A DNA stretch of 64,000 nt from Stieleria marina (GTDB lineage Bacteria > Planctomycetota > Planctomycetia > Pirellulales > Pirellulaceae): positions 6,559,719-6,623,718 of the forward strand of contig NZ_CP036526.1 in assembly GCF_007741555.1 (NCBI RefSeq). Direction: 5' to 3'. The notes under the pieces are model-generated. The model did not search any database and was not told the DNA's origin. It saw only the letters and a list, made by a program, of their open reading frames with translations. Shown one piece after another: positions 1 through 64,000 of this stretch. The stretch's first letter is position 1. Each line of letters starts with the position of its first letter. The translations under genes were made by a program, and so were the position numbers.

Positions 1-190
1 CCCCAGTAGAGAGCCCCGCCGAGCTCCCCGCTGAGCTCATCGTCGACTCAAAATCATTTCCCCGGTGACATAGCAAACGATCCTGCTTCATTCTTGAAAG
101 CGACCTCGCGACAACCTTTGTCATTCAGCAACCTGTCCCCCCTTCATCTTCGCGCCCAGTTTGGCTTCGATCTCTAACACCCCGTTTTGC

Positions 191-3100
191 ATGAAACGTT
201 CAAGTAAATCTTCACTGCGCCCCGGACTCCTGGCGGCCGCCTTTGTGGTGATCACGTCCATGATTGCGATCGATCCGACTTCGCATGCTCAGGAATCGAT
301 TGATGCTCAGACGCCGATTGGTGTCCGTGTGATCGATGCCGTCAACAAAAAGGATCTAGAGTCGGCGCTGACGACCCTTGCGATTGTCAGCGACGAAAAT
401 CTGTCGCTCGACGCAATACTTGAGCAGCGTGTTCCCGCCGCTGCCGCTGCTGTCCATCGGCTGATGGTCATTCAGAGCAGCGATCAGCGGTACGATGCGT
501 TGCTGGACTGGAGCATGCCCAACGACGACCACGCAAACGTACGTGTCCTGGCTGTCCCGGTACCGGTGGACGCGCCACCAAAGGTTTTTGCACGAGAGAT
601 CGGTCAACGCCCCAAAGATGAGACGTTCCAAGTCGCCGACATTGCTGGTATCCAAGGCATTTTCTGCAGTGGCTGGATGTTGGCAGAAGCCGCAGATGAC
701 CTTGGGCGTTTGAATCGATTGATTACTCAGCTGCAAACGCTCAGCGATAATAAAGTGGTTGGCTCCGATGCGCTTCTTCACTTAGCAATTGCCAAAAGCA
801 CACGGACTGACGTTAAACCACTTCAAGCAGCGTTGAATCTGCATTCAAAGAATTTCCCCAAGGCAATCGGCCAGGCGGAACTAGTCGTCGCAGCGGTCGC
901 AGCTGCGGCTTCCTCGCGAAGTGCCACAGGTGAATCGGCCTTAGCCACTTTGGCCGCGCTGGACAAAACGGATTCGCCAGCACGATCATTTCTACGAACC
1001 GTCAAGGCGTTGGCGACGCAAAACTACTTTGGAAAACGACCGCCGACAGAGCTCTACCAACAAGACTTTCGATACTGGCACGGCGTCACAGGCGGCGCAT
1101 CCGCTGACCGTGATCTTGGTGCTCCGCACGCCCTGTGGCTGACGCACGAAAACCACTTACTGCACGCCGCAGGAGGCCGGGAAAACACGCTGTTTTTTCG
1201 ATACCCACTTGCAGGTGAATTTGAGTTCGTCGCCGAAACGCAAGGTGGCGGCGCAGTCGGTACCGACGGAGGAATCGCCTACGGAGGCTTGCACTTTGAA
1301 GCGAATGGCGCGTCAAACCAACTTCAAATTTTTGACGCCGGTGCACAAAACCAGAAACACATTTTCTGCCCATTCGTGCGTAGCGAAACAACGCCCACCT
1401 TTCATCGCGTTTCGATCCGCGGCAAAGACGGCAAACTTGCGATGGAGGCGAATTTCCATCCGATGTGGACGTTCGACAAGGCATCGCAATCCAGTCCCTG
1501 GCTGGGCCTGAGAAGTCGCGGAAAGAATCGGCCCGTTTTTCGAAATCTAACGCTCTCGGGATCACCTACGATTCCGCGTTCAGTGGCGTTGATTGGCGAC
1601 AACCAACTTCGCGGTTGGCTGCCGGGAATCTCTGGCGAAACGATCATGTCCGTATTTCCCATCGACGAAGCGAGTGACGTAACGCAAGAGAACGACACTG
1701 CCAAAGCGGCCGACGTGGATCAGACGGCCGACTGGTCTGTCGACGCAGGCGTTTTGACCGGGCGATCCAGCGAGGCGAAAGACACCGCGAAGCCCAGTTG
1801 GCTTCGTTACGAACGACCACTACTGAAAAGCGAAGCCATCACCTATCAGTTCAAGCACGGTGATGGTGAAGTGGCCGTTCATCCAACCCTGGGAAGAATG
1901 GCTTTTCTGCTCCTAAAAGACGGTGTCCGCGTTCGTTGGATGACTGACCACAACAAAGACTGGACTGGATTGGCGCCGGATCACCAGCTGCTGGAACCGC
2001 TTAGTCGGCGCGGGCCGAGACCTTTGCCTTTGAAAGTGAACGACTGGAACGATGTTCGCGTCGCCCACACCGGCGACTTCGTCGACATTTCGCTCAATGG
2101 CAAACTGATCTACCACCGCAAATTGGATTTCGAAGGTGACAAGCAGTTTGGATTCTATCGCCCGCAACGAGTCGAGGTCCAAATTCGTGACGCCAAGCTA
2201 TCGGGCGATTGGCCATTGGAATTACCCAAGGGGTGCTTCGATGATTTGCTGCAACTCGCCGATGCAACCAATTCAGCAGCGTCCGCAAAGGCAGCCAATC
2301 GATCGATTGGTAAACAGGTCGTTGCCAGCCAAGCCATGGGATTTCGTCGCGAACTGAGCAGCGTGACCGAATCGGAACGATACGATCGATTGGTGCAGTG
2401 GGTATTGCCATGTGAAACGCGGGAAGGTTTTCATTACGATTTCCGGCTAACAGGTTTTCTGATGCCGACCAATGCATCCCTGACACAGCAAGCGGACCCC
2501 GCATTCCAAAATTGGGGTCCCAAACACAGCAAGGCTGAGAATCTATTTTCACCCGCGTGCGATCTCGTTCGCATGGCAGCATCCAAGGGAAAGCTAGATG
2601 AGATCCAAGACCTCATCGACAAGTTCAACACGTATGACAACCACCTGCTTGTTTGGCAAAAACGAGCGATGCAGTGCTTAGTGGCCTGCCAACGCAATCA
2701 GCTCACTCAAGCAGAACAATCGCTGTCGGACTTGGGCAAGATGAAAAGCAAGCGGCCATCAATCGACGCTGAATTTTTGGTGGCGTCTACCGCAGCCCAG
2801 CGGTTTCCCCAGTCGCTGGTAGTACTTGATTATCTTTCGGGCGTTCTTGCTCGGCGAGTAAAGCAGGCGGACACGCGTTCGAGCCTGGGATTCAAAACAC
2901 AGCTACTTTCGTTGGCCTTGGACATCCAACAACTGCATGCGGATGACACCGACGATGCAAACCGATCGGACGAATCGCCGGGGCAGCTGATTGCGTCTGA
3001 TATCTCCTTTGCCAATACTCAAAGCGAAGGGCGGACCGCGTCACGCTGGCGATCCGCTCGCAACGGAGAGACACATCACGTCGCTGGACACGATCACGAA

Positions 3101-5608
3101 CGCTTGTATTTTCCGGCACCGCTAACGGGCAACTACACCATCGAAGCGGATCTTGGGCCATGGTCCAGCACGACCGTCGCTCATTTGGGTGAGACGATTA
3201 AGCCAGACAAACAGCAGTTTGGGCTCGCCAAGTTGGGCCAACAATTGCGTGAAATCAAGATGACACCGCCGTTGGTCGAACCGAAACACTGGGTGCGTTA
3301 TCGACAGGAGCTGAGAAGCGATCTTTCGTCCGTGTTCTTGAATGGTCGCCTGGTTTACGAACGTCACCGAAGCCAAACGGATGACCCTTGGTTGGCATTC
3401 CAAGGATGGTGGAAAGGGACCGCCAAGTTTCGAGATTTTCAAATCACGGGAGATGCTCTGGTCCCGGATCAAGTCTCCATGTCGGCGTCACTGGATCTGA
3501 TCGGATGGACGCCTTACTTTGGTCGCAGCTACAACAAACATTTGCCAAACTGGACAACCGAGAACGAAAACCAAATCAATGTAATTGCTGGGCATCGCGC
3601 AAAGATTGCACGCGGCTGCCATGCCGAACGCCTGCTTCGCTACCACCGTCCGTTCGTTGAAGACGGTGACGTCGAATTCGATTTCTTTTATCGCGTCGAC
3701 CAGACAACCGCATCGCCTGCTCTAGGACGACTTGCATTCCTATTTCAGCCTGAAGGGGTTCAAGAACACTGGGTGACCGACGGAAAATATGAACGCACTC
3801 TCGCGCGGCCTGAACCATCCACTTCATTCGATCAAGATCCCAAACGACGCATCCCGTTGCCATTATTGGACAACGCCTGGAATCAGGCTCGGCTGTCCGT
3901 CCATGATCAGACGCTGTCCGTTTTTGTGAACGGGCAGTTGGTGCACGAACGACCGATCCCTTCTGGCCTCGGTCGAAAGTTTGGGTTGTTTTACTTTGCT
4001 GACTGCTCCGATCTTCGCGTTCGCGATGTCAAAATGCGGGGTGATTGGCCAAAAGAACTCGCGTCGCTTTCGTCATTTGCGAATCCAATCGTCGAATCGT
4101 TGGACAAACACCGCGAATCGCTGCCCACGGTTTTCCAGCAAGCATTGAACCGGCCAGCTGGCGTTGCAAGGTACTTTGCCCCCGTCAATGGACTTGCATC
4201 CGGGCAGACACGCGACACGACGAGGGGACGCGAAGTCGTTGCCTTTGCGAGTCAAAAATGGTCGCAAATGGCGTTCACGACCAAACTAGCCATACAAGGC
4301 GACTTTGATGTCGCAGTCGGGTTTGAAGAGCTGGATGTCCCCGTGTCAGCGCGTGATGCGGGCCCCCGTTTGATCGTCACCCTCAACGACGAACTATCGC
4401 GACAATTGGTGGTCGCGATCGGTAACCATGCCAATAACTCCGCCGTCCTTCGTTGTGGTGTGACGATGATTTATCCAGACGGCACTCCACGCTACAAGAA
4501 TGAAAAAGTCGTGGACGAATCAACATCGGGGCGCATGCGAATTGTTCGGCAAGGAGACCAGGCGTATTTTCTATTTGCTCAGGGCGATTCGCCGATTTTT
4601 CGTCTGATTGCTGAGTACAAAGTTTCTACCGCGGATGTCTCGCTAAATGACATTCAGATGATGCTCATCAATTCACAAAGCAAGGGCGCCTGCTCGGTCA
4701 GTTGGACCGACATCAAAATCCACGCCCAATCGATCATGCAATCCGATTCTCCCACCGACAGACTTCGATCGATCGCGGTACTGGATTTGGAATCTGCTGT
4801 CACCGAGCGCATCGCTCAAGGCAACGCTGAGCTGCATCACATGGGATCTCCCAAATGGTCTGCCGATCAGAAATTTCTTGCATACGATCGAAGCTCAGGC
4901 TCAACAACTGACTCTCGTCTCCTGGTCTACGACGTTGCCAATCGTGAAGAGACGGACATCGGGTTCGGATCGATGCCAAATTTTTCCGCCGATGGAAAAT
5001 ACATTGCATTTTCGGCCTATCGCCAAGGCGTCGGAATCATGAATGCCGACGGCAGTGATCGCCGGATCATCGACTCGGGAGGCTGGGGGATTCAGTGGTC
5101 GCCAGATCCAGATGTACTGTCCTACGCCAAAGGATCAAACATCATGCTCTGGGATGTTGGCACTGGAAAGTCCAAGCCTCTGCTGACAGGAGCAGCCGCA
5201 AAACAGTACCGCTGGTTTCATTGGAACATGTGTTGGTCGCGCGACGGTCGCAAGATTGTTTTCAAAGGAACGCGGACCGATGGCAACGGCGAGGACATTG
5301 CCGTCGCATCGCTGGATCAATCTGATCGCATCCAAGTGCTTCGCAAAGCCGATCGATTGGCCGTCGAATTCAGTTGGACATCGGACAATCGATCCGTGCT
5401 GGTCGCAGATTCTCCCGTCAAAGGAGAACAGGCAAATCTATGGAAGCTGCCATTGGACGATCGAAAGGATCCGGAGTCGCTGATTCTGCCTGACGTGGGC
5501 GGCAAAGTCTTCGGTGCCGTCTGGTCGCCAGACGCGAAAAAGCTCGCCTTGGTAGTCGCCCCGGAATCAAAGATGGTGCCGCTGAATGCCGATTCTGTGA
5601 CGCAGTAG
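191..5608 (+). CDS. Giant secreted multidomain protein (1805 aa from the ATG at 191). It has an N-terminal signal peptide, three divergent internal repeats each ending in a ...GDWP motif, and a C-terminal TolB/PD40-like beta-propeller.
   Basis: Uninterrupted 5.4 kb ORF. Met at ORF residue 11 (MKRSSKSSLRPGLLAAAFVVITSMIAIDPTSHAQ) reads as a signal peptide. Three repeats match the pattern LNGKLIYHRKLDFEGDKQFGFYRPQRVEVQIRDAKLSGDWP / LNGRLVYERHRSQTDDPWLAFQGWWKGTAKFRDFQITGD / VNGQLVHERPIPSGLGRKFGLFYFADCSDLRVRDVKMRGDWP. The last ~330 aa carry PD40-like repeats (SPKWSADQKFLAY, FSADGKYIAFSAYRQG, WSPDPDVLSY, WSPDAKKLALVV). Confidence 0.75.
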   Translation: MKRSSKSSLRPGLLAAAFVVITSMIAIDPTSHAQESIDAQTPIGVRVIDAVNKKDLESALTTLAIVSDENLSLDAILEQRVPAAAAAVHRLMVIQSSDQRYDALLDWSMPNDDHANVRVLAVPVPVDAPPKVFAREIGQRPKDETFQVADIAGIQGIFCSGWMLAEAADDLGRLNRLITQLQTLSDNKVVGSDALLHLAIAKSTRTDVKPLQAALNLHSKNFPKAIGQAELVVAAVAAAASSRSATGESALATLAALDKTDSPARSFLRTVKALATQNYFGKRPPTELYQQDFRYWHGVTGGASADRDLGAPHALWLTHENHLLHAAGGRENTLFFRYPLAGEFEFVAETQGGGAVGTDGGIAYGGLHFEANGASNQLQIFDAGAQNQKHIFCPFVRSETTPTFHRVSIRGKDGKLAMEANFHPMWTFDKASQSSPWLGLRSRGKNRPVFRNLTLSGSPTIPRSVALIGDNQLRGWLPGISGETIMSVFPIDEASDVTQENDTAKAADVDQTADWSVDAGVLTGRSSEAKDTAKPSWLRYERPLLKSEAITYQFKHGDGEVAVHPTLGRMAFLLLKDGVRVRWMTDHNKDWTGLAPDHQLLEPLSRRGPRPLPLKVNDWNDVRVAHTGDFVDISLNGKLIYHRKLDFEGDKQFGFYRPQRVEVQIRDAKLSGDWPLELPKGCFDDLLQLADATNSAASAKAANRSIGKQVVASQAMGFRRELSSVTESERYDRLVQWVLPCETREGFHYDFRLTGFLMPTNASLTQQADPAFQNWGPKHSKAENLFSPACDLVRMAASKGKLDEIQDLIDKFNTYDNHLLVWQKRAMQCLVACQRNQLTQAEQSLSDLGKMKSKRPSIDAEFLVASTAAQRFPQSLVVLDYLSGVLARRVKQADTRSSLGFKTQLLSLALDIQQLHADDTDDANRSDESPGQLIASDISFANTQSEGRTASRWRSARNGETHHVAGHDHERLYFPAPLTGNYTIEADLGPWSSTTVAHLGETIKPDKQQFGLAKLGQQLREIKMTPPLVEPKHWVRYRQELRSDLSSVFLNGRLVYERHRSQTDDPWLAFQGWWKGTAKFRDFQITGDALVPDQVSMSASLDLIGWTPYFGRSYNKHLPNWTTENENQINVIAGHRAKIARGCHAERLLRYHRPFVEDGDVEFDFFYRVDQTTASPALGRLAFLFQPEGVQEHWVTDGKYERTLARPEPSTSFDQDPKRRIPLPLLDNAWNQARLSVHDQTLSVFVNGQLVHERPIPSGLGRKFGLFYFADCSDLRVRDVKMRGDWPKELASLSSFANPIVESLDKHRESLPTVFQQALNRPAGVARYFAPVNGLASGQTRDTTRGREVVAFASQKWSQMAFTTKLAIQGDFDVAVGFEELDVPVSARDAGPRLIVTLNDELSRQLVVAIGNHANNSAVLRCGVTMIYPDGTPRYKNEKVVDESTSGRMRIVRQGDQAYFLFAQGDSPIFRLIAEYKVSTADVSLNDIQMMLINSQSKGACSVSWTDIKIHAQSIMQSDSPTDRLRSIAVLDLESAVTERIAQGNAELHHMGSPKWSADQKFLAYDRSSGSTTDSRLLVYDVANREETDIGFGSMPNFSADGKYIAFSAYRQGVGIMNADGSDRRIIDSGGWGIQWSPDPDVLSYAKGSNIMLWDVGTGKSKPLLTGAAAKQYRWFHWNMCWSRDGRKIVFKGTRTDGNGEDIAVASLDQSDRIQVLRKADRLAVEFSWTSDNRSVLVADSPVKGEQANLWKLPLDDRKDPESLILPDVGGKVFGAVWSPDAKKLALVVAPESKMVPLNADSVTQ

Positions 5609-5835
5609 CTGGGCAGGGCCGACATCGAATTTGACTTTGCCAGCTTTGCTCAGCCCAGTGGAACGTCGTAAATCAGGGCTTTTTTCCACGTCTAGAGCGG
5701 AAACAGACGAGTATTTAACGCTTTTCGACTGCACATCGCTCCTTGCTATTGAGAATCGTTATCAAGAAGCCTATCGTGGTGGGCGTTGTCCGGCAAAAGC
5801 ATCTCAGAACCTTTCCCCCTCCGCCCTGTGTGACG

Positions 5836-6033
5836 ATGGCTTCCCACGACGAATCCCGCACTGACCAACCTGATGCGACCGTGGGCGGTCCGCCGACGCT
5901 TAATGCTGATGGTGCAAAAGTGATCAATTTTGAGGATCTAGCGCGGTGCGGCAATGAAGTTTGGATCCGCAATGGCGGCCAACTCTATCGGCTCCAGCAA
6001 ACTCGTCAAGGAAAGCTGATCCTGACGAAGTGA
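5836..6033 (+). CDS. hemP: HemP-like small protein (hemin uptake protein HemP family, 65 aa)
   Basis: Small ORF whose C-terminus (NGGQLYRLQQTRQGKLILTK) matches the conserved HemP signature (...Y.L..T..GKLILTK). I took the ATG at 5836 as the start inside the longer ORF at 5743. Confidence 0.45.
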   Translation: MASHDESRTDQPDATVGGPPTLNADGAKVINFEDLARCGNEVWIRNGGQLYRLQQTRQGKLILTK

Positions 6034-6094
6034 CAGGACGCAACTGATCGATCCTTCGACACGGCGCTCCAAACTGCGCAGCGTGCCGCCAACT

Positions 6095-7282
6095 CTACTT
6101 GCGAAGTTCCCGGGTGATTTCGCTGAACGCATCTCGCATCCGTTCATTGCGAAACGGTCGCAGATCGGGAATCGACAGCCCCGTGATCGAATCAAACGCG
6201 CGTCGGCTTACCGACATCAGGTCGGACAGATCTTTGCTGAGTGCCACCGTTTTGTAAGTATTCTCAGCCGTCAAAATATTTCTTTTGCAAGCCACGTTCG
6301 CTTCAAGCATTTGTCGGCGCTGTTCTTTCAGGCCGTCTTTGTAAAGAATCGCTGCATCGTACGTCAGCTGATTGCTGACGATGTTGTTGCGCAATATCTG
6401 TTTGTCGCCACCTTGCTTAATCGCCTCTTCGGCTTCATTCATATTCTGACGAGCCTGATCAATGAATCCGTCCAACTTGGGAAAGTACACTTCGTCGACA
6501 TTCTGCACAAACTTTTCTTGCAGTCGCGACATGGAGTGCAGCAGCATCAAATAGACGCCGTAGTACTGTTTCGCGGCTTCCAAGTCTTCGCCCGATTCGT
6601 TGGTCAAACGCTCCAGTTCTGCCGCAAAACGTTTTGCATTATCAAAAACAATTGTGACCCGAACAAACTCATCGCCGGTGATCGAATCGAGCAACTCATC
6701 GACTTCGACAGGATCTAGCCGCATGCCGATGCGAGCAAAGTCTTTGACCAACCGTTCCTTTTCGGATTCGATTTTCTGATCCGACAGCAGAATGGTTTCT
6801 TCGCCTTCCTTGATTTTTTTGTCGTAACCGGATTTGGTTGTGATCAGGGGATTGTAAGTTTCCTTGGGAGCCGAGATCCGCTTACGCTTGTAGACCGTCA
6901 AATTTCGCTGAGTCTCCTGAATCGTCTCTCGTAAAACTCGGATGCGCTGACGTCGCACTGAGATACTGGATACTCCCATCGCTTCGCCCGCTGCATCCAG
7001 ATAGCCCCCTACTTTTTCCTGCTGCGATTCCTTCGTTCGACTCAGTAGGTCGTAGAAAGGGAGTTCGTTTTCGCTGGGACGCTTTTGCGAATCATCGAAC
7101 AACTCCAGCGCCGACGAAAGCGAATCGTGGGCATCTTCAAAAAACGTCGCAATTTGGTCCGCAGCGGCCGTGCTTTTCTTGTTGGGCCCGGTGGGCTTCC
7201 CCGCTTCCTGAGACAGGGCAACAGACACCAAGCCACATGCCATTACAAAAAAGCACGCGGCTACGCGAGAAAAGTGGATCAT
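6095..7282 (-). CDS. Secreted hypothetical protein with coiled-coil regions
   Basis: Long ORF. The internal Met (MIHFSRVAACFFVMACGLVSVALSQEA) gives a classical signal peptide. The protein is charged and helical, rich in E/K/R. I see no recognisable catalytic motif. Confidence 0.55.
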   Translation of the reverse strand: MIHFSRVAACFFVMACGLVSVALSQEAGKPTGPNKKSTAAADQIATFFEDAHDSLSSALELFDDSQKRPSENELPFYDLLSRTKESQQEKVGGYLDAAGEAMGVSSISVRRQRIRVLRETIQETQRNLTVYKRKRISAPKETYNPLITTKSGYDKKIKEGEETILLSDQKIESEKERLVKDFARIGMRLDPVEVDELLDSITGDEFVRVTIVFDNAKRFAAELERLTNESGEDLEAAKQYYGVYLMLLHSMSRLQEKFVQNVDEVYFPKLDGFIDQARQNMNEAEEAIKQGGDKQILRNNIVSNQLTYDAAILYKDGLKEQRRQMLEANVACKRNILTAENTYKTVALSKDLSDLMSVSRRAFDSITGLSIPDLRPFRNERMRDAFSEITRELRK

Positions 7283-7522
7283 CGCAGTATTGCCGATTGT
7301 TTTCGTGGGCCAGGAGCATTCACCAACAGCTGGCGACAAAGCCAACTGATACGCCCATCTTATCCGGCTGCAATTTTGGCGGCAACATTGACATGCCAAT
7401 GGTGGACAGATCGTTGGCCTCTCAGAGGAAAAGAAACAGAAAGGTGCAATTCGCTCGAGAGGGCGTTATCTTGTCAAGTCATTCCTCACCCGTTTCATAT
7501 TCGTATCAGTGATTGCCAATTC

Positions 7523-8833
7523 ATGACGCAACGCAAATCCACTTCGCGCCGTCAGTTCCTGCACCAGACCGCTGCCATCACGGCTGCGGCTTCGCTGGCA
7601 GCGACCAATGCTGCTGGCGCCAGAGCAGCAGATGGCACGACGCCCCCGAGTGACAAACTTTCGTTAGGTGTGATTGGTATTGGGCCACGGTGTACCTATG
7701 ACCTGAATGCGATGCTGAAATTCAAAGACATTCAGTGCGTTGCGATCGCCGATGTTCAGGCTTCCCGCCGCGACGCAGGCAAGCAATTGGTTGATGGACA
7801 CTACGGCAACAACGATTGCAAGCTGTATCGTGACTTTCGCGAACTGCTGGACCGAAAAGACATCGATACGGTTTTGATTGCGACGGGTGATCGCTGGCAC
7901 GCCGACGCATCGATGTTGGCTGCCAAAGCGGGCAAAGACGTCTACAGCGAAAAACCTTGTGGGATCACGATTGACGCCTGTCAAAAACTTGCTGAAACGA
8001 TGCAGAGCGAAAATCGCGTTTTTCAAGCGGGCACTCAGCGCCGCAGTGTTCCGAATTTCAAACAGGCTGTCGACCTTGTCCACACCGGCAAACTCGGCAA
8101 GCTCCACACGATGCACGCGTCCGTTTACATCCCCACGCTCGACAACACTTGGCTACCAGCTCAACCCACTCCGCCAAGTGATGTCGTCGACTGGAACCTC
8201 TGGCTCGGTCCGGCTGCTTGGCGTCCGTACAATCAACAGTACGTCCAAGGTCGTTGGCGCGGGCAGTGGGATTTTGACTCCGGTGCTCGACTGTTGGACT
8301 GGGGAGCTCACACGGTTGACCTTTGCCAGTGGGCGAACGGTGCCGATGACACGATGCCACTGACCTACGAACCGACAGCGCAGAACATTGTTTGCACCTA
8401 CGCCAACGGCGTAAAACTGGTGATCGATTTCTTAAAAGAACCTTTCGGAGATCGGTCGCCTCATTACATCACGCGTCTAGGAACCTGCCCGGTCCGTTTC
8501 ATCGGCGACGATGGCAGCGTCGAAACGGGCGATTCAGGCGAAATTGTGGTGACGCCAGAGAAACTTCAAAAAGAAATGCCCGCGACGACAAAGCGAATCA
8601 GGGGCTTGGATGTGTCGGCTCACTCACGAGACTTCTTTGACTGCGTTCGATCGCGAAAACAAACAGCGGCCAATCCGGATGTCATGCGTCGTTCTCACAT
8701 CGCCTGCCATGCCGCAGCGATTGCGTGGATCCTGCAGCGAAAGCTAGAAATTAATCCCAAGACGGAAATGTTTGTCGGTGACGACGCCGCCAATTTGCTT
8801 CGATCTCGCCCAACAAGACAGTGGGCCGTCTAA
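7523..8833 (+). CDS. Gfo/Idh/MocA family oxidoreductase with a twin-arginine (Tat) signal peptide
   Basis: MTQRKSTSRRQFLHQTAAITAAASLAATNAAGARA is a Tat signal. A Rossmann N-terminus (LSLGVIGIGPRCTYD...) and a central EKP motif (VYSEKPCGITIDACQKL) are typical of Gfo/Idh/MocA. I placed the start at the ATG at 7523, because the upstream part of ORF 7085 would overlap the divergent gene. Confidence 0.8.
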   Translation: MTQRKSTSRRQFLHQTAAITAAASLAATNAAGARAADGTTPPSDKLSLGVIGIGPRCTYDLNAMLKFKDIQCVAIADVQASRRDAGKQLVDGHYGNNDCKLYRDFRELLDRKDIDTVLIATGDRWHADASMLAAKAGKDVYSEKPCGITIDACQKLAETMQSENRVFQAGTQRRSVPNFKQAVDLVHTGKLGKLHTMHASVYIPTLDNTWLPAQPTPPSDVVDWNLWLGPAAWRPYNQQYVQGRWRGQWDFDSGARLLDWGAHTVDLCQWANGADDTMPLTYEPTAQNIVCTYANGVKLVIDFLKEPFGDRSPHYITRLGTCPVRFIGDDGSVETGDSGEIVVTPEKLQKEMPATTKRIRGLDVSAHSRDFFDCVRSRKQTAANPDVMRRSHIACHAAAIAWILQRKLEINPKTEMFVGDDAANLLRSRPTRQWAV

Positions 8834-10597
8834 CTAAGCGATCAACGACTGCTGGGTCCTTTTACGTCCGCAATGCCAACATCGCTGCCATCCTTTGCCG
8901 ACGCGCTGATGGCATCCGGAGCAGTTCCACGGTTGCCCGGCGGAAGCTTGGTATTGCCGAATTAGCTCCGCTGCTTTTCCAAAGTCTTGATTCGATACGA
9001 CGACGTCGACTTCTTCTTGTCCGTCGTCTGCGATGCCGACGGGATGCGTGTGCATAAAGCACGAAATGGATTGAGACTTGAGCAATTTCACAATCCGTTT
9101 GGCCTCTTTTGCAGATCGAAAAATCGCCATCGTGGAAAAAGCCTCCTTCGCTCCCGAAGGTTCGGCGGTCGGCATGGGCAGCATCACCATGCTGGAAGCG
9201 TCGGGAATCAAACTGGTCGGTGACCGGTTGGCAAACTCGGATGCCGCGGCAAAGGTCGCTTCCATCGGGAGCCATTGCGAGGGCGTTTCCTTTTCTTGCC
9301 GCGACGGATCGTCGTTGGGCAATAGCGACCGGCAGATCACTTGCCAGGCTTCATCTGGTGTCAATTGACGGTGGCGAACCTCTCGTAGAAAACGCCGCCC
9401 ATCAAAATCGCTTCCGAACAAAATCTCACCTGGTGTTTCAAGCTCCGCCCTTTGCAACCGAGACGCAATTTCGCGAAGCGTCGCAGCTTCTTTTTCAAGC
9501 AACACAATCTCAACGAAACGATCTTTCGACGCCATTTGCTCTTCGTGGATTCTGCCCTGCACATTCCTCAATCGAGCGCAAATTTCATCATCCACCGGTG
9601 ACTCGGTGCACTCGGCGTACACCCGCATGACATCAGGCTCTAGCTGAGTCAAAAAACGCTGATAGATTTTGAGCGACTCGTGATAATAACTGCCGTTGGG
9701 ATTCTCCAGTTCGTCAATTTCCCCTAACAGCACCACCGACGCCCACTTCTTTTCTTCGATTTGCTCCTGGAGAGCCGAGACGACTTTGCACAGACGTTCC
9801 CAGTCGCGTTTTTGAGACTCCGTGCCGTGGCGAACGGCCGCTTGACGACGAGCGTGTTTCAGTTGAACCAGCAGCGAACGGTAATGCTGTTGTTTTTCGT
9901 CGATCAGTTTTTTTAGATACTCCGGTGTCGACACCAAAAAGTCGTAGCTCTTTTTTGCGTCATCGTACCCGATCATCTTGGCGACCCAACGGTCCCAACG
10001 ACGCACCGCGCCGCGGCCTTGATATTCGGGAGTGCCGAACTTTTGCTCGGTCAGGTACTCGAACAGGCTTGATCGTTCGTAGGCGGGCAACTTGCGGCGC
10101 GCATCCGCTTCGATTCGTTCGTGCTGAGCCAAATAGCATTCAATGTCTCGGTCCAACGCTGCGATGTCGTCGATCCACTGCTTTACCAGCGGATCGTCTC
10201 GGAGCAACTTCTTGAAATTGCCTACTTTGCAAGAGAGCACCAACTTCGCCGCTTGCTGTTTTTCTTGAGCAGCAGTCAGCTGGTTCTCCAGTTCGCTCTG
10301 TTGAACCTGGTTGGCTGCCAATTCCGCGCGAAGCTGACGGCGTCGGTCTCGTTTCCGAAGCAGGATATCGCCAACCTCCCGTTTTACTTCTTGCCAAGCA
10401 TCGCGGAGACTTTGCTGCGTCAATTCTGGCAGATAGTGTTTCGCCAAATCGACGAACGTGTCCGTGCGTTCCTGAGTTAGTTTCTGAACACGCTGCGTTC
10501 CCGTTCGATTGGCTTCTCGAATACGACGAATCCGCTGATCGATGAGACCGAGTTCATCAGCAAGGTGGCGACAGAGATCCGACGGAGAAAGCGACAT
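8834..10597 (-). CDS. Hypothetical coiled-coil protein with a C-terminal DUF2007-like domain and a zinc ribbon (CSGCH...CWHCG)
   Basis: 587-aa ORF with an extensive predicted coiled coil (heptad-like, Q/E/R-rich). The C-terminus MAIFRSAKEAKRIVKLLKSQSISCFMH...VDVVVSNQDFGKAAELIRQY resembles DUF2007. It is followed by C-x2-C...C-x2-C (NCSGCHQRVGKGWQRCWHCG). Confidence 0.5.
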   Translation of the reverse strand: MSLSPSDLCRHLADELGLIDQRIRRIREANRTGTQRVQKLTQERTDTFVDLAKHYLPELTQQSLRDAWQEVKREVGDILLRKRDRRRQLRAELAANQVQQSELENQLTAAQEKQQAAKLVLSCKVGNFKKLLRDDPLVKQWIDDIAALDRDIECYLAQHERIEADARRKLPAYERSSLFEYLTEQKFGTPEYQGRGAVRRWDRWVAKMIGYDDAKKSYDFLVSTPEYLKKLIDEKQQHYRSLLVQLKHARRQAAVRHGTESQKRDWERLCKVVSALQEQIEEKKWASVVLLGEIDELENPNGSYYHESLKIYQRFLTQLEPDVMRVYAECTESPVDDEICARLRNVQGRIHEEQMASKDRFVEIVLLEKEAATLREIASRLQRAELETPGEILFGSDFDGRRFLREVRHRQLTPDEAWQVICRSLLPNDDPSRQEKETPSQWLPMEATFAAASEFANRSPTSLIPDASSMVMLPMPTAEPSGAKEAFSTMAIFRSAKEAKRIVKLLKSQSISCFMHTHPVGIADDGQEEVDVVVSNQDFGKAAELIRQYQASAGQPWNCSGCHQRVGKGWQRCWHCGRKRTQQSLIA

Positions 10598-10769
10598 AAC
10601 AAACTTCGATTCAGGGTCGAGGCAATCGGAATACGGTCAAACACTGCGAGTCCAAGCGCGATGGTGAACCCTGCAAAGCGACACGCCTCTGATCTTAGGC
10701 CAGGTTTCAGGTTAAGACCGGAAGGATACCAGATCACCCCAGGTAGTCGTGGCGTACGAAACTTCGCGA

Positions 10770-10804
10770 GGCATGCCATAACCTGCGCGCGGCATGCCGT
10801 AACC
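10770..10804. promoter_or_regulatory. Two copies of the 8-bp palindrome GGCATGCC (within 14-bp direct repeats GGCATGCCRTAACC) spaced 21 bp apart, upstream of the 587-aa coiled-coil/Zn-ribbon gene
   Basis: ggcatgccataacc at 10770-10783 and ggcatgccgtaacc at 10791-10804. Candidate binding site for a dimeric regulator. Confidence 0.25.
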
Positions 10805-10811
10805 CACTGGC

Positions 10812-11780
10812 CTACTGTACAGACCGACCGTCGAGCACGATTCGCTGGACGTTGCCATTGGCGTCCCCCACGGCGACAGTTTGCGAGTCTGATTTCCCGC
10901 CAGATAGCCCAACTGGCGATACACACACCGCATTGATCCAAGTGTCGCTGACCGCGATATCAGCGACCACTTCGGCCGACTCCGGATCGATCATTCGCAG
11001 GTGACCGTCAGTACAGCCCGCGACAATTTCGGAACCACTACCGATCCAAGTCACACCGAGCGGCACGGCAGGCAAGCGGGCGAAGCGGACCATCCGGCCA
11101 ATCGTTGGCTGCCAAAATCGAATCGTGCGATCTTCACTGCTTGACGCCACCATGGGCAATGCCTGAGTTCCCGGGCGAACCGACAAGTGTGACACCGGGG
11201 CGGTATGAATGTTCATGCCATGAACGAGCTTCCCCGCCGAATTCTTCCAAAGCCGCAAGCTTTGATCGATACCGGCGCTAACCAATTGGTCAGAACCGCT
11301 AAGAGCCACTATGGCGCGCACACCACGTGAGTGTCCATTCATTCGATGAACGATCGTTCCGCTGGGAACATCGTAAATCGCCACGTCATTATCCAGGCTG
11401 GCAGTGGTGAGCTGTGTTTCACTGAGCCACGCAATCGACATCACACTGTCGCGATGGTGACTTACGACTTTCTGCGATTCACCGCTTGGCCAAGAAAACA
11501 ATTCCACCGTGCCTTCCTCCGAAGGTGTTCCACCAGCAACCGCCAGAACATCGCCCTGCGGCGAGAAAGCTGCTGCGTGCAAATTAGGCGACGTCGCATG
11601 GAAAACACGTCGAAGTTTCAAGCTTGGCCAATCCAAGAGCGAAACGCCTGCCTGCGAACAGGCCACCAGTGTCTTACCGTCGGGCGAAAACGTGAGCGAC
11701 GCTATCGGTGGATCGGCGGCAGCGGATGTCAAGGTAAAGGCCGTCAGTAAAAAGCCGATCAGAACTTTTACGCTGCGCAT
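10812..11780 (-). CDS. Secreted WD40 repeat (beta-propeller) protein
   Basis: Signal peptide MRSVKVLIGFLLTAFTLTSAAA. Repeated WD-like units (...SPDGKTLVACS..., AFSPQGDVLAVAGG, ...IYDVPSGTIVHRMNGH..., LRLWKNSAGKLVHGMNIH..., IRFWQPTIGRMV). Confidence 0.75.
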   Translation of the reverse strand: MRSVKVLIGFLLTAFTLTSAAADPPIASLTFSPDGKTLVACSQAGVSLLDWPSLKLRRVFHATSPNLHAAAFSPQGDVLAVAGGTPSEEGTVELFSWPSGESQKVVSHHRDSVMSIAWLSETQLTTASLDNDVAIYDVPSGTIVHRMNGHSRGVRAIVALSGSDQLVSAGIDQSLRLWKNSAGKLVHGMNIHTAPVSHLSVRPGTQALPMVASSSEDRTIRFWQPTIGRMVRFARLPAVPLGVTWIGSGSEIVAGCTDGHLRMIDPESAEVVADIAVSDTWINAVCVSPVGLSGGKSDSQTVAVGDANGNVQRIVLDGRSVQ

Positions 11781-11820
11781 GAAAACCTCCGTGCCATCGA
11801 TTTGGATTCAACCGAATGGG

Positions 11821-13209
11821 TCAAGCGATCAGTTCCTTCACGATACGTGCACCATCTGGCGAAACTCTGACCGGACGACCATCCCGTGTGTGCAGTTCCA
11901 ACGAAGGATCGACTCCCAAGAGAGTGTAAATCGTGGCGGCCAAATCACTTGGTGTGACGGCCTTGTCTTTGGCATATTCGCCCATCGCGTCACTGCTGCC
12001 ATACACTTGACCGCCCCGAATCCCACCGCCCGCCAATGCAACGCTAAAAGCATTGGGCCAGTGATCGCGACCACCGGTGGCGTTGATCTTCGGCGTGCGT
12101 CCAAACTCGCCCATCACAACGACAAGGGTTTCGTCCAGCATGCCTCGATCAGACAGGTCACCGACCAAGGCTGCAAAAGCACGGTCCAGTGAAGGCAGAT
12201 TGGCATGATGGTCGCCCGGGTAACGAGACTTTAAATTTCGGATGTCCTTGTGCGTGTCCCAGCCATTATTAAAAACGGTGACAAATGGCACGCCTCTCTG
12301 AACCAGTCGGCGAGCCAGCAAACAACTTTGCCCAATGCTGTTTCCGGCTCCGCGTCCGTATCGGTTGCGAACATGATCCGGTTCGCGCGAAAGGTCAAAG
12401 GCACGCTTCGCTTCTGGCGACGCGATCAAATTGTAGGCACGCTCCAAATCCGGATCCGACGTGGTGTCCGCCGACGCATCCTTGGTTCGGGAAAATCGGT
12501 CCAAGGCCGCGACCACTTGGCGCCGACGATCCAACCGCTGCAAATCCAGCCCCTGATAGAAATCCAAGTCTCGCACTTGAAAGTCCGGTTTATCAGGGTT
12601 TCCTCCGACCTCGAACGGAGCCGTCGCGGATGGCAAAAATCCGTTGCCGCTAATGTTCCCGGTAAACCGCGGAACAGCGATGCTGGGTGGCAAAATAGCG
12701 GCGGCCAAATCCGGAGTGGCCCGGTCTTGCGCAGCCGTACCCTGAACTGCCCGCACACTGGCTAACGTGGATCCGAACGTTGGATACGCCAGCGCAGCAG
12801 TAGGCTTGTACCCTGTCATCAAGTAGTGAGTGCCAAAATTGTGCTCGCCCAGCGGAGAAGTCATCGAGCGAACGACGGCAATTTTGTCCATCATTTGGGC
12901 GGTTTGTGGCAAGCATTCTCCGATGCGAACCCCCGCCAGATTGGTCGCGATCGTCGACAGTGGCCCACGCACTTCTTCCGGAGCATCCGGCTTCGGGTCG
13001 AACGATTCCAAGTGGCTAGGACCACCATCAAGCCAGATCAAAATGCATGACTTCGCTTTAGCCGCTGACAAGGTTTCCGCCGCCAACGTTTCCGCCGCCA
13101 GACTTCGCTGAATCGCAAACCAATTGCCCAGACCGATCCCCAAAGCCGACAAACCACCTACGCGGACTACGTCGCGGCGATTGAATCCGTCACATCGTTT
13201 CGTTTTCAT
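11821..13209 (-). CDS. DUF1501 domain protein (sulfatase-like, Tat-type signal)
   Basis: N-terminal RRDVVRVGGLSALGIGLG is Tat-like. The body matches the DUF1501 family (ILIWLDGGPSHLESFDPKP..., GRTPKINATGGRDHWP). It sits immediately downstream of a DUF1549/DUF1553 gene, as usual in Planctomycetes. Confidence 0.75.
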   Translation of the reverse strand: MKTKRCDGFNRRDVVRVGGLSALGIGLGNWFAIQRSLAAETLAAETLSAAKAKSCILIWLDGGPSHLESFDPKPDAPEEVRGPLSTIATNLAGVRIGECLPQTAQMMDKIAVVRSMTSPLGEHNFGTHYLMTGYKPTAALAYPTFGSTLASVRAVQGTAAQDRATPDLAAAILPPSIAVPRFTGNISGNGFLPSATAPFEVGGNPDKPDFQVRDLDFYQGLDLQRLDRRRQVVAALDRFSRTKDASADTTSDPDLERAYNLIASPEAKRAFDLSREPDHVRNRYGRGAGNSIGQSCLLARRLVQRGVPFVTVFNNGWDTHKDIRNLKSRYPGDHHANLPSLDRAFAALVGDLSDRGMLDETLVVVMGEFGRTPKINATGGRDHWPNAFSVALAGGGIRGGQVYGSSDAMGEYAKDKAVTPSDLAATIYTLLGVDPSLELHTRDGRPVRVSPDGARIVKELIA

Positions 13210-13229
13210 CGTGACTCCCCTTTATCGCT

Positions 13230-15377
13230 TCAGTGATTGGTTGCAAATTCTTCACACACAAGGATTCCCCAGACGAAGTCCTCCAAGAAAGCAGATCGCT
13301 CTTTGGTTGTCGTCAACTGGCTCAGCAAGCTGTTCCAATGCATTTCTTCTTTTGCCGTCGGTCGCCGCCCCAGCGCCACTTGATAGAAGCCGTCGACAAT
13401 CTGCCAAGGTGTTTTCCCCGCATCGATCCAACGTCGAAGACGCCCGTTTGGGGCAGCGATTCTCGCGTTCAAGAAATCACCGTTGAACAGATGCAGTTTT
13501 TGAGGCAGTGCCCCGGTCGTCGAAATCGTTTCGCAGGACATCTCCCTGCCACAACGCCCTAGTACATCGAGACTTCGCGACGGCGTTTTGGGATCGATGA
13601 GCGAGATGGCGCGGGTGCCTTTGGCCTGGTCACCGTATTGATCTGGCACCCCCAGCGTATCCGAAATCACATCTGCCAATACTTCGGGCTCCATCGGACG
13701 CCTGATCGCGTGCGAATAAAACTGTTCGTCGGCCATGTTCCATTCGTTAGTGTTGGAACTTCTCGCATACGCATCGCTCCTGGCGATAACGCTCAGAGTG
13801 TGGCGAAGGCTGTATTGGTGCGACACAAAATCGTTGGCCAGCTGATCCAGCAGTGCAGGATGCGTCGCGGGGTTGGTGTCGCGAAAGTCATCGACGGGTT
13901 CAACGAGTCCACGCCCCATCATGTGGCTCCACAGTCGGTTCACAACTGCTTTGGCAAAGAAGGGATTTTGTGAATCGGTGGCCCATTTAGCCAATGCGTC
14001 ACGGCCATCGACAACGTTCGTTGCAAGGTCATGTTCGCCAGGAATCCGCTGCACCGCTGGCAAGCCCGTCAGCGGATGGATCACTTCGCCGGCAGGTTTG
14101 TCGCGAACGATTTTCCCTGGTTCAACTTTTGCAAAAATTGCCGCCAATCCGTGGTAGTCATCCTGCGTCCAACGATCCAAAGGATGGTTGTGGCAATTCG
14201 CACATCGAAGCCGACTACCTAAGAACAACTCGCTAAAAAACTCAGCTTGCTCACGCGGCCCACCAACGGTTCGATAAAAATTGGCAGGCCCGTTCTGGTG
14301 GGAGTCGCCGGTCGCAGTAATCAACTCAGTTGCAATTTGTTTGTAGCTTGCATCGCCAGCAACCTTATTAGCTAACCAGCGGTAATAGGTCCTTGCATTG
14401 ACGCGATCATTCAGCTGAGGACGGACACGAAGCAACTTGACCAACCAATAGGTCCAGTATTGGGTGAATTGATCGGACTGCAGCAATTGGTCAATTAACT
14501 CATCCCGATTCAGTTTCGCACCGACGCCTTGGGTTGCCGGCAGCCGGCCCGTCAAATCCAACGTCACACGCCGTCGAAAGGCATCATCATCCGCGATTCG
14601 CGACGGAGGTAAGCGAAGTACCTGAAGGGTCGCATTAATCTCGTGGTCGATGAAGTGATTCGATGTGCCAGCGATACTTTGGACATCAACATCGGTCAGC
14701 GGAACGATGATCTCGATCGGAATCACTTTGCTCAAGTAGCGTGCGACGATGACGTGACGGCCGGGACGCTGGATCGTTGCTCTTGCCGTTTTGACGTCAA
14801 CAACCACTGCCAACGGATCTTCTGCCGCAAAGACCGTCCACTTGGTGACGTCCAACTGCGAACCAGCGGAAAAATGTGCGACGGCCCGCAGGTCAATCGA
14901 CTCTCCGATTGCATTGGCAATGTACTTCTGCGGAAAAATCTGGACTCGCGTCAAACGGTTCACCGATTGGTACGGAGCGCCTTGCACGATCCAATCGGTC
15001 AACCGCTTAGCACTCTCGCTGTCCAAATCAAAAACCTGTCCGCCCCCATGTTCGGTTTGCTCCGTCGGCTTGCGGACGACCAGGCTCTCGCGGGGTTGCG
15101 CCAAATTGACTCGCCGACCGTGCAACTGCCGAACCATGGCAATGTGGTCTGCTTTGGGATTGCTGCCATAAAGCGACAGCTTGAATTCGCCCCGACCGAT
15201 CGCCGCGCCATGGCAGGCCCCCGCATTGCAGCCGTTTTTTGTTAGCAGAGGGATAATGTTGTTTACAAAATCGACTCGCTGGACGCTGGTGCCATCATTT
15301 GCAGACGAAAACGAAGTCCCCAACAAATTCGGCAGGGACATGGCCAGCAAAACGGCGACGACAACCTCGTATTTCAT
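13230..15377 (-). CDS. DUF1549/DUF1553 (PSCyt/PSD) domain protein
   Basis: Signal peptide from MKYEVVVAVLLAMSL. An N-terminal CNAGACHG motif (PSCyt-like), a CANCHNHPLDRW motif (DUF1549) and a C-terminal DUF1553-like region. Start chosen at the ATG at 15377. Confidence 0.75.
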   Translation of the reverse strand: MKYEVVVAVLLAMSLPNLLGTSFSSANDGTSVQRVDFVNNIIPLLTKNGCNAGACHGAAIGRGEFKLSLYGSNPKADHIAMVRQLHGRRVNLAQPRESLVVRKPTEQTEHGGGQVFDLDSESAKRLTDWIVQGAPYQSVNRLTRVQIFPQKYIANAIGESIDLRAVAHFSAGSQLDVTKWTVFAAEDPLAVVVDVKTARATIQRPGRHVIVARYLSKVIPIEIIVPLTDVDVQSIAGTSNHFIDHEINATLQVLRLPPSRIADDDAFRRRVTLDLTGRLPATQGVGAKLNRDELIDQLLQSDQFTQYWTYWLVKLLRVRPQLNDRVNARTYYRWLANKVAGDASYKQIATELITATGDSHQNGPANFYRTVGGPREQAEFFSELFLGSRLRCANCHNHPLDRWTQDDYHGLAAIFAKVEPGKIVRDKPAGEVIHPLTGLPAVQRIPGEHDLATNVVDGRDALAKWATDSQNPFFAKAVVNRLWSHMMGRGLVEPVDDFRDTNPATHPALLDQLANDFVSHQYSLRHTLSVIARSDAYARSSNTNEWNMADEQFYSHAIRRPMEPEVLADVISDTLGVPDQYGDQAKGTRAISLIDPKTPSRSLDVLGRCGREMSCETISTTGALPQKLHLFNGDFLNARIAAPNGRLRRWIDAGKTPWQIVDGFYQVALGRRPTAKEEMHWNSLLSQLTTTKERSAFLEDFVWGILVCEEFATNH

Positions 15378-15480
15378 GTCGTTAATGTAAATGATCGATC
15401 GGCTGCCCGGTTGAAATTTTGCCGTGATCAACCATAGTCGACAGCTTATTGCCGTTTACAGAGAGCCTCAGAATTCCGCG

Positions 15481-16548
15481 ATGAACCAGCCTACCGACAT
15501 CCCCGTCACCGACGACCTACGAATCACCGCTGTCAAACAACTTGCGCGGCCAGAAGAACTGACGACCGAAATTCCCATAACCGGGCCAATTGCTGAAGTC
15601 GTCGCAGGTGGTCGCGAAGGAATCCAGAAGGTGCTCCGCCACGAAGATGACCGCTTGGTCGTCGTCGTCGGCCCTTGTTCGATCCACGATCCCGAGGCGG
15701 CAATTGACTACGCAAAACGTCTGGCGAAAGCAAAAGACCAGTATCAAGAAAATTTGTTGATCGTGATGCGGGTCTACTTCGAAAAACCTCGTACAACCGT
15801 CGGCTGGAAAGGTTTGATCAACGATCCGGGCCTGGATGATAGTTTCGAGATCAATACGGGACTGCGGATCGCTCGCCAATTGTTGTGCGACATCAACGCG
15901 TTGGGATTGCCAGCCGGCACCGAGTTTTTGGATTTGATCAGCCCGCAATATGTCGCTGACTTAGTTGGATGGGGCGCGATTGGCGCACGTACGACCGAAA
16001 GCCAAGGGCACCGCGAATTGGCTTCGGGTCTCTCTTGCCCGGTTGGTTTCAAGAATGGCACCAGCGGCAACGTTCAGATCGCGGTCGACGCAATCGGTTC
16101 GGCCAGTCGCCCGCACCACTTTTTGTCCGTGACCAAAGAAGGGCGTTCGGCCATTTTTGCCACCGCAGGGAACCAGGATTGCCACATCATCATGCGTGGC
16201 GGCGCCCATACCAACTACGACGCCGCAAGCATCGATGCCGCTTCAGCGATTTTGGAGAAAGCCAAAATTGATCCGCGAATCATGATCGATTGCAGCCATG
16301 CCAACAGCCGAAAGCTCTCCAGGCGTCAACGCTACGTTTGTCGCGACATTTGCAGCCAACTTGGCGAAGGCGATAAACGCATCATGGGCGTCATGATCGA
16401 AAGTAATTTGGTCGAAGGGAATCAGAAACTTAGCGACGACAACTTGGTCCGCGGCAAAAGCATCACCGACGCTTGCATCGGCTGGGACGAAACCGAGTTG
16501 ATCTTGCAAGATTTGAGCGACGCAGTGGAAGCACGCAGAGCATCGTAA
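15481..16548 (+). CDS. aroG: 3-deoxy-7-phosphoheptulonate (DAHP) synthase, class I (AroG/AroF/AroH type)
   Basis: Conserved class I motifs (GPCSIHDPEAAIDYA, YFEKPRTTVGWKGLINDP, CPVGFKNGTSG, IMIDCSHANS). The isozyme is not assignable. Start set at MNQPTD. Confidence 0.85.
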   Translation: MNQPTDIPVTDDLRITAVKQLARPEELTTEIPITGPIAEVVAGGREGIQKVLRHEDDRLVVVVGPCSIHDPEAAIDYAKRLAKAKDQYQENLLIVMRVYFEKPRTTVGWKGLINDPGLDDSFEINTGLRIARQLLCDINALGLPAGTEFLDLISPQYVADLVGWGAIGARTTESQGHRELASGLSCPVGFKNGTSGNVQIAVDAIGSASRPHHFLSVTKEGRSAIFATAGNQDCHIIMRGGAHTNYDAASIDAASAILEKAKIDPRIMIDCSHANSRKLSRRQRYVCRDICSQLGEGDKRIMGVMIESNLVEGNQKLSDDNLVRGKSITDACIGWDETELILQDLSDAVEARRAS

Positions 16549-16885
16549 CCATCTGATCGGCAGTTGCCCGACTCTATTGCGCCACACAAATCGACGCGCC
16601 GTACGTGAAGTAGCTTGAAAATTCGGCAAGTCGGGCGGACGACTGATATGTTTAACAGCGGTGCAATCGCCTCGCGACCAGATCGACGCTAAAATTGACC
16701 GAAAGTACTTGGCGGTACTGATCTCCGACGGGTACTGATACCATGCGCCGCCGACCGATCCATCCTGGTGCCGTTGCTTGACGTCATTGGGATTCGTATT
16801 TTCTGTCTTTGACGTGCAGCCCTATCCCATGACTGATCGCTTTCTTTCGCCGCGCCGCAAACGGCTGATCGCGTTAGATCGGCAT

Positions 16886-18874
16886 ATGAAACGGGTGGCT
16901 GTGGTTTTGCTGGCGATGATTCTGGGTTGCCAGAAACTTGCCCAAGACGCTCCCGAGGATACCGCTCAGCAGCGGACATCCACGTCCGACGTCACGAACG
17001 ATTCGTCAAAAGCAGCGCCGGTTCAGACGGACGCGCGCGAGTCCGTTTCAATGAAACAGGTCAAGTCAGATGCGCCGACCAAACCGCAATGGATTGGATC
17101 AGAGTCTTGCCGTGAATGCCACACTGATCGACACGAAAGCTACCAGCAATCGCACCACAGTCGATCGCTCACTGCCGTTGATGCCAGTACGGAAAAGCTA
17201 GACGACAAAATCCTACACGAACGTAGCCATCGGAAGTATGAAGTCACTAAGCGAGGTGACACAGTTTGGCACATCGAAAAACTGTTGGAGCGATCGGGCG
17301 ACTCGACGGAACCGTTGACGCTCTCGGAGTTTCCGATTCGCTACGTGATGGGAAGCGGCAAATTTGCTAAAGGATACCTCGTCGCTGACGACGACTATTT
17401 GCTGCAATCGCCTCTGACTTGGTACGCAAAAAGCCAGCAGTACGGCATGTCGCCCGGTTATGACACGCCAATGCACGGAAGTTTTTCGCGAGCGATTACC
17501 GATCAGTGCTTGTTCTGTCACGCAGGCCACGTCGAACGCCGCGACAACAACCCACACCACTTTACAATCCACGAATTGGCAATTGGCTGTGAACGCTGTC
17601 ACGGCGCAGGCGGTGATCACGTCAAACACTACGAATCGCTGGCCGGAAAAGAATTGCCGTCGCAGACACCGCCAGCAAACGCGTCAATGATCAATCCAAC
17701 CAAGCTTTCTCGCGAAGCAGTGCAATCGCTTTGCGCGCAATGTCATCGGCAAGGCGTCGCGCCGGTCAGCGCACCTGGCAAGCAAGACTGGGACTTTCAA
17801 CCCGGCCAAGATTTTGCCGCCGTCAAATTCAACTACGACCTAATCAAAACCGATCCGCCAACCAATGAATTTGTAGGGCACTTCGCACAGTTGGGTGAAA
17901 GCAAGTGTTACCAACAGTCGCAAATGACCTGCATCACTTGCCACTCACCACACCAACACACCAGCGGCGACGCGCTGCACAATCTCCATCGCCAGCAGTG
18001 CAATTCGTGCCACCAATCAGAAGACCAAAGCTGTTCTCTGGAACTGCAAACACGAATCGACCAAGCACAGAACCGTTGCGTTTCGTGCCATATGCCCAAA
18101 CGCGACAGTAGCGTGCCGCACACGTCGACAACCGATCATCGAATTGCAGTTCATAATTCGGTGGCCCATCGTCCTCCCAATGGCGCCCCCGAAGCAGAGC
18201 CAACGCTCCTTAAAAAACCGGTCGTCTATCCACTCCAGGACGTACCGGAGTCGATGACACAGCAGCAGGCAGATCGGATGCGTGCCTTGGGCCTGTTCGG
18301 TTTGTTTCGGATGAATGTTGGCAATCCAAACATGGAATCGCTATTCAACGATGCAAACCGCGCGTTGACTCAGATCGCCAGTAGTGGCCAAGGTGACGAG
18401 GCCGTTTTTGCCGCGATGGCTTCGCTGACGCAGATACAATCACAAATGTCAGTTGCGAACCGAACCGAAGCTGCCCAGAAACACGAGTATGCCATGCGTT
18501 GTGCGCAAGAAGCCATCCGGTTGAATGAACTTGCCCCCGGCGGATCACACCCCACCGAAAGCCTGGGTGATGCGATGGAAGTTGCAGGCAAGTATTTCTC
18601 CAGCATCGGGCAGCACCAGCTAGCAGCCAGAGTTTTCCAGGACCTGACAGCAATTCGTCGCCGCAAATACGACTGGGCAACTCTGGGGCTCAGTCTCGGG
18701 AAGATCGGCGACAACGTCGGCGCGGCGAAAGCTCTTCGTCAAGCGATCCACATCCACGCGGGTGACCCGGACGTGTACGAGATACTTGCCATTGTATTGA
18801 AGTCGACTGATCCGACTGAGGCAGAGCGCCTGAATCGAATTGCCGCTCGATTGCGAGAAGCCGCCAAGCCCTAA
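16886..18874 (+). CDS. Multihaem c-type cytochrome lipoprotein (7 CxxCH motifs) with C-terminal TPR-like repeats
   Basis: Lipoprotein-like signal MKRVAVVLLAMILGC. Seven haem-binding motifs: CRECH, CLFCH, CERCH, CAQCH, CITCH, CNSCH, CVSCH. The C-terminal ~200 aa are helical repeats (TPR-like). Start set at the ATG at 16886. Confidence 0.75.
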   Translation: MKRVAVVLLAMILGCQKLAQDAPEDTAQQRTSTSDVTNDSSKAAPVQTDARESVSMKQVKSDAPTKPQWIGSESCRECHTDRHESYQQSHHSRSLTAVDASTEKLDDKILHERSHRKYEVTKRGDTVWHIEKLLERSGDSTEPLTLSEFPIRYVMGSGKFAKGYLVADDDYLLQSPLTWYAKSQQYGMSPGYDTPMHGSFSRAITDQCLFCHAGHVERRDNNPHHFTIHELAIGCERCHGAGGDHVKHYESLAGKELPSQTPPANASMINPTKLSREAVQSLCAQCHRQGVAPVSAPGKQDWDFQPGQDFAAVKFNYDLIKTDPPTNEFVGHFAQLGESKCYQQSQMTCITCHSPHQHTSGDALHNLHRQQCNSCHQSEDQSCSLELQTRIDQAQNRCVSCHMPKRDSSVPHTSTTDHRIAVHNSVAHRPPNGAPEAEPTLLKKPVVYPLQDVPESMTQQQADRMRALGLFGLFRMNVGNPNMESLFNDANRALTQIASSGQGDEAVFAAMASLTQIQSQMSVANRTEAAQKHEYAMRCAQEAIRLNELAPGGSHPTESLGDAMEVAGKYFSSIGQHQLAARVFQDLTAIRRRKYDWATLGLSLGKIGDNVGAAKALRQAIHIHAGDPDVYEILAIVLKSTDPTEAERLNRIAARLREAAKP

Positions 18875-19932
18875 AGATGCTCGATCGCGTAGAGCAGATC
18901 GATATTCTTCCAATCCGCACCGACATGCCGGAACATGTTGATCAGCTGCGCGCGGTGATGGGTGCCATGCATTGCGAGTTGGTTAATCGAGACGCCGATG
19001 CGAAAATTAATCGGCGGTCCACCGAATTGCGCCGATACGACCCGCTGAGTTTCCTGTGCTGTCAGTTGGTCCAGGTATTCGCGGCGTTGCGTGGAAAGCG
19101 AATCCCAATCCTTGCGAAGCGTTGCAATGGTTACGTCGTCGCGAGACGTTGGATACGCCACGGAACTACCCTTCCATATTTCCGGCCACCATCGCTCGCC
19201 GTCGTACAGGTGAAGCAGGGTTTTGCGGATCGTTCCCGGCCCCATCTGAAAATCACGATCCAAAGACTCAGCAGGCAAATCAGCCGCGAAATCCAAAACC
19301 TGTCGTGTTGCCCAGTCGTGGTACTGAAACAATCGCTTCACGGCCGCATCGTCGTACGGGCACGGTTGGTCTGTCGCATCGCTTACGTCCAGACCGTAGC
19401 CTTTCAAGGCCATGACCGAATCGCAGGACTGTTTCACCGACGCAGTTGCCAGCCGGTAAAAAATGTAATCAACTCCGCCCACAAGCGTTCGGTCAAACTG
19501 CCTTAAGTAGTTCAGCGCCTGTGCACGGTGGTGAACGCCATGGCTGGCGACGTGCAACAACAGATCAGACAAGACGTGATCATAAGGCGTTTTCTTGCTG
19601 TCCTGGTAGGAAATCCGACGGGCGAAACTGTCACCACGGTTTTCGTCGATAAGCTCCCGTCGTTGTTCCGCCACGACGGCCAATGCACGACGCAGCGTGC
19701 CAACTGACATGCCTGCCGGATCCGTTGAAAACGGCCGCCATGGGACCTCTTGCCAACGCTCCATCCAAACTTGTTCGGCAGTCAGAATGTGAAAAAGTGT
19801 GGCTCGGAGTGTTCCAAAACCCATCTCGCGCGGCGTATCAAGTTGTTGATCCGTCAATCCATCGCAAAGCGTCAGCACTTTGTCATTGGCCCAATCGTTG
19901 TACGTGTATAGGTCGTCAATCAGAATGGACAT
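18871..19932 (-). CDS. DinB/YfiT-like (DinB_2 superfamily) protein with two tandem DinB domains
   Basis: Two halves each carry the four-helix-bundle metal-site signature (HGVHHRAQALNYL and HGTHHRAQLINMF) and a DinB-like N-terminus (YNDWANDKVL...). Its stop overlaps the stop of the convergent cytochrome gene by 4 nt. Confidence 0.65.
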   Translation of the reverse strand: MSILIDDLYTYNDWANDKVLTLCDGLTDQQLDTPREMGFGTLRATLFHILTAEQVWMERWQEVPWRPFSTDPAGMSVGTLRRALAVVAEQRRELIDENRGDSFARRISYQDSKKTPYDHVLSDLLLHVASHGVHHRAQALNYLRQFDRTLVGGVDYIFYRLATASVKQSCDSVMALKGYGLDVSDATDQPCPYDDAAVKRLFQYHDWATRQVLDFAADLPAESLDRDFQMGPGTIRKTLLHLYDGERWWPEIWKGSSVAYPTSRDDVTIATLRKDWDSLSTQRREYLDQLTAQETQRVVSAQFGGPPINFRIGVSINQLAMHGTHHRAQLINMFRHVGADWKNIDLLYAIEHL

Positions 19933-20014
19933 GAGTTTGGATCAGAGGAAGAACGCGAGAGAATTTTCCATTGCTTGGCAAGAAATGGCTTCTCAGGAAC
20001 TGAGAAGATTGCGT

Positions 20015-23000
20015 TTACCGTGCGTTGGGTTTTGTCATCATCAGTTTGTAAGTTCCCGCGCCAAGTAGATCTTCGACACGGCTGCGCATTTCAGGCGTGA
20101 CTTCGACCTTGTACTTGTCCGTTTTCATGTGCACGACTTCGCCTTCTTTCAGTTCCATGCTGAACAGCAAGGCCTGTTTGCCAGGGTAGCCACGCAGAAT
20201 TTCACGCAAACCACTGATCGTGGATTCATCGTGTGTGTGTTCATCCAGCAAAATACGCATGCCGTGCGTGTAACGAGTATCCAAGTCAGTCAGTGGAATC
20301 AACTCATCGACAATCAAGTTCGATTCATCACCACCGCGGCGGTCGACTTTTCCTTTTGCCAACACGACGGCATCGGGGATCACGTGCTGACCTTGCTCGG
20401 CAAACTGCCGCGGCCACAGAATGCAGCGGATGCTCCCCTGCATGTCTTCCAAATCAAAGTTCGCGTACTTTGATGGCGCGCCTGGTTTGGGATTCTTTGT
20501 GTGAGCAATTTTGATACTGCTCAGCATGCCGCCCAAAATCACTTCGCCGCGTTCTTTGACTTCGGCCAGTCCGTCGGTCGTGTTTGTTCGGAACGTTGCC
20601 AGTTTAGGCTCAAATTCGGCCAGAGGATGACTATCGAGGTAGAAGCCCAACACTTCTTTTTCGGCCAGAAGTTTTTCGCGGTCGGGCATTTCATCCATGT
20701 CAGGCAAAGGCGTCGGCGCCGAGTTGCCGGTCGCCGCTTCTTCTTCCTCCTCGAAAGCACCGAACAGGCTAGTTTGACCAGACTTTTTGTCGGCCTGTAC
20801 TGCCGCCCCCGACTGCAACGCGCGCTCGATTACCGCTAGAAGCTGGCTGCGTTTTGCGTCAAAACAATCCATTGCACCAGCTTTGATCAACGTTTCGATT
20901 GCCGCCCGATTACACGACGACGGGTCGACTCGTTCGCAAAAATCAAAGATGTCTTTGTAAGGCCCGTTCTTCTTGCGTTCTTCTTCGATCGTGATTGACG
21001 TCGAACCACCGCAGCCTTTGATCGCCGAGAGTGCAAAGTGAATTTTGCCTTCAGCCACCGAAAAATCTGCCTCGCTAGTATTCACCGATGGATGACATAC
21101 ATCGATTTCCATTCGGTCGCAGTCCTCCATGTGTTCGACCAACGCGTCTTTGCGTTTGAAGTTTCGGCCGGAGATATCGCTCGACAGCAACGCCGCCATG
21201 AACTCGACCGGATAGTGTGCCTTCAGATACGCCGTCTGAAACGCGACCAGAGCGTAGGCTGTCGAGTGTGATTTATTGAAACCGTAACCAGCAAACTTGA
21301 CAATCAAGTTCCAGATATCATTGGCGTCTTTTTCGGCCAAGCCGTTTTCGATCGCACCTTTGATAAACGCTTCGTAGTTTTGGTCGATCAGTGCCTGCTT
21401 CTTTTTACTAATCGCCTTAATACAAGTGTACGCATTGGACAGCGGGATCTTGCCAAGTTTGTTCAGTATCCGCATCACCTGTTCTTGGTAAACCATCACC
21501 GAGTTGGTTTCTTCGCAAACCTCTTTCAGCACGGGGTGCTTGTACTCGGGCTGCTGTCGACCGTGCTTGATATTCACATAGTCGTCGACCATGCCGCCTT
21601 CCAACGGCCCCGGTCGATACAGCGCGGCCGTCGCGATGATGTCGGAGAAATGGTCCGGTTTCATCCGCGTCAGCAAGTCACGAATACCGCCTGATTCCAA
21701 CTGGAACACGCCCTTCGTTTCGCCACGCTGCAACAAGGCATACGACGCTTTGTCATCCAGGGGAAACTTCAACGGGTCAACGATTTTGCCTGTCGTCTGC
21801 TCAATCAATTTCACCGTTCGGCTCATGATCGTCAGGTTGCGTAGACCCAAAAAGTCCATCTTCAGCAATCCCGATGCTTCCACATCGTTCATTGCCCACT
21901 GCGTGATCACATCTTGCTTGCCCGGCACGCGGCCCAGCGGGACATACTCTGTCAGCGGTTTGTCAGCGATCACAACCGCGGCCGCGTGTGTGCCGACGTT
22001 TCGCGCAAGACCTTCGATTTTCATTGCTAGGTCCAGCAGCTCTTTGATCTCCGGATCACCATCGTAAGTCATCTTCAGGTCGGCACTTTTGTCGAGCGCC
22101 TTGGTGATCGTGATTTTCAACTCGTCCGGGATCATCTCGGTGATTTGGTTGACCCGCCCAAGCGGAATCCCCAGCGCGCGGCCGGTGTCTTTGATCGCCG
22201 CTTTGGCTGCCAAAGTTCCAAACGTCCCGATCTGGCAAACCATTTCGCTGCCGTACCGTTCTTTTACATAATCGATCACTTCGATACGACGCTCTTTTTC
22301 AAAGTCGATATCGATATCAGGCGGCTCGGTGCGGTTTTCGTCCAGGAACCGTTCAAACAGCAGGTCGTATTTCAGCGGACAAACGTGAGACATGTAAAGC
22401 GCAAAACAAACGATCGCGCCGACACCACTACCACGAGCCGTTGCCGAGATTCCTTGTCGCCGAGCGTGTAATACGAAGTCCCAAACGATCAGAAAATAGG
22501 TGGGGTAGCCGAGCGTATCGATCACTCCCAACTCGCGTTCCAACCTAGCCATCACCTCTTCGCTCAGTTCGCCGTCTTCTGCCCAGCGATCAGGTACATC
22601 TTGGTAGCGATCTTTGAGCCCCATGATGCAAAGTTCGCGCAGATATTGCAGCGGCGTCTTTTCATCGGGGCATTCAAAATCGGGGAAGTAGTAAGTGCCC
22701 AACTGGATATCGATGTCGACCGTGTCCGCGATCTCTTGGCTACGTGCAACAGCGTGTTCCAGTCCAGGGAACTTGTCGTACATCTCATCTGGACTGCGCA
22801 AGAAGAACTGGTCGTTCTCCATCTTCATTCGCGATGTATCGGTGCGAAAACGTCCCGTGTTAATACAAAGCATGATGTCTTGGGCATCGGCGTCGCTTTG
22901 ATTGACGTAGTGGCAATCGCTGGTTGCAACCAACGGCAGCCCCATGCGATTGGCGATATCGACAGCACCATCCAACTGCATTTTTTGGATGTCGATACCG

Positions 23001-23644
23001 TTGTTCATGATTTCGATGAAGTAACGATCACCGAAAACCTTGTGGAACCAGCCAGCAACATCACGCGCCTGTTTTTCGACTTCAGCTGTGTCCGTTCCCT
23101 GCATCACGATGCGGCTGAATTCGCTACTGACACAACCCGACAAACAGATAATGCCTTCGCTGTGCGCTTCCAGAATCTCTTTGTCGATTCGCGGCTTATA
23201 GTAAAACCCTTCCAGCGAAGCAGCACTGGCCAGTTTGATCAGATTTTTGAAACCCGTGTGATTTTTGGCCAATAGCGTCAAGTGATAGCTGGCGTCCTTG
23301 GACCGTCCCGCGCCACCTTTATCAAAACGGCTGCCCGGTGCGATGTAGGCTTCGTAACCGATAATCGGATTGATGTTGGCCGCTTTTGCTTTGCGATAAA
23401 ACTCCAACGCACCGTGCAGGTTGCCGTGATCGGTTAGCGCGAGCGCACTCATGCCGTGATCGACTGCGCGGTTGACCAATTTGCCAATGTCCCCCGCTCC
23501 ATCCAACAAGCTGTAGTGGCTGTGACAGTGAAGGTGAGTGAACGGGCGGACCTGCGTTTCGCTGGACGGGTCTTGGGCCCCTTGGGTTTCGATCGTTGCA
23601 ACGGCTGCGTCTGACATAGCAATTCGATTTTGGTATCGTGACAA
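20015..23644 (-). CDS. dnaE: DNA polymerase III alpha subunit
   Basis: PHP domain FTHLHCHSHYSLLDG at the N-terminus, polymerase core motifs (KMDFLGLRNLT, fingers/palm region) and an OB fold near the C-terminus. ~1200 aa. A start 27 nt downstream (MSDAAV, ATG at 23617) is equally possible. Confidence 0.92.
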   Translation of the reverse strand: MSRYQNRIAMSDAAVATIETQGAQDPSSETQVRPFTHLHCHSHYSLLDGAGDIGKLVNRAVDHGMSALALTDHGNLHGALEFYRKAKAANINPIIGYEAYIAPGSRFDKGGAGRSKDASYHLTLLAKNHTGFKNLIKLASAASLEGFYYKPRIDKEILEAHSEGIICLSGCVSSEFSRIVMQGTDTAEVEKQARDVAGWFHKVFGDRYFIEIMNNGIDIQKMQLDGAVDIANRMGLPLVATSDCHYVNQSDADAQDIMLCINTGRFRTDTSRMKMENDQFFLRSPDEMYDKFPGLEHAVARSQEIADTVDIDIQLGTYYFPDFECPDEKTPLQYLRELCIMGLKDRYQDVPDRWAEDGELSEEVMARLERELGVIDTLGYPTYFLIVWDFVLHARRQGISATARGSGVGAIVCFALYMSHVCPLKYDLLFERFLDENRTEPPDIDIDFEKERRIEVIDYVKERYGSEMVCQIGTFGTLAAKAAIKDTGRALGIPLGRVNQITEMIPDELKITITKALDKSADLKMTYDGDPEIKELLDLAMKIEGLARNVGTHAAAVVIADKPLTEYVPLGRVPGKQDVITQWAMNDVEASGLLKMDFLGLRNLTIMSRTVKLIEQTTGKIVDPLKFPLDDKASYALLQRGETKGVFQLESGGIRDLLTRMKPDHFSDIIATAALYRPGPLEGGMVDDYVNIKHGRQQPEYKHPVLKEVCEETNSVMVYQEQVMRILNKLGKIPLSNAYTCIKAISKKKQALIDQNYEAFIKGAIENGLAEKDANDIWNLIVKFAGYGFNKSHSTAYALVAFQTAYLKAHYPVEFMAALLSSDISGRNFKRKDALVEHMEDCDRMEIDVCHPSVNTSEADFSVAEGKIHFALSAIKGCGGSTSITIEEERKKNGPYKDIFDFCERVDPSSCNRAAIETLIKAGAMDCFDAKRSQLLAVIERALQSGAAVQADKKSGQTSLFGAFEEEEEAATGNSAPTPLPDMDEMPDREKLLAEKEVLGFYLDSHPLAEFEPKLATFRTNTTDGLAEVKERGEVILGGMLSSIKIAHTKNPKPGAPSKYANFDLEDMQGSIRCILWPRQFAEQGQHVIPDAVVLAKGKVDRRGGDESNLIVDELIPLTDLDTRYTHGMRILLDEHTHDESTISGLREILRGYPGKQALLFSMELKEGEVVHMKTDKYKVEVTPEMRSRVEDLLGAGTYKLMMTKPNAR

Positions 23645-23810
23645 AGAGATCTGATTTCATCAGACTAGCGAACTTGGCGACGATGGGCGACCACCAATTT
23701 TTTCGCCAACCAGGCGCCTCAATTAATATGGGTCGCGGCGAACGTGATACGATAAATGGGCCGCGTAGACGCTTTTTTGCTTCCCAACTCTTGGCACCGG
23801 AAGGCCCCCC

Positions 23811-25301
23811 ATGGTCAATTCGACGGGCGATGTTCGAGAAGTCTATTTGGCCCTCGATCAGGGAACGCATTCATCGCGGGCGATTCTTATTGACAACGAC
23901 TCCAACACGTTGGCGAAGTTCCAGATTCCCGTCGGCATTACGTACCCCGACAGCGTTTCAGCGGAGCAAGACGCCGATGAAATTCTGCAAAGCGTCATCG
24001 CTGGTATTCAGCTGGCTCTTTGCAAAGCCAAAGAGAATCACTGGCACATCCGCGCCGCCGGTCTAGCCACCCAGCGAAGTAGCGTCGTGGCTTGGAATCG
24101 CGAAACGGGCGAGATCCTGTCGCCGGTCATCAGCTGGCAAGATCGCCGCGCCCACGAACAAGTGGAAACGCTTCGCCAACACGCTCACGAAATTCGTCAG
24201 CGGACAGGGCTGCCGCTGACGCCGCACTACGGAGCCAGCAAAATTCGCTGGCTGCTAGATCACCGCGTGCCGGTTCAGCAGTGTGAACCTGAAGTCCTAG
24301 GGATCGGACCGCTCGCCAGTTTTCTAGTTGCCAAATTAACGCAGCATGACGCCAAGAAACTAGCCACCGAAAAACTCTCGCGGTACTTGGTTGACCACAC
24401 CAATGCCTTGCGGACACAGCTGATGAATCTGCAGGAACTGGATTGGGACCCGCGTTTGCTGGAACTGTTTGGTGTAAGCAATGTCGTGCTGCCAACCTGC
24501 GTGCCCGTCATACACGACTACGGCAATCTGTCAGACACAACCATTCCGTTGACGGTCGTGTCCGGCGACCAGACTGCAGCCATGTTTGGTCAGGGTGCGT
24601 TTCCCGACCAGACGGCGTTAGTCAATCTGGGCACCGGAGCTTTTGTATTGACGCAAACCAAGCCAGACGAATCGATCGACGAAGCTCTGTTAGGTGGACT
24701 TTCGCTGAGCGACGATCAGTCATGCCAGTATCTGTCCGAAGGAACTGTCAACGGTTGCGGCGCCGCGACGGCATGGGCGATGGAGCAACTGGGCCTAAAG
24801 GACGAAGATCGCCAGCACTTTGATCACTGGCTCAGTGAATTTTCATCACCACCGATCTTCGTCAATTTAGTAGGCGGCGTCGGTTCGCCGTGGTGGATCG
24901 AGCAAGGCGATTCGTACTGGTGCGACCAAGATGGTCAACCGATTTCACCCCAGGAAGTTTCGCCGCGTGCGGCGATGGTTGCGGTTCTGGAAAGCATCGC
25001 ATTTTTGGTTTACGAGAATCTTCGCCGCATGATGCGGCATCAAACCATCACGGACCTTCGCGTTTCAGGCGGGCTGTCTCAATTGGATGGAATCTGTCAT
25101 CGCCTAGCGAATTTATCCCAATGCCGAGTGACACGATCCGCGGATATCGAAGCGACGGCCAGCGGTGTGGTGTGGTTGGCGGCAGGACGTCCCGAAACTT
25201 GGCACGATGAAAGTGATGACACTCTTTTCGTTCCGTCATTAGATGACGAACTCGCAAACCGATACAGTGTTTTGGTGTCGCAGCTCGAAAAAATTCATTA
25301 A
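23811..25301 (+). CDS. FGGY-family carbohydrate kinase (glycerol/xylulose kinase-like)
   Basis: N-terminal YLALDQGTHSSRAILID (FGGY_N) and a C-terminal FGGY_C region (SGG... motif VSGGLSQLDGICHRLANL). Divergent from dnaE. Confidence 0.7.
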   Translation: MVNSTGDVREVYLALDQGTHSSRAILIDNDSNTLAKFQIPVGITYPDSVSAEQDADEILQSVIAGIQLALCKAKENHWHIRAAGLATQRSSVVAWNRETGEILSPVISWQDRRAHEQVETLRQHAHEIRQRTGLPLTPHYGASKIRWLLDHRVPVQQCEPEVLGIGPLASFLVAKLTQHDAKKLATEKLSRYLVDHTNALRTQLMNLQELDWDPRLLELFGVSNVVLPTCVPVIHDYGNLSDTTIPLTVVSGDQTAAMFGQGAFPDQTALVNLGTGAFVLTQTKPDESIDEALLGGLSLSDDQSCQYLSEGTVNGCGAATAWAMEQLGLKDEDRQHFDHWLSEFSSPPIFVNLVGGVGSPWWIEQGDSYWCDQDGQPISPQEVSPRAAMVAVLESIAFLVYENLRRMMRHQTITDLRVSGGLSQLDGICHRLANLSQCRVTRSADIEATASGVVWLAAGRPETWHDESDDTLFVPSLDDELANRYSVLVSQLEKIH

Positions 25302-25387
25302 GCCCGCCCCGCTGGAGCGGACTGCACTGTCGGTACTAATTAACGGCGAATTCGATTCGCCTCAAAAGTGCATCGTCAGACAAAGTC

Positions 25388-28300
25388 CTATGCCTTCTCG
25401 TCGCCAGCCGAATTGAATTCGTCTTCGATCTGGTTGTACGTGGACAACATATTGTCGAGTTGTTCGCCCAGTTTGCTCAAGTCACGACCGTTGTCGATGG
25501 ATTCGGCCAGGATCGGTCGTAGCCATTCTTGCATGAGGTGGAATTGACCTTTGATTAGATCGGCTAGCACTCGAGGAACTTTGTGTTGGACAAAGACTTT
25601 CTGATCCGGCGGAGTCGCTTGGTGGTTGCTAATCGCTTCGAGCTGTTTGCTAGTTGCGCCCAGCGTTTCAGCCAGTTGATTGCCGCTGACCGACAGTGTT
25701 TGACGAATGCTGTCGATCCGTGCGTCCATACGTTCCTCCGCACCGTCGTTTTGCATCGCAATGGCTTTGCTGATGACTTGGCGAATGCTCTCCAAACCGT
25801 CTCGCATCGATGCGAGCTGCCGCATCAACTGGCCGGCTTGGTCCTCGCTGTCCATGCCTTGCATCCGCACACTTTCGACGAATGAATACTTGATACTGTC
25901 CCAACGTTCTTTCTCTTCGACCGACAGGATGCCCATCAATTCCTTGAATTTCAGCACGTTGGCCTCGTTATCGGTCGTCAGTGTCTGAGCGTCTTGTTCG
26001 TAGGCGCTGACGATCAAACTTTGTAGTTCCTGTTCGTTCATGACGCTTGCGACCTTTTCGGCCATGCGATTCATGTTTCGATACGAACCCTGAAGCTTGA
26101 ACGGTGGCTCGGTGCGGTAAGCGTCGGCTTGCGCGGCACTACGAATGTAGGCGCGGTTGACTCGCAGCACGACATCTCGGATGCGAAGCAGCTTTCGCAT
26201 CACTTCGTACATCTCACGGACTTCGTCCATGGAAATATTGCTTTGCAGTTCAATGCCTTCGATGCTGTCACGCTGTGCGGCACGAATGATCGCTCGAGCG
26301 TCTTCGGGCGGCGCGGTTCCCAGAGGTGCCAATGTTCCGTTGCTGGTCAGACAGTTTTCCAAGTAACTCATCTCAAACGCGTCAGCACTATCGCCGATGA
26401 TCTCGCCCAGGTTGTAGACGTCGGCACGGTTGGACAGCATGTCGGGAATCTGGAACCGTTCGCCCGATTCGGTGTACGGATTGCCCGCCATCACGACCGC
26501 GACACGTCGACCGCGAAGGTCATATGTTCGCGTCTTGCCGTTGCGCACGCCTTCAATCTTTCGCGTTGCATCACAAAGCGAGATGAATTTCTGCAGCAAC
26601 TCGGGATTAGTATGCTGAATGTCGTCCAAGTACAGCATCACGTTGTCGCCCATTTCCAAGGCGAGGTTCAGTCGTTCGATTTCTTCGCGAGCCGCCGCAT
26701 TGGGTGCTTCCGCCGGATCCAGCGACGTGACACCGTGACCGATGGCGGGCCCGTTGATCTTCATGAACACAACGCCCAAACGATTGGCGATGTACTCCAT
26801 CAGTGTGGTCTTGCCGTATCCCGGAGGCGAAATCAGCAGCAACAATCCCATGCGGTCGGTGCGTTTGTCTTCGCCAGCCGATCCCATCTGTTTGGCCAAG
26901 TTGTCACCGATCATCGGCAAGTAGACTTCGTCAAGCAATTGGTTGCGAACAAAACTGGTCAGCACACGCGGCTTGAATTCTTCCAGTCGCATGTCGTCGC
27001 GAGCGGTGTCGACGATGCGAGTCTTTGTTTCTTGCAGGCGACGGAAACGAGGCACGACGTCACCGCGATAGCTGCGAACGCGTCTGAGCATTTCGTGGTA
27101 GTGAACCCCAAGGGTTCCCTTGACGATTCGATCGTGGCTGCCTGCGATGTCCGAGAGCTTTTCAGCAACGGTCGCGTCTGTAGTGCGGAACGATTCGTTG
27201 CCGCCCGATAGAATGACCCATGCCAATTCGTCAACGTAGTTCACCGCTGGGTCGGCTTCGTCGCTCTGGTCATGCGTGTCGATAAAGGCGACGGCCCAGT
27301 TGCGTGCCAGGATGAAGGCTCGAACAGGATCGGACTCGGACGTTTTCAGTGCGGCAGTGAGCAGCTTTTGGCGTTCGTCGGCAGGAATGCTCTCAGCGAA
27401 TTCCTCGAACAGTGCCGCAGCGCGACCACTGGCGACCGTTTTCTTGGGTGCGTGCGTGAGCTGGTCGAAAAGGTAGTCAGCGATGCGATGAGCAGAAACT
27501 TCGTTGGCACCTTGTGACCCGCTGCCGCTCCCCAGGGACTCTTGCGATTCTGACAGCGACGGTGAAGTACCCGTAGCGAGTGCCCGCGTCTGACGTGTGT
27601 CGAAAAGGGGCTGCCATTGATCTGATTGTGCGTCGGCTAGATCGATCAGTCTGGTCCGGAACTCGATAGCTGGCTGTGCATTGGGGTAGGCCTTAGCCAG
27701 TTTTGCGAAGCCGCCGATCCAATCGGTCATCGCCTTGCGGCTCTTGGCATCCAACAATTTGGTGAACCACAGGTTCGCCGCGGCGCGCACGCTGGGTGCG
27801 TGACGCAAAAGATCGATCGATGAATCGAACTGGAGCAAGGAACCCAGAATCGCTGCGGTGTCATGATCGTGGACGCCCTTCGAGTAGCCTTCGTCGAATC
27901 GGCCGCTGATCTGCGTCTGCACCCATGAAGATGTCGTCGCCTCGGGAAAGGCGATCTCGCCGGCCTTGATCTGCTCGAACAAATCCACGGCCAAATACTC
28001 AGCGCGATAAACGTTCTTGTTTTCGCTGATCAGTTCTTGATTCCAAAGATCTTTACTAGACGTCAGTGCTTCGTCGACAAGCGGTTCGAAGAACTGCGTC
28101 CCGGTCAGGTGCATGCACATTTCGCCGCCACGCAGGACGGTCGTTAGATCCAAAGGCTGTGTATTGACGGAGAAACGGTGCTTGCCCAATCGAATCACGT
28201 CGCCGCCATCTTCGTACAGATCTTGGCGGTCCTTCAGCTGACGCGTGGCATCTTCGCGAACGGTTTTCAACCGGCTTTGCAAATCACCGACGCGGACGGC

Positions 28301-30721
28301 GTCATCCAAATCGCCCAACTGGTCAATGATGTCACGAACTTTTTCCACCATCAAATCGCCAGCGAAGTACGCGGCGATCTCGTCGGTCGATTCCATTTTC
28401 CCGACTCGTGAATTGATCCCTTTCAGGATTCGATCAGCGGCGGCGGAAAGCGACTCTGCTCGACGATTCCGTTTTTCGATCAGCTGGACTTTTCGCGATT
28501 CAAACGCTGCGTAAACGTCTTCACGTCGCGTCGTCAACTGCATTACAAAATCGTCAAACTCGGCGAAGCGGCCTTCCAGCTCCTCCAGTTGCACCATGAC
28601 CTTGGTCAGGTACTCGTCACATTTTTCGGGCGCGTCACAAACGTCCAAGTAGCCCGAAGTGGTTTGCTCCAACAGTTTCATCTGCGACGCAAATTCAGCG
28701 CGTCCCTCAGTGCTGGCTAGTTCACCGACACGAGCCTTCAGTGAGCTGCGAACTCGGTTTAGCGAAGCAAAAACGTCGCCGATATTGTCGATAATTTCCG
28801 TGCGTTTGGTGGTGTCTTCGATTCGCAGATTGCTGACAGTTTCGGTCAGCAGTTCCAATTGCGAAGCAGCCGTATCGACTTCTTCGCTCAACGCATTGGC
28901 TTCGCTGACGGTCGAAACTTCGACGACTTTTTCACCAGCAGTCGCGACGCGTTCTTGATAAGGATCCAGCGCGCCGGGAGTCAGCAAGAAATCGACACAA
29001 CGCCGACTAACGCGTTCCGCTCGTTCGGCGGTTTGTGTTTCCAGGTCGTCGATGATTGTCTCATCGACATAGCGAAGCTCCTTCAGGCCAAGTGCGTGTC
29101 CGCGTTGTTCACGCAGTTTGGCAAGTGTGTCGACAAAATCGTCGATCGACTCAAAACGACTGCGTTCAATTTCCTTGATCAAGCTTTCGACGGCACTCTG
29201 GACATCTTTGGTCCTTGCGGCCGTATCACGTCGTACGCGAACCACTTTGTCGAACTCTTCGACAGCAGCGTTGGCAGCTTCGCGAATCTTGCGGATCGGT
29301 TCCGCAAGCTTTTGCGTTTCCTCTTTGTCGATCCAAAAATAGCTATCCAGCACGTCCGACGACTTTTTTCCTAGGTCGACATACAGACCGTCGTAGCTGT
29401 CATCTTTGTCAATCAAACTCAGCATTTCGTTGCATTCGGCCATGCCGCGTACAATTTCTTTGTTGCCAATTTTGAACAACAAAGAATCGGTTTGATTGTC
29501 GGGAACGTAATTGGGCCCAGTGAAGGGCGTTTGCCAAACTTGGATTGGGTGGTGTTTTTGCGCTTCGTCGTGAGTCGAGAAACAGACCATCTCGCCTTTC
29601 TCGAAAAACGTTTGGCCGTGGCAGACCAATGGCGTCTCGACGGTTTGCGAAATCAGGTTGTAGCGAAGCTGGATGTAGGTGCCTGTCGCTGGATTATAAA
29701 ACAGATACAGGTAGTCTTCGCCATTGGAAGCAGCGACGGTGCGTTGATACCGCATGTCGGCTTGGCCGTGATCGAAGCGTTTGAATTCACCCGTTTGCAG
29801 ATAGTAGCCGCCGGGAAAAATGATCCCGTGATCACCAGGCAGCATCACGGCAGCGTGCTCGATTTCATCCAACCGCATCGCTTGTTGGATTTTGTCGTTG
29901 TAAACCAGATAACGCGTGACGTCTTCCTGGTACGGCTTCATTTTCAGCAGTACCAAGTTGCCGATGATCGCGTAGTGAATCTCGGCGTCATCTAGCGTTT
30001 GATCCGGATTATCAACGGGTTCTGCGTAGATGCCTTCGCCGGATTCGGTATTGTTTTCGACTTTGATCGTCAGGTCACCGCCGACGGTTTCGACAAAGAC
30101 CTTGTCATCGATTGAAATGTGAGGGTGAGCACCGTAATGATGCTGATCGCGAGTTGTGCGAGTCCAACGGAATTCGTGTTGAGCCGGTTCGCGAACTTCA
30201 TGTTCGGATCGATTGTCGAGGTATTCGATCGAAGTCGGCGTGACCCGCCATTTAAACGACTTGATGTCGCGAGCGGTTTTGCCGACTTGGAAGACCATAT
30301 GAAGCATTGGCCCCACACGGAAAAAGCGTGCGAAAGTCGTGCCTTTGTAGAATTTGTACAGTTCGTGAAAGTCCGACTCGAACTTCTTGTCTCCGATGAC
30401 CTCCAACGATGATTCGTGGAACTGGTTGTCAGCGAATTTGTAAACGCTGAAGACATCCGCCAGTTCGATTTCGGTTTTCAACCCAAACTGAACGTTGTAG
30501 CCGAATAGAAACTCGTCGCCGATGGAGACCAAGTCTCTGGGGATACAGTTGTGCTGAGTCGTGACACGCTCGGTCGAAATCAAGTGCGTGTCGATGTTGC
30601 CGAAGACTTCGGCGCGTTCTTCATTCAGCTTGGCCAGACGGGTACGCAATTCGCCCGCCGCATCACGCAAGCGATTGCGGAGTACTTCGTATGTGCCGGC
30701 TGCGAGTTGAGTGTCGGACAT
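25388..30721 (-). CDS. Giant (1777 aa) AAA+ ATPase of the AAA_5 (MoxR/dynein/McrB-like) type, with a ~420-aa N-terminal globular region and a long alpha-helical/coiled-coil middle region
   Basis: ATG at 30721. Walker A LLLISPPGYGKTTLMEY, Walker B VMLYLDDIQH and a sensor-1-like VVMAGNPY lie around residues 1270-1430. Residues ~430-1200 are strongly helical and E/R/D-rich. It is co-directional with the upstream flotillin and NfeD-like genes. Confidence 0.7.
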   Translation of the reverse strand: MSDTQLAAGTYEVLRNRLRDAAGELRTRLAKLNEERAEVFGNIDTHLISTERVTTQHNCIPRDLVSIGDEFLFGYNVQFGLKTEIELADVFSVYKFADNQFHESSLEVIGDKKFESDFHELYKFYKGTTFARFFRVGPMLHMVFQVGKTARDIKSFKWRVTPTSIEYLDNRSEHEVREPAQHEFRWTRTTRDQHHYGAHPHISIDDKVFVETVGGDLTIKVENNTESGEGIYAEPVDNPDQTLDDAEIHYAIIGNLVLLKMKPYQEDVTRYLVYNDKIQQAMRLDEIEHAAVMLPGDHGIIFPGGYYLQTGEFKRFDHGQADMRYQRTVAASNGEDYLYLFYNPATGTYIQLRYNLISQTVETPLVCHGQTFFEKGEMVCFSTHDEAQKHHPIQVWQTPFTGPNYVPDNQTDSLLFKIGNKEIVRGMAECNEMLSLIDKDDSYDGLYVDLGKKSSDVLDSYFWIDKEETQKLAEPIRKIREAANAAVEEFDKVVRVRRDTAARTKDVQSAVESLIKEIERSRFESIDDFVDTLAKLREQRGHALGLKELRYVDETIIDDLETQTAERAERVSRRCVDFLLTPGALDPYQERVATAGEKVVEVSTVSEANALSEEVDTAASQLELLTETVSNLRIEDTTKRTEIIDNIGDVFASLNRVRSSLKARVGELASTEGRAEFASQMKLLEQTTSGYLDVCDAPEKCDEYLTKVMVQLEELEGRFAEFDDFVMQLTTRREDVYAAFESRKVQLIEKRNRRAESLSAAADRILKGINSRVGKMESTDEIAAYFAGDLMVEKVRDIIDQLGDLDDAVRVGDLQSRLKTVREDATRQLKDRQDLYEDGGDVIRLGKHRFSVNTQPLDLTTVLRGGEMCMHLTGTQFFEPLVDEALTSSKDLWNQELISENKNVYRAEYLAVDLFEQIKAGEIAFPEATTSSWVQTQISGRFDEGYSKGVHDHDTAAILGSLLQFDSSIDLLRHAPSVRAAANLWFTKLLDAKSRKAMTDWIGGFAKLAKAYPNAQPAIEFRTRLIDLADAQSDQWQPLFDTRQTRALATGTSPSLSESQESLGSGSGSQGANEVSAHRIADYLFDQLTHAPKKTVASGRAAALFEEFAESIPADERQKLLTAALKTSESDPVRAFILARNWAVAFIDTHDQSDEADPAVNYVDELAWVILSGGNESFRTTDATVAEKLSDIAGSHDRIVKGTLGVHYHEMLRRVRSYRGDVVPRFRRLQETKTRIVDTARDDMRLEEFKPRVLTSFVRNQLLDEVYLPMIGDNLAKQMGSAGEDKRTDRMGLLLLISPPGYGKTTLMEYIANRLGVVFMKINGPAIGHGVTSLDPAEAPNAAAREEIERLNLALEMGDNVMLYLDDIQHTNPELLQKFISLCDATRKIEGVRNGKTRTYDLRGRRVAVVMAGNPYTESGERFQIPDMLSNRADVYNLGEIIGDSADAFEMSYLENCLTSNGTLAPLGTAPPEDARAIIRAAQRDSIEGIELQSNISMDEVREMYEVMRKLLRIRDVVLRVNRAYIRSAAQADAYRTEPPFKLQGSYRNMNRMAEKVASVMNEQELQSLIVSAYEQDAQTLTTDNEANVLKFKELMGILSVEEKERWDSIKYSFVESVRMQGMDSEDQAGQLMRQLASMRDGLESIRQVISKAIAMQNDGAEERMDARIDSIRQTLSVSGNQLAETLGATSKQLEAISNHQATPPDQKVFVQHKVPRVLADLIKGQFHLMQEWLRPILAESIDNGRDLSKLGEQLDNMLSTYNQIEDEFNSAGDEKA

Positions 30722-30783
30722 GGTGTTCGTGTATTCTCGTTCTTGCGCTCGACGCGGAGATGATGCTGAATCTGTCGTTGCTT

Positions 30784-30916
30784 GCGACTCTCCCTTGGGG
30801 AGAGCAAATCCTTAGCGAGGAGAGGTCGAAACGGTGATGCTATCCCTACCGATGCCGTATCACTGATTACGTTCTCCGCCCGCTACTACATCCGGCTCTC
30901 CCGATGGGAGAGTCGC
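30784..30916 (-). other. Pair of near-identical hairpins (CTCTCCC-N3-GGGAGAG) with extended complementary flanks, in the flotillin-ATPase intergenic region
   Basis: gcgactctcccTTGgggagag at 30784-30804 and ggctctcccGATgggagagtcgc at 30894-30916. The 5' arm of the first (gcgactctccc) is complementary to the 3' arm of the second (gggagagtcgc). Confidence 0.4.
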
Positions 30917-30950
30917 TTGCCAATCGTGCAATCACGATTTGGATCGGTCA

Positions 30951-33050
30951 CTAGGCTTTGCCGTTGGTCGGCTTGGCCTGAGCGGCTAATAGTCGACCGG
31001 CTTTTTGGTCGGCGACGTTGGCGGTGCCGGCCATACCCAAAAGGCTGGTCAGCGATGACCGAACGTCTTCGGTTTTGGCCATGCCCATCATTTTAGCGAT
31101 CAAAGCCGCAATCGAGAGATCTTTGACGCCGTCGGTGTCCAAATCGAATTGGCTCATCATCGACGTGATCTGGTCTCGAAAGTAATCAGCATTTCCATCG
31201 AAGAACGTGTCTTTGATGTCGGTAGCTACGCGGCTGTTGTAAACGAATCGGTCGATCGCTTTGCCACCTTTGACTGCCGAAGTGATCTGGTCGAAGAACT
31301 CGCCGTCGCCACCGACAATGTCGATGCGAGCTGCTTTGAGTGCTTCGCCCACCACACCGGCTTGGCTTTCCGCAATGCCACGTTGTGCATCGATCGCTGC
31401 AATTTCGACATCCTTTTCTTTGTTCAGCGACAGCTTGAACTCTTCGTGCTCTTTACCGACGGTGTCCAAGATTTTCATAGCTTCGGCTTTCTCGGTGATA
31501 CCTTGAGCCTCGCTGCGGAACTTCTCTAGTTCCACGTTGGCTTCGGCAAGACCTTGCTTTTCGATCGCTTCGGCTTTGGCGGAAATGCCTTTCGCTTCGG
31601 CGACCGCTTTGCTTTGTAAGACGGTCGCTTCGGCGACACCCTCTTTTTCCAAGCTAACCGCACGAGCTTCTTGGACCTGAACGTCAGCCAAACCAGGAGC
31701 AGCTTTGGTAGCCGCGTCGGCTTCTGCCAACATTTTCAAACCAGACGCTTCCTTTTCGGCCGCATCGCGTTTTGCTTCCGCATCGACACGGATTTTGTCA
31801 GCCAAGTACGATGCCGCTTCTTTTTCGGCTTGAGCTTGTTGAGTCTGACGAATCAGTTCTTCCTGAGCCTTCATTTCTGCAGCGGTCACTTGGACCTTCT
31901 TCAGACGGTCAGCTGCGGCGAACTCTTCGGTATCTTTGATTCGCTCTTGCTCTTCGACCACAGCTCGCTCGACGGCGACCCGTTCGCGAATCACTTCTTG
32001 AATGTTCCGTTTTTCGACTTCGATGGCCTTTTCTTTTTCGACGTCGGCAACACCGACCACGCGGAGGCGTTCGGTTGCTTCTAAATCGCGGTCACGATTG
32101 ACTCGCTCTAGTTCGACCGCGTCAGTCTTCTCTTTGCTACGCTGGGCCACCAAGACTTGACGTTGTTTATTTTCTTCGGCGACGCCCAGCTCTTCTTCGG
32201 TGGTGATTCGAGCTCGCTCGGATTCTAGACGCTGCTCTTCTTCGACCTTTTTGGATGAAGCTCGTTCGCGGGCAGTGATCTCGGCGATTTCGCGAGTTTG
32301 CTTCTCGACGGCTTCGACACGCTGACGTTCCAGAGCCAAGATTGTCTCTTCTGCTTCGACGTCTTGCTTCTTTAGCGTCTTTTCTTTGTCGCGTGTAAAC
32401 TGGTTCTCTTTGACTTTTTCGTTGGACGTCAGCTCGGTGATCTTCTTGATACCTTCGGCGTCCAAGATATTCGTGGGCGAGAGCATCTCGAGCGGTGTTT
32501 GCTCCAGGTAGTCAATCGCGGCGTCATCTAGCTGGTAGCCGTTCAGGTCGGTACCGATGACTTTCAAGATCTCTTCTTTGAACTTGTCACGCTGATCATA
32601 CAAGTCGACAAAATCGAATTGCTTGCCGACTGTTTTCAAGGCTTCCGAAAACTTGGCGTCGAACAACTCACGTAGTGTTTCTAGTTCGGAGCATCGCTTT
32701 GCACCGATCGACTGAGCCACTTCCTTCATCTGCTCTTCGCTGCTGTCGACGCGGATAAAAAAGGCGACCTTGATGTCGGCACGGATGTTGTCACGACAGA
32801 TCAAACCTTCGCTGCCTTGACGACTGATCTCGAAGCTTTTCAGCGTCAAGTCCATGTATTCGACTCGGTTGATCACGGGATAGATCAACATGCCGCCTGC
32901 AGTGGTGACGTCCATGGCGCCCCAGCCCGTCTTGACGATGGCTTTGTCGGGACCGACGACCAGGTAACAGCTTTTGACGACCGATACAACAATCACGACT
33001 AGCACGAGGGCCAGGATGATGATGGCTGCAAAAATGGTAATGGGATCCAC
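30951..33050 (-). CDS. Flotillin-like SPFH/band-7 protein (YqiK type) with a long Glu/Ala-rich coiled-coil flotillin domain
   Basis: N-terminal TM helix (ITIFAAIIILALVLVVIVVSVV). The SPFH core (AIVKTGWGAMDVTTAGGMLIYPVINRVEYMDLTLKSFEI...) is followed by ~350 aa of EA-rich repeats. GTG start 2 nt after the stop of the upstream NfeD-like gene. Confidence 0.85.
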   Translation of the reverse strand: MDPITIFAAIIILALVLVVIVVSVVKSCYLVVGPDKAIVKTGWGAMDVTTAGGMLIYPVINRVEYMDLTLKSFEISRQGSEGLICRDNIRADIKVAFFIRVDSSEEQMKEVAQSIGAKRCSELETLRELFDAKFSEALKTVGKQFDFVDLYDQRDKFKEEILKVIGTDLNGYQLDDAAIDYLEQTPLEMLSPTNILDAEGIKKITELTSNEKVKENQFTRDKEKTLKKQDVEAEETILALERQRVEAVEKQTREIAEITARERASSKKVEEEQRLESERARITTEEELGVAEENKQRQVLVAQRSKEKTDAVELERVNRDRDLEATERLRVVGVADVEKEKAIEVEKRNIQEVIRERVAVERAVVEEQERIKDTEEFAAADRLKKVQVTAAEMKAQEELIRQTQQAQAEKEAASYLADKIRVDAEAKRDAAEKEASGLKMLAEADAATKAAPGLADVQVQEARAVSLEKEGVAEATVLQSKAVAEAKGISAKAEAIEKQGLAEANVELEKFRSEAQGITEKAEAMKILDTVGKEHEEFKLSLNKEKDVEIAAIDAQRGIAESQAGVVGEALKAARIDIVGGDGEFFDQITSAVKGGKAIDRFVYNSRVATDIKDTFFDGNADYFRDQITSMMSQFDLDTDGVKDLSIAALIAKMMGMAKTEDVRSSLTSLLGMAGTANVADQKAGRLLAAQAKPTNGKA

Positions 33051-33052
33051 GG

Positions 33053-33769
33053 TTAGCTCTCCGAGTTGATTTTGGTGACGGTGTAGATGCGTTTACTGCG
33101 ATTGAAATCGATGATTCGGACTTCCGTTCCGCGTGGAAACGTCGAACCGTCAGTGCGTACGTTCAGCAGCAGAGGGGCTGCATTTGTACGAAACTTAGCT
33201 TGCCCATAAGAAGGGTTGGCTTCGATCGACGATATTTCACAAGTTGAACCCAGCATTCGGCTGGAATCGTAGCCGGGTTCTTTGTCGAATTTGCCGACCA
33301 GAGGCTGCGTAACTGGTTTAGTGATCAAGACCGCTATAACCGCGTTGCGAATGGTCAACAGAATCGACGGGATCAACGTGGCCGAATAACGATGCACATC
33401 GAAACCGTGCCACAGCGAATAGGAGATTCCCCAAAGAGCCAACGTGAAGACGCCGCCCCAGATCGCGATGGGAATACGGCCAAAGTTGGACCACCGAACC
33501 GTCATCGCGCCCAAGCTGCCGAACAGCCCAGGGTGATTCAAGTCGGCTCCCTCCACGCCTCCGCCGCCCATGTCCACATCAACGACGTCCAAATCTGGCA
33601 CATCAAGGTCCACATTCATGTCGACATCCACATCCAGTCCGGCATCAAAATCACCGACACCCAGCGCTGCGACGCCAGAGTAAATGATCATCAGCGCCAG
33701 CATGATGGATGCTGGCCAAATGGGACCGACAAGAAAGTTATCGCTGAATTGGGTGACGATTTCGGACAC
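33053..33769 (-). CDS. YqiJ/NfeD-like membrane protein (flotillin-associated)
   Basis: The N-terminal half has multiple TM helices with an acidic, D-rich loop (DVDVDMNVDLDVPDLDVVDVDMGGGG). The C-terminal ~80 aa form an OB-fold-like tail (...VRTDGSTFPRGTEVRIIDFNRSKRIYTVTKI). Its position immediately upstream of the flotillin gene matches the yqiJ-yqiK/nfeD-floT arrangement. GTG start. Confidence 0.6.
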   Translation of the reverse strand: MSEIVTQFSDNFLVGPIWPASIMLALMIIYSGVAALGVGDFDAGLDVDVDMNVDLDVPDLDVVDVDMGGGGVEGADLNHPGLFGSLGAMTVRWSNFGRIPIAIWGGVFTLALWGISYSLWHGFDVHRYSATLIPSILLTIRNAVIAVLITKPVTQPLVGKFDKEPGYDSSRMLGSTCEISSIEANPSYGQAKFRTNAAPLLLNVRTDGSTFPRGTEVRIIDFNRSKRIYTVTKINSES

Positions 33770-34084
33770 TGCAAAAGACCTAGCCAGGATGGATGGGAGT
33801 AAGCTCCGATTAGCTTAATGGTTAGGGCAGCAGCAGCTGGAAATCAGGGCGCGAAATCCTGGCTTTTGGTCGACAGTTGTTCCGTCAGTCAGCGAAAACC
33901 CCGGATAAAAGACGGCATGCAGATGCGACGATGGCCCGTGGATTGGCAGGGCGAATGACTTTCTGAGGAGAGAAGGTTTGTTTCTAGCGGAATGCCGCAA
34001 GCCCGCCGGTCTTTGACGTACCGGACGGCTCGCGCCGTTCCGCTATCAGTTGCCCCATTTTCAGAAAGTGACTTGCGCTGGAGC

Positions 34085-34114
34085 CATGGGACAGCGTCTA
34101 GACATGGGACAGCG
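34085..34114. promoter_or_regulatory. Direct repeat CATGGGACAGCG x2 separated by TCTAGA, upstream of the nfeD-flotillin-ATPase operon
   Basis: catgggacagcg tctaga catgggacagcg, read directly, ~320-350 nt upstream of the NfeD-like start (33769) and just downstream of the S2P protease stop. Confidence 0.25.
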
Positions 34115-34140
34115 GCTCGCTCGCCCAATTGCTAACTTGA

Positions 34141-35352
34141 TTAGCCTAATGCGGCTCGTATACGGAGCGAATCGAGATCCAGCAGCCCGACCAGTTGCCC
34201 ACTAGCGTCAACGACCGCTAACTGACGCTCATTGCGGGCAAGCGTGGGCAAGACGTCTTCCAAACTGTCGTGCTGACGCACAATCGTCGCATCATGATCT
34301 GCCATTTGACCTGCGGTCGTCGCTGGATCAACACCGTTCTGAATCGATGAACTAACGGTCGACAGCCTTAGTATTCCGACCACTGTGCCAGCGAGTGAAA
34401 CCACAGGCATCGCGGCAACCGAAGACGATTGCCAGGTCTGCGAAATGGTCGCCAACGGTGTGTCCATCGAAACCGAAGGCGGGTTTTGAATCATCACATC
34501 ACGAGCGACCAGACCTCGGACCGCCTCGGTAACTTCGACCTGCTTGGCTTCGGACATCCCAGCGTATGCGATGAACATGGCGATCAAAACGGGAACGGGA
34601 CTTTGTTGGTCACCAGCAAACCACATCACCGCCATGATGGCTGCACAAACCAGTCCGATGCGCGACGCGATGTAAGTTGCTTTTGCGTAGCTCATCATCA
34701 TGGCCAAGACACTTCGCAAGACACGGCCACCATCCATGGGAAACGCCGGAATCATATTAAAGATGACCAACGCCACGTTGATCAACGCAAGCGTGTAGAC
34801 GTAGCTAAGAATGCCGATGGGCCCAAACAAACTTGCGTCTTCCATTTCGGCTGCCGCTTCGGCCATCGCCGGCGTCGTGACGGCTTCGCTTTCGGCCACC
34901 ACCGATTCGGAGCCGACCATCGCAGCCCCCGTATCGACCATCAAGCCTGCGAACATTTCGCTGCCAAGCATCGTCAACAAAACCACCAGCAACACCGATG
35001 CAATCACCACATTGACGGCGGGACCGGCCACGGCGACCACTAGTTCTTTCCACGGCACACGCGGCATTCGCTCCAACCGCGCGACACCGCCGATCGGAAG
35101 CAGCGTGATGTCGACGGTTCCGATGCCGAAACGCCGGGCGGCCAACGAGTGGCCGTATTCGTGAAGCGTGACACAAAGAAAAACGCTCAGCACGATCACA
35201 ATACTGAAAGCGACCTCGGCTAAGCCGCCCTCCCAGCTTTGGAACGCCACAAACGCCAACAGCAGGCCAAACGTCCAGTGAACGTACAGCCCGATGCCGA
35301 AATATTTGCCGAGGCTGAGCCGTTGTTTTAACACGATTGTCTCACAGGTCAC
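34141..35352 (-). CDS. Site-2 protease family (M50) zinc metalloprotease with C-terminal tandem CBS domains
   Basis: HEYGHSLAARRFG (HExxH in a TM helix), multiple TM helices, a second metal ligand region (...FNMIPAFPMDGGRVL) and a C-terminal CBS pair (VMIQNPPSVSMDTPLA..., LAVVDASGQLVGLLDLDSL). GTG start. Confidence 0.75.
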   Translation of the reverse strand: MTCETIVLKQRLSLGKYFGIGLYVHWTFGLLLAFVAFQSWEGGLAEVAFSIVIVLSVFLCVTLHEYGHSLAARRFGIGTVDITLLPIGGVARLERMPRVPWKELVVAVAGPAVNVVIASVLLVVLLTMLGSEMFAGLMVDTGAAMVGSESVVAESEAVTTPAMAEAAAEMEDASLFGPIGILSYVYTLALINVALVIFNMIPAFPMDGGRVLRSVLAMMMSYAKATYIASRIGLVCAAIMAVMWFAGDQQSPVPVLIAMFIAYAGMSEAKQVEVTEAVRGLVARDVMIQNPPSVSMDTPLATISQTWQSSSVAAMPVVSLAGTVVGILRLSTVSSSIQNGVDPATTAGQMADHDATIVRQHDSLEDVLPTLARNERQLAVVDASGQLVGLLDLDSLRIRAALG

Positions 35353-35488
35353 GCGAAGTCAGCGGCATGTTTCCGCAGGTGGTTGCCGACGACTGCATCG
35401 TACCGCAAACTTAAGTTTTGCACCGCTCCCCCCATTTTTGCGCAAAGGGGCTGAGCGAATCCGAATTTCACCGCTTGGAATTGCCCGA

Positions 35489-35935
35489 ATGCTTCGCCAC
35501 AAACTGATCCATCCCCAAATTTCATCGATCCTCGCTTCCGCTGGACACCACAGTGCCATCCTGATCGCCGACGGCAACTACCCAGCCGCCAGCAAACGTG
35601 GGCCGCGAGCCGAATTGATCAGTTTGAATTTGATGCCGGGCGTGCCGACGTGTAACCAAGTGCTCGAAGCAATTTTGTCGGCCTGTCCCATCGAAGAAAT
35701 CCAAACCATGGAAACCGAAACCGAGGGGCCCTATGCATTGGACGGTGATCCGCCGGTTTGGGACGACTACCGCAAAACGATTCAATCCGAAGGACTGGAC
35801 TTGGAACTCAAGCCAGTCGATAAGTGGAAATTCTACGAAGCGGTCAGCACGAATGACCACGTGCTCACCATCCAGACCGCCGACCAACAACGCTACGCAA
35901 ATATTTTGCTGCACGTCGGCGTCCGAATGGATTAG
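35489..35935 (+). CDS. RbsD/FucU family sugar mutarotase/pyranase-like protein
   Basis: HPQISSILASAGHHSAILIADGNYPA matches the RbsD_FucU signature (H...H..ADGNYP). 148 aa from the ATG at 35489. The upstream part of ORF 35294 overlaps the S2P gene and is rejected. Confidence 0.65.
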   Translation: MLRHKLIHPQISSILASAGHHSAILIADGNYPAASKRGPRAELISLNLMPGVPTCNQVLEAILSACPIEEIQTMETETEGPYALDGDPPVWDDYRKTIQSEGLDLELKPVDKWKFYEAVSTNDHVLTIQTADQQRYANILLHVGVRMD

Positions 35936-35940
35936 AAATC

Positions 35941-36005
35941 TCGTCGGGCCCTGACAACTCGCCGGGCCCTGACAAATCATCGGGCCCTGACAACTCGCCG
36001 AGCCC
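35941..36005. repeat. Tandem direct repeat, ~18-nt unit x ~3.5 (TCGYCGGGCCCTGACAAC), in the gap between two convergent genes
   Basis: tcgtcgggccctgacaac / tcgccgggccctgacaaa / tcatcgggccctgacaac / tcgccgagccc, read directly. It lies between the stop of the RbsD-like gene (35935) and the stop of the PQQ-propeller gene (36069). Confidence 0.6.
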
Positions 36006-36068
36006 AACCAGACGAGCCCGACTAGATGCGATGAATCAAGATCGCCCGGGCCTCGCGGGACTGCTTGC

Positions 36069-37368
36069 TTATTTCAGCGGCAGACAGATCAGTTCACTGT
36101 CGGTTCTTGCGTAAAGGTGGCCGTCGGCAATTGCGGGGTGCGCCCAGACGACACCGCCTCGGCGATTGAGTTGTTTGCGTGTGGGCTTGATAAATTTCGC
36201 ACGGGAATGGATTTCGATGCCTTGCGGCGAAAGTGTTGCGGACATCAATTCGCCGTTTTCGTTTTGGATGATTTCGCGGCTTCCGTTTTGAATAATGTAG
36301 ACCGTTCCCCAGCGGTTTCGCTTGACCACCGAGAGGTCTTCCCAGACACGGTCGCCCGTTTTGATGTCCAGACAACGAAACTCACCGTAGCTATCAGCAC
36401 CGTAAATGTGATCGCCACGGAATACGGGATTGCTGATCATGCAGTGAAGAGCATCGGTATTCTTTTCGTCGACGCCGACGCGATGCCAGAGTTTTTTTGC
36501 CGCCGGCTTTGTCTTGTCAAACTGAATCAACATGGATCCGTCGTAAAACGACGAAACGAAAAGCAAGTCGTCTTGGACGATCGGCGTCGGCACCCCGATG
36601 GGCATGTTGCGAGGCAGCATCGGAATGCTCCAAAAAACACTGCCGTCGGCTGGATTCAGCCCGGAGACGCTTTCGCCCGTCCAGCACACAACAACGTCTT
36701 GGCCACCTTGCTGGATCACGATCGGTGCGCTGTAGCCTGCTCGTTCGTCCAGCGAATGCCAGCGTTCCTTTCCAGTGGCCACGTCCATTGCGACAACGCA
36801 CGCGTCACCTTTCCCAGCTGCGATTTGAATCACCATGTCTTTGTAGATCAGCGGCGATGCGGTGATCCCCCAAATCGGCATGCGGATCGCGTAATCGGAT
36901 TGCAGATCGCGCTTCCAAATGACTTCGCCCGTCGCTGCGTCTAGGCAGTGAAAGTGCCCCATTGCTCCGACGGCATAAGCACGCCCTGCGTCAACCGTAA
37001 CTGCTGCACGTGGGCCAGCCCGGTAGCTGACCGTGTAGGTCGATTCATATTGGTGCGACCAAATCGCTTTTCCTGTTTCGGCATCAAAACACAAAATGCG
37101 TTCGACTTCCGTTTCGATGTCCGCTGGTCCTCGATCGGTGACGTAGACGCGGCCATCAGCAATCGTGGGTCCGCTGTACCCCGCCCCGATCGCAACGGAC
37201 CATTTTGGAACCGGCTTCTCGGGCAGCGTTTCGATTTGCTCGGCTGCACTCAAAACCGCGTCGCGATGGGAACCTCGCCATTGAGGCCAATCGTCAGCAG
37301 TGGCAAACGTTGTACAAAGAAGAAGGACACAAAGAGTGATCGTTTTACGCGAAAGCACGATAAATAAC
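36069..37368 (-). CDS. PQQ-like beta-propeller repeat protein (BamB-like fold), secreted
   Basis: Repeated PQQ-type blades (..DGRVYVTD.., ..AETGKAIW.., ..AGRAYAVGAMGHFHCLDAATGEVIWK.., ..DGHLYARTD..). A GTG at 37368 gives the signal peptide MLSRKTITLCVLLLCTTFATA and removes a 68-nt overlap with the upstream oxidoreductase. The ATG at 37484 is the alternative. Confidence 0.6.
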
Positions 37369-37416
37369 TTTTGGTAAATGCTAATGGCTGTGGTGAGCGG
37401 CGACTTGAGCAGTCGG

Positions 37417-38769
37417 CTACGAAACGGAGGGATGCACGTAAGGTTTGCGGTATTCGCGTTTGAGCATCGCGGTTGCTTCGTCATCGCCGACGACGGTATG
37501 CGTTGCAGGATCGAATTTAAAGGACCGGCCCAGCTTCAAAGACTGATTGGCCATGATGCATGACGCACTGCTGATGTGTCCTTGCTCGATGTCCGCAACC
37601 GGCTTGCTGCGACTATCGATTGCATCCAAAAAATCTCTCATGTGTCCGCGGATGGCAGATGCAACATGTAACTCAAGGTTCCAATCTTTCTTGTCTTTCG
37701 TGTCCGTTGGATACTTGTCCTCTTCGATCAGTGCTTCCCCATGAAGCTTCTGTCCTCCGCCTCGAGGAATGAAATCATACTTATTGACACTGAGCTTCAA
37801 CGTGCCTTTGTCGCCGTAGATGATGCCTGCCCACGGATACTCGGGATCCGGTGCGGCTCCCCAACTGCGGTGCGTCCAGACCACATCCAGATCGTCAAAG
37901 TCGAAAATGGCTGTCTGGGTGTCAGTGATGTTCGCGATCGAATCGTGGTCAACCATTGTTCCCCCCGTGCTGCTGATTTGCTTTGGCCAACCCAATCCCA
38001 ATTGCCAGCGAACCATGTCCAGCATATGGACGCACATGTCTCCGACGATTCCGTTTCCATATTCCATAAACGCACGCCATGAACGCGGATGGACCAGTTC
38101 GTTGTACGGACGCATCGGGGCGGGGCCGGTCCACATCTCGTAATCCAAATGAGCTGGCGGCGGCGTATTGGGCGGGTTCTTTCGCGAACGCATGTGGTAG
38201 TAGCAACAGATCTCTGCATGAGCGATATCGCCGAGCAGTCCTGCATCCACCACCCGCTTCTTTGCTTCGATCAAATGCGGCGTACTGCGCCGCTGCGTGC
38301 CAACTTGAACGACCCGGCCAGTCGCCCGCGCCGCGTCTAACATGGCCTTGCTCTCCAACACGTCTACGCCCGTCGGTTTTTGCACGTAGACATCCGCCCC
38401 GGATTGGACCGCGGCGATCATCGGCAACGCGTGCCAATGGTCAGGCGTGTCAACCAAAACGATATCTAGATCTTTTTGGGCAAGCATCTCGCGGTAGTCG
38501 CCGTAGGTCTTCGGGCGATTCTTGGAAACTTGGCGTGATGCAACGAGATCGGCGGCCTCGCTTAGCATCTTGGAATCGACATCACACAACGAAACGACTT
38601 CGATTGGTTCGATGTTCATCAACTGCAGCAGGTCACACTTGCCGTACCAACCGCAACCAATCAAGCCGACACGGCGTTTTTTAGATGACGAATCCGCATA
38701 CGCACGGGATGCGATCGCGGCAGTGGATGTGGCGACAGCGGAACTGCAAAGAAATTTTCGGCGATCCAT
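37417..38769 (-). CDS. Gfo/Idh/MocA family oxidoreductase with Tat signal
   Basis: MDRRKFLCSSAVATSTAAIASRAYA is a Tat signal. A Rossmann region (RVGLIGCGWYGK) and an EKP motif (VYVQKPTGVDVLES) follow. Confidence 0.8.
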   Translation of the reverse strand: MDRRKFLCSSAVATSTAAIASRAYADSSSKKRRVGLIGCGWYGKCDLLQLMNIEPIEVVSLCDVDSKMLSEAADLVASRQVSKNRPKTYGDYREMLAQKDLDIVLVDTPDHWHALPMIAAVQSGADVYVQKPTGVDVLESKAMLDAARATGRVVQVGTQRRSTPHLIEAKKRVVDAGLLGDIAHAEICCYYHMRSRKNPPNTPPPAHLDYEMWTGPAPMRPYNELVHPRSWRAFMEYGNGIVGDMCVHMLDMVRWQLGLGWPKQISSTGGTMVDHDSIANITDTQTAIFDFDDLDVVWTHRSWGAAPDPEYPWAGIIYGDKGTLKLSVNKYDFIPRGGGQKLHGEALIEEDKYPTDTKDKKDWNLELHVASAIRGHMRDFLDAIDSRSKPVADIEQGHISSASCIMANQSLKLGRSFKFDPATHTVVGDDEATAMLKREYRKPYVHPSVS

Positions 38770-38985
38770 GACTCAGTGGCTCAAAAAGTAAGTTTGTTCA
38801 AAAGATCTGGCAATTTTTGAATATTGTCGGCGTCAGAGCTGCGCGTAGCAAGCGGCACTGATTACATTCTCACGGTGATCGGTGAGCTCTTAGAGCGGCA
38901 ACAGTACTTTGGCCCATACTGTTGCAGTGAAATCCGATCATGCAGGGGCCAAGTGGGGCCTGAAATACTAAGCAACGCCCCCTTC

Positions 38986-39780
38986 ATGGAATCTGAAGAG
39001 ATGGATCCTGTTCGCGATCACAATCGCAAATCATGGGACTCTTTCGTCGACAAAGGTAATCGATGGACACTCCCAACACCCCCCGAAGCAATTGCCGACG
39101 CACGACGTGGCACATTGAATCTGCTGCTGACGCCCACCAAACCAGTCCCTCAGAATTGGTATCCGGATCTTAAGCAGTTGCCGACTTTGTGTCTGGCTAC
39201 TGGCGGCGGCCAACAAGCACCTCTGCTGGCGGCTGCCGGTGCGATCGTTACGACGATTGACAATTCACCTAAACAGCTGGAACAGGATCGCTTGGTCGCC
39301 GACCGCGAAAACCTGACCATAGCCACGGTCCTGGGTGACATGGCTGACCTGTCGATGTTTGACGACGGCCAATTCGGCTTGGTATTTCACGCCTGTAGCA
39401 ATTGCTTCTCGCAGACGATCCTGCCCGTCTGGAAAGAAGCGTTCCGCGTCTTGCGTCCCGGCGGCATCTTGATGTCCGGATTCAACAACCCGATCCGCTA
39501 CGCGATCGCCGACGCGGACCATGATCGCGGTCATTTGGAGCTAACTCGCAAACTGCCTTGGTCAGACTTAACGGGGCTGAGCGAGTCGGAATTGAAATCG
39601 CAACGCTATGACGTAGACGAGACTCTGGAGTTTGGCCACACGTTGGAAGACCAGATTGGCGGCCAGTTGAACGCCGGATTCGTCCTGACAGACTTCTACG
39701 AAGACCGGTGGTCCGACGAGTCTGATCCGATCTCTGATCTGATGGACACGTTTATCGCCACTCGGGCAATGAAACCCTAG
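38986..39780 (+). CDS. Class I SAM-dependent methyltransferase
   Basis: Methyltransf_11-like motif I (LCLATGGGQQAPLLAAAGAIVTTIDNSPKQL), post I (LGDMADLSMFDDGQFGLVF) and motif III (LRPGGILM). Start at MESEEMD. The upstream in-frame extension uses TTG and has no support. Confidence 0.65.
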   Translation: MESEEMDPVRDHNRKSWDSFVDKGNRWTLPTPPEAIADARRGTLNLLLTPTKPVPQNWYPDLKQLPTLCLATGGGQQAPLLAAAGAIVTTIDNSPKQLEQDRLVADRENLTIATVLGDMADLSMFDDGQFGLVFHACSNCFSQTILPVWKEAFRVLRPGGILMSGFNNPIRYAIADADHDRGHLELTRKLPWSDLTGLSESELKSQRYDVDETLEFGHTLEDQIGGQLNAGFVLTDFYEDRWSDESDPISDLMDTFIATRAMKP

Positions 39781-39838
39781 CGTCACGATGCGAGCCATGT
39801 TTCGCATACCAAACAGTGGCTACGCAACTTGCGAATAC

Positions 39839-40396
39839 TTACTGGGGAAGGGCGTTGGGATCTGCTTCTGTCGGATCCGCATCGCCCTGGCCAGCATTGA
39901 CTTCGACCGCATCGCCGCGCGGTAGAGTTACTGTCTGGCCATCCGACAATTTGACCGTCAATTTTTCCACCGTCCACGTACCCGCGGTCAAAAGAAGCTT
40001 GCCATCAACGCGTGCAGTTCCGTTGGAACCTTTCGCGTTGAAGCCGACCGTGGCATGTCCGTTGCCGTTGTTGTTTTGATAATTTTGCACGCCAACGGTC
40101 GACGTCGACTCGATCGGCGTGCCAAGTTGATTGGCAAGTTCTTCGTCTGACGAAACGTATGCGATCGCTGCGTCAATCGGAGCGTTCAACATTCCCGCGC
40201 CTGCTTTGAAACCAAAGAACGCGAGCCCACCACAGCAAACCAAGCCCGCGGCAAACAGCCCAAGAACTAACGCGACAACAAAGCCGAGGCCCTTCTTCTT
40301 TGCGGGGGGAGAAGGTCGTTCACCAGGACCGCCTTGCTGAACTGGCTGGTTGGGCGAATGACCTTGACGGCTGAAAGGATTGATTTCGTCGGACAT
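39839..40396 (-). CDS. Hypothetical membrane-anchored protein (proline-rich N-terminus, single TM, Asn/Gly-rich extracytoplasmic part)
   Basis: MSDEINPFSRQGHSPNQPVQQGGPGERPSPPAKKK, then TM GLGFVVALVLGLFAAGLVCCGGLAFFGF. No known domain. Confidence 0.4.
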   Translation of the reverse strand: MSDEINPFSRQGHSPNQPVQQGGPGERPSPPAKKKGLGFVVALVLGLFAAGLVCCGGLAFFGFKAGAGMLNAPIDAAIAYVSSDEELANQLGTPIESTSTVGVQNYQNNNGNGHATVGFNAKGSNGTARVDGKLLLTAGTWTVEKLTVKLSDGQTVTLPRGDAVEVNAGQGDADPTEADPNALPQ

Positions 40397-40607
40397 GGGT
40401 GTGGCTGGAACGAGTGATTGATGGAAGACCAAACAATCGTGCCATCTTCCTGATCCGCATGCAAGCCGGAGAAAATTCGACAACTGAAATCATGGCCAGA
40501 CATCGATGTTGACCATCGCTGACATTCCCAAGCCATCTCAACAGCCATCTCAACAGCCAGTCCGGATGCCCATCAAAAAAGGCATCTGACCGAAAATCAC
40601 CCCAGAA

Positions 40608-41663
40608 TTATCGCTGCCGTACATTTACAAATGGCGGACGCCAACTCGGGGCAAGCGAAGCATCGTCAATATTCACGCCTGCTTCACGCTGTCCGCGATT
40701 ATTCAACAACGGGTGATCCGTCATCGAATTCAGTGACTGCAGCGAAACAAACCTTGTGTGCCCATCTTCGTACAGCACGTTGATCCCACGACCACTATGG
40801 CCAATCTGAGTCGAGTCAATATTTCCGTTGACGATCGCCCCCATCGGAGCATCTGACATCACAGCGAAAGTCGCACGCGACTCGAAACGCGGCGCCGTCA
40901 GCCTGTCATGATCAACGACGCCCAAGTTGTACGCATAGTGCCCGCCCGCGACGCGTTGAAGTTCTTTCAATCGGTCCACCGATGTCGAATGCAGGTCCGC
41001 CACGGGAACCAATTCATGGACGCTGGCCAACCGCGCGGCTTCGTCCTGCGGCAAGTCCATCGAAGGGCACCATCGCAGCGATGGATTGTCCAACAATCCC
41101 GCGTCGTGCAATCGAACCGCATAGATACCAGCAAAGGCTTCGGGCCCCTGAGGAGATACCGCAGGCAAATGTTCTTTAGGATTCAGCGTCACAAAAGACG
41201 ACAATGCGATCCCGAATTCGCGAAGCTGATCTTGGCAGGCAATTTTTCGCGATTCGAATCGACCTTGAGCGATTGCAGGCAGCAACAAGCCCAGCAAAAT
41301 CGCCACGGCAACACACCCGCTGACCCAGTCCATCCAACTGCTGGTCGAACGCGGTGAGAGTCCCGATACATTGCCCATCGGTACCAACTGAGCGGGAGAC
41401 TCGATTGTCTGGTCTTCTTCGCTGGACGACAACACAGAATCATCAGCCGTCGGCAGCGGTGGCAAACTAGCCAGAGTCCGTGCGACCAGATCTTCGCTGG
41501 GGCCGGCAGGCGGTTGATAGTCTTCTTCCAGAGGACGCAACGAGGCTTCGATTCGCGCCAGTTCATCGCGGGCCGCAGGATCATCACGCAACAGTTTTGC
41601 CACGCGCCGCATTTCGTGCGGTTCCAGCGCGCCCAGCAGATAACCAAGGAGGTCTTCGTGCAT
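40608..41663 (-). CDS. ECF anti-sigma factor N-terminal domain fused to a DUF1559 (prepilin-like) domain
   Basis: The N-terminus MHEDLLGYLLGALEPHEMRRVAKLLRDDPAARDELARIE matches the anti-sigma (zinc-finger-less) N-domain and is followed by a TM. LLLPAIAQGRFESRKIACQDQLREFGIALSSF and a C-terminal ...HSGRGINVLYEDGHTRFV match DUF1559 N- and C-terminal signatures. Located 150 nt downstream of an ECF sigma gene. Confidence 0.6.
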   Translation of the reverse strand: MHEDLLGYLLGALEPHEMRRVAKLLRDDPAARDELARIEASLRPLEEDYQPPAGPSEDLVARTLASLPPLPTADDSVLSSSEEDQTIESPAQLVPMGNVSGLSPRSTSSWMDWVSGCVAVAILLGLLLPAIAQGRFESRKIACQDQLREFGIALSSFVTLNPKEHLPAVSPQGPEAFAGIYAVRLHDAGLLDNPSLRWCPSMDLPQDEAARLASVHELVPVADLHSTSVDRLKELQRVAGGHYAYNLGVVDHDRLTAPRFESRATFAVMSDAPMGAIVNGNIDSTQIGHSGRGINVLYEDGHTRFVSLQSLNSMTDHPLLNNRGQREAGVNIDDASLAPSWRPPFVNVRQR

Positions 41664-41812
41664 TACCGTCGAAACAGTTGATCGGTCAGAATCGAAGACA
41701 AGCGAAACGTTCGCGATGTCTCTCGTTAGGTACGGCGGCAAGAATTAGAGGGTTCGCGCTTTTGCGAAACAACTGTCGCTCGCTTTGACTAATTGGCCGT
41801 TTGGCCAAAACT

Positions 41813-42460
41813 TCAATCTTCGACTGGCGACTGGTGGGTTTCACCCCAAAGTTGCCCCAGTCGCTGCACGGCTGCGTGAAGTCGGCTTTTGACGGTTCCC
41901 ACTGGGATTTGCAACGCCTCAGCAGCTTCGCGGTATTTCAGCCCCTGATAGTAAACCAAGTGCACGACTTGTTGCATTGACTCGCCAAGCGAACTGACTG
42001 CGTCGTGGACCCAAACACCATTTTCTAACTGAGATGCGGTCACCAGCGGATCCGGAGCGCTGCCAACGATGGTATCACTCCAACTTCCCGATCGCTGATC
42101 GCTGTCCCCCGTCGATGCTCGGTCCAGACTGACCATGCGATGACGTTTGTTGCGGCGCTGAATATCGATAGCTTGGTTTGTCGCCACTGCGTAGAGCCAC
42201 GGACGAAACCGTCGGCCTGCGTCGAACTGCTGACATTTCAAGTGAACTTGCAGGAAGGTGCCCTGAAACGCGTCTTCGGCTAGCTCTGCGTTCCCGATGT
42301 ACCGCCGCAAATAGCTGTAAATCTCGCGTTGGTAACGACTTATCAGCCGTTCGAATAGACCGCGATCGCCCGACTGACGGTATTCCAACAACAGCTCTTC
42401 GTCGGTCACTTCGTCCAAAGCCGGATCGATTTTCTCTGCGGGAGCCGTTTGCGTGGTCAT
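41813..42460 (-). CDS. RNA polymerase sigma-70 factor, ECF subfamily
   Basis: Region 2 (LFERLISRYQREIYSYLRRYIGNAELAEDAFQGTFLQVHLK...FRPWLYAVATNQAIDIQRR) and region 4 (LKYREAAEALQIPVGTVKSRLHAAVQRL). Confidence 0.85.
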   Translation of the reverse strand: MTTQTAPAEKIDPALDEVTDEELLLEYRQSGDRGLFERLISRYQREIYSYLRRYIGNAELAEDAFQGTFLQVHLKCQQFDAGRRFRPWLYAVATNQAIDIQRRNKRHRMVSLDRASTGDSDQRSGSWSDTIVGSAPDPLVTASQLENGVWVHDAVSSLGESMQQVVHLVYYQGLKYREAAEALQIPVGTVKSRLHAAVQRLGQLWGETHQSPVED

Positions 42461-42948
42461 GGATAGTTCCCAGTCGACTAGAGATTAGCGGGGTGAGCGT
42501 CGAGGATCAGCGAAAAGTCGCAGCAGGGTTCGCGGTATTTGAATCGAACCTTCCTGCCGTCGTTCTATCACGCGTCGACAAAGTCGCCAAACCGCCTCTT
42601 GAGACTCCATGAATTGATGAAAATCAACCAAACAATCGCAGGTCAGCAAATCGAGCCAATGTCTCCACCGTGATTTCAGTACGCATTATGATGGAAAGTG
42701 GGTCAGCGGTCAAAGCACAGAATCCTCGTGATAACCTTCACAAAGTCCTGCGACAGTTGGTTCTCCACTCGCTGAACCCACCCATCGCGGGGGCATGCTT
42801 TGGATTTCGGCCGACGATCCTCTTCTGGTTTTCACGCAATCAGCCAGTCCGAATCGAATCGATCGATCTAATTCAAGCCCGCGGTGATTGAGTATAAAAA
42901 GACGCTGTCCATCAAACCACTTCGTCGTAGATCCGAGACATCAATCCC

Positions 42949-44679
42949 GTGAACGAATCATCCAACGGCGAGTTCGATTCATCGCAGGCTTACGGCCTTT
43001 CGGCAGACTCAGAATCGGCGTCCGGCAGTCCCGATGTGTCCGCGCGAGGCGACTACCAATGGATTCAGTCCGGTGACATCAACGCTTTTTTTGGGCTGAT
43101 GCTGGACAACATCGTTGGACTGATGCTGATGGTCAGTTTGCTAGTCGGCTTTGGGTTTCCAAAAGAATTTGCTGTCGGTGCGATGGTACCTGGCACGGCA
43201 CTGGGCGTCATGATCGGCGACCTGGTGTTCTTTTTTCTGGCATTCCGATTGGCCAAGCAAACCGGTCGCTCCGATGTCACGGCAATGCCACTTGGCCTGG
43301 ATACTCCGTCGACGTTTGGCTACACGCTTTTCATTCTGGGGCCATCGTATTTGCAAGGTATCAACGCACTGGGATTGGCTCCGATCGATGCCGCGCATCG
43401 CACCTGGTACATCGGCATTTGGTGCATCGTGATGAGCGGCGTGATCAAACTGGCCTTGGCACCCATGACGGAATGGATTCGCCGCGTGGTCCCTCGTGCT
43501 GGGCTTCTGGGCTCCCTGGCGGCAATTGCATTAGTACTGATTAGCTTTATCCCGCTGACAGACATTCTGGGACATCCGCTGCCTGGAATCTTGGCCTTGG
43601 TCATCGTTCTCACCACCCTGATTGCACGCGTCCCATTGCCCGGACGAACTCCGGGAACTCTGGGCGCACTGATCATTGCTGGCGGTGTTTACTATGCGAT
43701 CTGCGCGGTCGGCGGATTCGGATATGAATTTCCCGTGACACCGACGGTGCAGTGGATGCCCACCAAATGGCTCGAAGCGTGGCAGTTTCAATGGATCGGT
43801 GCCTTTGCAGACGCAGTGCCTTACTTGCCGATTGCTTTGCCATTTGCCATCGGAACAGTTGTCGGCGGCATTGACTGCACCGAAAGCGCTGCGGCGGCGG
43901 GCGATCACTACGACACAAGAACCGTGATTGGCGTCGAAGCGATTGCGACACTTTTAGCGGGACTCTCCGGCGGCGTGATTCAAACAACTCCTTACATCGG
44001 ACATCCCGCTTACAAGGCCATGGGCGGTCGCGCGGCGTACACACTTGGCACGGCATTGTTGGTGGGTTCGGCCGGACTGATCGGCTACTTTGCATTGCTT
44101 GAATCTTGGATTCCTAAGCCGGTCGTGATGCCGATCCTGGTTTTCGTGGGACTCGAAATCACCGCCCAGAGTTTCTTGGCAACGCCCCGGCGACACTACG
44201 CCGCCGTCGCTTTGGCCTGCCTGCCCGCCCTGGCTGTGTTGGCCATGAATATCCCCGGGCGGATGTTTGGCGACGGCGCACTCATGGGAGCAGGCATTGG
44301 CCCTGATTCTCTTGCAAATGACGATCTTCGCGCAAGCATCAAAACGCTGACGATGTTAAGCAGCGGCTTTATCCTGACCAGTCTTCTTTGGGCATGGATG
44401 CTGGCAGCTGCCATCGACCGAAAATTAAAAATGGCAAGCGTCGTTCTGTTCGCTGCAACGTTGCTTACCTTGTTCGGCGTAATGCACTCACCGCTGCCAG
44501 GCAACCAATTATTCCTGCCCTACGGCCCCGAAAGCTGGGGCGATATCGTTATCGACGCTGACAATCGCCCACACGTTTTTGAGTTCGCTGCCGGCTATGC
44601 CATCGCCGCAGTTTTCTTCTTCACTTGGTCGTTCTATCCAGGAACTTACCAAATAAATCATCTAACAAACGAACACTGA
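42949..44679 (+). CDS. Polytopic integral membrane protein, probable permease (possibly NCS2/AzgA-like)
   Basis: 576 aa with more than 10 hydrophobic segments. The family assignment is tentative and I have not matched a signature. Confidence 0.45.
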   Translation: MNESSNGEFDSSQAYGLSADSESASGSPDVSARGDYQWIQSGDINAFFGLMLDNIVGLMLMVSLLVGFGFPKEFAVGAMVPGTALGVMIGDLVFFFLAFRLAKQTGRSDVTAMPLGLDTPSTFGYTLFILGPSYLQGINALGLAPIDAAHRTWYIGIWCIVMSGVIKLALAPMTEWIRRVVPRAGLLGSLAAIALVLISFIPLTDILGHPLPGILALVIVLTTLIARVPLPGRTPGTLGALIIAGGVYYAICAVGGFGYEFPVTPTVQWMPTKWLEAWQFQWIGAFADAVPYLPIALPFAIGTVVGGIDCTESAAAAGDHYDTRTVIGVEAIATLLAGLSGGVIQTTPYIGHPAYKAMGGRAAYTLGTALLVGSAGLIGYFALLESWIPKPVVMPILVFVGLEITAQSFLATPRRHYAAVALACLPALAVLAMNIPGRMFGDGALMGAGIGPDSLANDDLRASIKTLTMLSSGFILTSLLWAWMLAAAIDRKLKMASVVLFAATLLTLFGVMHSPLPGNQLFLPYGPESWGDIVIDADNRPHVFEFAAGYAIAAVFFFTWSFYPGTYQINHLTNEH

Positions 44680-44702
44680 GCTTTGAAAAACAGCCGCAGG
44701 TC

Positions 44703-45656
44703 CTAAGTCACTTGGATCTGACGCGGTTGATTTTCGACGCGGCATTTTTGAATCCGAATTCCGGTCGCCTGCAGCCGCTGCATCAGTTCGTCGGCGGAGC
44801 CGTCCGATTCGCACCAACAAAAAACGCTCGGCCCCCAACTGCTCTGACCGACACCGGTGGCTCCGCTCGATTGCAGCAGATCGACTAGATCAGCGATGGC
44901 CCGACTACTGTATGGCCCTCCTTGCACGCGATCGAACAATAGCCCGCTGTCATGGTTGTAGCGATGAAGAGAATCACAAAACGCTTCAAAATCACAGCTC
45001 AGTGCGGCTGGCAATAATTCCTCGCCAACTGTTTTCTGCAAGCGTTCCCGCTGCGATGCAGGAGCACTACCAAGCCGATCGAACTGATTTTGTTCGTCGG
45101 TTCCGCTAACCGTCGGAGCGGATTCGGTAGGCCGCAACACAAGAACGCGCCATTGATCGGGAAGTTCGGCGCGCTGAACGATTGCATTGAGCGAATGGCC
45201 TTCGTCGGATGATTCGTAAATCATTCCTCCGTGAAAATACCCGTGGCTGCCAACGGCCGATCGTTTCCCACGATCAGCGATCTCGGTCGTTAACAGCTCT
45301 CCGGAAAGATCGGCTCCCAGAAAAACCACCATCGATTCTGCCACAGCCATTGAAAGCTGCGTACCGGTGCCAAGTCCGTGATGCGACGGTGCTCGCTGCA
45401 TGATCTCAATACGGCAAGCTGGGCGTTCGGCTAGGCCAAGCACTTCGCACAGACGATCGGCGATGTCGCTCACACGATTGGTCGAATCAGTGCAAGAAAA
45501 TTGCTCTGCAGCAGTGACGACAACTTCCGTGACCGGACGATCAATCATCACGCCCACACCGCCAAATGGCGACGCGGTATCAACGAGCCCAAAATGCAAA
45601 CGCGATCCAGTAGCGATGCGTACGGTCTTGCCGAAATGATCAGAGGGCGAGGTCAT
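44703..45656 (-). CDS. GHMP-kinase-fold protein resembling beta-ribofuranosylaminobenzene 5'-phosphate (beta-RFAP) synthase (MptG-like, methanopterin biosynthesis)
   Basis: N-terminal ...SRLHFGLVDTASPFGGVGVMID... and a central ...HHGLGTGTQLSMAVAE... (GHMP motif-2-like). ATG at 45656 overlaps the upstream stop by 4 nt (ATGA). Confidence 0.5.
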   Translation of the reverse strand: MTSPSDHFGKTVRIATGSRLHFGLVDTASPFGGVGVMIDRPVTEVVVTAAEQFSCTDSTNRVSDIADRLCEVLGLAERPACRIEIMQRAPSHHGLGTGTQLSMAVAESMVVFLGADLSGELLTTEIADRGKRSAVGSHGYFHGGMIYESSDEGHSLNAIVQRAELPDQWRVLVLRPTESAPTVSGTDEQNQFDRLGSAPASQRERLQKTVGEELLPAALSCDFEAFCDSLHRYNHDSGLLFDRVQGGPYSSRAIADLVDLLQSSGATGVGQSSWGPSVFCWCESDGSADELMQRLQATGIRIQKCRVENQPRQIQVT

Positions 45657-46237
45657 CTTTCGCTGGTTCGCTGGTCTATCGTTTCGCATAAAAACGCAAA
45701 CGCCGCTCGTTCGCTTTCGCCGGCCGTCTTTTCGACCAAAGGTGTCAGCCGAGCGATCTGATCGGCGATTTCGTCCGCAGCAATCAAGTGAGTGCGCGTG
45801 GCCAAAATAGCTGCTTCGATCACGGCATGTTTTGCTCGGTTAAAACCAAAAAACGGTCGTTCGACGCCACTATGGACGATCCGGCAATGCATGTCGATGC
45901 GTGGCTCTTGCCCTGTTTTTGATTCAATTTCAACGGCAAACCACCGATGACAATCGTTCAAAATCCACCAAGCGTCGTTTTGGATACTGCGAACCAAGTC
46001 GCGTGCAGACAGATCATCGATCGCATCGACAGCTGCCTTTGCGAACAGCTGCACATCATCGGTAACGTGAATCACTGCATGATTGGTCGCCTGCAAGTTG
46101 GCATACGTACGAGACGAACTGAACGGACGCAACAGAAACTCGGGGCTCTCCCAATCGCCGGCCACGGTCGGCCCCATCGGAGCGATGTTGATTCGTCCTG
46201 CTAAATCTACGGTCGTAACAATTGATTCCAAAATCAT
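45653..46237 (-). CDS. DUF447-like (FMN-binding split-barrel-like) protein of the kind found in H4MPT-linked gene clusters
   Basis: N-terminus MILESIVTTVDLAGRINIAPMGP... Small, ~194 aa. 4-nt overlaps with both neighbours. Family assignment is moderate. Confidence 0.4.
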   Translation of the reverse strand: MILESIVTTVDLAGRINIAPMGPTVAGDWESPEFLLRPFSSSRTYANLQATNHAVIHVTDDVQLFAKAAVDAIDDLSARDLVRSIQNDAWWILNDCHRWFAVEIESKTGQEPRIDMHCRIVHSGVERPFFGFNRAKHAVIEAAILATRTHLIAADEIADQIARLTPLVEKTAGESERAAFAFLCETIDQRTSER

Positions 46238-46824
46238 GACGCGGCCGATTCAGTAACATGGGATGTGAGCGTGACGAAGTTTTCAATGACCTTCATGCCG
46301 TGATCACTCAGGACCGATTCAGGATGAAACTGGACGCCAAAAACCGGGCGTGTTCGATGACGGACCCCCATGATGATCCCATCTTCGGTCGTCGCACTGA
46401 CTTCTAATTCGTCAGGCAAATAACATTGATCGATCGCTAGCGAATGGTACCGACCGACTGACATCGGCGATGGACAATCCTTAAAAACACCTTGCTCATC
46501 ATGTCGGATCTGGGTGGCCATGCCGTGCATCGGCCCGCATTGATGCACCTTGCCACCAAATGCAACTGCGATGGACTGATGGCCCAAACAGACCCCCAGG
46601 ATCGGCATACGTTCGTCGATTCCCTGAATCACTTCCACACTGCAGCCAGCATCCTGAGGCCCCTTGGGCCCTGGCGACAAGACAATGGCTGTCGGTCGTA
46701 GCGAAGTGCAGGTTGCAAGATCAATCGCATCACTTCGAACGACCTTGGTCTCGCAACCAGCGATGCGAAAGAATCGCGCCAAGTTGTGGACGAAGGAGTC
46801 GTGATTGTCCAGCAACAGAATCAT
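46234..46824 (-). CDS. Class I glutamine amidotransferase, anthranilate/aminodeoxychorismate synthase component II type (TrpG/PabA-like)
   Basis: MILLLDNHDSFVHNLARFF..., catalytic LGVCLGHQSIAVAFGG, C-terminal ...FGVQFHPESVL. Confidence 0.8.
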   Translation of the reverse strand: MILLLDNHDSFVHNLARFFRIAGCETKVVRSDAIDLATCTSLRPTAIVLSPGPKGPQDAGCSVEVIQGIDERMPILGVCLGHQSIAVAFGGKVHQCGPMHGMATQIRHDEQGVFKDCPSPMSVGRYHSLAIDQCYLPDELEVSATTEDGIIMGVRHRTRPVFGVQFHPESVLSDHGMKVIENFVTLTSHVTESAAS

Positions 46825-46962
46825 GGCTGCAGAAAACAGTCGTTATAAAAAAGGTGGATTGGCTGCTTCAACAAGGTAGACAATCCACTCCCAGGCACAC
46901 AGGACACTCCGCAATAACCAGGGCATCGGTGGTGCCTCGCCAAGCCGACCGTCCAACTGTTG

Positions 46963-47439
46963 CTAACGACGTGGCTTGGCGAATTTGACTTTTTCGATCA
47001 GTTTGATGATCTCGTCACCATTCTTGTAACCGCTGACAGAAGTAATCGCTTCGATGATGTACGCATACCGCAAGTTGTAGTCGGTATCGATTTCGATTTC
47101 GGGTCCATCGTTACCTTCGGCAGGTGCTCCCGTCCCAACCAGCTGCAACACTTGGCTACGCAGCGCGGTAAAGTCCGTCCCCATGTCGATCTCGTTAAGC
47201 GACATCGACGCGAGCGATCCTTCGGGCGTAGCACGCATGCGCAATTTCAACGGCAAGTCTGTCGGATCCGACACCGCACTGCTATCACCAGCCAGCGGCA
47301 TGCGAATGCTAAAGTCACCTTCCATTTCGACGATCTTGAACGTCATCACAAAGAACACGAGCAGCAGAAAGACGATGTCAATCATGCTGGTCATGTTCAG
47401 CTCTTGCTTCTCCTGCTCAGCCTTGTTGCGGATTTTCAT
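46963..47439 (-). CDS. exbD: ExbD/TolR family biopolymer transport protein
   Basis: LNMTSMIDIVFLLLVFFVMTF (single TM) plus the periplasmic ExbD domain. Confidence 0.8.
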   Translation of the reverse strand: MKIRNKAEQEKQELNMTSMIDIVFLLLVFFVMTFKIVEMEGDFSIRMPLAGDSSAVSDPTDLPLKLRMRATPEGSLASMSLNEIDMGTDFTALRSQVLQLVGTGAPAEGNDGPEIEIDTDYNLRYAYIIEAITSVSGYKNGDEIIKLIEKVKFAKPRR

Positions 47440-47873
47440 GATCGATCCTCCTTGGCTCGCAGGGCAAAGTTAACGAACTGCTCGTCCTGTGCGACCTTGA
47501 TGATTTCTTGGACATCACCTGCCGCCGTATCTTGATGAGCACGAATGATAATGTTGGCGTCTTGTGGGCCTTTGTCTTCGGCCCGCATCACGGCCAATTC
47601 TTGCTTCAGTCCGGTCGAAAGCGTGTCCGCGGTAAAGCTGTCTCCGCCCAAAATGACTTCTCCATCCCTAGCAACGTGCAAGATGATGGCGAAATCCAAC
47701 GGCGCCTCAGGCGGCTTCACCAACTGGCTCGATGGCAACACAACCTTGTCATTGGATTCAGTTTGCGCAAAGTTAATCAACACCATAAAAAAGGCGATCA
47801 ACTGAAACGTCATGTCGATCATCGGCGTCAAATCGCCTTCGGCCAAATCAGGCTTCTTCGATTTTACTCTCAT
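47436..47873 (-). CDS. exbD: ExbD/TolR family biopolymer transport protein (second copy)
   Basis: LTPMIDMTFQLIAFFMVLINF plus the ExbD periplasmic domain. 4-nt overlap with the downstream exbD. Confidence 0.8.
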   Translation of the reverse strand: MRVKSKKPDLAEGDLTPMIDMTFQLIAFFMVLINFAQTESNDKVVLPSSQLVKPPEAPLDFAIILHVARDGEVILGGDSFTADTLSTGLKQELAVMRAEDKGPQDANIIIRAHQDTAAGDVQEIIKVAQDEQFVNFALRAKEDRS

Positions 47874-47876
47874 CGA

Positions 47877-48848
47877 TCACTCACCTTCTTGGGGCGTGAA
47901 ATCCTCAAATCGGCTCATCAGGTTTTCGCTGGTCACGCCGACTTCTAGCAGCAAACGTGCGACGCGGTTTCGCAAAATGTTGTAGGCCGCAATCGCTGGA
48001 ATCGCGATCGCCAATCCAACCAAGGTCGTGAACAACGCAGTCGAAATCCCCTTTGCCAAGTCAGCTGGTTTAGGTGCCGACGGGCTGGTCGCGATCACGC
48101 GGAACGACGCGATCATACCTTGAACCGTTCCAAACAATCCGATCATCGGACTCAGGTTGCCGATCAGAGCCATGTAGCTCAAGCGGTGTTCCAATTTCAT
48201 GCTCTCTTCTTCGCCGACTTCTTGCATGCCTTCGAGAGCTTTGTTGTAGCCTCGCGACAGTTTTGCTAGGCCGGCCGAAAGGACCTGACCAAGAACCGAC
48301 TCGTCGGTGCGTGCCATGTCATAGGCTTCTTGAAACTCTTTTTCATTCAGTTTTTCTTCAAAGCTCTCGACCAGCTCCTGGGGGCATAGCGTCTCGCGGC
48401 GAGCGGCCAGCATGTTCATCACAAACAGGGACACCAACGTGACAGACAAAGCCAAAAAGATCAGCAAGTACATGTAGCCGAGCGAATCGATGATCCACAT
48501 CAGCAAACTTTGATCTTCGGCGCCCGCCGCCGCTCCATCGCCTGCAGCAGCCCCTCCTGCTGCAGCATTACCAGCTGCGGCGTCGCCTGCGCCTGGGTCG
48601 TCCGCCACAGCAGCCGGTGCGGGAGCAGCGAATTCGTCGGCGGCGTCATCTTGAGCCATCGACATTGTCGTCAGCCCCAACGACGTCAACAGCGCAATCA
48701 AACACAGAGCGGCACGGATCGAAAGGGTTGGAGAGAGTGCAAGGCTGCGAGCAAGTGCGGTTTCGTGCATCTGATCGGCCGAAGCTTTGTTTTGCGAAGC
48801 ATTGCCGACATCATTGCGGCGAGGGGAACCACTAGCGTTGGACATCAA
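47877..48848 (-). CDS. exbB: MotA/TolQ/ExbB proton-channel family protein
   Basis: Ala/Gly-rich N-terminal low-complexity region, then three TM helices with the MotA_ExbB signature (...ALIGNLSPMIGLFGTVQGMIASF...TALFTTLVGLAIAIPAIAAYN). Confidence 0.8.
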   Translation of the reverse strand: MMSNASGSPRRNDVGNASQNKASADQMHETALARSLALSPTLSIRAALCLIALLTSLGLTTMSMAQDDAADEFAAPAPAAVADDPGAGDAAAGNAAAGGAAAGDGAAAGAEDQSLLMWIIDSLGYMYLLIFLALSVTLVSLFVMNMLAARRETLCPQELVESFEEKLNEKEFQEAYDMARTDESVLGQVLSAGLAKLSRGYNKALEGMQEVGEEESMKLEHRLSYMALIGNLSPMIGLFGTVQGMIASFRVIATSPSAPKPADLAKGISTALFTTLVGLAIAIPAIAAYNILRNRVARLLLEVGVTSENLMSRFEDFTPQEGE

Positions 48849-49070
48849 CGGAGCACTCCATGAGTTGTAAAAGGGGGGAGCTTAAGATTTAAGAGAAGTC
48901 GATTGGGGTCGCCAAGAACTTGGAGAACATTGAGGTTCGCAAACTGGCCGGAAAAAACCGCGTCATAGCAACTCAAGCCCTTTAGAACACAATAGTCTAA
49001 CAAACGCACAGGAACACGTTTGAATTGGCCGCTTATTTGTAGTGACCGGCGGCATGCCTTGGCCAGAGCG

Positions 49071-49676
49071 TCAAAATTTCCAGGGCTGGTCGCTGGCCAC
49101 CAGTGGTTTGGCAAGCAGTGGGTTGTCGGGGTCGACAGCTGGCCCAACAGGCAGCTCGGACGGCACGGGTGGTTTGTCTTGCTCGCTGGCCGCATCAGCA
49201 TCACGCAGCTGATCAATATCTTGCAGGGAATCGACGAAAGCCATTTCCGACTTTTCAGTCTGGTGCGCCATGAGCGATCCCGCCAAACCGGCCAACGCAA
49301 ACAGTGTCATGACGGCAATCGTGATCGATACCGGTTGCTGTGCTTCCTGGGGCGACCAACTAAGCAAAAATATCAGCATGAAGATCGCCGCCGGAAAAAC
49401 CAAGCAAACCCAGGCGAACCAACGGAACCGTGGTAACCCGGCGGGCAGTGTCACATAAAACAACACGCAACCGTAGACCAGCATTACAGGCCCGCTACCA
49501 ATGATTGACTCGATGTCGAAAAACGCCAGCGTGGTCCCCAGCAGCATCAGCGGAATCGCAGCGGCGACCAGAAAAAGACAAACCTTGGCACGGACCGTCC
49601 GCGGCGGCAACGCGAACTGCGAATTGTCGCGAGACGGATCAGCCGTCGTAACGGCGTACGGATTTTGGTCCATCAC
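49071..49676 (-). CDS. Hypothetical polytopic membrane protein
   Basis: Four hydrophobic segments (CLFLVAAAIPLMLLGTTLAFF, VMLVYGCVLFYVTLPAGL, FAWVCLVFPAAIFMLIFLL, VMTLFALAGLAGSLM). The overlapping minus-strand ORF 48845-49300 is judged spurious. Confidence 0.45.
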   Translation of the reverse strand: MMDQNPYAVTTADPSRDNSQFALPPRTVRAKVCLFLVAAAIPLMLLGTTLAFFDIESIIGSGPVMLVYGCVLFYVTLPAGLPRFRWFAWVCLVFPAAIFMLIFLLSWSPQEAQQPVSITIAVMTLFALAGLAGSLMAHQTEKSEMAFVDSLQDIDQLRDADAASEQDKPPVPSELPVGPAVDPDNPLLAKPLVASDQPWKF

Positions 49677-49720
49677 GAGGAGTTCGTTTTCAATGGTAAA
49701 GGAAACTTCCTGCCACCGGG

Positions 49721-50800
49721 TTACTTGCCGTATCCCGGATAGCGGTTCTGCAACTCTTGTCTTGCTTCGGCCGCTCGCTCAGGCTTGCCAACCGTCGGCC
49801 ACAGTTCAACCAAATGGGACAAGGCTTCTGCATGGGCCCCCGGCTCAGTCGAAAACATCAGGTGCGTGTGCAAATAGGCCATGATCGCGCCTTCTTTGTC
49901 TCCCGATGCGACGTAGCAATCGCCTTGTGCGTTGTAGATCCGAGCCGCCATTTCGACGTCGGTCGGGTTAAGCGTTTCGATCAAAGAACTGACTAGTGAC
50001 AGACCTTCGGCGCCCTGACCACTCTTTGCTAACGCGACAGCTTTCCCCGCTTTGGAAAGCGTCTGCAGCCGTACTGCTCCAGGCGTGGCGGCTTTGATTC
50101 CAATGATCTTGTCAAATTCGGCCAGCGCCTCACTATTCTGTCCTTGAGCAAGCATGGTGAGCCCGACCAAGTAAACGGAGTCGATTTTCATCTCCGTCGT
50201 CGGGGCGTTACGAAGTGACCCGTAAAAACGTGCGGCTTGCTGAGGATTGTTCATTGCGAGCGCTAAATCACCCAGCAATTTGGCGACATCATAAAAATGC
50301 CACGAGTCTCCGTTTTGCTGAACAAAGGACATTGCCATTTTGACGGCTTCGCCTTTGTCGCCGCGTCCTGCCAAAGCCATCTTGGCCTTGCACAACGTCA
50401 TGTAAAACACGGCATCGGTTTTTCCAAGATCGCGTTTGATTTTGCTGATGTCGATCTTTTCCAGCTCTTCAAGTGCCTGATCGTACTGACCATCCAACGC
50501 AAACTCACGTCCTTTGGTTAGCCCGCTTGGATCGCCTTGCAACAGAATTTTGGCGATGTCTCCGGCAGGAAACTTTTTGACGTTGCCGCCCATTTTCAAT
50601 TCGATGCCGTTCTTAGTGACCGTTTCGATCTGGCCACGTTGCGACTTGGTGCTGCTTTGCACATAGACTTGGTCATTCTGCGCGTGTGCTTGCCGGGCGG
50701 AAACGAAGCAACAGGCGACCGCCAGGGTGATCGTGGCGATGCGTTGGATGCAAAAGAGTCGGTCGGTTGGACCAGAATCAGTTAGACGAAGATCGTTCAT
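49721..50800 (-). CDS. Secreted TPR-repeat protein
   Basis: Signal peptide (IATITLAVACCFVSARQAHAQ) and multiple TPR-like helical repeats. Confidence 0.65.
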   Translation of the reverse strand: MNDLRLTDSGPTDRLFCIQRIATITLAVACCFVSARQAHAQNDQVYVQSSTKSQRGQIETVTKNGIELKMGGNVKKFPAGDIAKILLQGDPSGLTKGREFALDGQYDQALEELEKIDISKIKRDLGKTDAVFYMTLCKAKMALAGRGDKGEAVKMAMSFVQQNGDSWHFYDVAKLLGDLALAMNNPQQAARFYGSLRNAPTTEMKIDSVYLVGLTMLAQGQNSEALAEFDKIIGIKAATPGAVRLQTLSKAGKAVALAKSGQGAEGLSLVSSLIETLNPTDVEMAARIYNAQGDCYVASGDKEGAIMAYLHTHLMFSTEPGAHAEALSHLVELWPTVGKPERAAEARQELQNRYPGYGK

Positions 50801-50907
50801 AGACAGTTAACAGGCGTATCGAAAAAGTGATTCTAAATTGTGCGGCGAAATGAATTCGCGTTGATCGCAATGGGTTGTGTAGGTTCGCAGGGCAAAACGC
50901 TGGGTGA

Positions 50908-53900
50908 TTATGCCGCTGCTTTGGCCGCGGCAGGCTTGAACGGTTTCAAGCCAGTTGGCTTTTCACCAACGGCTTTCTGGACTTCTTTTAGCAACGCATC
51001 AAACTTTGCGCGTTGCTCGGCGCCGCCCATGTCTGGGTAAAGAGCTTCAATTTGTGTGATGTCCTTGATCGCTTGCGACATGGTCGCCTTCTTGTTGGCT
51101 TTTTTGCCTTCCAAGTATCGGCACAGCCCGACGTGGTAACGGGCCTGAAAAAACTTGTCGCGAAACTCTTTTCGACCATTGGTCTGTTTGCTGATCAAAC
51201 CCCAGCCCCAGATAACGTTTTTACCATTGGCACCGGGGCGACCACCCGAAAGTGCAGCGTTGTAAACACGCGACGAAAGCCCCGCGTTCTTTTGCTCGCC
51301 GGCCCAATACTCGTAGGCCAAGGCGGCTTCGATCTGCGCGTCCAGCATCATTTGGTTTTGCTTCAAGATGGCTTCCAATTCAGAAAGGGCTGATTTGTAC
51401 TGCCCGAGCAATCGCAGTGCGCTGGCGTACTGATACCGTTTCGACAGATCATTGCCCATTTGCTTCTTGAAAATATCGGCGGCGGATTGGATCAATTCAG
51501 CAGCCTGACCGGTCGCCTTGAATGCGCCTGGCGGCATGGCTTCTTTGCCCATCACGATCAATGTTTGCCCGGCCCAATTCAGAGTGGCTTCGTCATTCGT
51601 TGTTTCAACCATTCGCTGCAGAAACACTTTGAAAACTTTGATCAGCTTGTCCTTCTTGGCCGGAGGTGCCGTTTTCAGTTCATTGCTCAAGTCCTGTGCC
51701 ATCCGGCGGTAAATGCGACTGAGTTTTTCCTGCCCGGTCTTGCCCGGATACGCCGCTCGGAGTTCTTCCATCACTCCGGTTGACCGTTTCAACAATGCTT
51801 CGGGATCGTCGGCGGCGATCATTTCGGCAAACAGAACTTTGATCGCAATGCTGTAGAGGTCGCCGGTAAAGTTCTTGTTGGGCGGCCCCTGAGATTTGAT
51901 CAATTTCATCGGCCCGTATCGGGGATGATCAAGAACCTTGATCGCCTCGCTGCTGTTGTCTTGTTCTTGGTAAACACGTGCCAATACGACCGCCGCCTGC
52001 ATGGCTTCGCCCGGGATCAAGTTTCCGGAAATCGAATCCAATCCCGTCTGCAAAACTTGAGCAGCGTCAGCGACAATCGGTGCGGCTTGATCGCCCTTGC
52101 CATCGATTCGCATCTTCAGTGCCCGGTTGTAAAGTAGTTGCCCCAGCAGTCGCTGAAAGGTGCCTTGTTCGGGGCCTTTCTTCATTTCGGCAATCAGCTT
52201 CTTGGCTCCCTCGTAGTCATCTTTTTGTAGCAGTAGCTGAATACGGACTCCCTGCGCTTTGGCGGCGTCGGGATTGTCGGGCCAAGTCTCCATCAGGAAA
52301 TCGCCAAGCTGCTCCAGTTGAGTCAGCAGTCCATCATTTTCGTCTTTGGGGACATCAATCAACAAAAACTGCAGCGATGTGAGCGCCCACAGCCCGCCTT
52401 GCAATCCTGCTTCGGTGCCCGGTGCGTTGCGTGCCAAATAGCTCCCCACCACGACAGTGTCGCGATACTGTTTTTGACGATACAGCGTGTAAGCCAAAAA
52501 GTGCCTTGCTTGCGTAAGCAAACCGGTATCGGTTCGCGAATGGGCCATCCCCAAACCCGCCCGCAATATTTGGACGCCAATGCTGTAGGTGTTGCGAAGG
52601 TCGTCCTGCAACGCTTCTTTCTGAGCCTTCAGTTCGTCGGTCTCTTTTTCTTGGTCAAGCAACTTCAACGACTCTTCGATGTTTTGCGTTGCAGCGAGAA
52701 TCGTGCGGGCCGAATCGAGAGCGTCCTGCAAACTTTTGGGTTGTTCCGCGGTAGGCAGTTTTGCTTCCTCTTGAGTGATCCCCAGTCCGGAGAGCAGTTG
52801 CTTGACTTCTTCGGTGTGCGCGCCAGGTATCTTGGCAGCCTCATTGAGCAACGTGCGACCACTGGACTTTGCGCGTTTCATGTCCGTGGCTTTTTGATTG
52901 TCTTTGTCCACCGATTTGGCGAGGTAGGCTTTTGCCAAAGCCACTCTCAAGCGTTGCACGCTGGTGGCCGTTTTTTCGTTTGGCCGGATGCCTTTTTCCA
53001 GCGGTTTGCCAACATCAATTCCCGCTTGGAATTTCGATGGCGACTCGCCCATATAAATATTGATCAAACCGGCCGCAGCCTCGAACTTGGCGTCACGCAA
53101 CGGATCGGCGTCGATCGTTTCGACCATTTCCTTGTAGTGCTCGATCGCTTTGGACTTGTTGCCAAGCAACTCTTGAATTTGCCCTAAGTACAGCGTCGCG
53201 ATCGCGCCTTGCGAATAATTGGCGTACTTGTCCGCCATTTCGGTGAAGCGTTTAAGAGCCTCATCCAAAATCGGCTTGGCTTGCTTCGGGGGATCGTCGA
53301 ATGTCTTGGCCGCCAGCACGCGAGTTTCGCCCGCGCTGACTTGTGCTTGCAAATACTCGAATCGGTAGGTGTCTCGCAGCGACGCCTTTTCGGGTTCATT
53401 GTCCGGGTCAATCTTCTGGCCCTTCATCTCGGCAAGCTTTGCCTTCAAGTTTTCGATAATAGCATCGAACGTTTTCACCGACGCGAGGTAGTGCTTGCGT
53501 GCCTGTTCGGATTTTTCAGCATCGACTTCGCCCATCAAACTTTGATTGCCGCGAAACAACTGTAGCTTTCCAAGTTGGATCTGCGCTTCGGACGCACGTG
53601 GGTGATTGGCTTTCTGCAGAAATTCGCTCAAGCTGGTCTCGGCATCGTCCAAGAACTGCTCCCGCTCCTGGTTGCTTCGCGACGCAACGGCGGCATCAAT
53701 GAACGTCTGGGCCTTTTCCAGCGATACCGCGCTCATCAATTCGGGGTCGACGCCAGGGTACTGGTCCAAGCGGTTTAAGTAAGCGATCGCGGTGTCAAAA
53801 TAGCGAGCCGCACGCAACCGTTTCAGAAAGTCCTCTGCCGGTTCGCCATCCGCCCGCGCGAAATGGGAAGTCACGCTGACGTTTGCAACGACAGCGGCTA

Positions 53901-53964
53901 GAAAACAAGCAGACCAGAATCGGCGGCTGAGCAATGGCATGGACAGTGCAGGCTTGGCGGTCAA
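50908..53964 (-). CDS. Large secreted TPR-repeat protein (1018 aa)
   Basis: Signal peptide (LLSRRFWSACFLAAVVANVSVTSHFARA). Numerous TPR-like repeats throughout. Confidence 0.65.
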   Translation of the reverse strand: MTAKPALSMPLLSRRFWSACFLAAVVANVSVTSHFARADGEPAEDFLKRLRAARYFDTAIAYLNRLDQYPGVDPELMSAVSLEKAQTFIDAAVASRSNQEREQFLDDAETSLSEFLQKANHPRASEAQIQLGKLQLFRGNQSLMGEVDAEKSEQARKHYLASVKTFDAIIENLKAKLAEMKGQKIDPDNEPEKASLRDTYRFEYLQAQVSAGETRVLAAKTFDDPPKQAKPILDEALKRFTEMADKYANYSQGAIATLYLGQIQELLGNKSKAIEHYKEMVETIDADPLRDAKFEAAAGLINIYMGESPSKFQAGIDVGKPLEKGIRPNEKTATSVQRLRVALAKAYLAKSVDKDNQKATDMKRAKSSGRTLLNEAAKIPGAHTEEVKQLLSGLGITQEEAKLPTAEQPKSLQDALDSARTILAATQNIEESLKLLDQEKETDELKAQKEALQDDLRNTYSIGVQILRAGLGMAHSRTDTGLLTQARHFLAYTLYRQKQYRDTVVVGSYLARNAPGTEAGLQGGLWALTSLQFLLIDVPKDENDGLLTQLEQLGDFLMETWPDNPDAAKAQGVRIQLLLQKDDYEGAKKLIAEMKKGPEQGTFQRLLGQLLYNRALKMRIDGKGDQAAPIVADAAQVLQTGLDSISGNLIPGEAMQAAVVLARVYQEQDNSSEAIKVLDHPRYGPMKLIKSQGPPNKNFTGDLYSIAIKVLFAEMIAADDPEALLKRSTGVMEELRAAYPGKTGQEKLSRIYRRMAQDLSNELKTAPPAKKDKLIKVFKVFLQRMVETTNDEATLNWAGQTLIVMGKEAMPPGAFKATGQAAELIQSAADIFKKQMGNDLSKRYQYASALRLLGQYKSALSELEAILKQNQMMLDAQIEAALAYEYWAGEQKNAGLSSRVYNAALSGGRPGANGKNVIWGWGLISKQTNGRKEFRDKFFQARYHVGLCRYLEGKKANKKATMSQAIKDITQIEALYPDMGGAEQRAKFDALLKEVQKAVGEKPTGLKPFKPAAAKAAA

Positions 53965-54114
53965 ATATCAGATGAGTAGCGATGTGGCCTACGATTATGT
54001 CATCATTGAATCGTCATCTTCCTGACGCCGCCCGCCAAATCCGTGACAACCATTGCCAAACAGTTCAGGCATTCGTGCTTTTGTGATTCAATCGGCCACA
54101 ATATCTAGGGTAAA

Positions 54115-55644
54115 GTGGCATGCACAGTCCTTCAAGCGCCGCCCGGTCCCACCAGTGCTTTTCTGATGCGAATTCCCTCTCAGCTTAACGATGAATCGCT
54201 TTATGGCAGGCGTGGGCAATCGCGCCAATCGTCACAACCCAACGGCCAACCTTACCGACGGCTCGTCCGATTGTGCGTCGCTTTGGCACTGGTAGTCGTG
54301 GTGATGAAGCAAGCAAGCCATCCGGACGTGTACGAAACTTTCTTCGGAAACGAAGAAAACCATCTCGACGACAGCACAACAAATTCGGACCTGGCAACGA
54401 CAGCGGCTTCAAAAGCTGCCGTCCCCCCCTCTGCAGTGCCAGCACATGACGGTACAGCCCCAAACGATAAGACTGAAACTCAGGCTGACGATGCCGCCCA
54501 GCGACGAATTCCACTTTCAGAAGTTTCAACAGAAAGTCGGTCGGTTGCCAATCTGATCACACAGTCGCTGAGCCCGAACGAACAACGGCAATGGACCGTC
54601 GTGCTGGACCAGTGGCAGTCCAACGAAACAGTTCACGTGATCGCATCGATGGTGTCTGCCATGATCGATGTGGTCCAACAAACCGAAGGCATCGACGACG
54701 AGCAACGCTTGGCTTGGGTCGCGACCTTTCGTCGGTTTGGCGAGCGGCATGCAGCAGACGATGAAATTTTTGCCGGCGCTTACTCGGACACGACGACCAC
54801 ATTGGGTTCGGCTCCTGGCGCTGACAAAACGCTCGGCGACGAACCACCCCATCAAGAAGGTCAACCGAAACGAAATGACGCCGCAATCGACTCGCATTTC
54901 TTGTCGGCTTTTTTGGCGCAGCTAGACCAAGCTGCAACAGACCGTGTGGTCGACGGGGCCGTTTGGCGATCAGCCGACTTCGATGCCTTCTATCGCCAAC
55001 TGGATCTGGCCCCCCAGCTGGCAACCGATGGAGCGATCGGAGTGTCGGTCGTGCCGCTCATGCAACAGCCCAAAACCTACCTGGGCCAACGTGTCCGTGT
55101 TGGCGGGCAAGTTGTTCGCGCAGAGAAAAAAGTAGCAGCGGCAAACCCCTTCGGCGTCGACCACTACTGGGAACTTTGGGTACGCCCCAGCAACGGTGGC
55201 GATCGACCTTTCGTACTAATCGTTCCGGACGTCCCGGCCACTGTCGCCAAGATTGACGGAGAAACAAACGTCTACAAAGGCCCCGAGATCAAAGTCGTGG
55301 GTCGGTTTTTCAAACGACTGGCCTACGGATCCAAATTCGGCGCGGACGCTGCCCCCGTCATCATCGGCCGCGTCTTGGGACTTCGGAATCGGCAGGCAAA
55401 CGCAAAGGAGCGTTCGACTCGCAAAGCGGGATCGATCACCGGCACGACCGCGCGCGGCGACTTTCTTTTGATTGCTGCAATCGCCTCGTTGTTAGGTCTC
55501 ACTTTCGCAGCCAGCGTGATGTGGCGCACCAAAGTGTCCGCACGTCGTTCGCGGCAACTCCGGCAGTCGAATCGCCCCGGACCAGACCTATCGCTGATTA
55601 AATCATCGACCGCGCCGGACAATCCTATCGACCGCCCGCAATAG
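54115..55644 (+). CDS. Hypothetical protein with a C-terminal TM anchor; paralog of the following gene
   Basis: C-terminal domain (YLGQRVRVGGQVVRAEKK...VDHYWELWV...VVGRFFKRLAYGS...PVIIGRVLG), then TM (FLLIAAIASLLGLTFAASVMW) and a basic tail. The start could alternatively be Met18 (54166). Confidence 0.5.
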   Translation: MACTVLQAPPGPTSAFLMRIPSQLNDESLYGRRGQSRQSSQPNGQPYRRLVRLCVALALVVVVMKQASHPDVYETFFGNEENHLDDSTTNSDLATTAASKAAVPPSAVPAHDGTAPNDKTETQADDAAQRRIPLSEVSTESRSVANLITQSLSPNEQRQWTVVLDQWQSNETVHVIASMVSAMIDVVQQTEGIDDEQRLAWVATFRRFGERHAADDEIFAGAYSDTTTTLGSAPGADKTLGDEPPHQEGQPKRNDAAIDSHFLSAFLAQLDQAATDRVVDGAVWRSADFDAFYRQLDLAPQLATDGAIGVSVVPLMQQPKTYLGQRVRVGGQVVRAEKKVAAANPFGVDHYWELWVRPSNGGDRPFVLIVPDVPATVAKIDGETNVYKGPEIKVVGRFFKRLAYGSKFGADAAPVIIGRVLGLRNRQANAKERSTRKAGSITGTTARGDFLLIAAIASLLGLTFAASVMWRTKVSARRSRQLRQSNRPGPDLSLIKSSTAPDNPIDRPQ

Positions 55645-55683
55645 GCTGCCTCGCTGGATGACGCTAAGAACACTCTGCGAACA

Positions 55684-57138
55684 TTGCCGACTGACCAATT
55701 CGAATTGCCAAAGGCTAACCGCGTGACACTCCTACGATGCCTGACCGCCTGCCTCCTGCTGCTGCTACTGCCTGGATTTGCCAGCCACGGTACGGGCGAC
55801 GAATCCGTCCGGACCGGTGACTCGGTATCGGTAATTGAACTGCTAAGTGGCTTTGACCAGAAACGCATTCAGGCTGCTTATCCACCAAGCGACTCCCAAT
55901 CCTTTGGCGAATTGGCCAAGATGGTCTATCGGATGGGCAGCGTCAGCCGCGACGCCGTCGTTCGCAAAGCCGGCAAGGCAGAAACCGGCAGACCAAAAAC
56001 CGGAGAATCGGAGAATAGTAGTGCGGCAAAAATCGGAGATGCCATCCGCATCCAAGGCACCATTGCTTCGATTCGCACGCTGCGTGTGCCCGAGTCGTTG
56101 GTCGAGTTTCTGGAGTTCCCCGTATTTCAAGACGTTTTGATTCAGCTGGAATCAGACGCATCCCAACCGGTTCACGTAATCGCACGTCGATTACCTTCGG
56201 CTGCAAAGGCGGGCGATCGCGTTGACGCAGCAGGGGTCCTGATCGAACCGGGCGATGGCACCGACGACAGGTTGCGTGCGATCGTATCGACACCACTGAA
56301 ATGGTTTCCCAAAACGCCCGCCAGCCCCGGCTGGCAACTGCTGTCCGACGCCGGTGTCGACGTCAGCGAACTCGCTCAGGTTGCTTCGCGAAATCAGCTG
56401 CCTTTGGCGCCGGAAGACAATGACGCGTTCTACCAAATGTTATCGGTCAGCCAGACTATCGGCGGAACACCGGCGGCTGCTCAAACCGATCCGATCTGGA
56501 TTCAGCCCATCGATCTTTTGCAAAAACCAAAAGACCACGTCGGCGATTGGGTCCGAATGCGGCTTCAAACAGTTCGCGTCACTCGAGTCGCTGTCACCGA
56601 TCCCAAACGCAAAGATCAGCTGGGCAGCGACCACTACTACCAAGTAGATGCCAACGGTGATTTAGACGGCATCATTGTCCGCATGCCTCGCAAGGAAGAC
56701 GATCCGAGAGAGCCGATTGAATTCAACGGCACATACCCTGTTTCGCTTGTGATGAAAGAGCTTCCATCGTTTTTGACCAACGCGATTGGCCAACAGCAAA
56801 ACGGCGAAGTCGTCACTGCGATGATCTCGCGTCCGGTTCAGATCGAAGGTTTCTTTTTTCGACTCTGGAGCTATTCGACTGACTTCATGGACCGCCGCGG
56901 TGGAGGCGACCAAGTTGGGCCGCTATTGATGGTGGCTCGCATGACCGATCGTGCTTCGGTGGCTCAAGGCGGGATCGGAGCAGAGATTTTCGGTTTTATC
57001 GCAGCCGTTGCGATCGTTGGCGGAATCCTGGCAACGTTTGTTTGGTCTCGATTCACGTCGAGCGACGATCACGAGGTTCGTGAAAAACGAAAACAACGCG
57101 AATCCGATCAGGTCAAACTGCCCAGCGATTTGACTTAA
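55684..57138 (+). CDS. Hypothetical secreted protein with a C-terminal TM anchor; paralog of the preceding gene
   Basis: Signal peptide (LLRCLTACLLLLLLPGFASHG). The C-terminal domain is similar to the previous gene (HVGDWVRMRLQTVRVTRV...SDHYYQVDA...IEGFFFRLWSYST...PLLMVARM), then TM (IFGFIAAVAIVGGILATFVW) and a basic tail. Confidence 0.5.
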   Translation: MPTDQFELPKANRVTLLRCLTACLLLLLLPGFASHGTGDESVRTGDSVSVIELLSGFDQKRIQAAYPPSDSQSFGELAKMVYRMGSVSRDAVVRKAGKAETGRPKTGESENSSAAKIGDAIRIQGTIASIRTLRVPESLVEFLEFPVFQDVLIQLESDASQPVHVIARRLPSAAKAGDRVDAAGVLIEPGDGTDDRLRAIVSTPLKWFPKTPASPGWQLLSDAGVDVSELAQVASRNQLPLAPEDNDAFYQMLSVSQTIGGTPAAAQTDPIWIQPIDLLQKPKDHVGDWVRMRLQTVRVTRVAVTDPKRKDQLGSDHYYQVDANGDLDGIIVRMPRKEDDPREPIEFNGTYPVSLVMKELPSFLTNAIGQQQNGEVVTAMISRPVQIEGFFFRLWSYSTDFMDRRGGGDQVGPLLMVARMTDRASVAQGGIGAEIFGFIAAVAIVGGILATFVWSRFTSSDDHEVREKRKQRESDQVKLPSDLT

Positions 57139-57296
57139 CCAGCTGGTCACATTGTCACACTCGATTTGTGACGTTCGCATTTCGGCGTCCCCGTGCGGCC
57201 CCCTACTTGACCGAGCCGATCACTGCGAGACGATAGATATCGCGCAAAGCAATCGTTTTTTGCGTTTTCGTCGTCGCTCACTTTCGCCATGATCTC

Positions 57297-58283
57297 ATGA
57301 AAACTCCCATTCGTGTCGCTGTCACTGGTGCTGCCGGACAAATCGGCTACGCACTTGTATTCCGAATCGCATCCGGCCAAGTCTTCGGCCCTGACCAGCC
57401 AGTCATTCTTCACTTCGTGGAAATCCCGCCCGCCCTTGGTGCATTGGACGGAGTTCACATGGAGCTGGACGACTGTGCGTTTCCGACACTCGCTGGTGTC
57501 GTCAAAGCTGACACAGATCACCTGAACGATGGTTTCCGCGATTGCAACTTCGTACTATGCGTCGGCAGTGTGCCTCGCGGCAAAGGCATGGAACGCGGCG
57601 ATCTGATCAAAATCAACGGACCGATTTTTACAAACACGGGCAAGGCGATCCAAGAAGCAGCCGCTTCGGACGTCCGGGTCGTTGTCGTTGGCAATCCTTG
57701 CAATACGAATTGCTTGATCGCGATGAACAACGCCAAAGACGTCCCAAGCGATCGCTGGTACGCCATGACCATGTTGGACCAAAACCGCGCGACTTCGCAG
57801 TTGGCCAACAAAGCCGGTGTCGCAGTCGCCGACGTGCAGAACATGACGATCTGGGGCAATCACTCAGCAACCCAGTACCCCGACTTTTTCAATGCCAAGA
57901 TCGGCGGAAAAGCAGCGACCGATGTCATCTCGGATCACGATTGGTTGAAAGGAGATTTCATCTCGACCGTTCAAAAACGTGGTGCTGCCATCATTGAAGC
58001 CCGTGGTGCATCCAGTGCCGCATCAGCTGCCAATGCTCTGATCGACAACGTCAAAGCAATTGTCACGCCCACACCAGCGGGCGAAACCTTCAGTGCCGCG
58101 GTTTGCAGTGACGGCAGCTACGGAGTGGACGAAGGACTGATCAGTTCGTTCCCACTTACCAGCGATGGCAAAACGTGGAAGATCGCTCAAGGATTTGACC
58201 ACAATGAATTTGCCAAAGCCAAGCTAGACGCCACCGTCGCGGAACTTCGCGGCGAACGCGAAACGGTCGCTGACTTGCTCTAG
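57297..58283 (+). CDS. mdh: Malate dehydrogenase, NAD-dependent (LDH-like/cytosolic type)
   Basis: N-terminal Rossmann [27 protein letters not shown], catalytic region ([12 protein letters not shown], His-containing motif) and 328 aa, typical of type-2 MDH. Confidence 0.88.
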
Positions 58284-58338
58284 TAGCGACAGCCAAATGA
58301 AGGTCATCGGTGACACATTGACCAGCCATTCGCTGCGA

Positions 58339-60918
58339 CTATTTCCCCGCCGATGACCTACGTTCCTGCAAGTAAGACTGATCCTGATCGCTTAATCGAG
58401 ACACTGGCAAAGTGATCACGGTGCCATCGGTTCGCTTGAGCGACACGTTGCCGGTTTCTTGGCGAATCAAAGTTGCTTCGATCGAAAACTTGCCGCTCTG
58501 ATCGTTCCACGTTCGCACTGATTCGACCATCAGCGGCTTTGGATTGGTAGGCGCTCCCGAAGCACGGCGGGTCGCGCCGCGACGCGATGTTTGCGAACGA
58601 AAGGCTGGCAACTGTTGGTAGTAAACGTTGCCTTGATCTGGGGCGATCAAAAACAGGTGCAGTGAACCATCAATCGTCACCGCGATATGGTCACGATCAA
58701 AATGGTCAATCCCGGAATTGTGGCGCCGATTTCCAGGTTGCATCCGCTCGAATTCAGGTGGAAATGCCGTTTTCTTGCGTCCCAATTCTGTGGCGGATCC
58801 ATCCAACGCAGTCGCCACGATCATCTCCGGTTCGATGCGATAGAAAACATCGACCGCTCGGTCGCCGACGATGATTTCTCGCTGTTCTTCGCCGGTTCGT
58901 TTGGGAGGCATCCCACGAAAAAGCCACTTACTGCCGAACCAAAATTCATTGTCGCGGACCTGCCGAATCGTAGGCATCGATTCCCAGCTCTTCTTTTGCA
59001 TTGTCTGGGTCGGACGCCCCGCCGCGATTTGTGCAAAGGTACTGTGCACATCGACCGAACCGGATGCGCTGCCACCGCCGGCCTGCGTGATCACGAATTT
59101 TCCGTTGTAGCTGACCGTTGCGGTCGCATCGTCACGAATCGGGTGCCACACCTTGAAACGGTTCCGTCGTGTATCGACGACCGTGTACTTGCCGTCATTT
59201 CGATCGATATGCGATGTCACCAGAATCGCGCCAGTAAAGTACCGACCTTGCGGCGCCGACAGAGAGTTAATCATTCTTTCGCCAACGTCGACCGTTTTGG
59301 TGACCTCGGCCTTGTTGTGATCAACAACGGAAATCGTGCCTTGCCCATGATTGCCAACGTAAGTCAAGTTGCGTCGTGAAATCATTGGCCCCGGCGAAGG
59401 GCACTCGATCGTATTTTCCACGCGCTTTTCGATGACGTTCCAAATGGTCAATTTATCGCTGGCAAAATGAGCAAGAACCAGTCGCTCACCATCCTCGGAA
59501 ATCACCGTCGACGAAATCGCCATCGAAACCGGAAGTCTCGCAAAATCGCCAGTCTCTGAGCCTGGCGAAGCAGCGACCATCGCACCGCCTGCTTTGGACA
59601 CATCGCCTGGCACGACAAACGTATTCAGCCGCAAAAAGTCCGTTTTTCCATCGATGACCGTGCGGATCTTGATTCGTTGTTCACCGAGATCCTTGGCGAT
59701 AGGTGTCCACGTAAATTTGCCGCTTTCATCGATCTGTATTTCTTGTGGCCCCTGAATCAAACTGAATTCGCCTTGGCCACCATCGGGCAGCAAAGCAAGC
59801 GACACGGTTTGCCCCAGCCCGATTTGGCTGGGTATTTCATCGCGCTGCACAGAAGGCACCGAAGCTGCGACCGATTGATTCGGTGCGGCCGACTGCTGGA
59901 ATGCCTTGAGCTGTTCGTGATAGACATTTCCACTTTCTTCGGCGTAGAGAAAAACGAACAAGCGATCACCCAGCGTCACCGCCGCATGCTGAAGGTCCTC
60001 ACTACCGCGGCGACCACGACCACTGCTCTTGGGACGCATTCGTTCGAACGACTTAGGAAACGAAATTTTCCTTTGCCCAACCTCAGCCATACTCCCCGTC
60101 AGTGAAGTCGCGACGATTTGCTGCGGAGCGATGGCGTACATCAAATCGACCGAATGATCCGGCACCAAGACTCGTCCTCGCTCCTCACCAACCTCTTTGG
60201 GCGGCAGACCACGAAACAGCTTGTTGCCGGCAAACCAAAACTCGCTATCACGAACTTGGTAGAGCAATGGGTTGGTATCTCCATTGCGGCCAAAGTCCTG
60301 GACCGCACGTTGATTGACAATCGCATCGAATGAGCCCTTGGCGTGCAATCGCCCTTGAGGACTAAAACCCATCTGCCCTTGCTCCAAACAGACTTTGCCG
60401 GAGTAGCCAACCGTGAACGCCATTGAACCACCCAAGTCCTGCAACGCATCGTAGCGATCGTTTTTGATGTCCAACGCATACAGCTTGGATAGGTTTCGAT
60501 CAATGAATGTCGTCAGCAGAATCCGATCGTCAAAGTACTTGCCTTGCGGTGCCGAAAGGACCAATTCCCCAGCGCTGGGCGTCTGAATTTCGTTGACCAA
60601 CTGCCAGGATGACTGGGAGTAGACCGACAAAGTGCCTTTGCCAATATTCGCGACAAACACCCTGTCACCACGGCACAGCATTGGACCTGGCATTGGGCAA
60701 TCAATGGTGCGATCAATGACCTGCGCTGCAACATTCCAAACACTGACTTTGCTGCTCGCTTTGTGAGCCAGCAGCAAGTACTGACCGTCTTCGGTCAGCG
60801 CCGTCGATGACACTTCCATGGGCGTGGGAATCTTGGTGAATCCCGCGCAATCACTCCCCATCCAAACCACCAGAAACAGCACACTCGCGACAGGACGCCA
60901 AAAAGACAAAGAGTTCAA
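58339..60918 (-). CDS. Large secreted protein with an internal duplication and a C-terminal SHD1 (Sla1 homology 1) domain
   Basis: Signal peptide (WRPVASVLFLVVWMGSDCAGF). Duplicated module (STALTEDGQYLLLAHKASSKVSVWNVAAQVIDRTIDCPMPGPM // STVISEDGERLVLAHFASDKLTIWNVIEKRVENTIECPSPGPM). C-terminus WNDQSGKFSIEATLIRQETGNVSLKRTDGTVITLPVSRLSDQDQSYL is SHD1-like. Confidence 0.6.
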   Translation of the reverse strand: MNSLSFWRPVASVLFLVVWMGSDCAGFTKIPTPMEVSSTALTEDGQYLLLAHKASSKVSVWNVAAQVIDRTIDCPMPGPMLCRGDRVFVANIGKGTLSVYSQSSWQLVNEIQTPSAGELVLSAPQGKYFDDRILLTTFIDRNLSKLYALDIKNDRYDALQDLGGSMAFTVGYSGKVCLEQGQMGFSPQGRLHAKGSFDAIVNQRAVQDFGRNGDTNPLLYQVRDSEFWFAGNKLFRGLPPKEVGEERGRVLVPDHSVDLMYAIAPQQIVATSLTGSMAEVGQRKISFPKSFERMRPKSSGRGRRGSEDLQHAAVTLGDRLFVFLYAEESGNVYHEQLKAFQQSAAPNQSVAASVPSVQRDEIPSQIGLGQTVSLALLPDGGQGEFSLIQGPQEIQIDESGKFTWTPIAKDLGEQRIKIRTVIDGKTDFLRLNTFVVPGDVSKAGGAMVAASPGSETGDFARLPVSMAISSTVISEDGERLVLAHFASDKLTIWNVIEKRVENTIECPSPGPMISRRNLTYVGNHGQGTISVVDHNKAEVTKTVDVGERMINSLSAPQGRYFTGAILVTSHIDRNDGKYTVVDTRRNRFKVWHPIRDDATATVSYNGKFVITQAGGGSASGSVDVHSTFAQIAAGRPTQTMQKKSWESMPTIRQVRDNEFWFGSKWLFRGMPPKRTGEEQREIIVGDRAVDVFYRIEPEMIVATALDGSATELGRKKTAFPPEFERMQPGNRRHNSGIDHFDRDHIAVTIDGSLHLFLIAPDQGNVYYQQLPAFRSQTSRRGATRRASGAPTNPKPLMVESVRTWNDQSGKFSIEATLIRQETGNVSLKRTDGTVITLPVSRLSDQDQSYLQERRSSAGK

Positions 60919-61241
60919 AACGCTCGCCTACTGCTTAAGATTTTTTCGAAATCAAAAATTACCAACACCACGCAAATGCTTGCATGCGGGGCGGCAACAC
61001 TATAGTTATCGCCAGCTGACGAGTCGAATCAAGCAAGGCGATTTCAATGCAAAATTGGCTCCGTTTTGGTGCCAATGCTATCACGGTTGCGCTTTTAATT
61101 TCTCTGCGAAGCCTCGTCTTCGTTTTGGCAGAGTTGTCCAGGCTCGGTTTAAAAACATTATTGTGAAGGGCTGAATCACAACTCCTGTTTGCAGCGGCGG
61201 TGCGAAATCATCTTTTTGCTCGCTCGCTCTGTTCTTCAGCG

Positions 61242-61271
61242 TTGACACAACCCGCCACGAGGGCGTACTTT
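61242..61271 (+). promoter_or_regulatory. Candidate sigma70-type promoter (TTGACA-N18-TACTTT) upstream of the esterase gene
   Basis: Read directly: ttgaca at 61242-61247, an 18-nt spacer, tacttt at 61266-61271. It lies in a ~490-nt divergent intergenic region of lower GC. Confidence 0.25.
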
Positions 61272-61410
61272 TCTAGCCGTGGCAATTAGGAAGCCTCTTC
61301 GGTTTGCATTTACTGGCAATCGTCAGCAAACAGCTCACTCAGGCGTGACGTCGAATTAGCAGTGATTTCGACGATTTATTCCAGTCGGTTTTCTCATTCA
61401 CCAAGTCATT

Positions 61411-62292
61411 ATGAGTCGATTTCATCCTTCGGTTTCTTGGCAATCTTCTTCGGCTTCTTCCAACCACGCTTCTCAAAAGCCATCGCAAAGTCATTCAGCT
61501 GACCTGGACCAAAACAAAGTTGTTCAATGCGACTTTGCCCCGTTGATCGCAGATAGCACCCAGAAAAAATTCGATCTTCAAAACGTGCGAGCGGACCTTC
61601 AGTCGCCTCAAACGTTTTATTTGCCGCTTCATTATGAGCCAAACTACCGGTATCCGCTGATTGTTTGGCTTCACAGCGATGGGTTCAACGAAAACCAAGT
61701 TGACCACGTGATTCCGCACATCAGCACACGCAATTACTTGGCCACAGGTATCCGTGGGACACGCGCGATGGATTCGGTAGGGCACCAGTTTCAGTGGCAC
61801 GCCTCCGCGTCGGCAGTCGATTCGGCCTACGAAAAAGTACTCTGCGGCATTGATGAAGTATTTGACCGTTACAGTGTTCACGACCAACGCATTGTTCTGG
61901 CCGGCTACCGAAGCGGTGGGACGATGGCGATGCGAATTGCATTGCGTGCCCCCAATCGGTTTGCGGGTGTGATTTCGTTGGGCGGAAAAATGCCCAGCGG
62001 CGGACGTGCCTACGGCGATCTGAAAGAAATTCGCGAGCGAAAACTGCCAATGCTCTGGCAATGGGCGATCGAAGCGGACCTGTATTCCGAGGATGCTTTG
62101 CAAAACGACATTTCACAAGCACAGCTTATCCACGCCAAAGTCGACGTGCGTCAGTACAAAGACAACGACGAAATGAATACCGTCGCACTGTCGGACGTCA
62201 ATCAGTGGATTATGAATCGGATCGTTGCGGGGCAACCTCTGTCAGCCGACGAATCTTGCGAAACCAGCGAGGTTGGCTTTTCCGACAACTAG
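61411..62292 (+). CDS. Alpha/beta-hydrolase fold esterase (phospholipase/carboxylesterase-like)
   Basis: PLIVWLHSDGFNENQ... plus the nucleophile elbow LAGYRSGGTMAM (G-x-S-x-G). Confidence 0.6.
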   Translation: MSRFHPSVSWQSSSASSNHASQKPSQSHSADLDQNKVVQCDFAPLIADSTQKKFDLQNVRADLQSPQTFYLPLHYEPNYRYPLIVWLHSDGFNENQVDHVIPHISTRNYLATGIRGTRAMDSVGHQFQWHASASAVDSAYEKVLCGIDEVFDRYSVHDQRIVLAGYRSGGTMAMRIALRAPNRFAGVISLGGKMPSGGRAYGDLKEIRERKLPMLWQWAIEADLYSEDALQNDISQAQLIHAKVDVRQYKDNDEMNTVALSDVNQWIMNRIVAGQPLSADESCETSEVGFSDN

Positions 62293-62480
62293 GGGGGATC
62301 ACCGCTCCTGTTACTTTGTGCGTAAGACCTTACGCATCGAAGAAATCGGCGTCTTTTTTCGTCGTTCTCCGAAGAGATTCGCTTGTCTGCGACCGAACAT
62401 CGACGTCACGATCGGGTTACACTGTCGCTGTGCTTATTCCGCTACGGATTGCATGTCGATCGTGGAAGCTCCCGTGAAAG

Positions 62481-62918
62481 ATGATGGCTGAACAAGACCC
62501 CAAATCTGATGCTGCAAAAAACGCCGCCCCCGCGTCCGCAGCTGTGAATTCCAAAAATAAAAAGATCCTGATCGTCGATGACGATTCGGAGATCATTGAA
62601 ACGGTCAGCTATGCGCTCGAAGGTGCTGGCTACGCAGTGGTCGTCGCTCGCGACGGAAACCAAGGGCTAGCGTTAGCCGAACGCGAGAACCCTGACCTGA
62701 TGATTTTGGACATGATGATGCCCAAACGCAGCGGGTTTCTTGTTTTAGAAAAACTCCGCCGCGTTCGCGAAAATCTGCTGCCCGTCATTATGATCACGGG
62801 CAACGAAGGGAGCCGTCACCAGGCGTACGCCGAATTGCTTGGCGTCTGCGACTACATCCACAAACCCTTCCCAATGGACCGCTTGCTTACCGCCGTGGAT
62901 GATCTGCTAAACAAGTGA
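62481..62918 (+). CDS. Single-domain response regulator (CheY-like receiver)
   Basis: KILIVDDDSEIIETVSYALEGAGYAVVVARDGNQGLALAERENPDLMILDMMMPKRSGF carries the phospho-acceptor Asp and the conserved K. No output domain. Confidence 0.8.
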   Translation: MMAEQDPKSDAAKNAAPASAAVNSKNKKILIVDDDSEIIETVSYALEGAGYAVVVARDGNQGLALAERENPDLMILDMMMPKRSGFLVLEKLRRVRENLLPVIMITGNEGSRHQAYAELLGVCDYIHKPFPMDRLLTAVDDLLNK

Positions 62919-63349
62919 TCGACCACCCACTTTCGCGCCGAATTTTGATCCTAGCCGGCATCCTAGGTGCCAGCGGAGTCGCGATCGGTGCCTTTGGAGC
63001 TCACGGTCTGGAGTCATATTTGGAAGGTCACGAAAAACTCCAACAGCGTCTGGCTCAGTTTGACGTGGGAGTGCGTTACCACATGTACCACGCCATCGCG
63101 ATCTTGGCATTAGCGTCCCTACCATTCGGATCGTCACGGATGCGGATGGTCATCGCGACTCTCCTTGCCCTAGGAATCCTGATCTTCAGCGGCAGCCTGT
63201 ATCTGCTGGTACTAACCGACACACCGTGGCTGGGAGCAATCACTCCGATTGGCGGCCTGACCTGGATTTTCGCGTGGCTCTCATTGCCGCTGTTATCGCG
63301 AAAACGCAAAGGAAGCTACGACGCCGCTGCGGACGATCGCACTTCCTGA
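62915..63349 (+). CDS. DUF423 (YgdD/TMEM256 family) small membrane protein
   Basis: ILAGILGASGVAIGAFGAHGL..., four TM helices, ~144 aa. 4-nt overlap with the response regulator gene. Confidence 0.7.
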   Translation: MIDHPLSRRILILAGILGASGVAIGAFGAHGLESYLEGHEKLQQRLAQFDVGVRYHMYHAIAILALASLPFGSSRMRMVIATLLALGILIFSGSLYLLVLTDTPWLGAITPIGGLTWIFAWLSLPLLSRKRKGSYDAAADDRTS

Positions 63350-63549
63350 TCACCGCGGCAGGTCCTCCCGACTGGCCTCGATCATCACCAGACACGAATG
63401 GCACGATCCATCGCCATCGATCGAACGTTCTCCACGATCGCGTCTTCTCCGCAACCGCGCAGCCATGGGGGACTGTTGGAGCAAAGGGGATTTCGATACG
63501 GTGACGCATCAGACACGCACCGCTTCGATCCTAGATTGACCTGACTTAG

Positions 63550-64000
63550 ATGTCTGAACCTCCGACTTTTGAAACCTCTCCTGAATCCCTGGTATTCCCC
63601 GCATCCTGGCAGCGGCGCCATCTCCTGGATTTAGAAAGTCTTTCGGCGAGCGAAATCCGCACTTTGCTGGACGTCGCTCAGCAAATGAAAGAGCTGACTG
63701 GAGGGTGCCGGCGCAAAGTTCAGTTGCTGGCTGGCAAAACCTGCGCAAACCTTTTCTTTGAAAACAGCACCCGGACGCGAAACAGTTTTTCGCTCGCGGC
63801 AAAACGCTTGGGCGCCGACACCGTCGAATTTGGTAGCAGTGGTAGCAGCGTTGCCAAAGGCGAAACATTTGTCGACACAGCCAAAACCATTCAGGCCATG
63901 GGCGTCGACTGGGTCGTCACTCGCCACAGCACACCTGGCACGCCGCATTTACTCTCTCGTGAATTGGAGTGCTGCATCATCAACGCGGGCGATGGTCCTC
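63550..64000 (+). CDS. pyrB: Aspartate carbamoyltransferase catalytic subunit (5' partial, runs off the window end)
   Basis: My own translation from the ATG at 63550: ...NLFFENSTRTRNSFSLAAKRLGAD...TRHSTPGTPHLLS...INAGDG. This carries the STRTR carbamoyl-phosphate-binding motif. No stop within the window. Confidence 0.85.
   Translation, partial: MSEPPTFETSPESLVFPASWQRRHLLDLESLSASEIRTLLDVAQQMKELTGGCRRKVQLLAGKTCANLFFENSTRTRNSFSLAAKRLGADTVEFGSSGSSVAKGETFVDTAKTIQAMGVDWVVTRHSTPGTPHLLSRELECCIINAGDGP

Follow-up and report, generated by a model that had tools for sequence, protein, structure and literature searches.

A YqiJ-Like Protein, a Flotillin-Like Protein, and a DUF3686-Family ATPase Encoded Together in Stieleria marina: Very Probably a Pirellulaceae Copy of a Known Module

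To which system do a small membrane protein, a flotillin-like protein, and a very large AAA+ ATPase belong when their genes lie side by side, and what would the ATPase do there? The question is raised by a 64-kb window of Stieleria marina (the whole stretch of DNA analyzed, 64,000 nucleotides), in which the ORF list and translations place three genes on one strand in the order YqiJ/NfeD-like, flotillin-like, large ATPase (Table 1), just as the earlier note on this DNA had read them. That note took the arrangement to be undescribed and suggested membrane remodeling or defense. The ATPase ORF (25388-30721) is the largest between 20 and 40 kb of the window; it had been called the largest of all, a rank that belongs to an ORF at 161-5608 (1,815 aa, versus 1,777 aa).

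Table 1. Positions of the genes, junctions, and ATPase regions in the window
Feature	Position (nt)	Strand	Details
YqiJ/short-NfeD-like membrane protein	33053-33769	minus	238 aa, GTG start; counterpart of P. aeruginosa BacC/PA3730
YqiJ-like stop/flotillin start junction	33051-33055	minus	TAA, CC, then GTG at 33048-33050
Flotillin-like SPFH protein	30951-33050	minus	699 aa, GTG start; counterpart of BacD/PaFlo3/PA3729
Flotillin-ATPase spacer	30722-30950	minus	229 nt, structured; palindromes at 30788-30804 and 30896-30912
DUF3686-family AAA+ ATPase	25388-30721	minus	1,777 aa, ATG start; counterpart of P. aeruginosa BacE/PA3728
DUF3686 domain	29336-30652	minus	residues 24-462; N-terminal helix, then beta-propeller (all-beta, residues 46-397)
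Helical/coiled-coil arm	28217-29482	minus	residues 414-835; DUF7902 at nt 28727-28972; AF2 helices of 48-58 residues
Conserved middle region	27212-28198	minus	residues 842-1170; small beta domain, then helical domain (AF2)
AAA+ module	25922-26869	minus	~residues 1285-1600
Walker A SPPGYGKT	26807-26830	minus	in AAA+ module
Walker B MLYLDD	26621-26638	minus	in AAA+ module
C-terminal helical tail	25391-25921	minus	residues 1601-1777; low-confidence model

Profile searches of each protein, as had been proposed, matched Band_7, DUF3686, DUF7902, and AAA, with nothing significant for the 238-aa protein. In the ATPase, Pfam DUF3686 (PF12458) spans residues 24 to 462 (E = 6.6e-191; 635.1 bits versus a cutoff of 25; model positions 1 to 448 of 448) and DUF7902 (PF25472) residues 584 to 665 (E = 1.8e-27), and the motor matches AAA (31.1 bits) and AAA_5 (22.0 bits, equal to its cutoff of 22). 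Judged by these matches, the protein is a DUF3686 member and not an orphan; the AAA_5-type motor noticed earlier is there, but it is not the only recognizable module. The ATPase has more than 5393 homologs (representatives were searched for with residues 1 to 1200 as the query), and the 120 closest of these share 65 to 92% identity, all named ones being from Pirellulaceae or related Planctomycetota. The sequence has no signal peptide, which fits a cytoplasmic location, and by eye it shows no transmembrane segment.

Models of the ATPase were monomers of moderate confidence (pLDDT 72 to 79) built from alignments of two clades, and the AF2 model (mean pLDDT, 79) reached ~85 over the propeller region and dropped to 36 to 62 beyond ~residue 1620. 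From the N terminus, the modeled architecture runs from a beta-propeller through a long helical region, in which the helical arm of the earlier reading was recovered (Table 1), to an AAA+ motor that, as modeled, is of the MoxR/dynein clade. Foldseek paired the N-terminal domain with propellers (CyRPA, clathrin terminal domain, Ski8, and EED; probability, ~1.0). In an alignment of 66 diverse members (A1), the middle region carries family-invariant motifs (G846, F850, E900, G949-x-H951, and D954), and Walker A, Walker B, sensor-1 (GNPY, 1413-1416), and the Arg residues of the motor are invariant. A beta-hairpin (residues 1388-1401) lies ahead of sensor-1, and R1432 and QGSYR (1544-1548) are conserved. 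The C-terminal tail varies in length between phyla, and plasmid homologs align only to ~residue 1650. Sequence and profile searches of the PDB with the ATPase and YqiJ profiles returned no solved relative apart from a P-loop match, and the flotillin-like protein drew only a weak match to QmcA (E = 0.002).

The 699-aa protein begins with a hydrophobic anchor, followed by an SPFH/Band_7 domain, a long E/A/K-rich helical stretch, and a conserved C-terminal domain (alignment A6). At E ≤ 0.01, Pfam found Band_7 alone (residues 31-174; E = 7.3e-11; 42.9 bits versus a cutoff of 23.6) and no Flotillin domain; since Band_7 was found at that threshold in just 4 of 17 operon-partner homologs, this flotillin-like subgroup is divergent. 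NCBI names the homologs “flotillin family protein.” By its domain layout the protein is flotillin-like, and by its Band_7 score it is a member of the SPFH/Band 7 superfamily. The 238-aa protein starts with a transmembrane helix, after which come an acidic loop of D-x-D repeats, two further transmembrane helices, and a C-terminal OB-like domain, a layout common to 16 operon-partner homologs, including the transmembrane and C-terminal beta-rich parts (alignment A4). Its own best Pfam score was insignificant (YqiJ_N, E = 0.89); among 17 members of its family, YqiJ_N was matched by 10, NfeD by 3, and YqiJ_OB by 1. At 30% identity to a Hymenobacter protein that NCBI names DUF1449 (tblastn, E = 1.8e-10), it is, on alignment evidence, homologous to proteins annotated DUF1449/YqiJ.

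Literature searches with DUF3686, PF12458, or flotillin plus “DNA repair ATPase” found nothing, so the link to a published operon was reached only through gene context. Ravi et al. (mSystems 2024) describe an operon of CesT/Tir, PspA, YqiJ/YuaF, a Band-7+coiled-coil+flotillin protein, and a “beta-propeller+coiled-coil+AAA-ATPase” (their example being the neighborhood of Dokdonia ANH61663.1); the module occurs with or without PspA, the full form being PSP-associated, and abbreviated operons (flotillin, YqiJ/YuaF, and sometimes the AAA+ ATPase) have a wide distribution. The window shows the domain architectures and gene order described there, and Flavobacteriaceae loci, whose genes are homologous to those of the window, show the full form. 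In other phyla, the module sits within PspA (phage-shock) envelope-stress operons. HMM searches of the 64-kb window for PspA, Tir-like, DUF2170, and PLD proteins found no match, and with PspA and DUF2170 absent the window module is the abbreviated form, an instance that differs from the published operon in no way of kind.

The same genes are known from Pseudomonas aeruginosa as the core of the Bac system, an envelope-stress operon (bacABCDEF, PA3732-PA3727 or PA14_16140-16200; Mace 2008, Wallart 2024). The window genes are homologous to bacC (short NfeD/YqiJ-like, 213 aa), bacD (flotillin, 688 aa), and bacE (DUF3686 ATPase, 1,746 aa) and keep the order and strand of bacC-bacD-bacE; the P. aeruginosa ATPase (P0123, whose context L009 is PA3732-PA3727) aligns over its full length at 39% identity (A1). 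The window differs from the Bac system in its planctomycete host, in this level of identity, in having no bacA (DUF2170, CesT/Tir-like), bacB (PspA), or bacF (PLD), and in having no sigma-54 consensus upstream of the first gene. The arrangement, which the earlier note could assign to no characterized system, had thus been published by Ravi et al. and, as PA3730-PA3728, in P. aeruginosa, and the cluster is very probably a Pirellulaceae copy of the known YqiJ/flotillin/DUF3686 module. In P. aeruginosa, co-transcription and co-regulation are documented: RT-PCR spans bacD-bacE and all partners rise 6- to 13-fold in a bacA mutant (PMC10948618). There, too, phage infection induces PA3728-PA3732 (PMC12041424), osmotic shock induces the PspA-like PA3731/BacB (PMC2587700), and bacE (PA3728) has been reported as recurrently mutated in cystic fibrosis isolates; deletion of paFlo3 left only ~20% less biofilm (PMC13086221), so its phenotypes are mild. 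Two other assignments were rejected. Arc3 of Ting et al. (eLife 2022) is PA5113/PA5114, PA3729 being only a background protein there, and P0263, which looks like an NfeD1b_N-DUF3686 “Rosetta stone” fusion, is a probable gene-calling artifact, since its 280-residue linker is Arg/Pro/Ala-rich and wrong-frame-like.

It had been allowed that the adjacency of ATPase and flotillin genes might be coincidental, with close ATPase homologs never linked to flotillin. Instead, of 72 informative genome loci from Planctomycetota, Bacteroidota, Verrucomicrobiota, Desulfobacterota, and Clostridia, 67 (93%) encode a flotillin homolog immediately 5' of the ATPase and in the same orientation. The same holds for all eight loci on plasmids or misfiled chromosomes (Bacteroidota, Actinomycetota, Deinococcota, and Gammaproteobacteria), where the flotillin is 32 to 50% identical to that of the window. 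The three-gene order is kept in all eight and in most genome loci, and 52 of 59 loci also have the YqiJ-like gene. In pairwise comparisons over 65 loci, flotillin identity correlates with ATPase identity (r = 0.82). In 5 of 72 loci the ATPase has no adjacent flotillin, so the linkage is not absolute; by these gene-context counts it is nonetheless far beyond chance and not coincidental.

Translation of the first two genes appears closely tied. The 2-nt gap noted earlier between the stop of the YqiJ-like gene and the flotillin GTG was found as described (...GAGAGC TAA CC GTG GAT...), with GGAG ~10 nt upstream of the GTG, and this junction suggests translational coupling. Among relatives, the median gap there is 16 nt (≤25 nt in 41/61 loci), with a 4-nt overlap in nine loci. 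The 229-nt spacer ahead of the ATPase gene is structured, again as first read, with a predicted fold of -82.3 kcal/mol (z = -3.47 versus dinucleotide shuffles; 0 of 200 shuffles equally stable) and two perfect CTCTCCC-N3-GGGAGAG palindromes, unique in the window (chance expectation, 0.01), that build one long hairpin. Flotillin-ATPase spacers with z < -2 recur across phyla (23/34 loci). A specific conserved RNA element was rejected because the spacer sequence is not kept even in a locus with a 90%-identical ATPase, and only the property of being structured recurs. Searches found no T-tract terminator inside the cluster or spacer, no consensus promoter inside the cluster, no Rfam family in the spacer or leader, and nothing above chance in a sigma-54 (TGGCAC-N5-TTGCW) and sigma-70 scan 5' of the first gene, where a TGGC...TTGCA string abutting the GTG start was dismissed as a sigma-54 promoter because its spacing is wrong. 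With no promoter or terminator assignable, we infer from the orthologs that the window genes form one transcription unit. The spacer may act as a partial terminator or transcript-stabilizing element that sets the flotillin:ATPase ratio, and its hairpins would probably keep ATPase expression below that of the scaffold proteins.

What, then, would the ATPase do? The reading that we prefer, by a narrow balance, is that the cluster makes an envelope-stress membrane scaffold together with a dedicated AAA+ remodeler. The flotillin, with its N-terminal hydrophobic segment as an anchor, would oligomerize with its YqiJ-like partner on the cytoplasmic face of the inner membrane, as proposed from the behavior of other SPFH/NfeD pairs. 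The cytoplasmic ATPase would use its propeller and helical arm to dock on this assembly and, like other MoxR-clade AAA+ rings, would hydrolyze ATP to remodel its partner. Under membrane stress, the flotillin/NfeD scaffold, or a client that it holds, would thereby be assembled, opened, or recycled; that flotillin/NfeD is itself the direct substrate is a reading we would lean slightly against. Counting against the scaffold-remodeler reading are the mild paFlo3 phenotypes, the five loci in which no flotillin adjoins the ATPase, and the lack of a VWA partner such as MoxR ATPases usually have. A bolder version, offered tentatively and with less confidence again, makes the DUF3686 ATPase a dedicated ATP-driven assembly and disassembly machine for bacterial flotillin-NfeD cages, a MoxR-clade counterpart of Vps4 for ESCRT-III, with the propeller gripping the flotillin C-terminal cap and the long helical arm spanning the dome. 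If so, cells would actively spend energy on the turnover of flotillin microdomains, and the module could do without PspA.

The place of PspA matters for the nearest competitor of the scaffold-remodeler reading, under which the ATPase would be a Vps4-like disassembly factor for polymers of PspA (ESCRT-III superfamily), with flotillin and YqiJ serving only to bring PspA to the membrane and the window module using a PspA from another part of the genome. In Bacteroidota and Pseudomonas loci, genes for PspA and a CesT/Tir-like chaperone lie directly upstream, and a B. subtilis SPFH protein links PspA to the membrane (PMC8581546). Across the loci, however, PspA is present in 18 of 58 (about 31%), far short of the 93% with flotillin, a difference suggesting that the constant partner of the ATPase is flotillin/NfeD; we regard a PspA-directed role as unlikely.

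Less likely again, to the point of being quite improbable, is the defense reading raised in the earlier note, here an anti-phage or abortive-infection system sensing membrane perturbation by phage. It could draw on the up-regulation of PA3728-PA3732 in all phage-infected P. aeruginosa samples (PMC12041424), although such induction is expected of any phage-shock or envelope-stress regulon. It could also draw on module copies carried by megaplasmids (e.g., pQBR103) and by plasmids of Hymenobacter, Deinococcus, and Streptomyces, on a PLD-family gene 3' of the ATPase in some loci, and on Uma2 and DUF559 small endonuclease-like genes that adjoin a few. Against it, PADLOC-DB 2.0 gave no credible match for the three genes (none for the two membrane proteins, and for the ATPase only a 15-bit, 29-residue P-loop match to IetA, E = 0.0028), the neighbors in the window are housekeeping genes, and the three-gene version has no effector domain. 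The P. aeruginosa ATPase falls in a single 90%-identity cluster with 3222 member sequences, a pattern that suggests a core gene and not a patchy island gene, and the identity kept among the 120 closest homologs of the window ATPase also counts against a defense role. That the large protein is a DNA repair ATPase, its flotillin adjacency reflecting membrane-tethered DNA processing, is scarcely credible: it has in its favor the names given by Pfam and NCBI (“ATPase involved in DNA repair” and “DNA repair ATPase”), a local P-loop resemblance to RuvB, dnaE 1.7 kb away in the window, and recJ three genes 3' of the ATPase in P. aeruginosa, but no support for the label on DUF3686 was found.

On the scaffold-remodeler reading, the energy-dependent step still missing from accounts of how bacterial flotillin/SPFH assemblies are built, opened, and recycled has a strong candidate in an AAA+ partner that is conserved and dedicated. 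The operon itself was already published; added here are the linkage figures for flotillin versus PspA, the placement of the motor in the MoxR/dynein clade, the structured spacer recurring across phyla, and the finding that the repair label stands on thousands of database entries without visible support.

Among known systems, the E. coli YqiJ-YqiK and B. subtilis NfeD2(YuaF)-FloT(YuaG) pairs resemble the cluster in that a short NfeD-type gene directly precedes a flotillin-like SPFH gene and is tightly coupled to it. The window proteins are divergent, the flotillin-like one scoring in Pfam against Band_7 alone and the small one against neither the YqiJ nor the NfeD models, and to our knowledge neither pair has a DUF3686 ATPase downstream. 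The fold of the window motor is MoxR-type, as in CbbQ/CbbO, NorQ/NorD, and RavA/ViaA and in the dynein and midasin relatives. MoxR ATPases usually pair with a VWA partner, whereas no VWA domain appeared among the neighboring ORFs scanned, nor in the annotation of contexts L001-L004, L008, and L009. The earlier suspicion that the ORF might prove to be of a known family, such as a MoxR-VWA chaperone, was therefore half right, the protein being a DUF3686 member of MoxR-type fold but not part of a MoxR-VWA system. Its single AAA+ module ends a 1,250-residue propeller and helical extension, the like of which we know from no characterized MoxR protein. FtsH, the partner of HflK/C, differs in being a membrane-anchored classical-clade AAA+ protease, whereas Pfam recognized no protease domain in the window ATPase; HflK/C-FtsH, an SPFH cage around an AAA+ machine, is nevertheless a precedent for an SPFH assembly that works with a dedicated AAA+ ATPase at the bacterial inner membrane.

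Three co-directional ORFs for a YqiJ/short-NfeD-like protein, a flotillin-like SPFH protein and a 1777-aa ATPase lie on one strand, exactly where the earlier note had placed them (see table). The close junction it described between the first two was recovered as TAA-CC-GTG, with a GGAG ~10 nt 5' of the flotillin GTG start. The 229-nt spacer 5' of the ATPase ORF (30722-30950) is structured, as had been claimed: its computed fold is a long hairpin (-82.3 kcal/mol; z = -3.47; none of 200 shuffles equally stable) based on two CTCTCCC-N3-GGGAGAG palindromes that are unique within the window. Neither a sigma-70/sigma-54 consensus promoter nor a T-tract terminator was found within the cluster or just 5' of it, and an Rfam search of its noncoding DNA (spacer and leader) matched no family.

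The 699-aa protein carries a Band_7/SPFH domain (42.9 bits), the only one returned by the Pfam scan, and its layout as read from sequence (hydrophobic N-terminal anchor, long E/A/K-rich helical stretch, conserved C-terminal domain) is flotillin-like. The Pfam scan gave no significant match for the 238-aa protein, which aligns with small proteins encoded at the same operon position in other phyla. These share a transmembrane (TM) helix, an acidic D-x-D loop, two TM helices and a beta-rich C-terminal domain; some match YqiJ_N, NfeD or YqiJ_OB, and one is named DUF1449 by NCBI. The acidic D-x-D-x-D repeat loop between TM1 and TM2 (DVDVDMNVDLDVPDLDVVDVDM; residues ~44-90, window 33500-33640) is conserved in composition, not in length, in homologues from all phyla (alignment A4, the window protein plus 16 operon-partner homologues), and might bind cations.

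Linkage was assessed in two collections. A tblastn search of plasmids gave 13 ATPase homologues (37-49% identity; hosts Hymenobacter, Streptomyces, Nonomuraea, Deinococcus, Pseudomonas [pQBR103], Proteus, Halomonas, Vibrio and Photobacterium); at all 8 loci retrieved a flotillin homologue ended <300 nt upstream on the same strand, preceded at 7 by a YqiJ-like gene. Scanning GTDB with a single genome for each species gave at least 589 relatives, of which 80 loci were kept (Planctomycetota, Bacteroidota, Verrucomicrobiota, Desulfobacterota and Clostridia). Among these 80, flotillin was upstream on the same strand in 67/72 loci with ≥1 kb of upstream sequence (median gap, ~150 nt), and a YqiJ-like gene was also present in 52/59 with ≥3.5 kb; the YqiJ-to-flotillin junction was tight throughout (median gap, 16 nt). 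The five loci without adjacent flotillin had unrelated neighbors (DUF389, Uma2, TonB_C, TPR, ABC permease and DUF559). Homologues thus clearly do occur beside flotillin, and the linkage suspected from the window is real. Pairwise identities of flotillin and ATPase were correlated (r = 0.82, 65 loci), and the genes around the module vary even among close Pirellulaceae relatives, so it either moves or is retained as one block. It is a conserved three-gene unit across many bacterial phyla. Among kept loci the ATPase is linked more tightly to flotillin/YqiJ (93%) than to PspA (18/58 loci); that it acts on PspA, as Vps4 does on ESCRT-III, we regard as rather unlikely.

Several Bacteroidota loci have small extra genes between flotillin and ATPase, or in place of flotillin, including Uma2-type and DUF559 endonuclease-like proteins and a TonB_C protein, which suggests insertions into the operon. 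At L091, the locus of a close relative carrying homologue P0005, the flotillin gene is split into two predicted ORFs (404 and 316 aa; 6970-9136), with a 217-aa ORF directly adjoining the ATPase; a frameshift in a low-coverage (5×) assembly probably explains this. An apparent NfeD1b_N (ClpP-like)-DUF3686 fusion (P0263, metagenomic, 1345 aa), its domains joined by a 280-residue Arg/Pro/Ala-rich linker, was rejected as a probable ORF-calling error in GC-rich DNA; it hints that a long-NfeD gene directly precedes the ATPase there.

In the window, the module neighbors dnaE, an FGGY sugar kinase, an M50 peptidase with CBS domains, RbsD/FucU and oxidoreductases. Further out are planctomycete-specific DUF1581/1583 and PSCyt2/PSD1 families, which fit a Pirellulaceae origin of the window and are consistent with the best ATPase homologues being Pirellulaceae (up to 92% identity). 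Three large ORFs matched no Pfam family under the thresholds applied. A defence system is improbable: PADLOC models returned a 15-bit P-loop match only, and nothing in that result or the surroundings points to a defence island.

The ATPase, described earlier as having an AAA_5-type ATPase as its sole recognizable catalytic module, proved not to be an orphan: residues 24-462 are Pfam DUF3686 ("ATPase involved in DNA repair"; E = 6.6e-191), residues 584-665 are DUF7902, and residues ~1285-1418 match AAA, RuvB_N, AAA_22 and AAA_5 weakly. More than 5000 homologues occur in a large protein collection, the named ones mostly "DNA repair ATPase"; clustering at 50% gave 1354 clusters, nearly all of 1600-1900 aa with the same architecture. 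Sequence search found no solved structure for any family member. In an AlphaFold2 model (residues 1-1200; pLDDT, 79), the beta domain resembles beta-propellers (CyRPA, clathrin terminal domain, Ski8 and EED; Foldseek probability, ~1.0), and propeller and long helical arm are joined in one polypeptide. The motor is of MoxR/dynein type with intact catalytic motifs and, judging by these residues, is very likely active, because Walker A (SPPGYGKT), Walker B (LYLDD), GNPY, R1432 and QGSYR do not vary across 66 diverse members. A genuine DNA-repair enzyme is highly improbable: apart from the database name and a P-loop resemblance to RuvB over 40 residues, no support and no DNA-related domain were found. 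Thousands of DUF3686 proteins carry the label "DNA repair ATPase" or "ATPase involved in DNA repair"; a literature search found no publication supporting it, and its origin may be the short P-loop match of RuvB type.

We favor a motor working on a membrane scaffold. Flotillin and the YqiJ-like protein would form the scaffold, on which the cytoplasmic ATPase would dock via propeller and arm, spending ATP to remodel the scaffold, or a client held by it, under membrane stress. The spacer hairpin may lower ATPase expression relative to the scaffold proteins. Across phyla, flotillin-ATPase spacers (50-400 nt; loci in the series L001-L086) had z < -2 in 23/34 cases (median, -3.0; for instance, -11 at L001 and -20 at L052), the controls being mononucleotide shuffles only. 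Their sequences are unrelated among loci, even where ATPases are 90% identical; the recurrent structure could be an intercistronic attenuator or stabilizer.

Coordinates of features in the window, in homologous ATPase loci (L numbers) and in the ATPase model
Feature	Source	Position	Strand
YqiJ-like ORF, 238 aa	window	33053-33769	minus
Flotillin-like ORF, 699 aa	window	30951-33050	minus
ATPase ORF, 1777 aa	window	25388-30721	minus
1815-aa protein, DUF1581 + DUF1583	window	161-5608	plus
PSCyt2/PSD1 protein	window	13230-15431	minus
353-aa ORF, two tandem DinB-family domains, adjoins dnaE (20015-23644)	window	18871-19932	minus
Pfam-unmatched ORF, 698 aa	window	16778-18874	plus
Pfam-unmatched ORF, 587 aa	window	8834-10597	minus
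Pfam-unmatched ORF, 576 aa	window	42949-44679	plus
PLD (HKD) gene	L006	11864-12568	
PLD (HKD) gene	L009 (P. aeruginosa)	13260-13952	
PLD (HKD) gene	L085	9259-10113	
PLD (HKD) gene	L087	12565-13269	
PLD (HKD) gene, adjoins PspA gene	L034	11462-11938	opposite
Extra-gene region, Bacteroidota	L027	4618-5704	
Extra-gene region, Bacteroidota	L073	3841-5741	
Extra-gene region, Bacteroidota	L059	4217-5767	
Extra-gene region, Bacteroidota	L028	184-1258	
N-terminal helix	ATPase, AlphaFold2		
All-beta domain	ATPase, AlphaFold2	residues 46-397	
Very long helices	ATPase, AlphaFold2	residues 414-835	
Small beta domain	ATPase, AlphaFold2	residues 842-880	
Helical domain	ATPase, AlphaFold2	up to ~residue 1170	

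The P. aeruginosa homologue (P0123; 90% cluster of 3222 member sequences) lies in the order DUF2170, PspA, 213 aa, 688 aa, DUF3686 ATPase, PLD, YaeQ, RecJ and M4 peptidase, the last of which we take to be LasB. This context corresponds to PA3732-PA3724, the "biofilm-associated cluster." There, the module belongs to an envelope-stress regulon. Genes bacA through bacF form one transcript by RT-PCR, including the bacD/PA14_16190 (bacE) junction, and all partners rise 6- to 13-fold in a bacA mutant (Wallart et al. 2024, PMC10948618). [quoted passage not shown] Mutation of bacA or bacB impairs biofilm formation, rhamnolipid production and virulence, a swarming defect having been demonstrated only for the pA3731 (bacB) mutant; deletion of the flotillin PaFlo3 gives only a mild biofilm defect (PMC13086221). 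PA3728 ("ATPase") is listed in a review table as mutated in cystic fibrosis isolates in three independent studies. The cited studies of the operon and the P. aeruginosa locus give no function for the ATPase. A PLD (HKD) gene, the bacF counterpart, follows the ATPase directly or within ~1.5 kb in Vibrio, Pseudomonas and some Verrucomicrobiota.

The earlier note had called the arrangement undescribed, a claim of novelty that fails because the system belongs to a named module whose operon, including CesT/Tir-PspA, is already published (Ravi, Anantharaman, Aravind, Gennaro et al., mSystems 2024, PMC11237479; preprint 2020). Flavobacteriaceae and Hymenobacter loci homologous to the window genes have its exact full form with CesT/Tir-PspA. 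Genes for PspA, Tir-like, DUF2170 and PLD proteins are all missing from the 64 kb; the window holds the abbreviated form of the Ravi operon, and its system is a Pirellulaceae member of that module.
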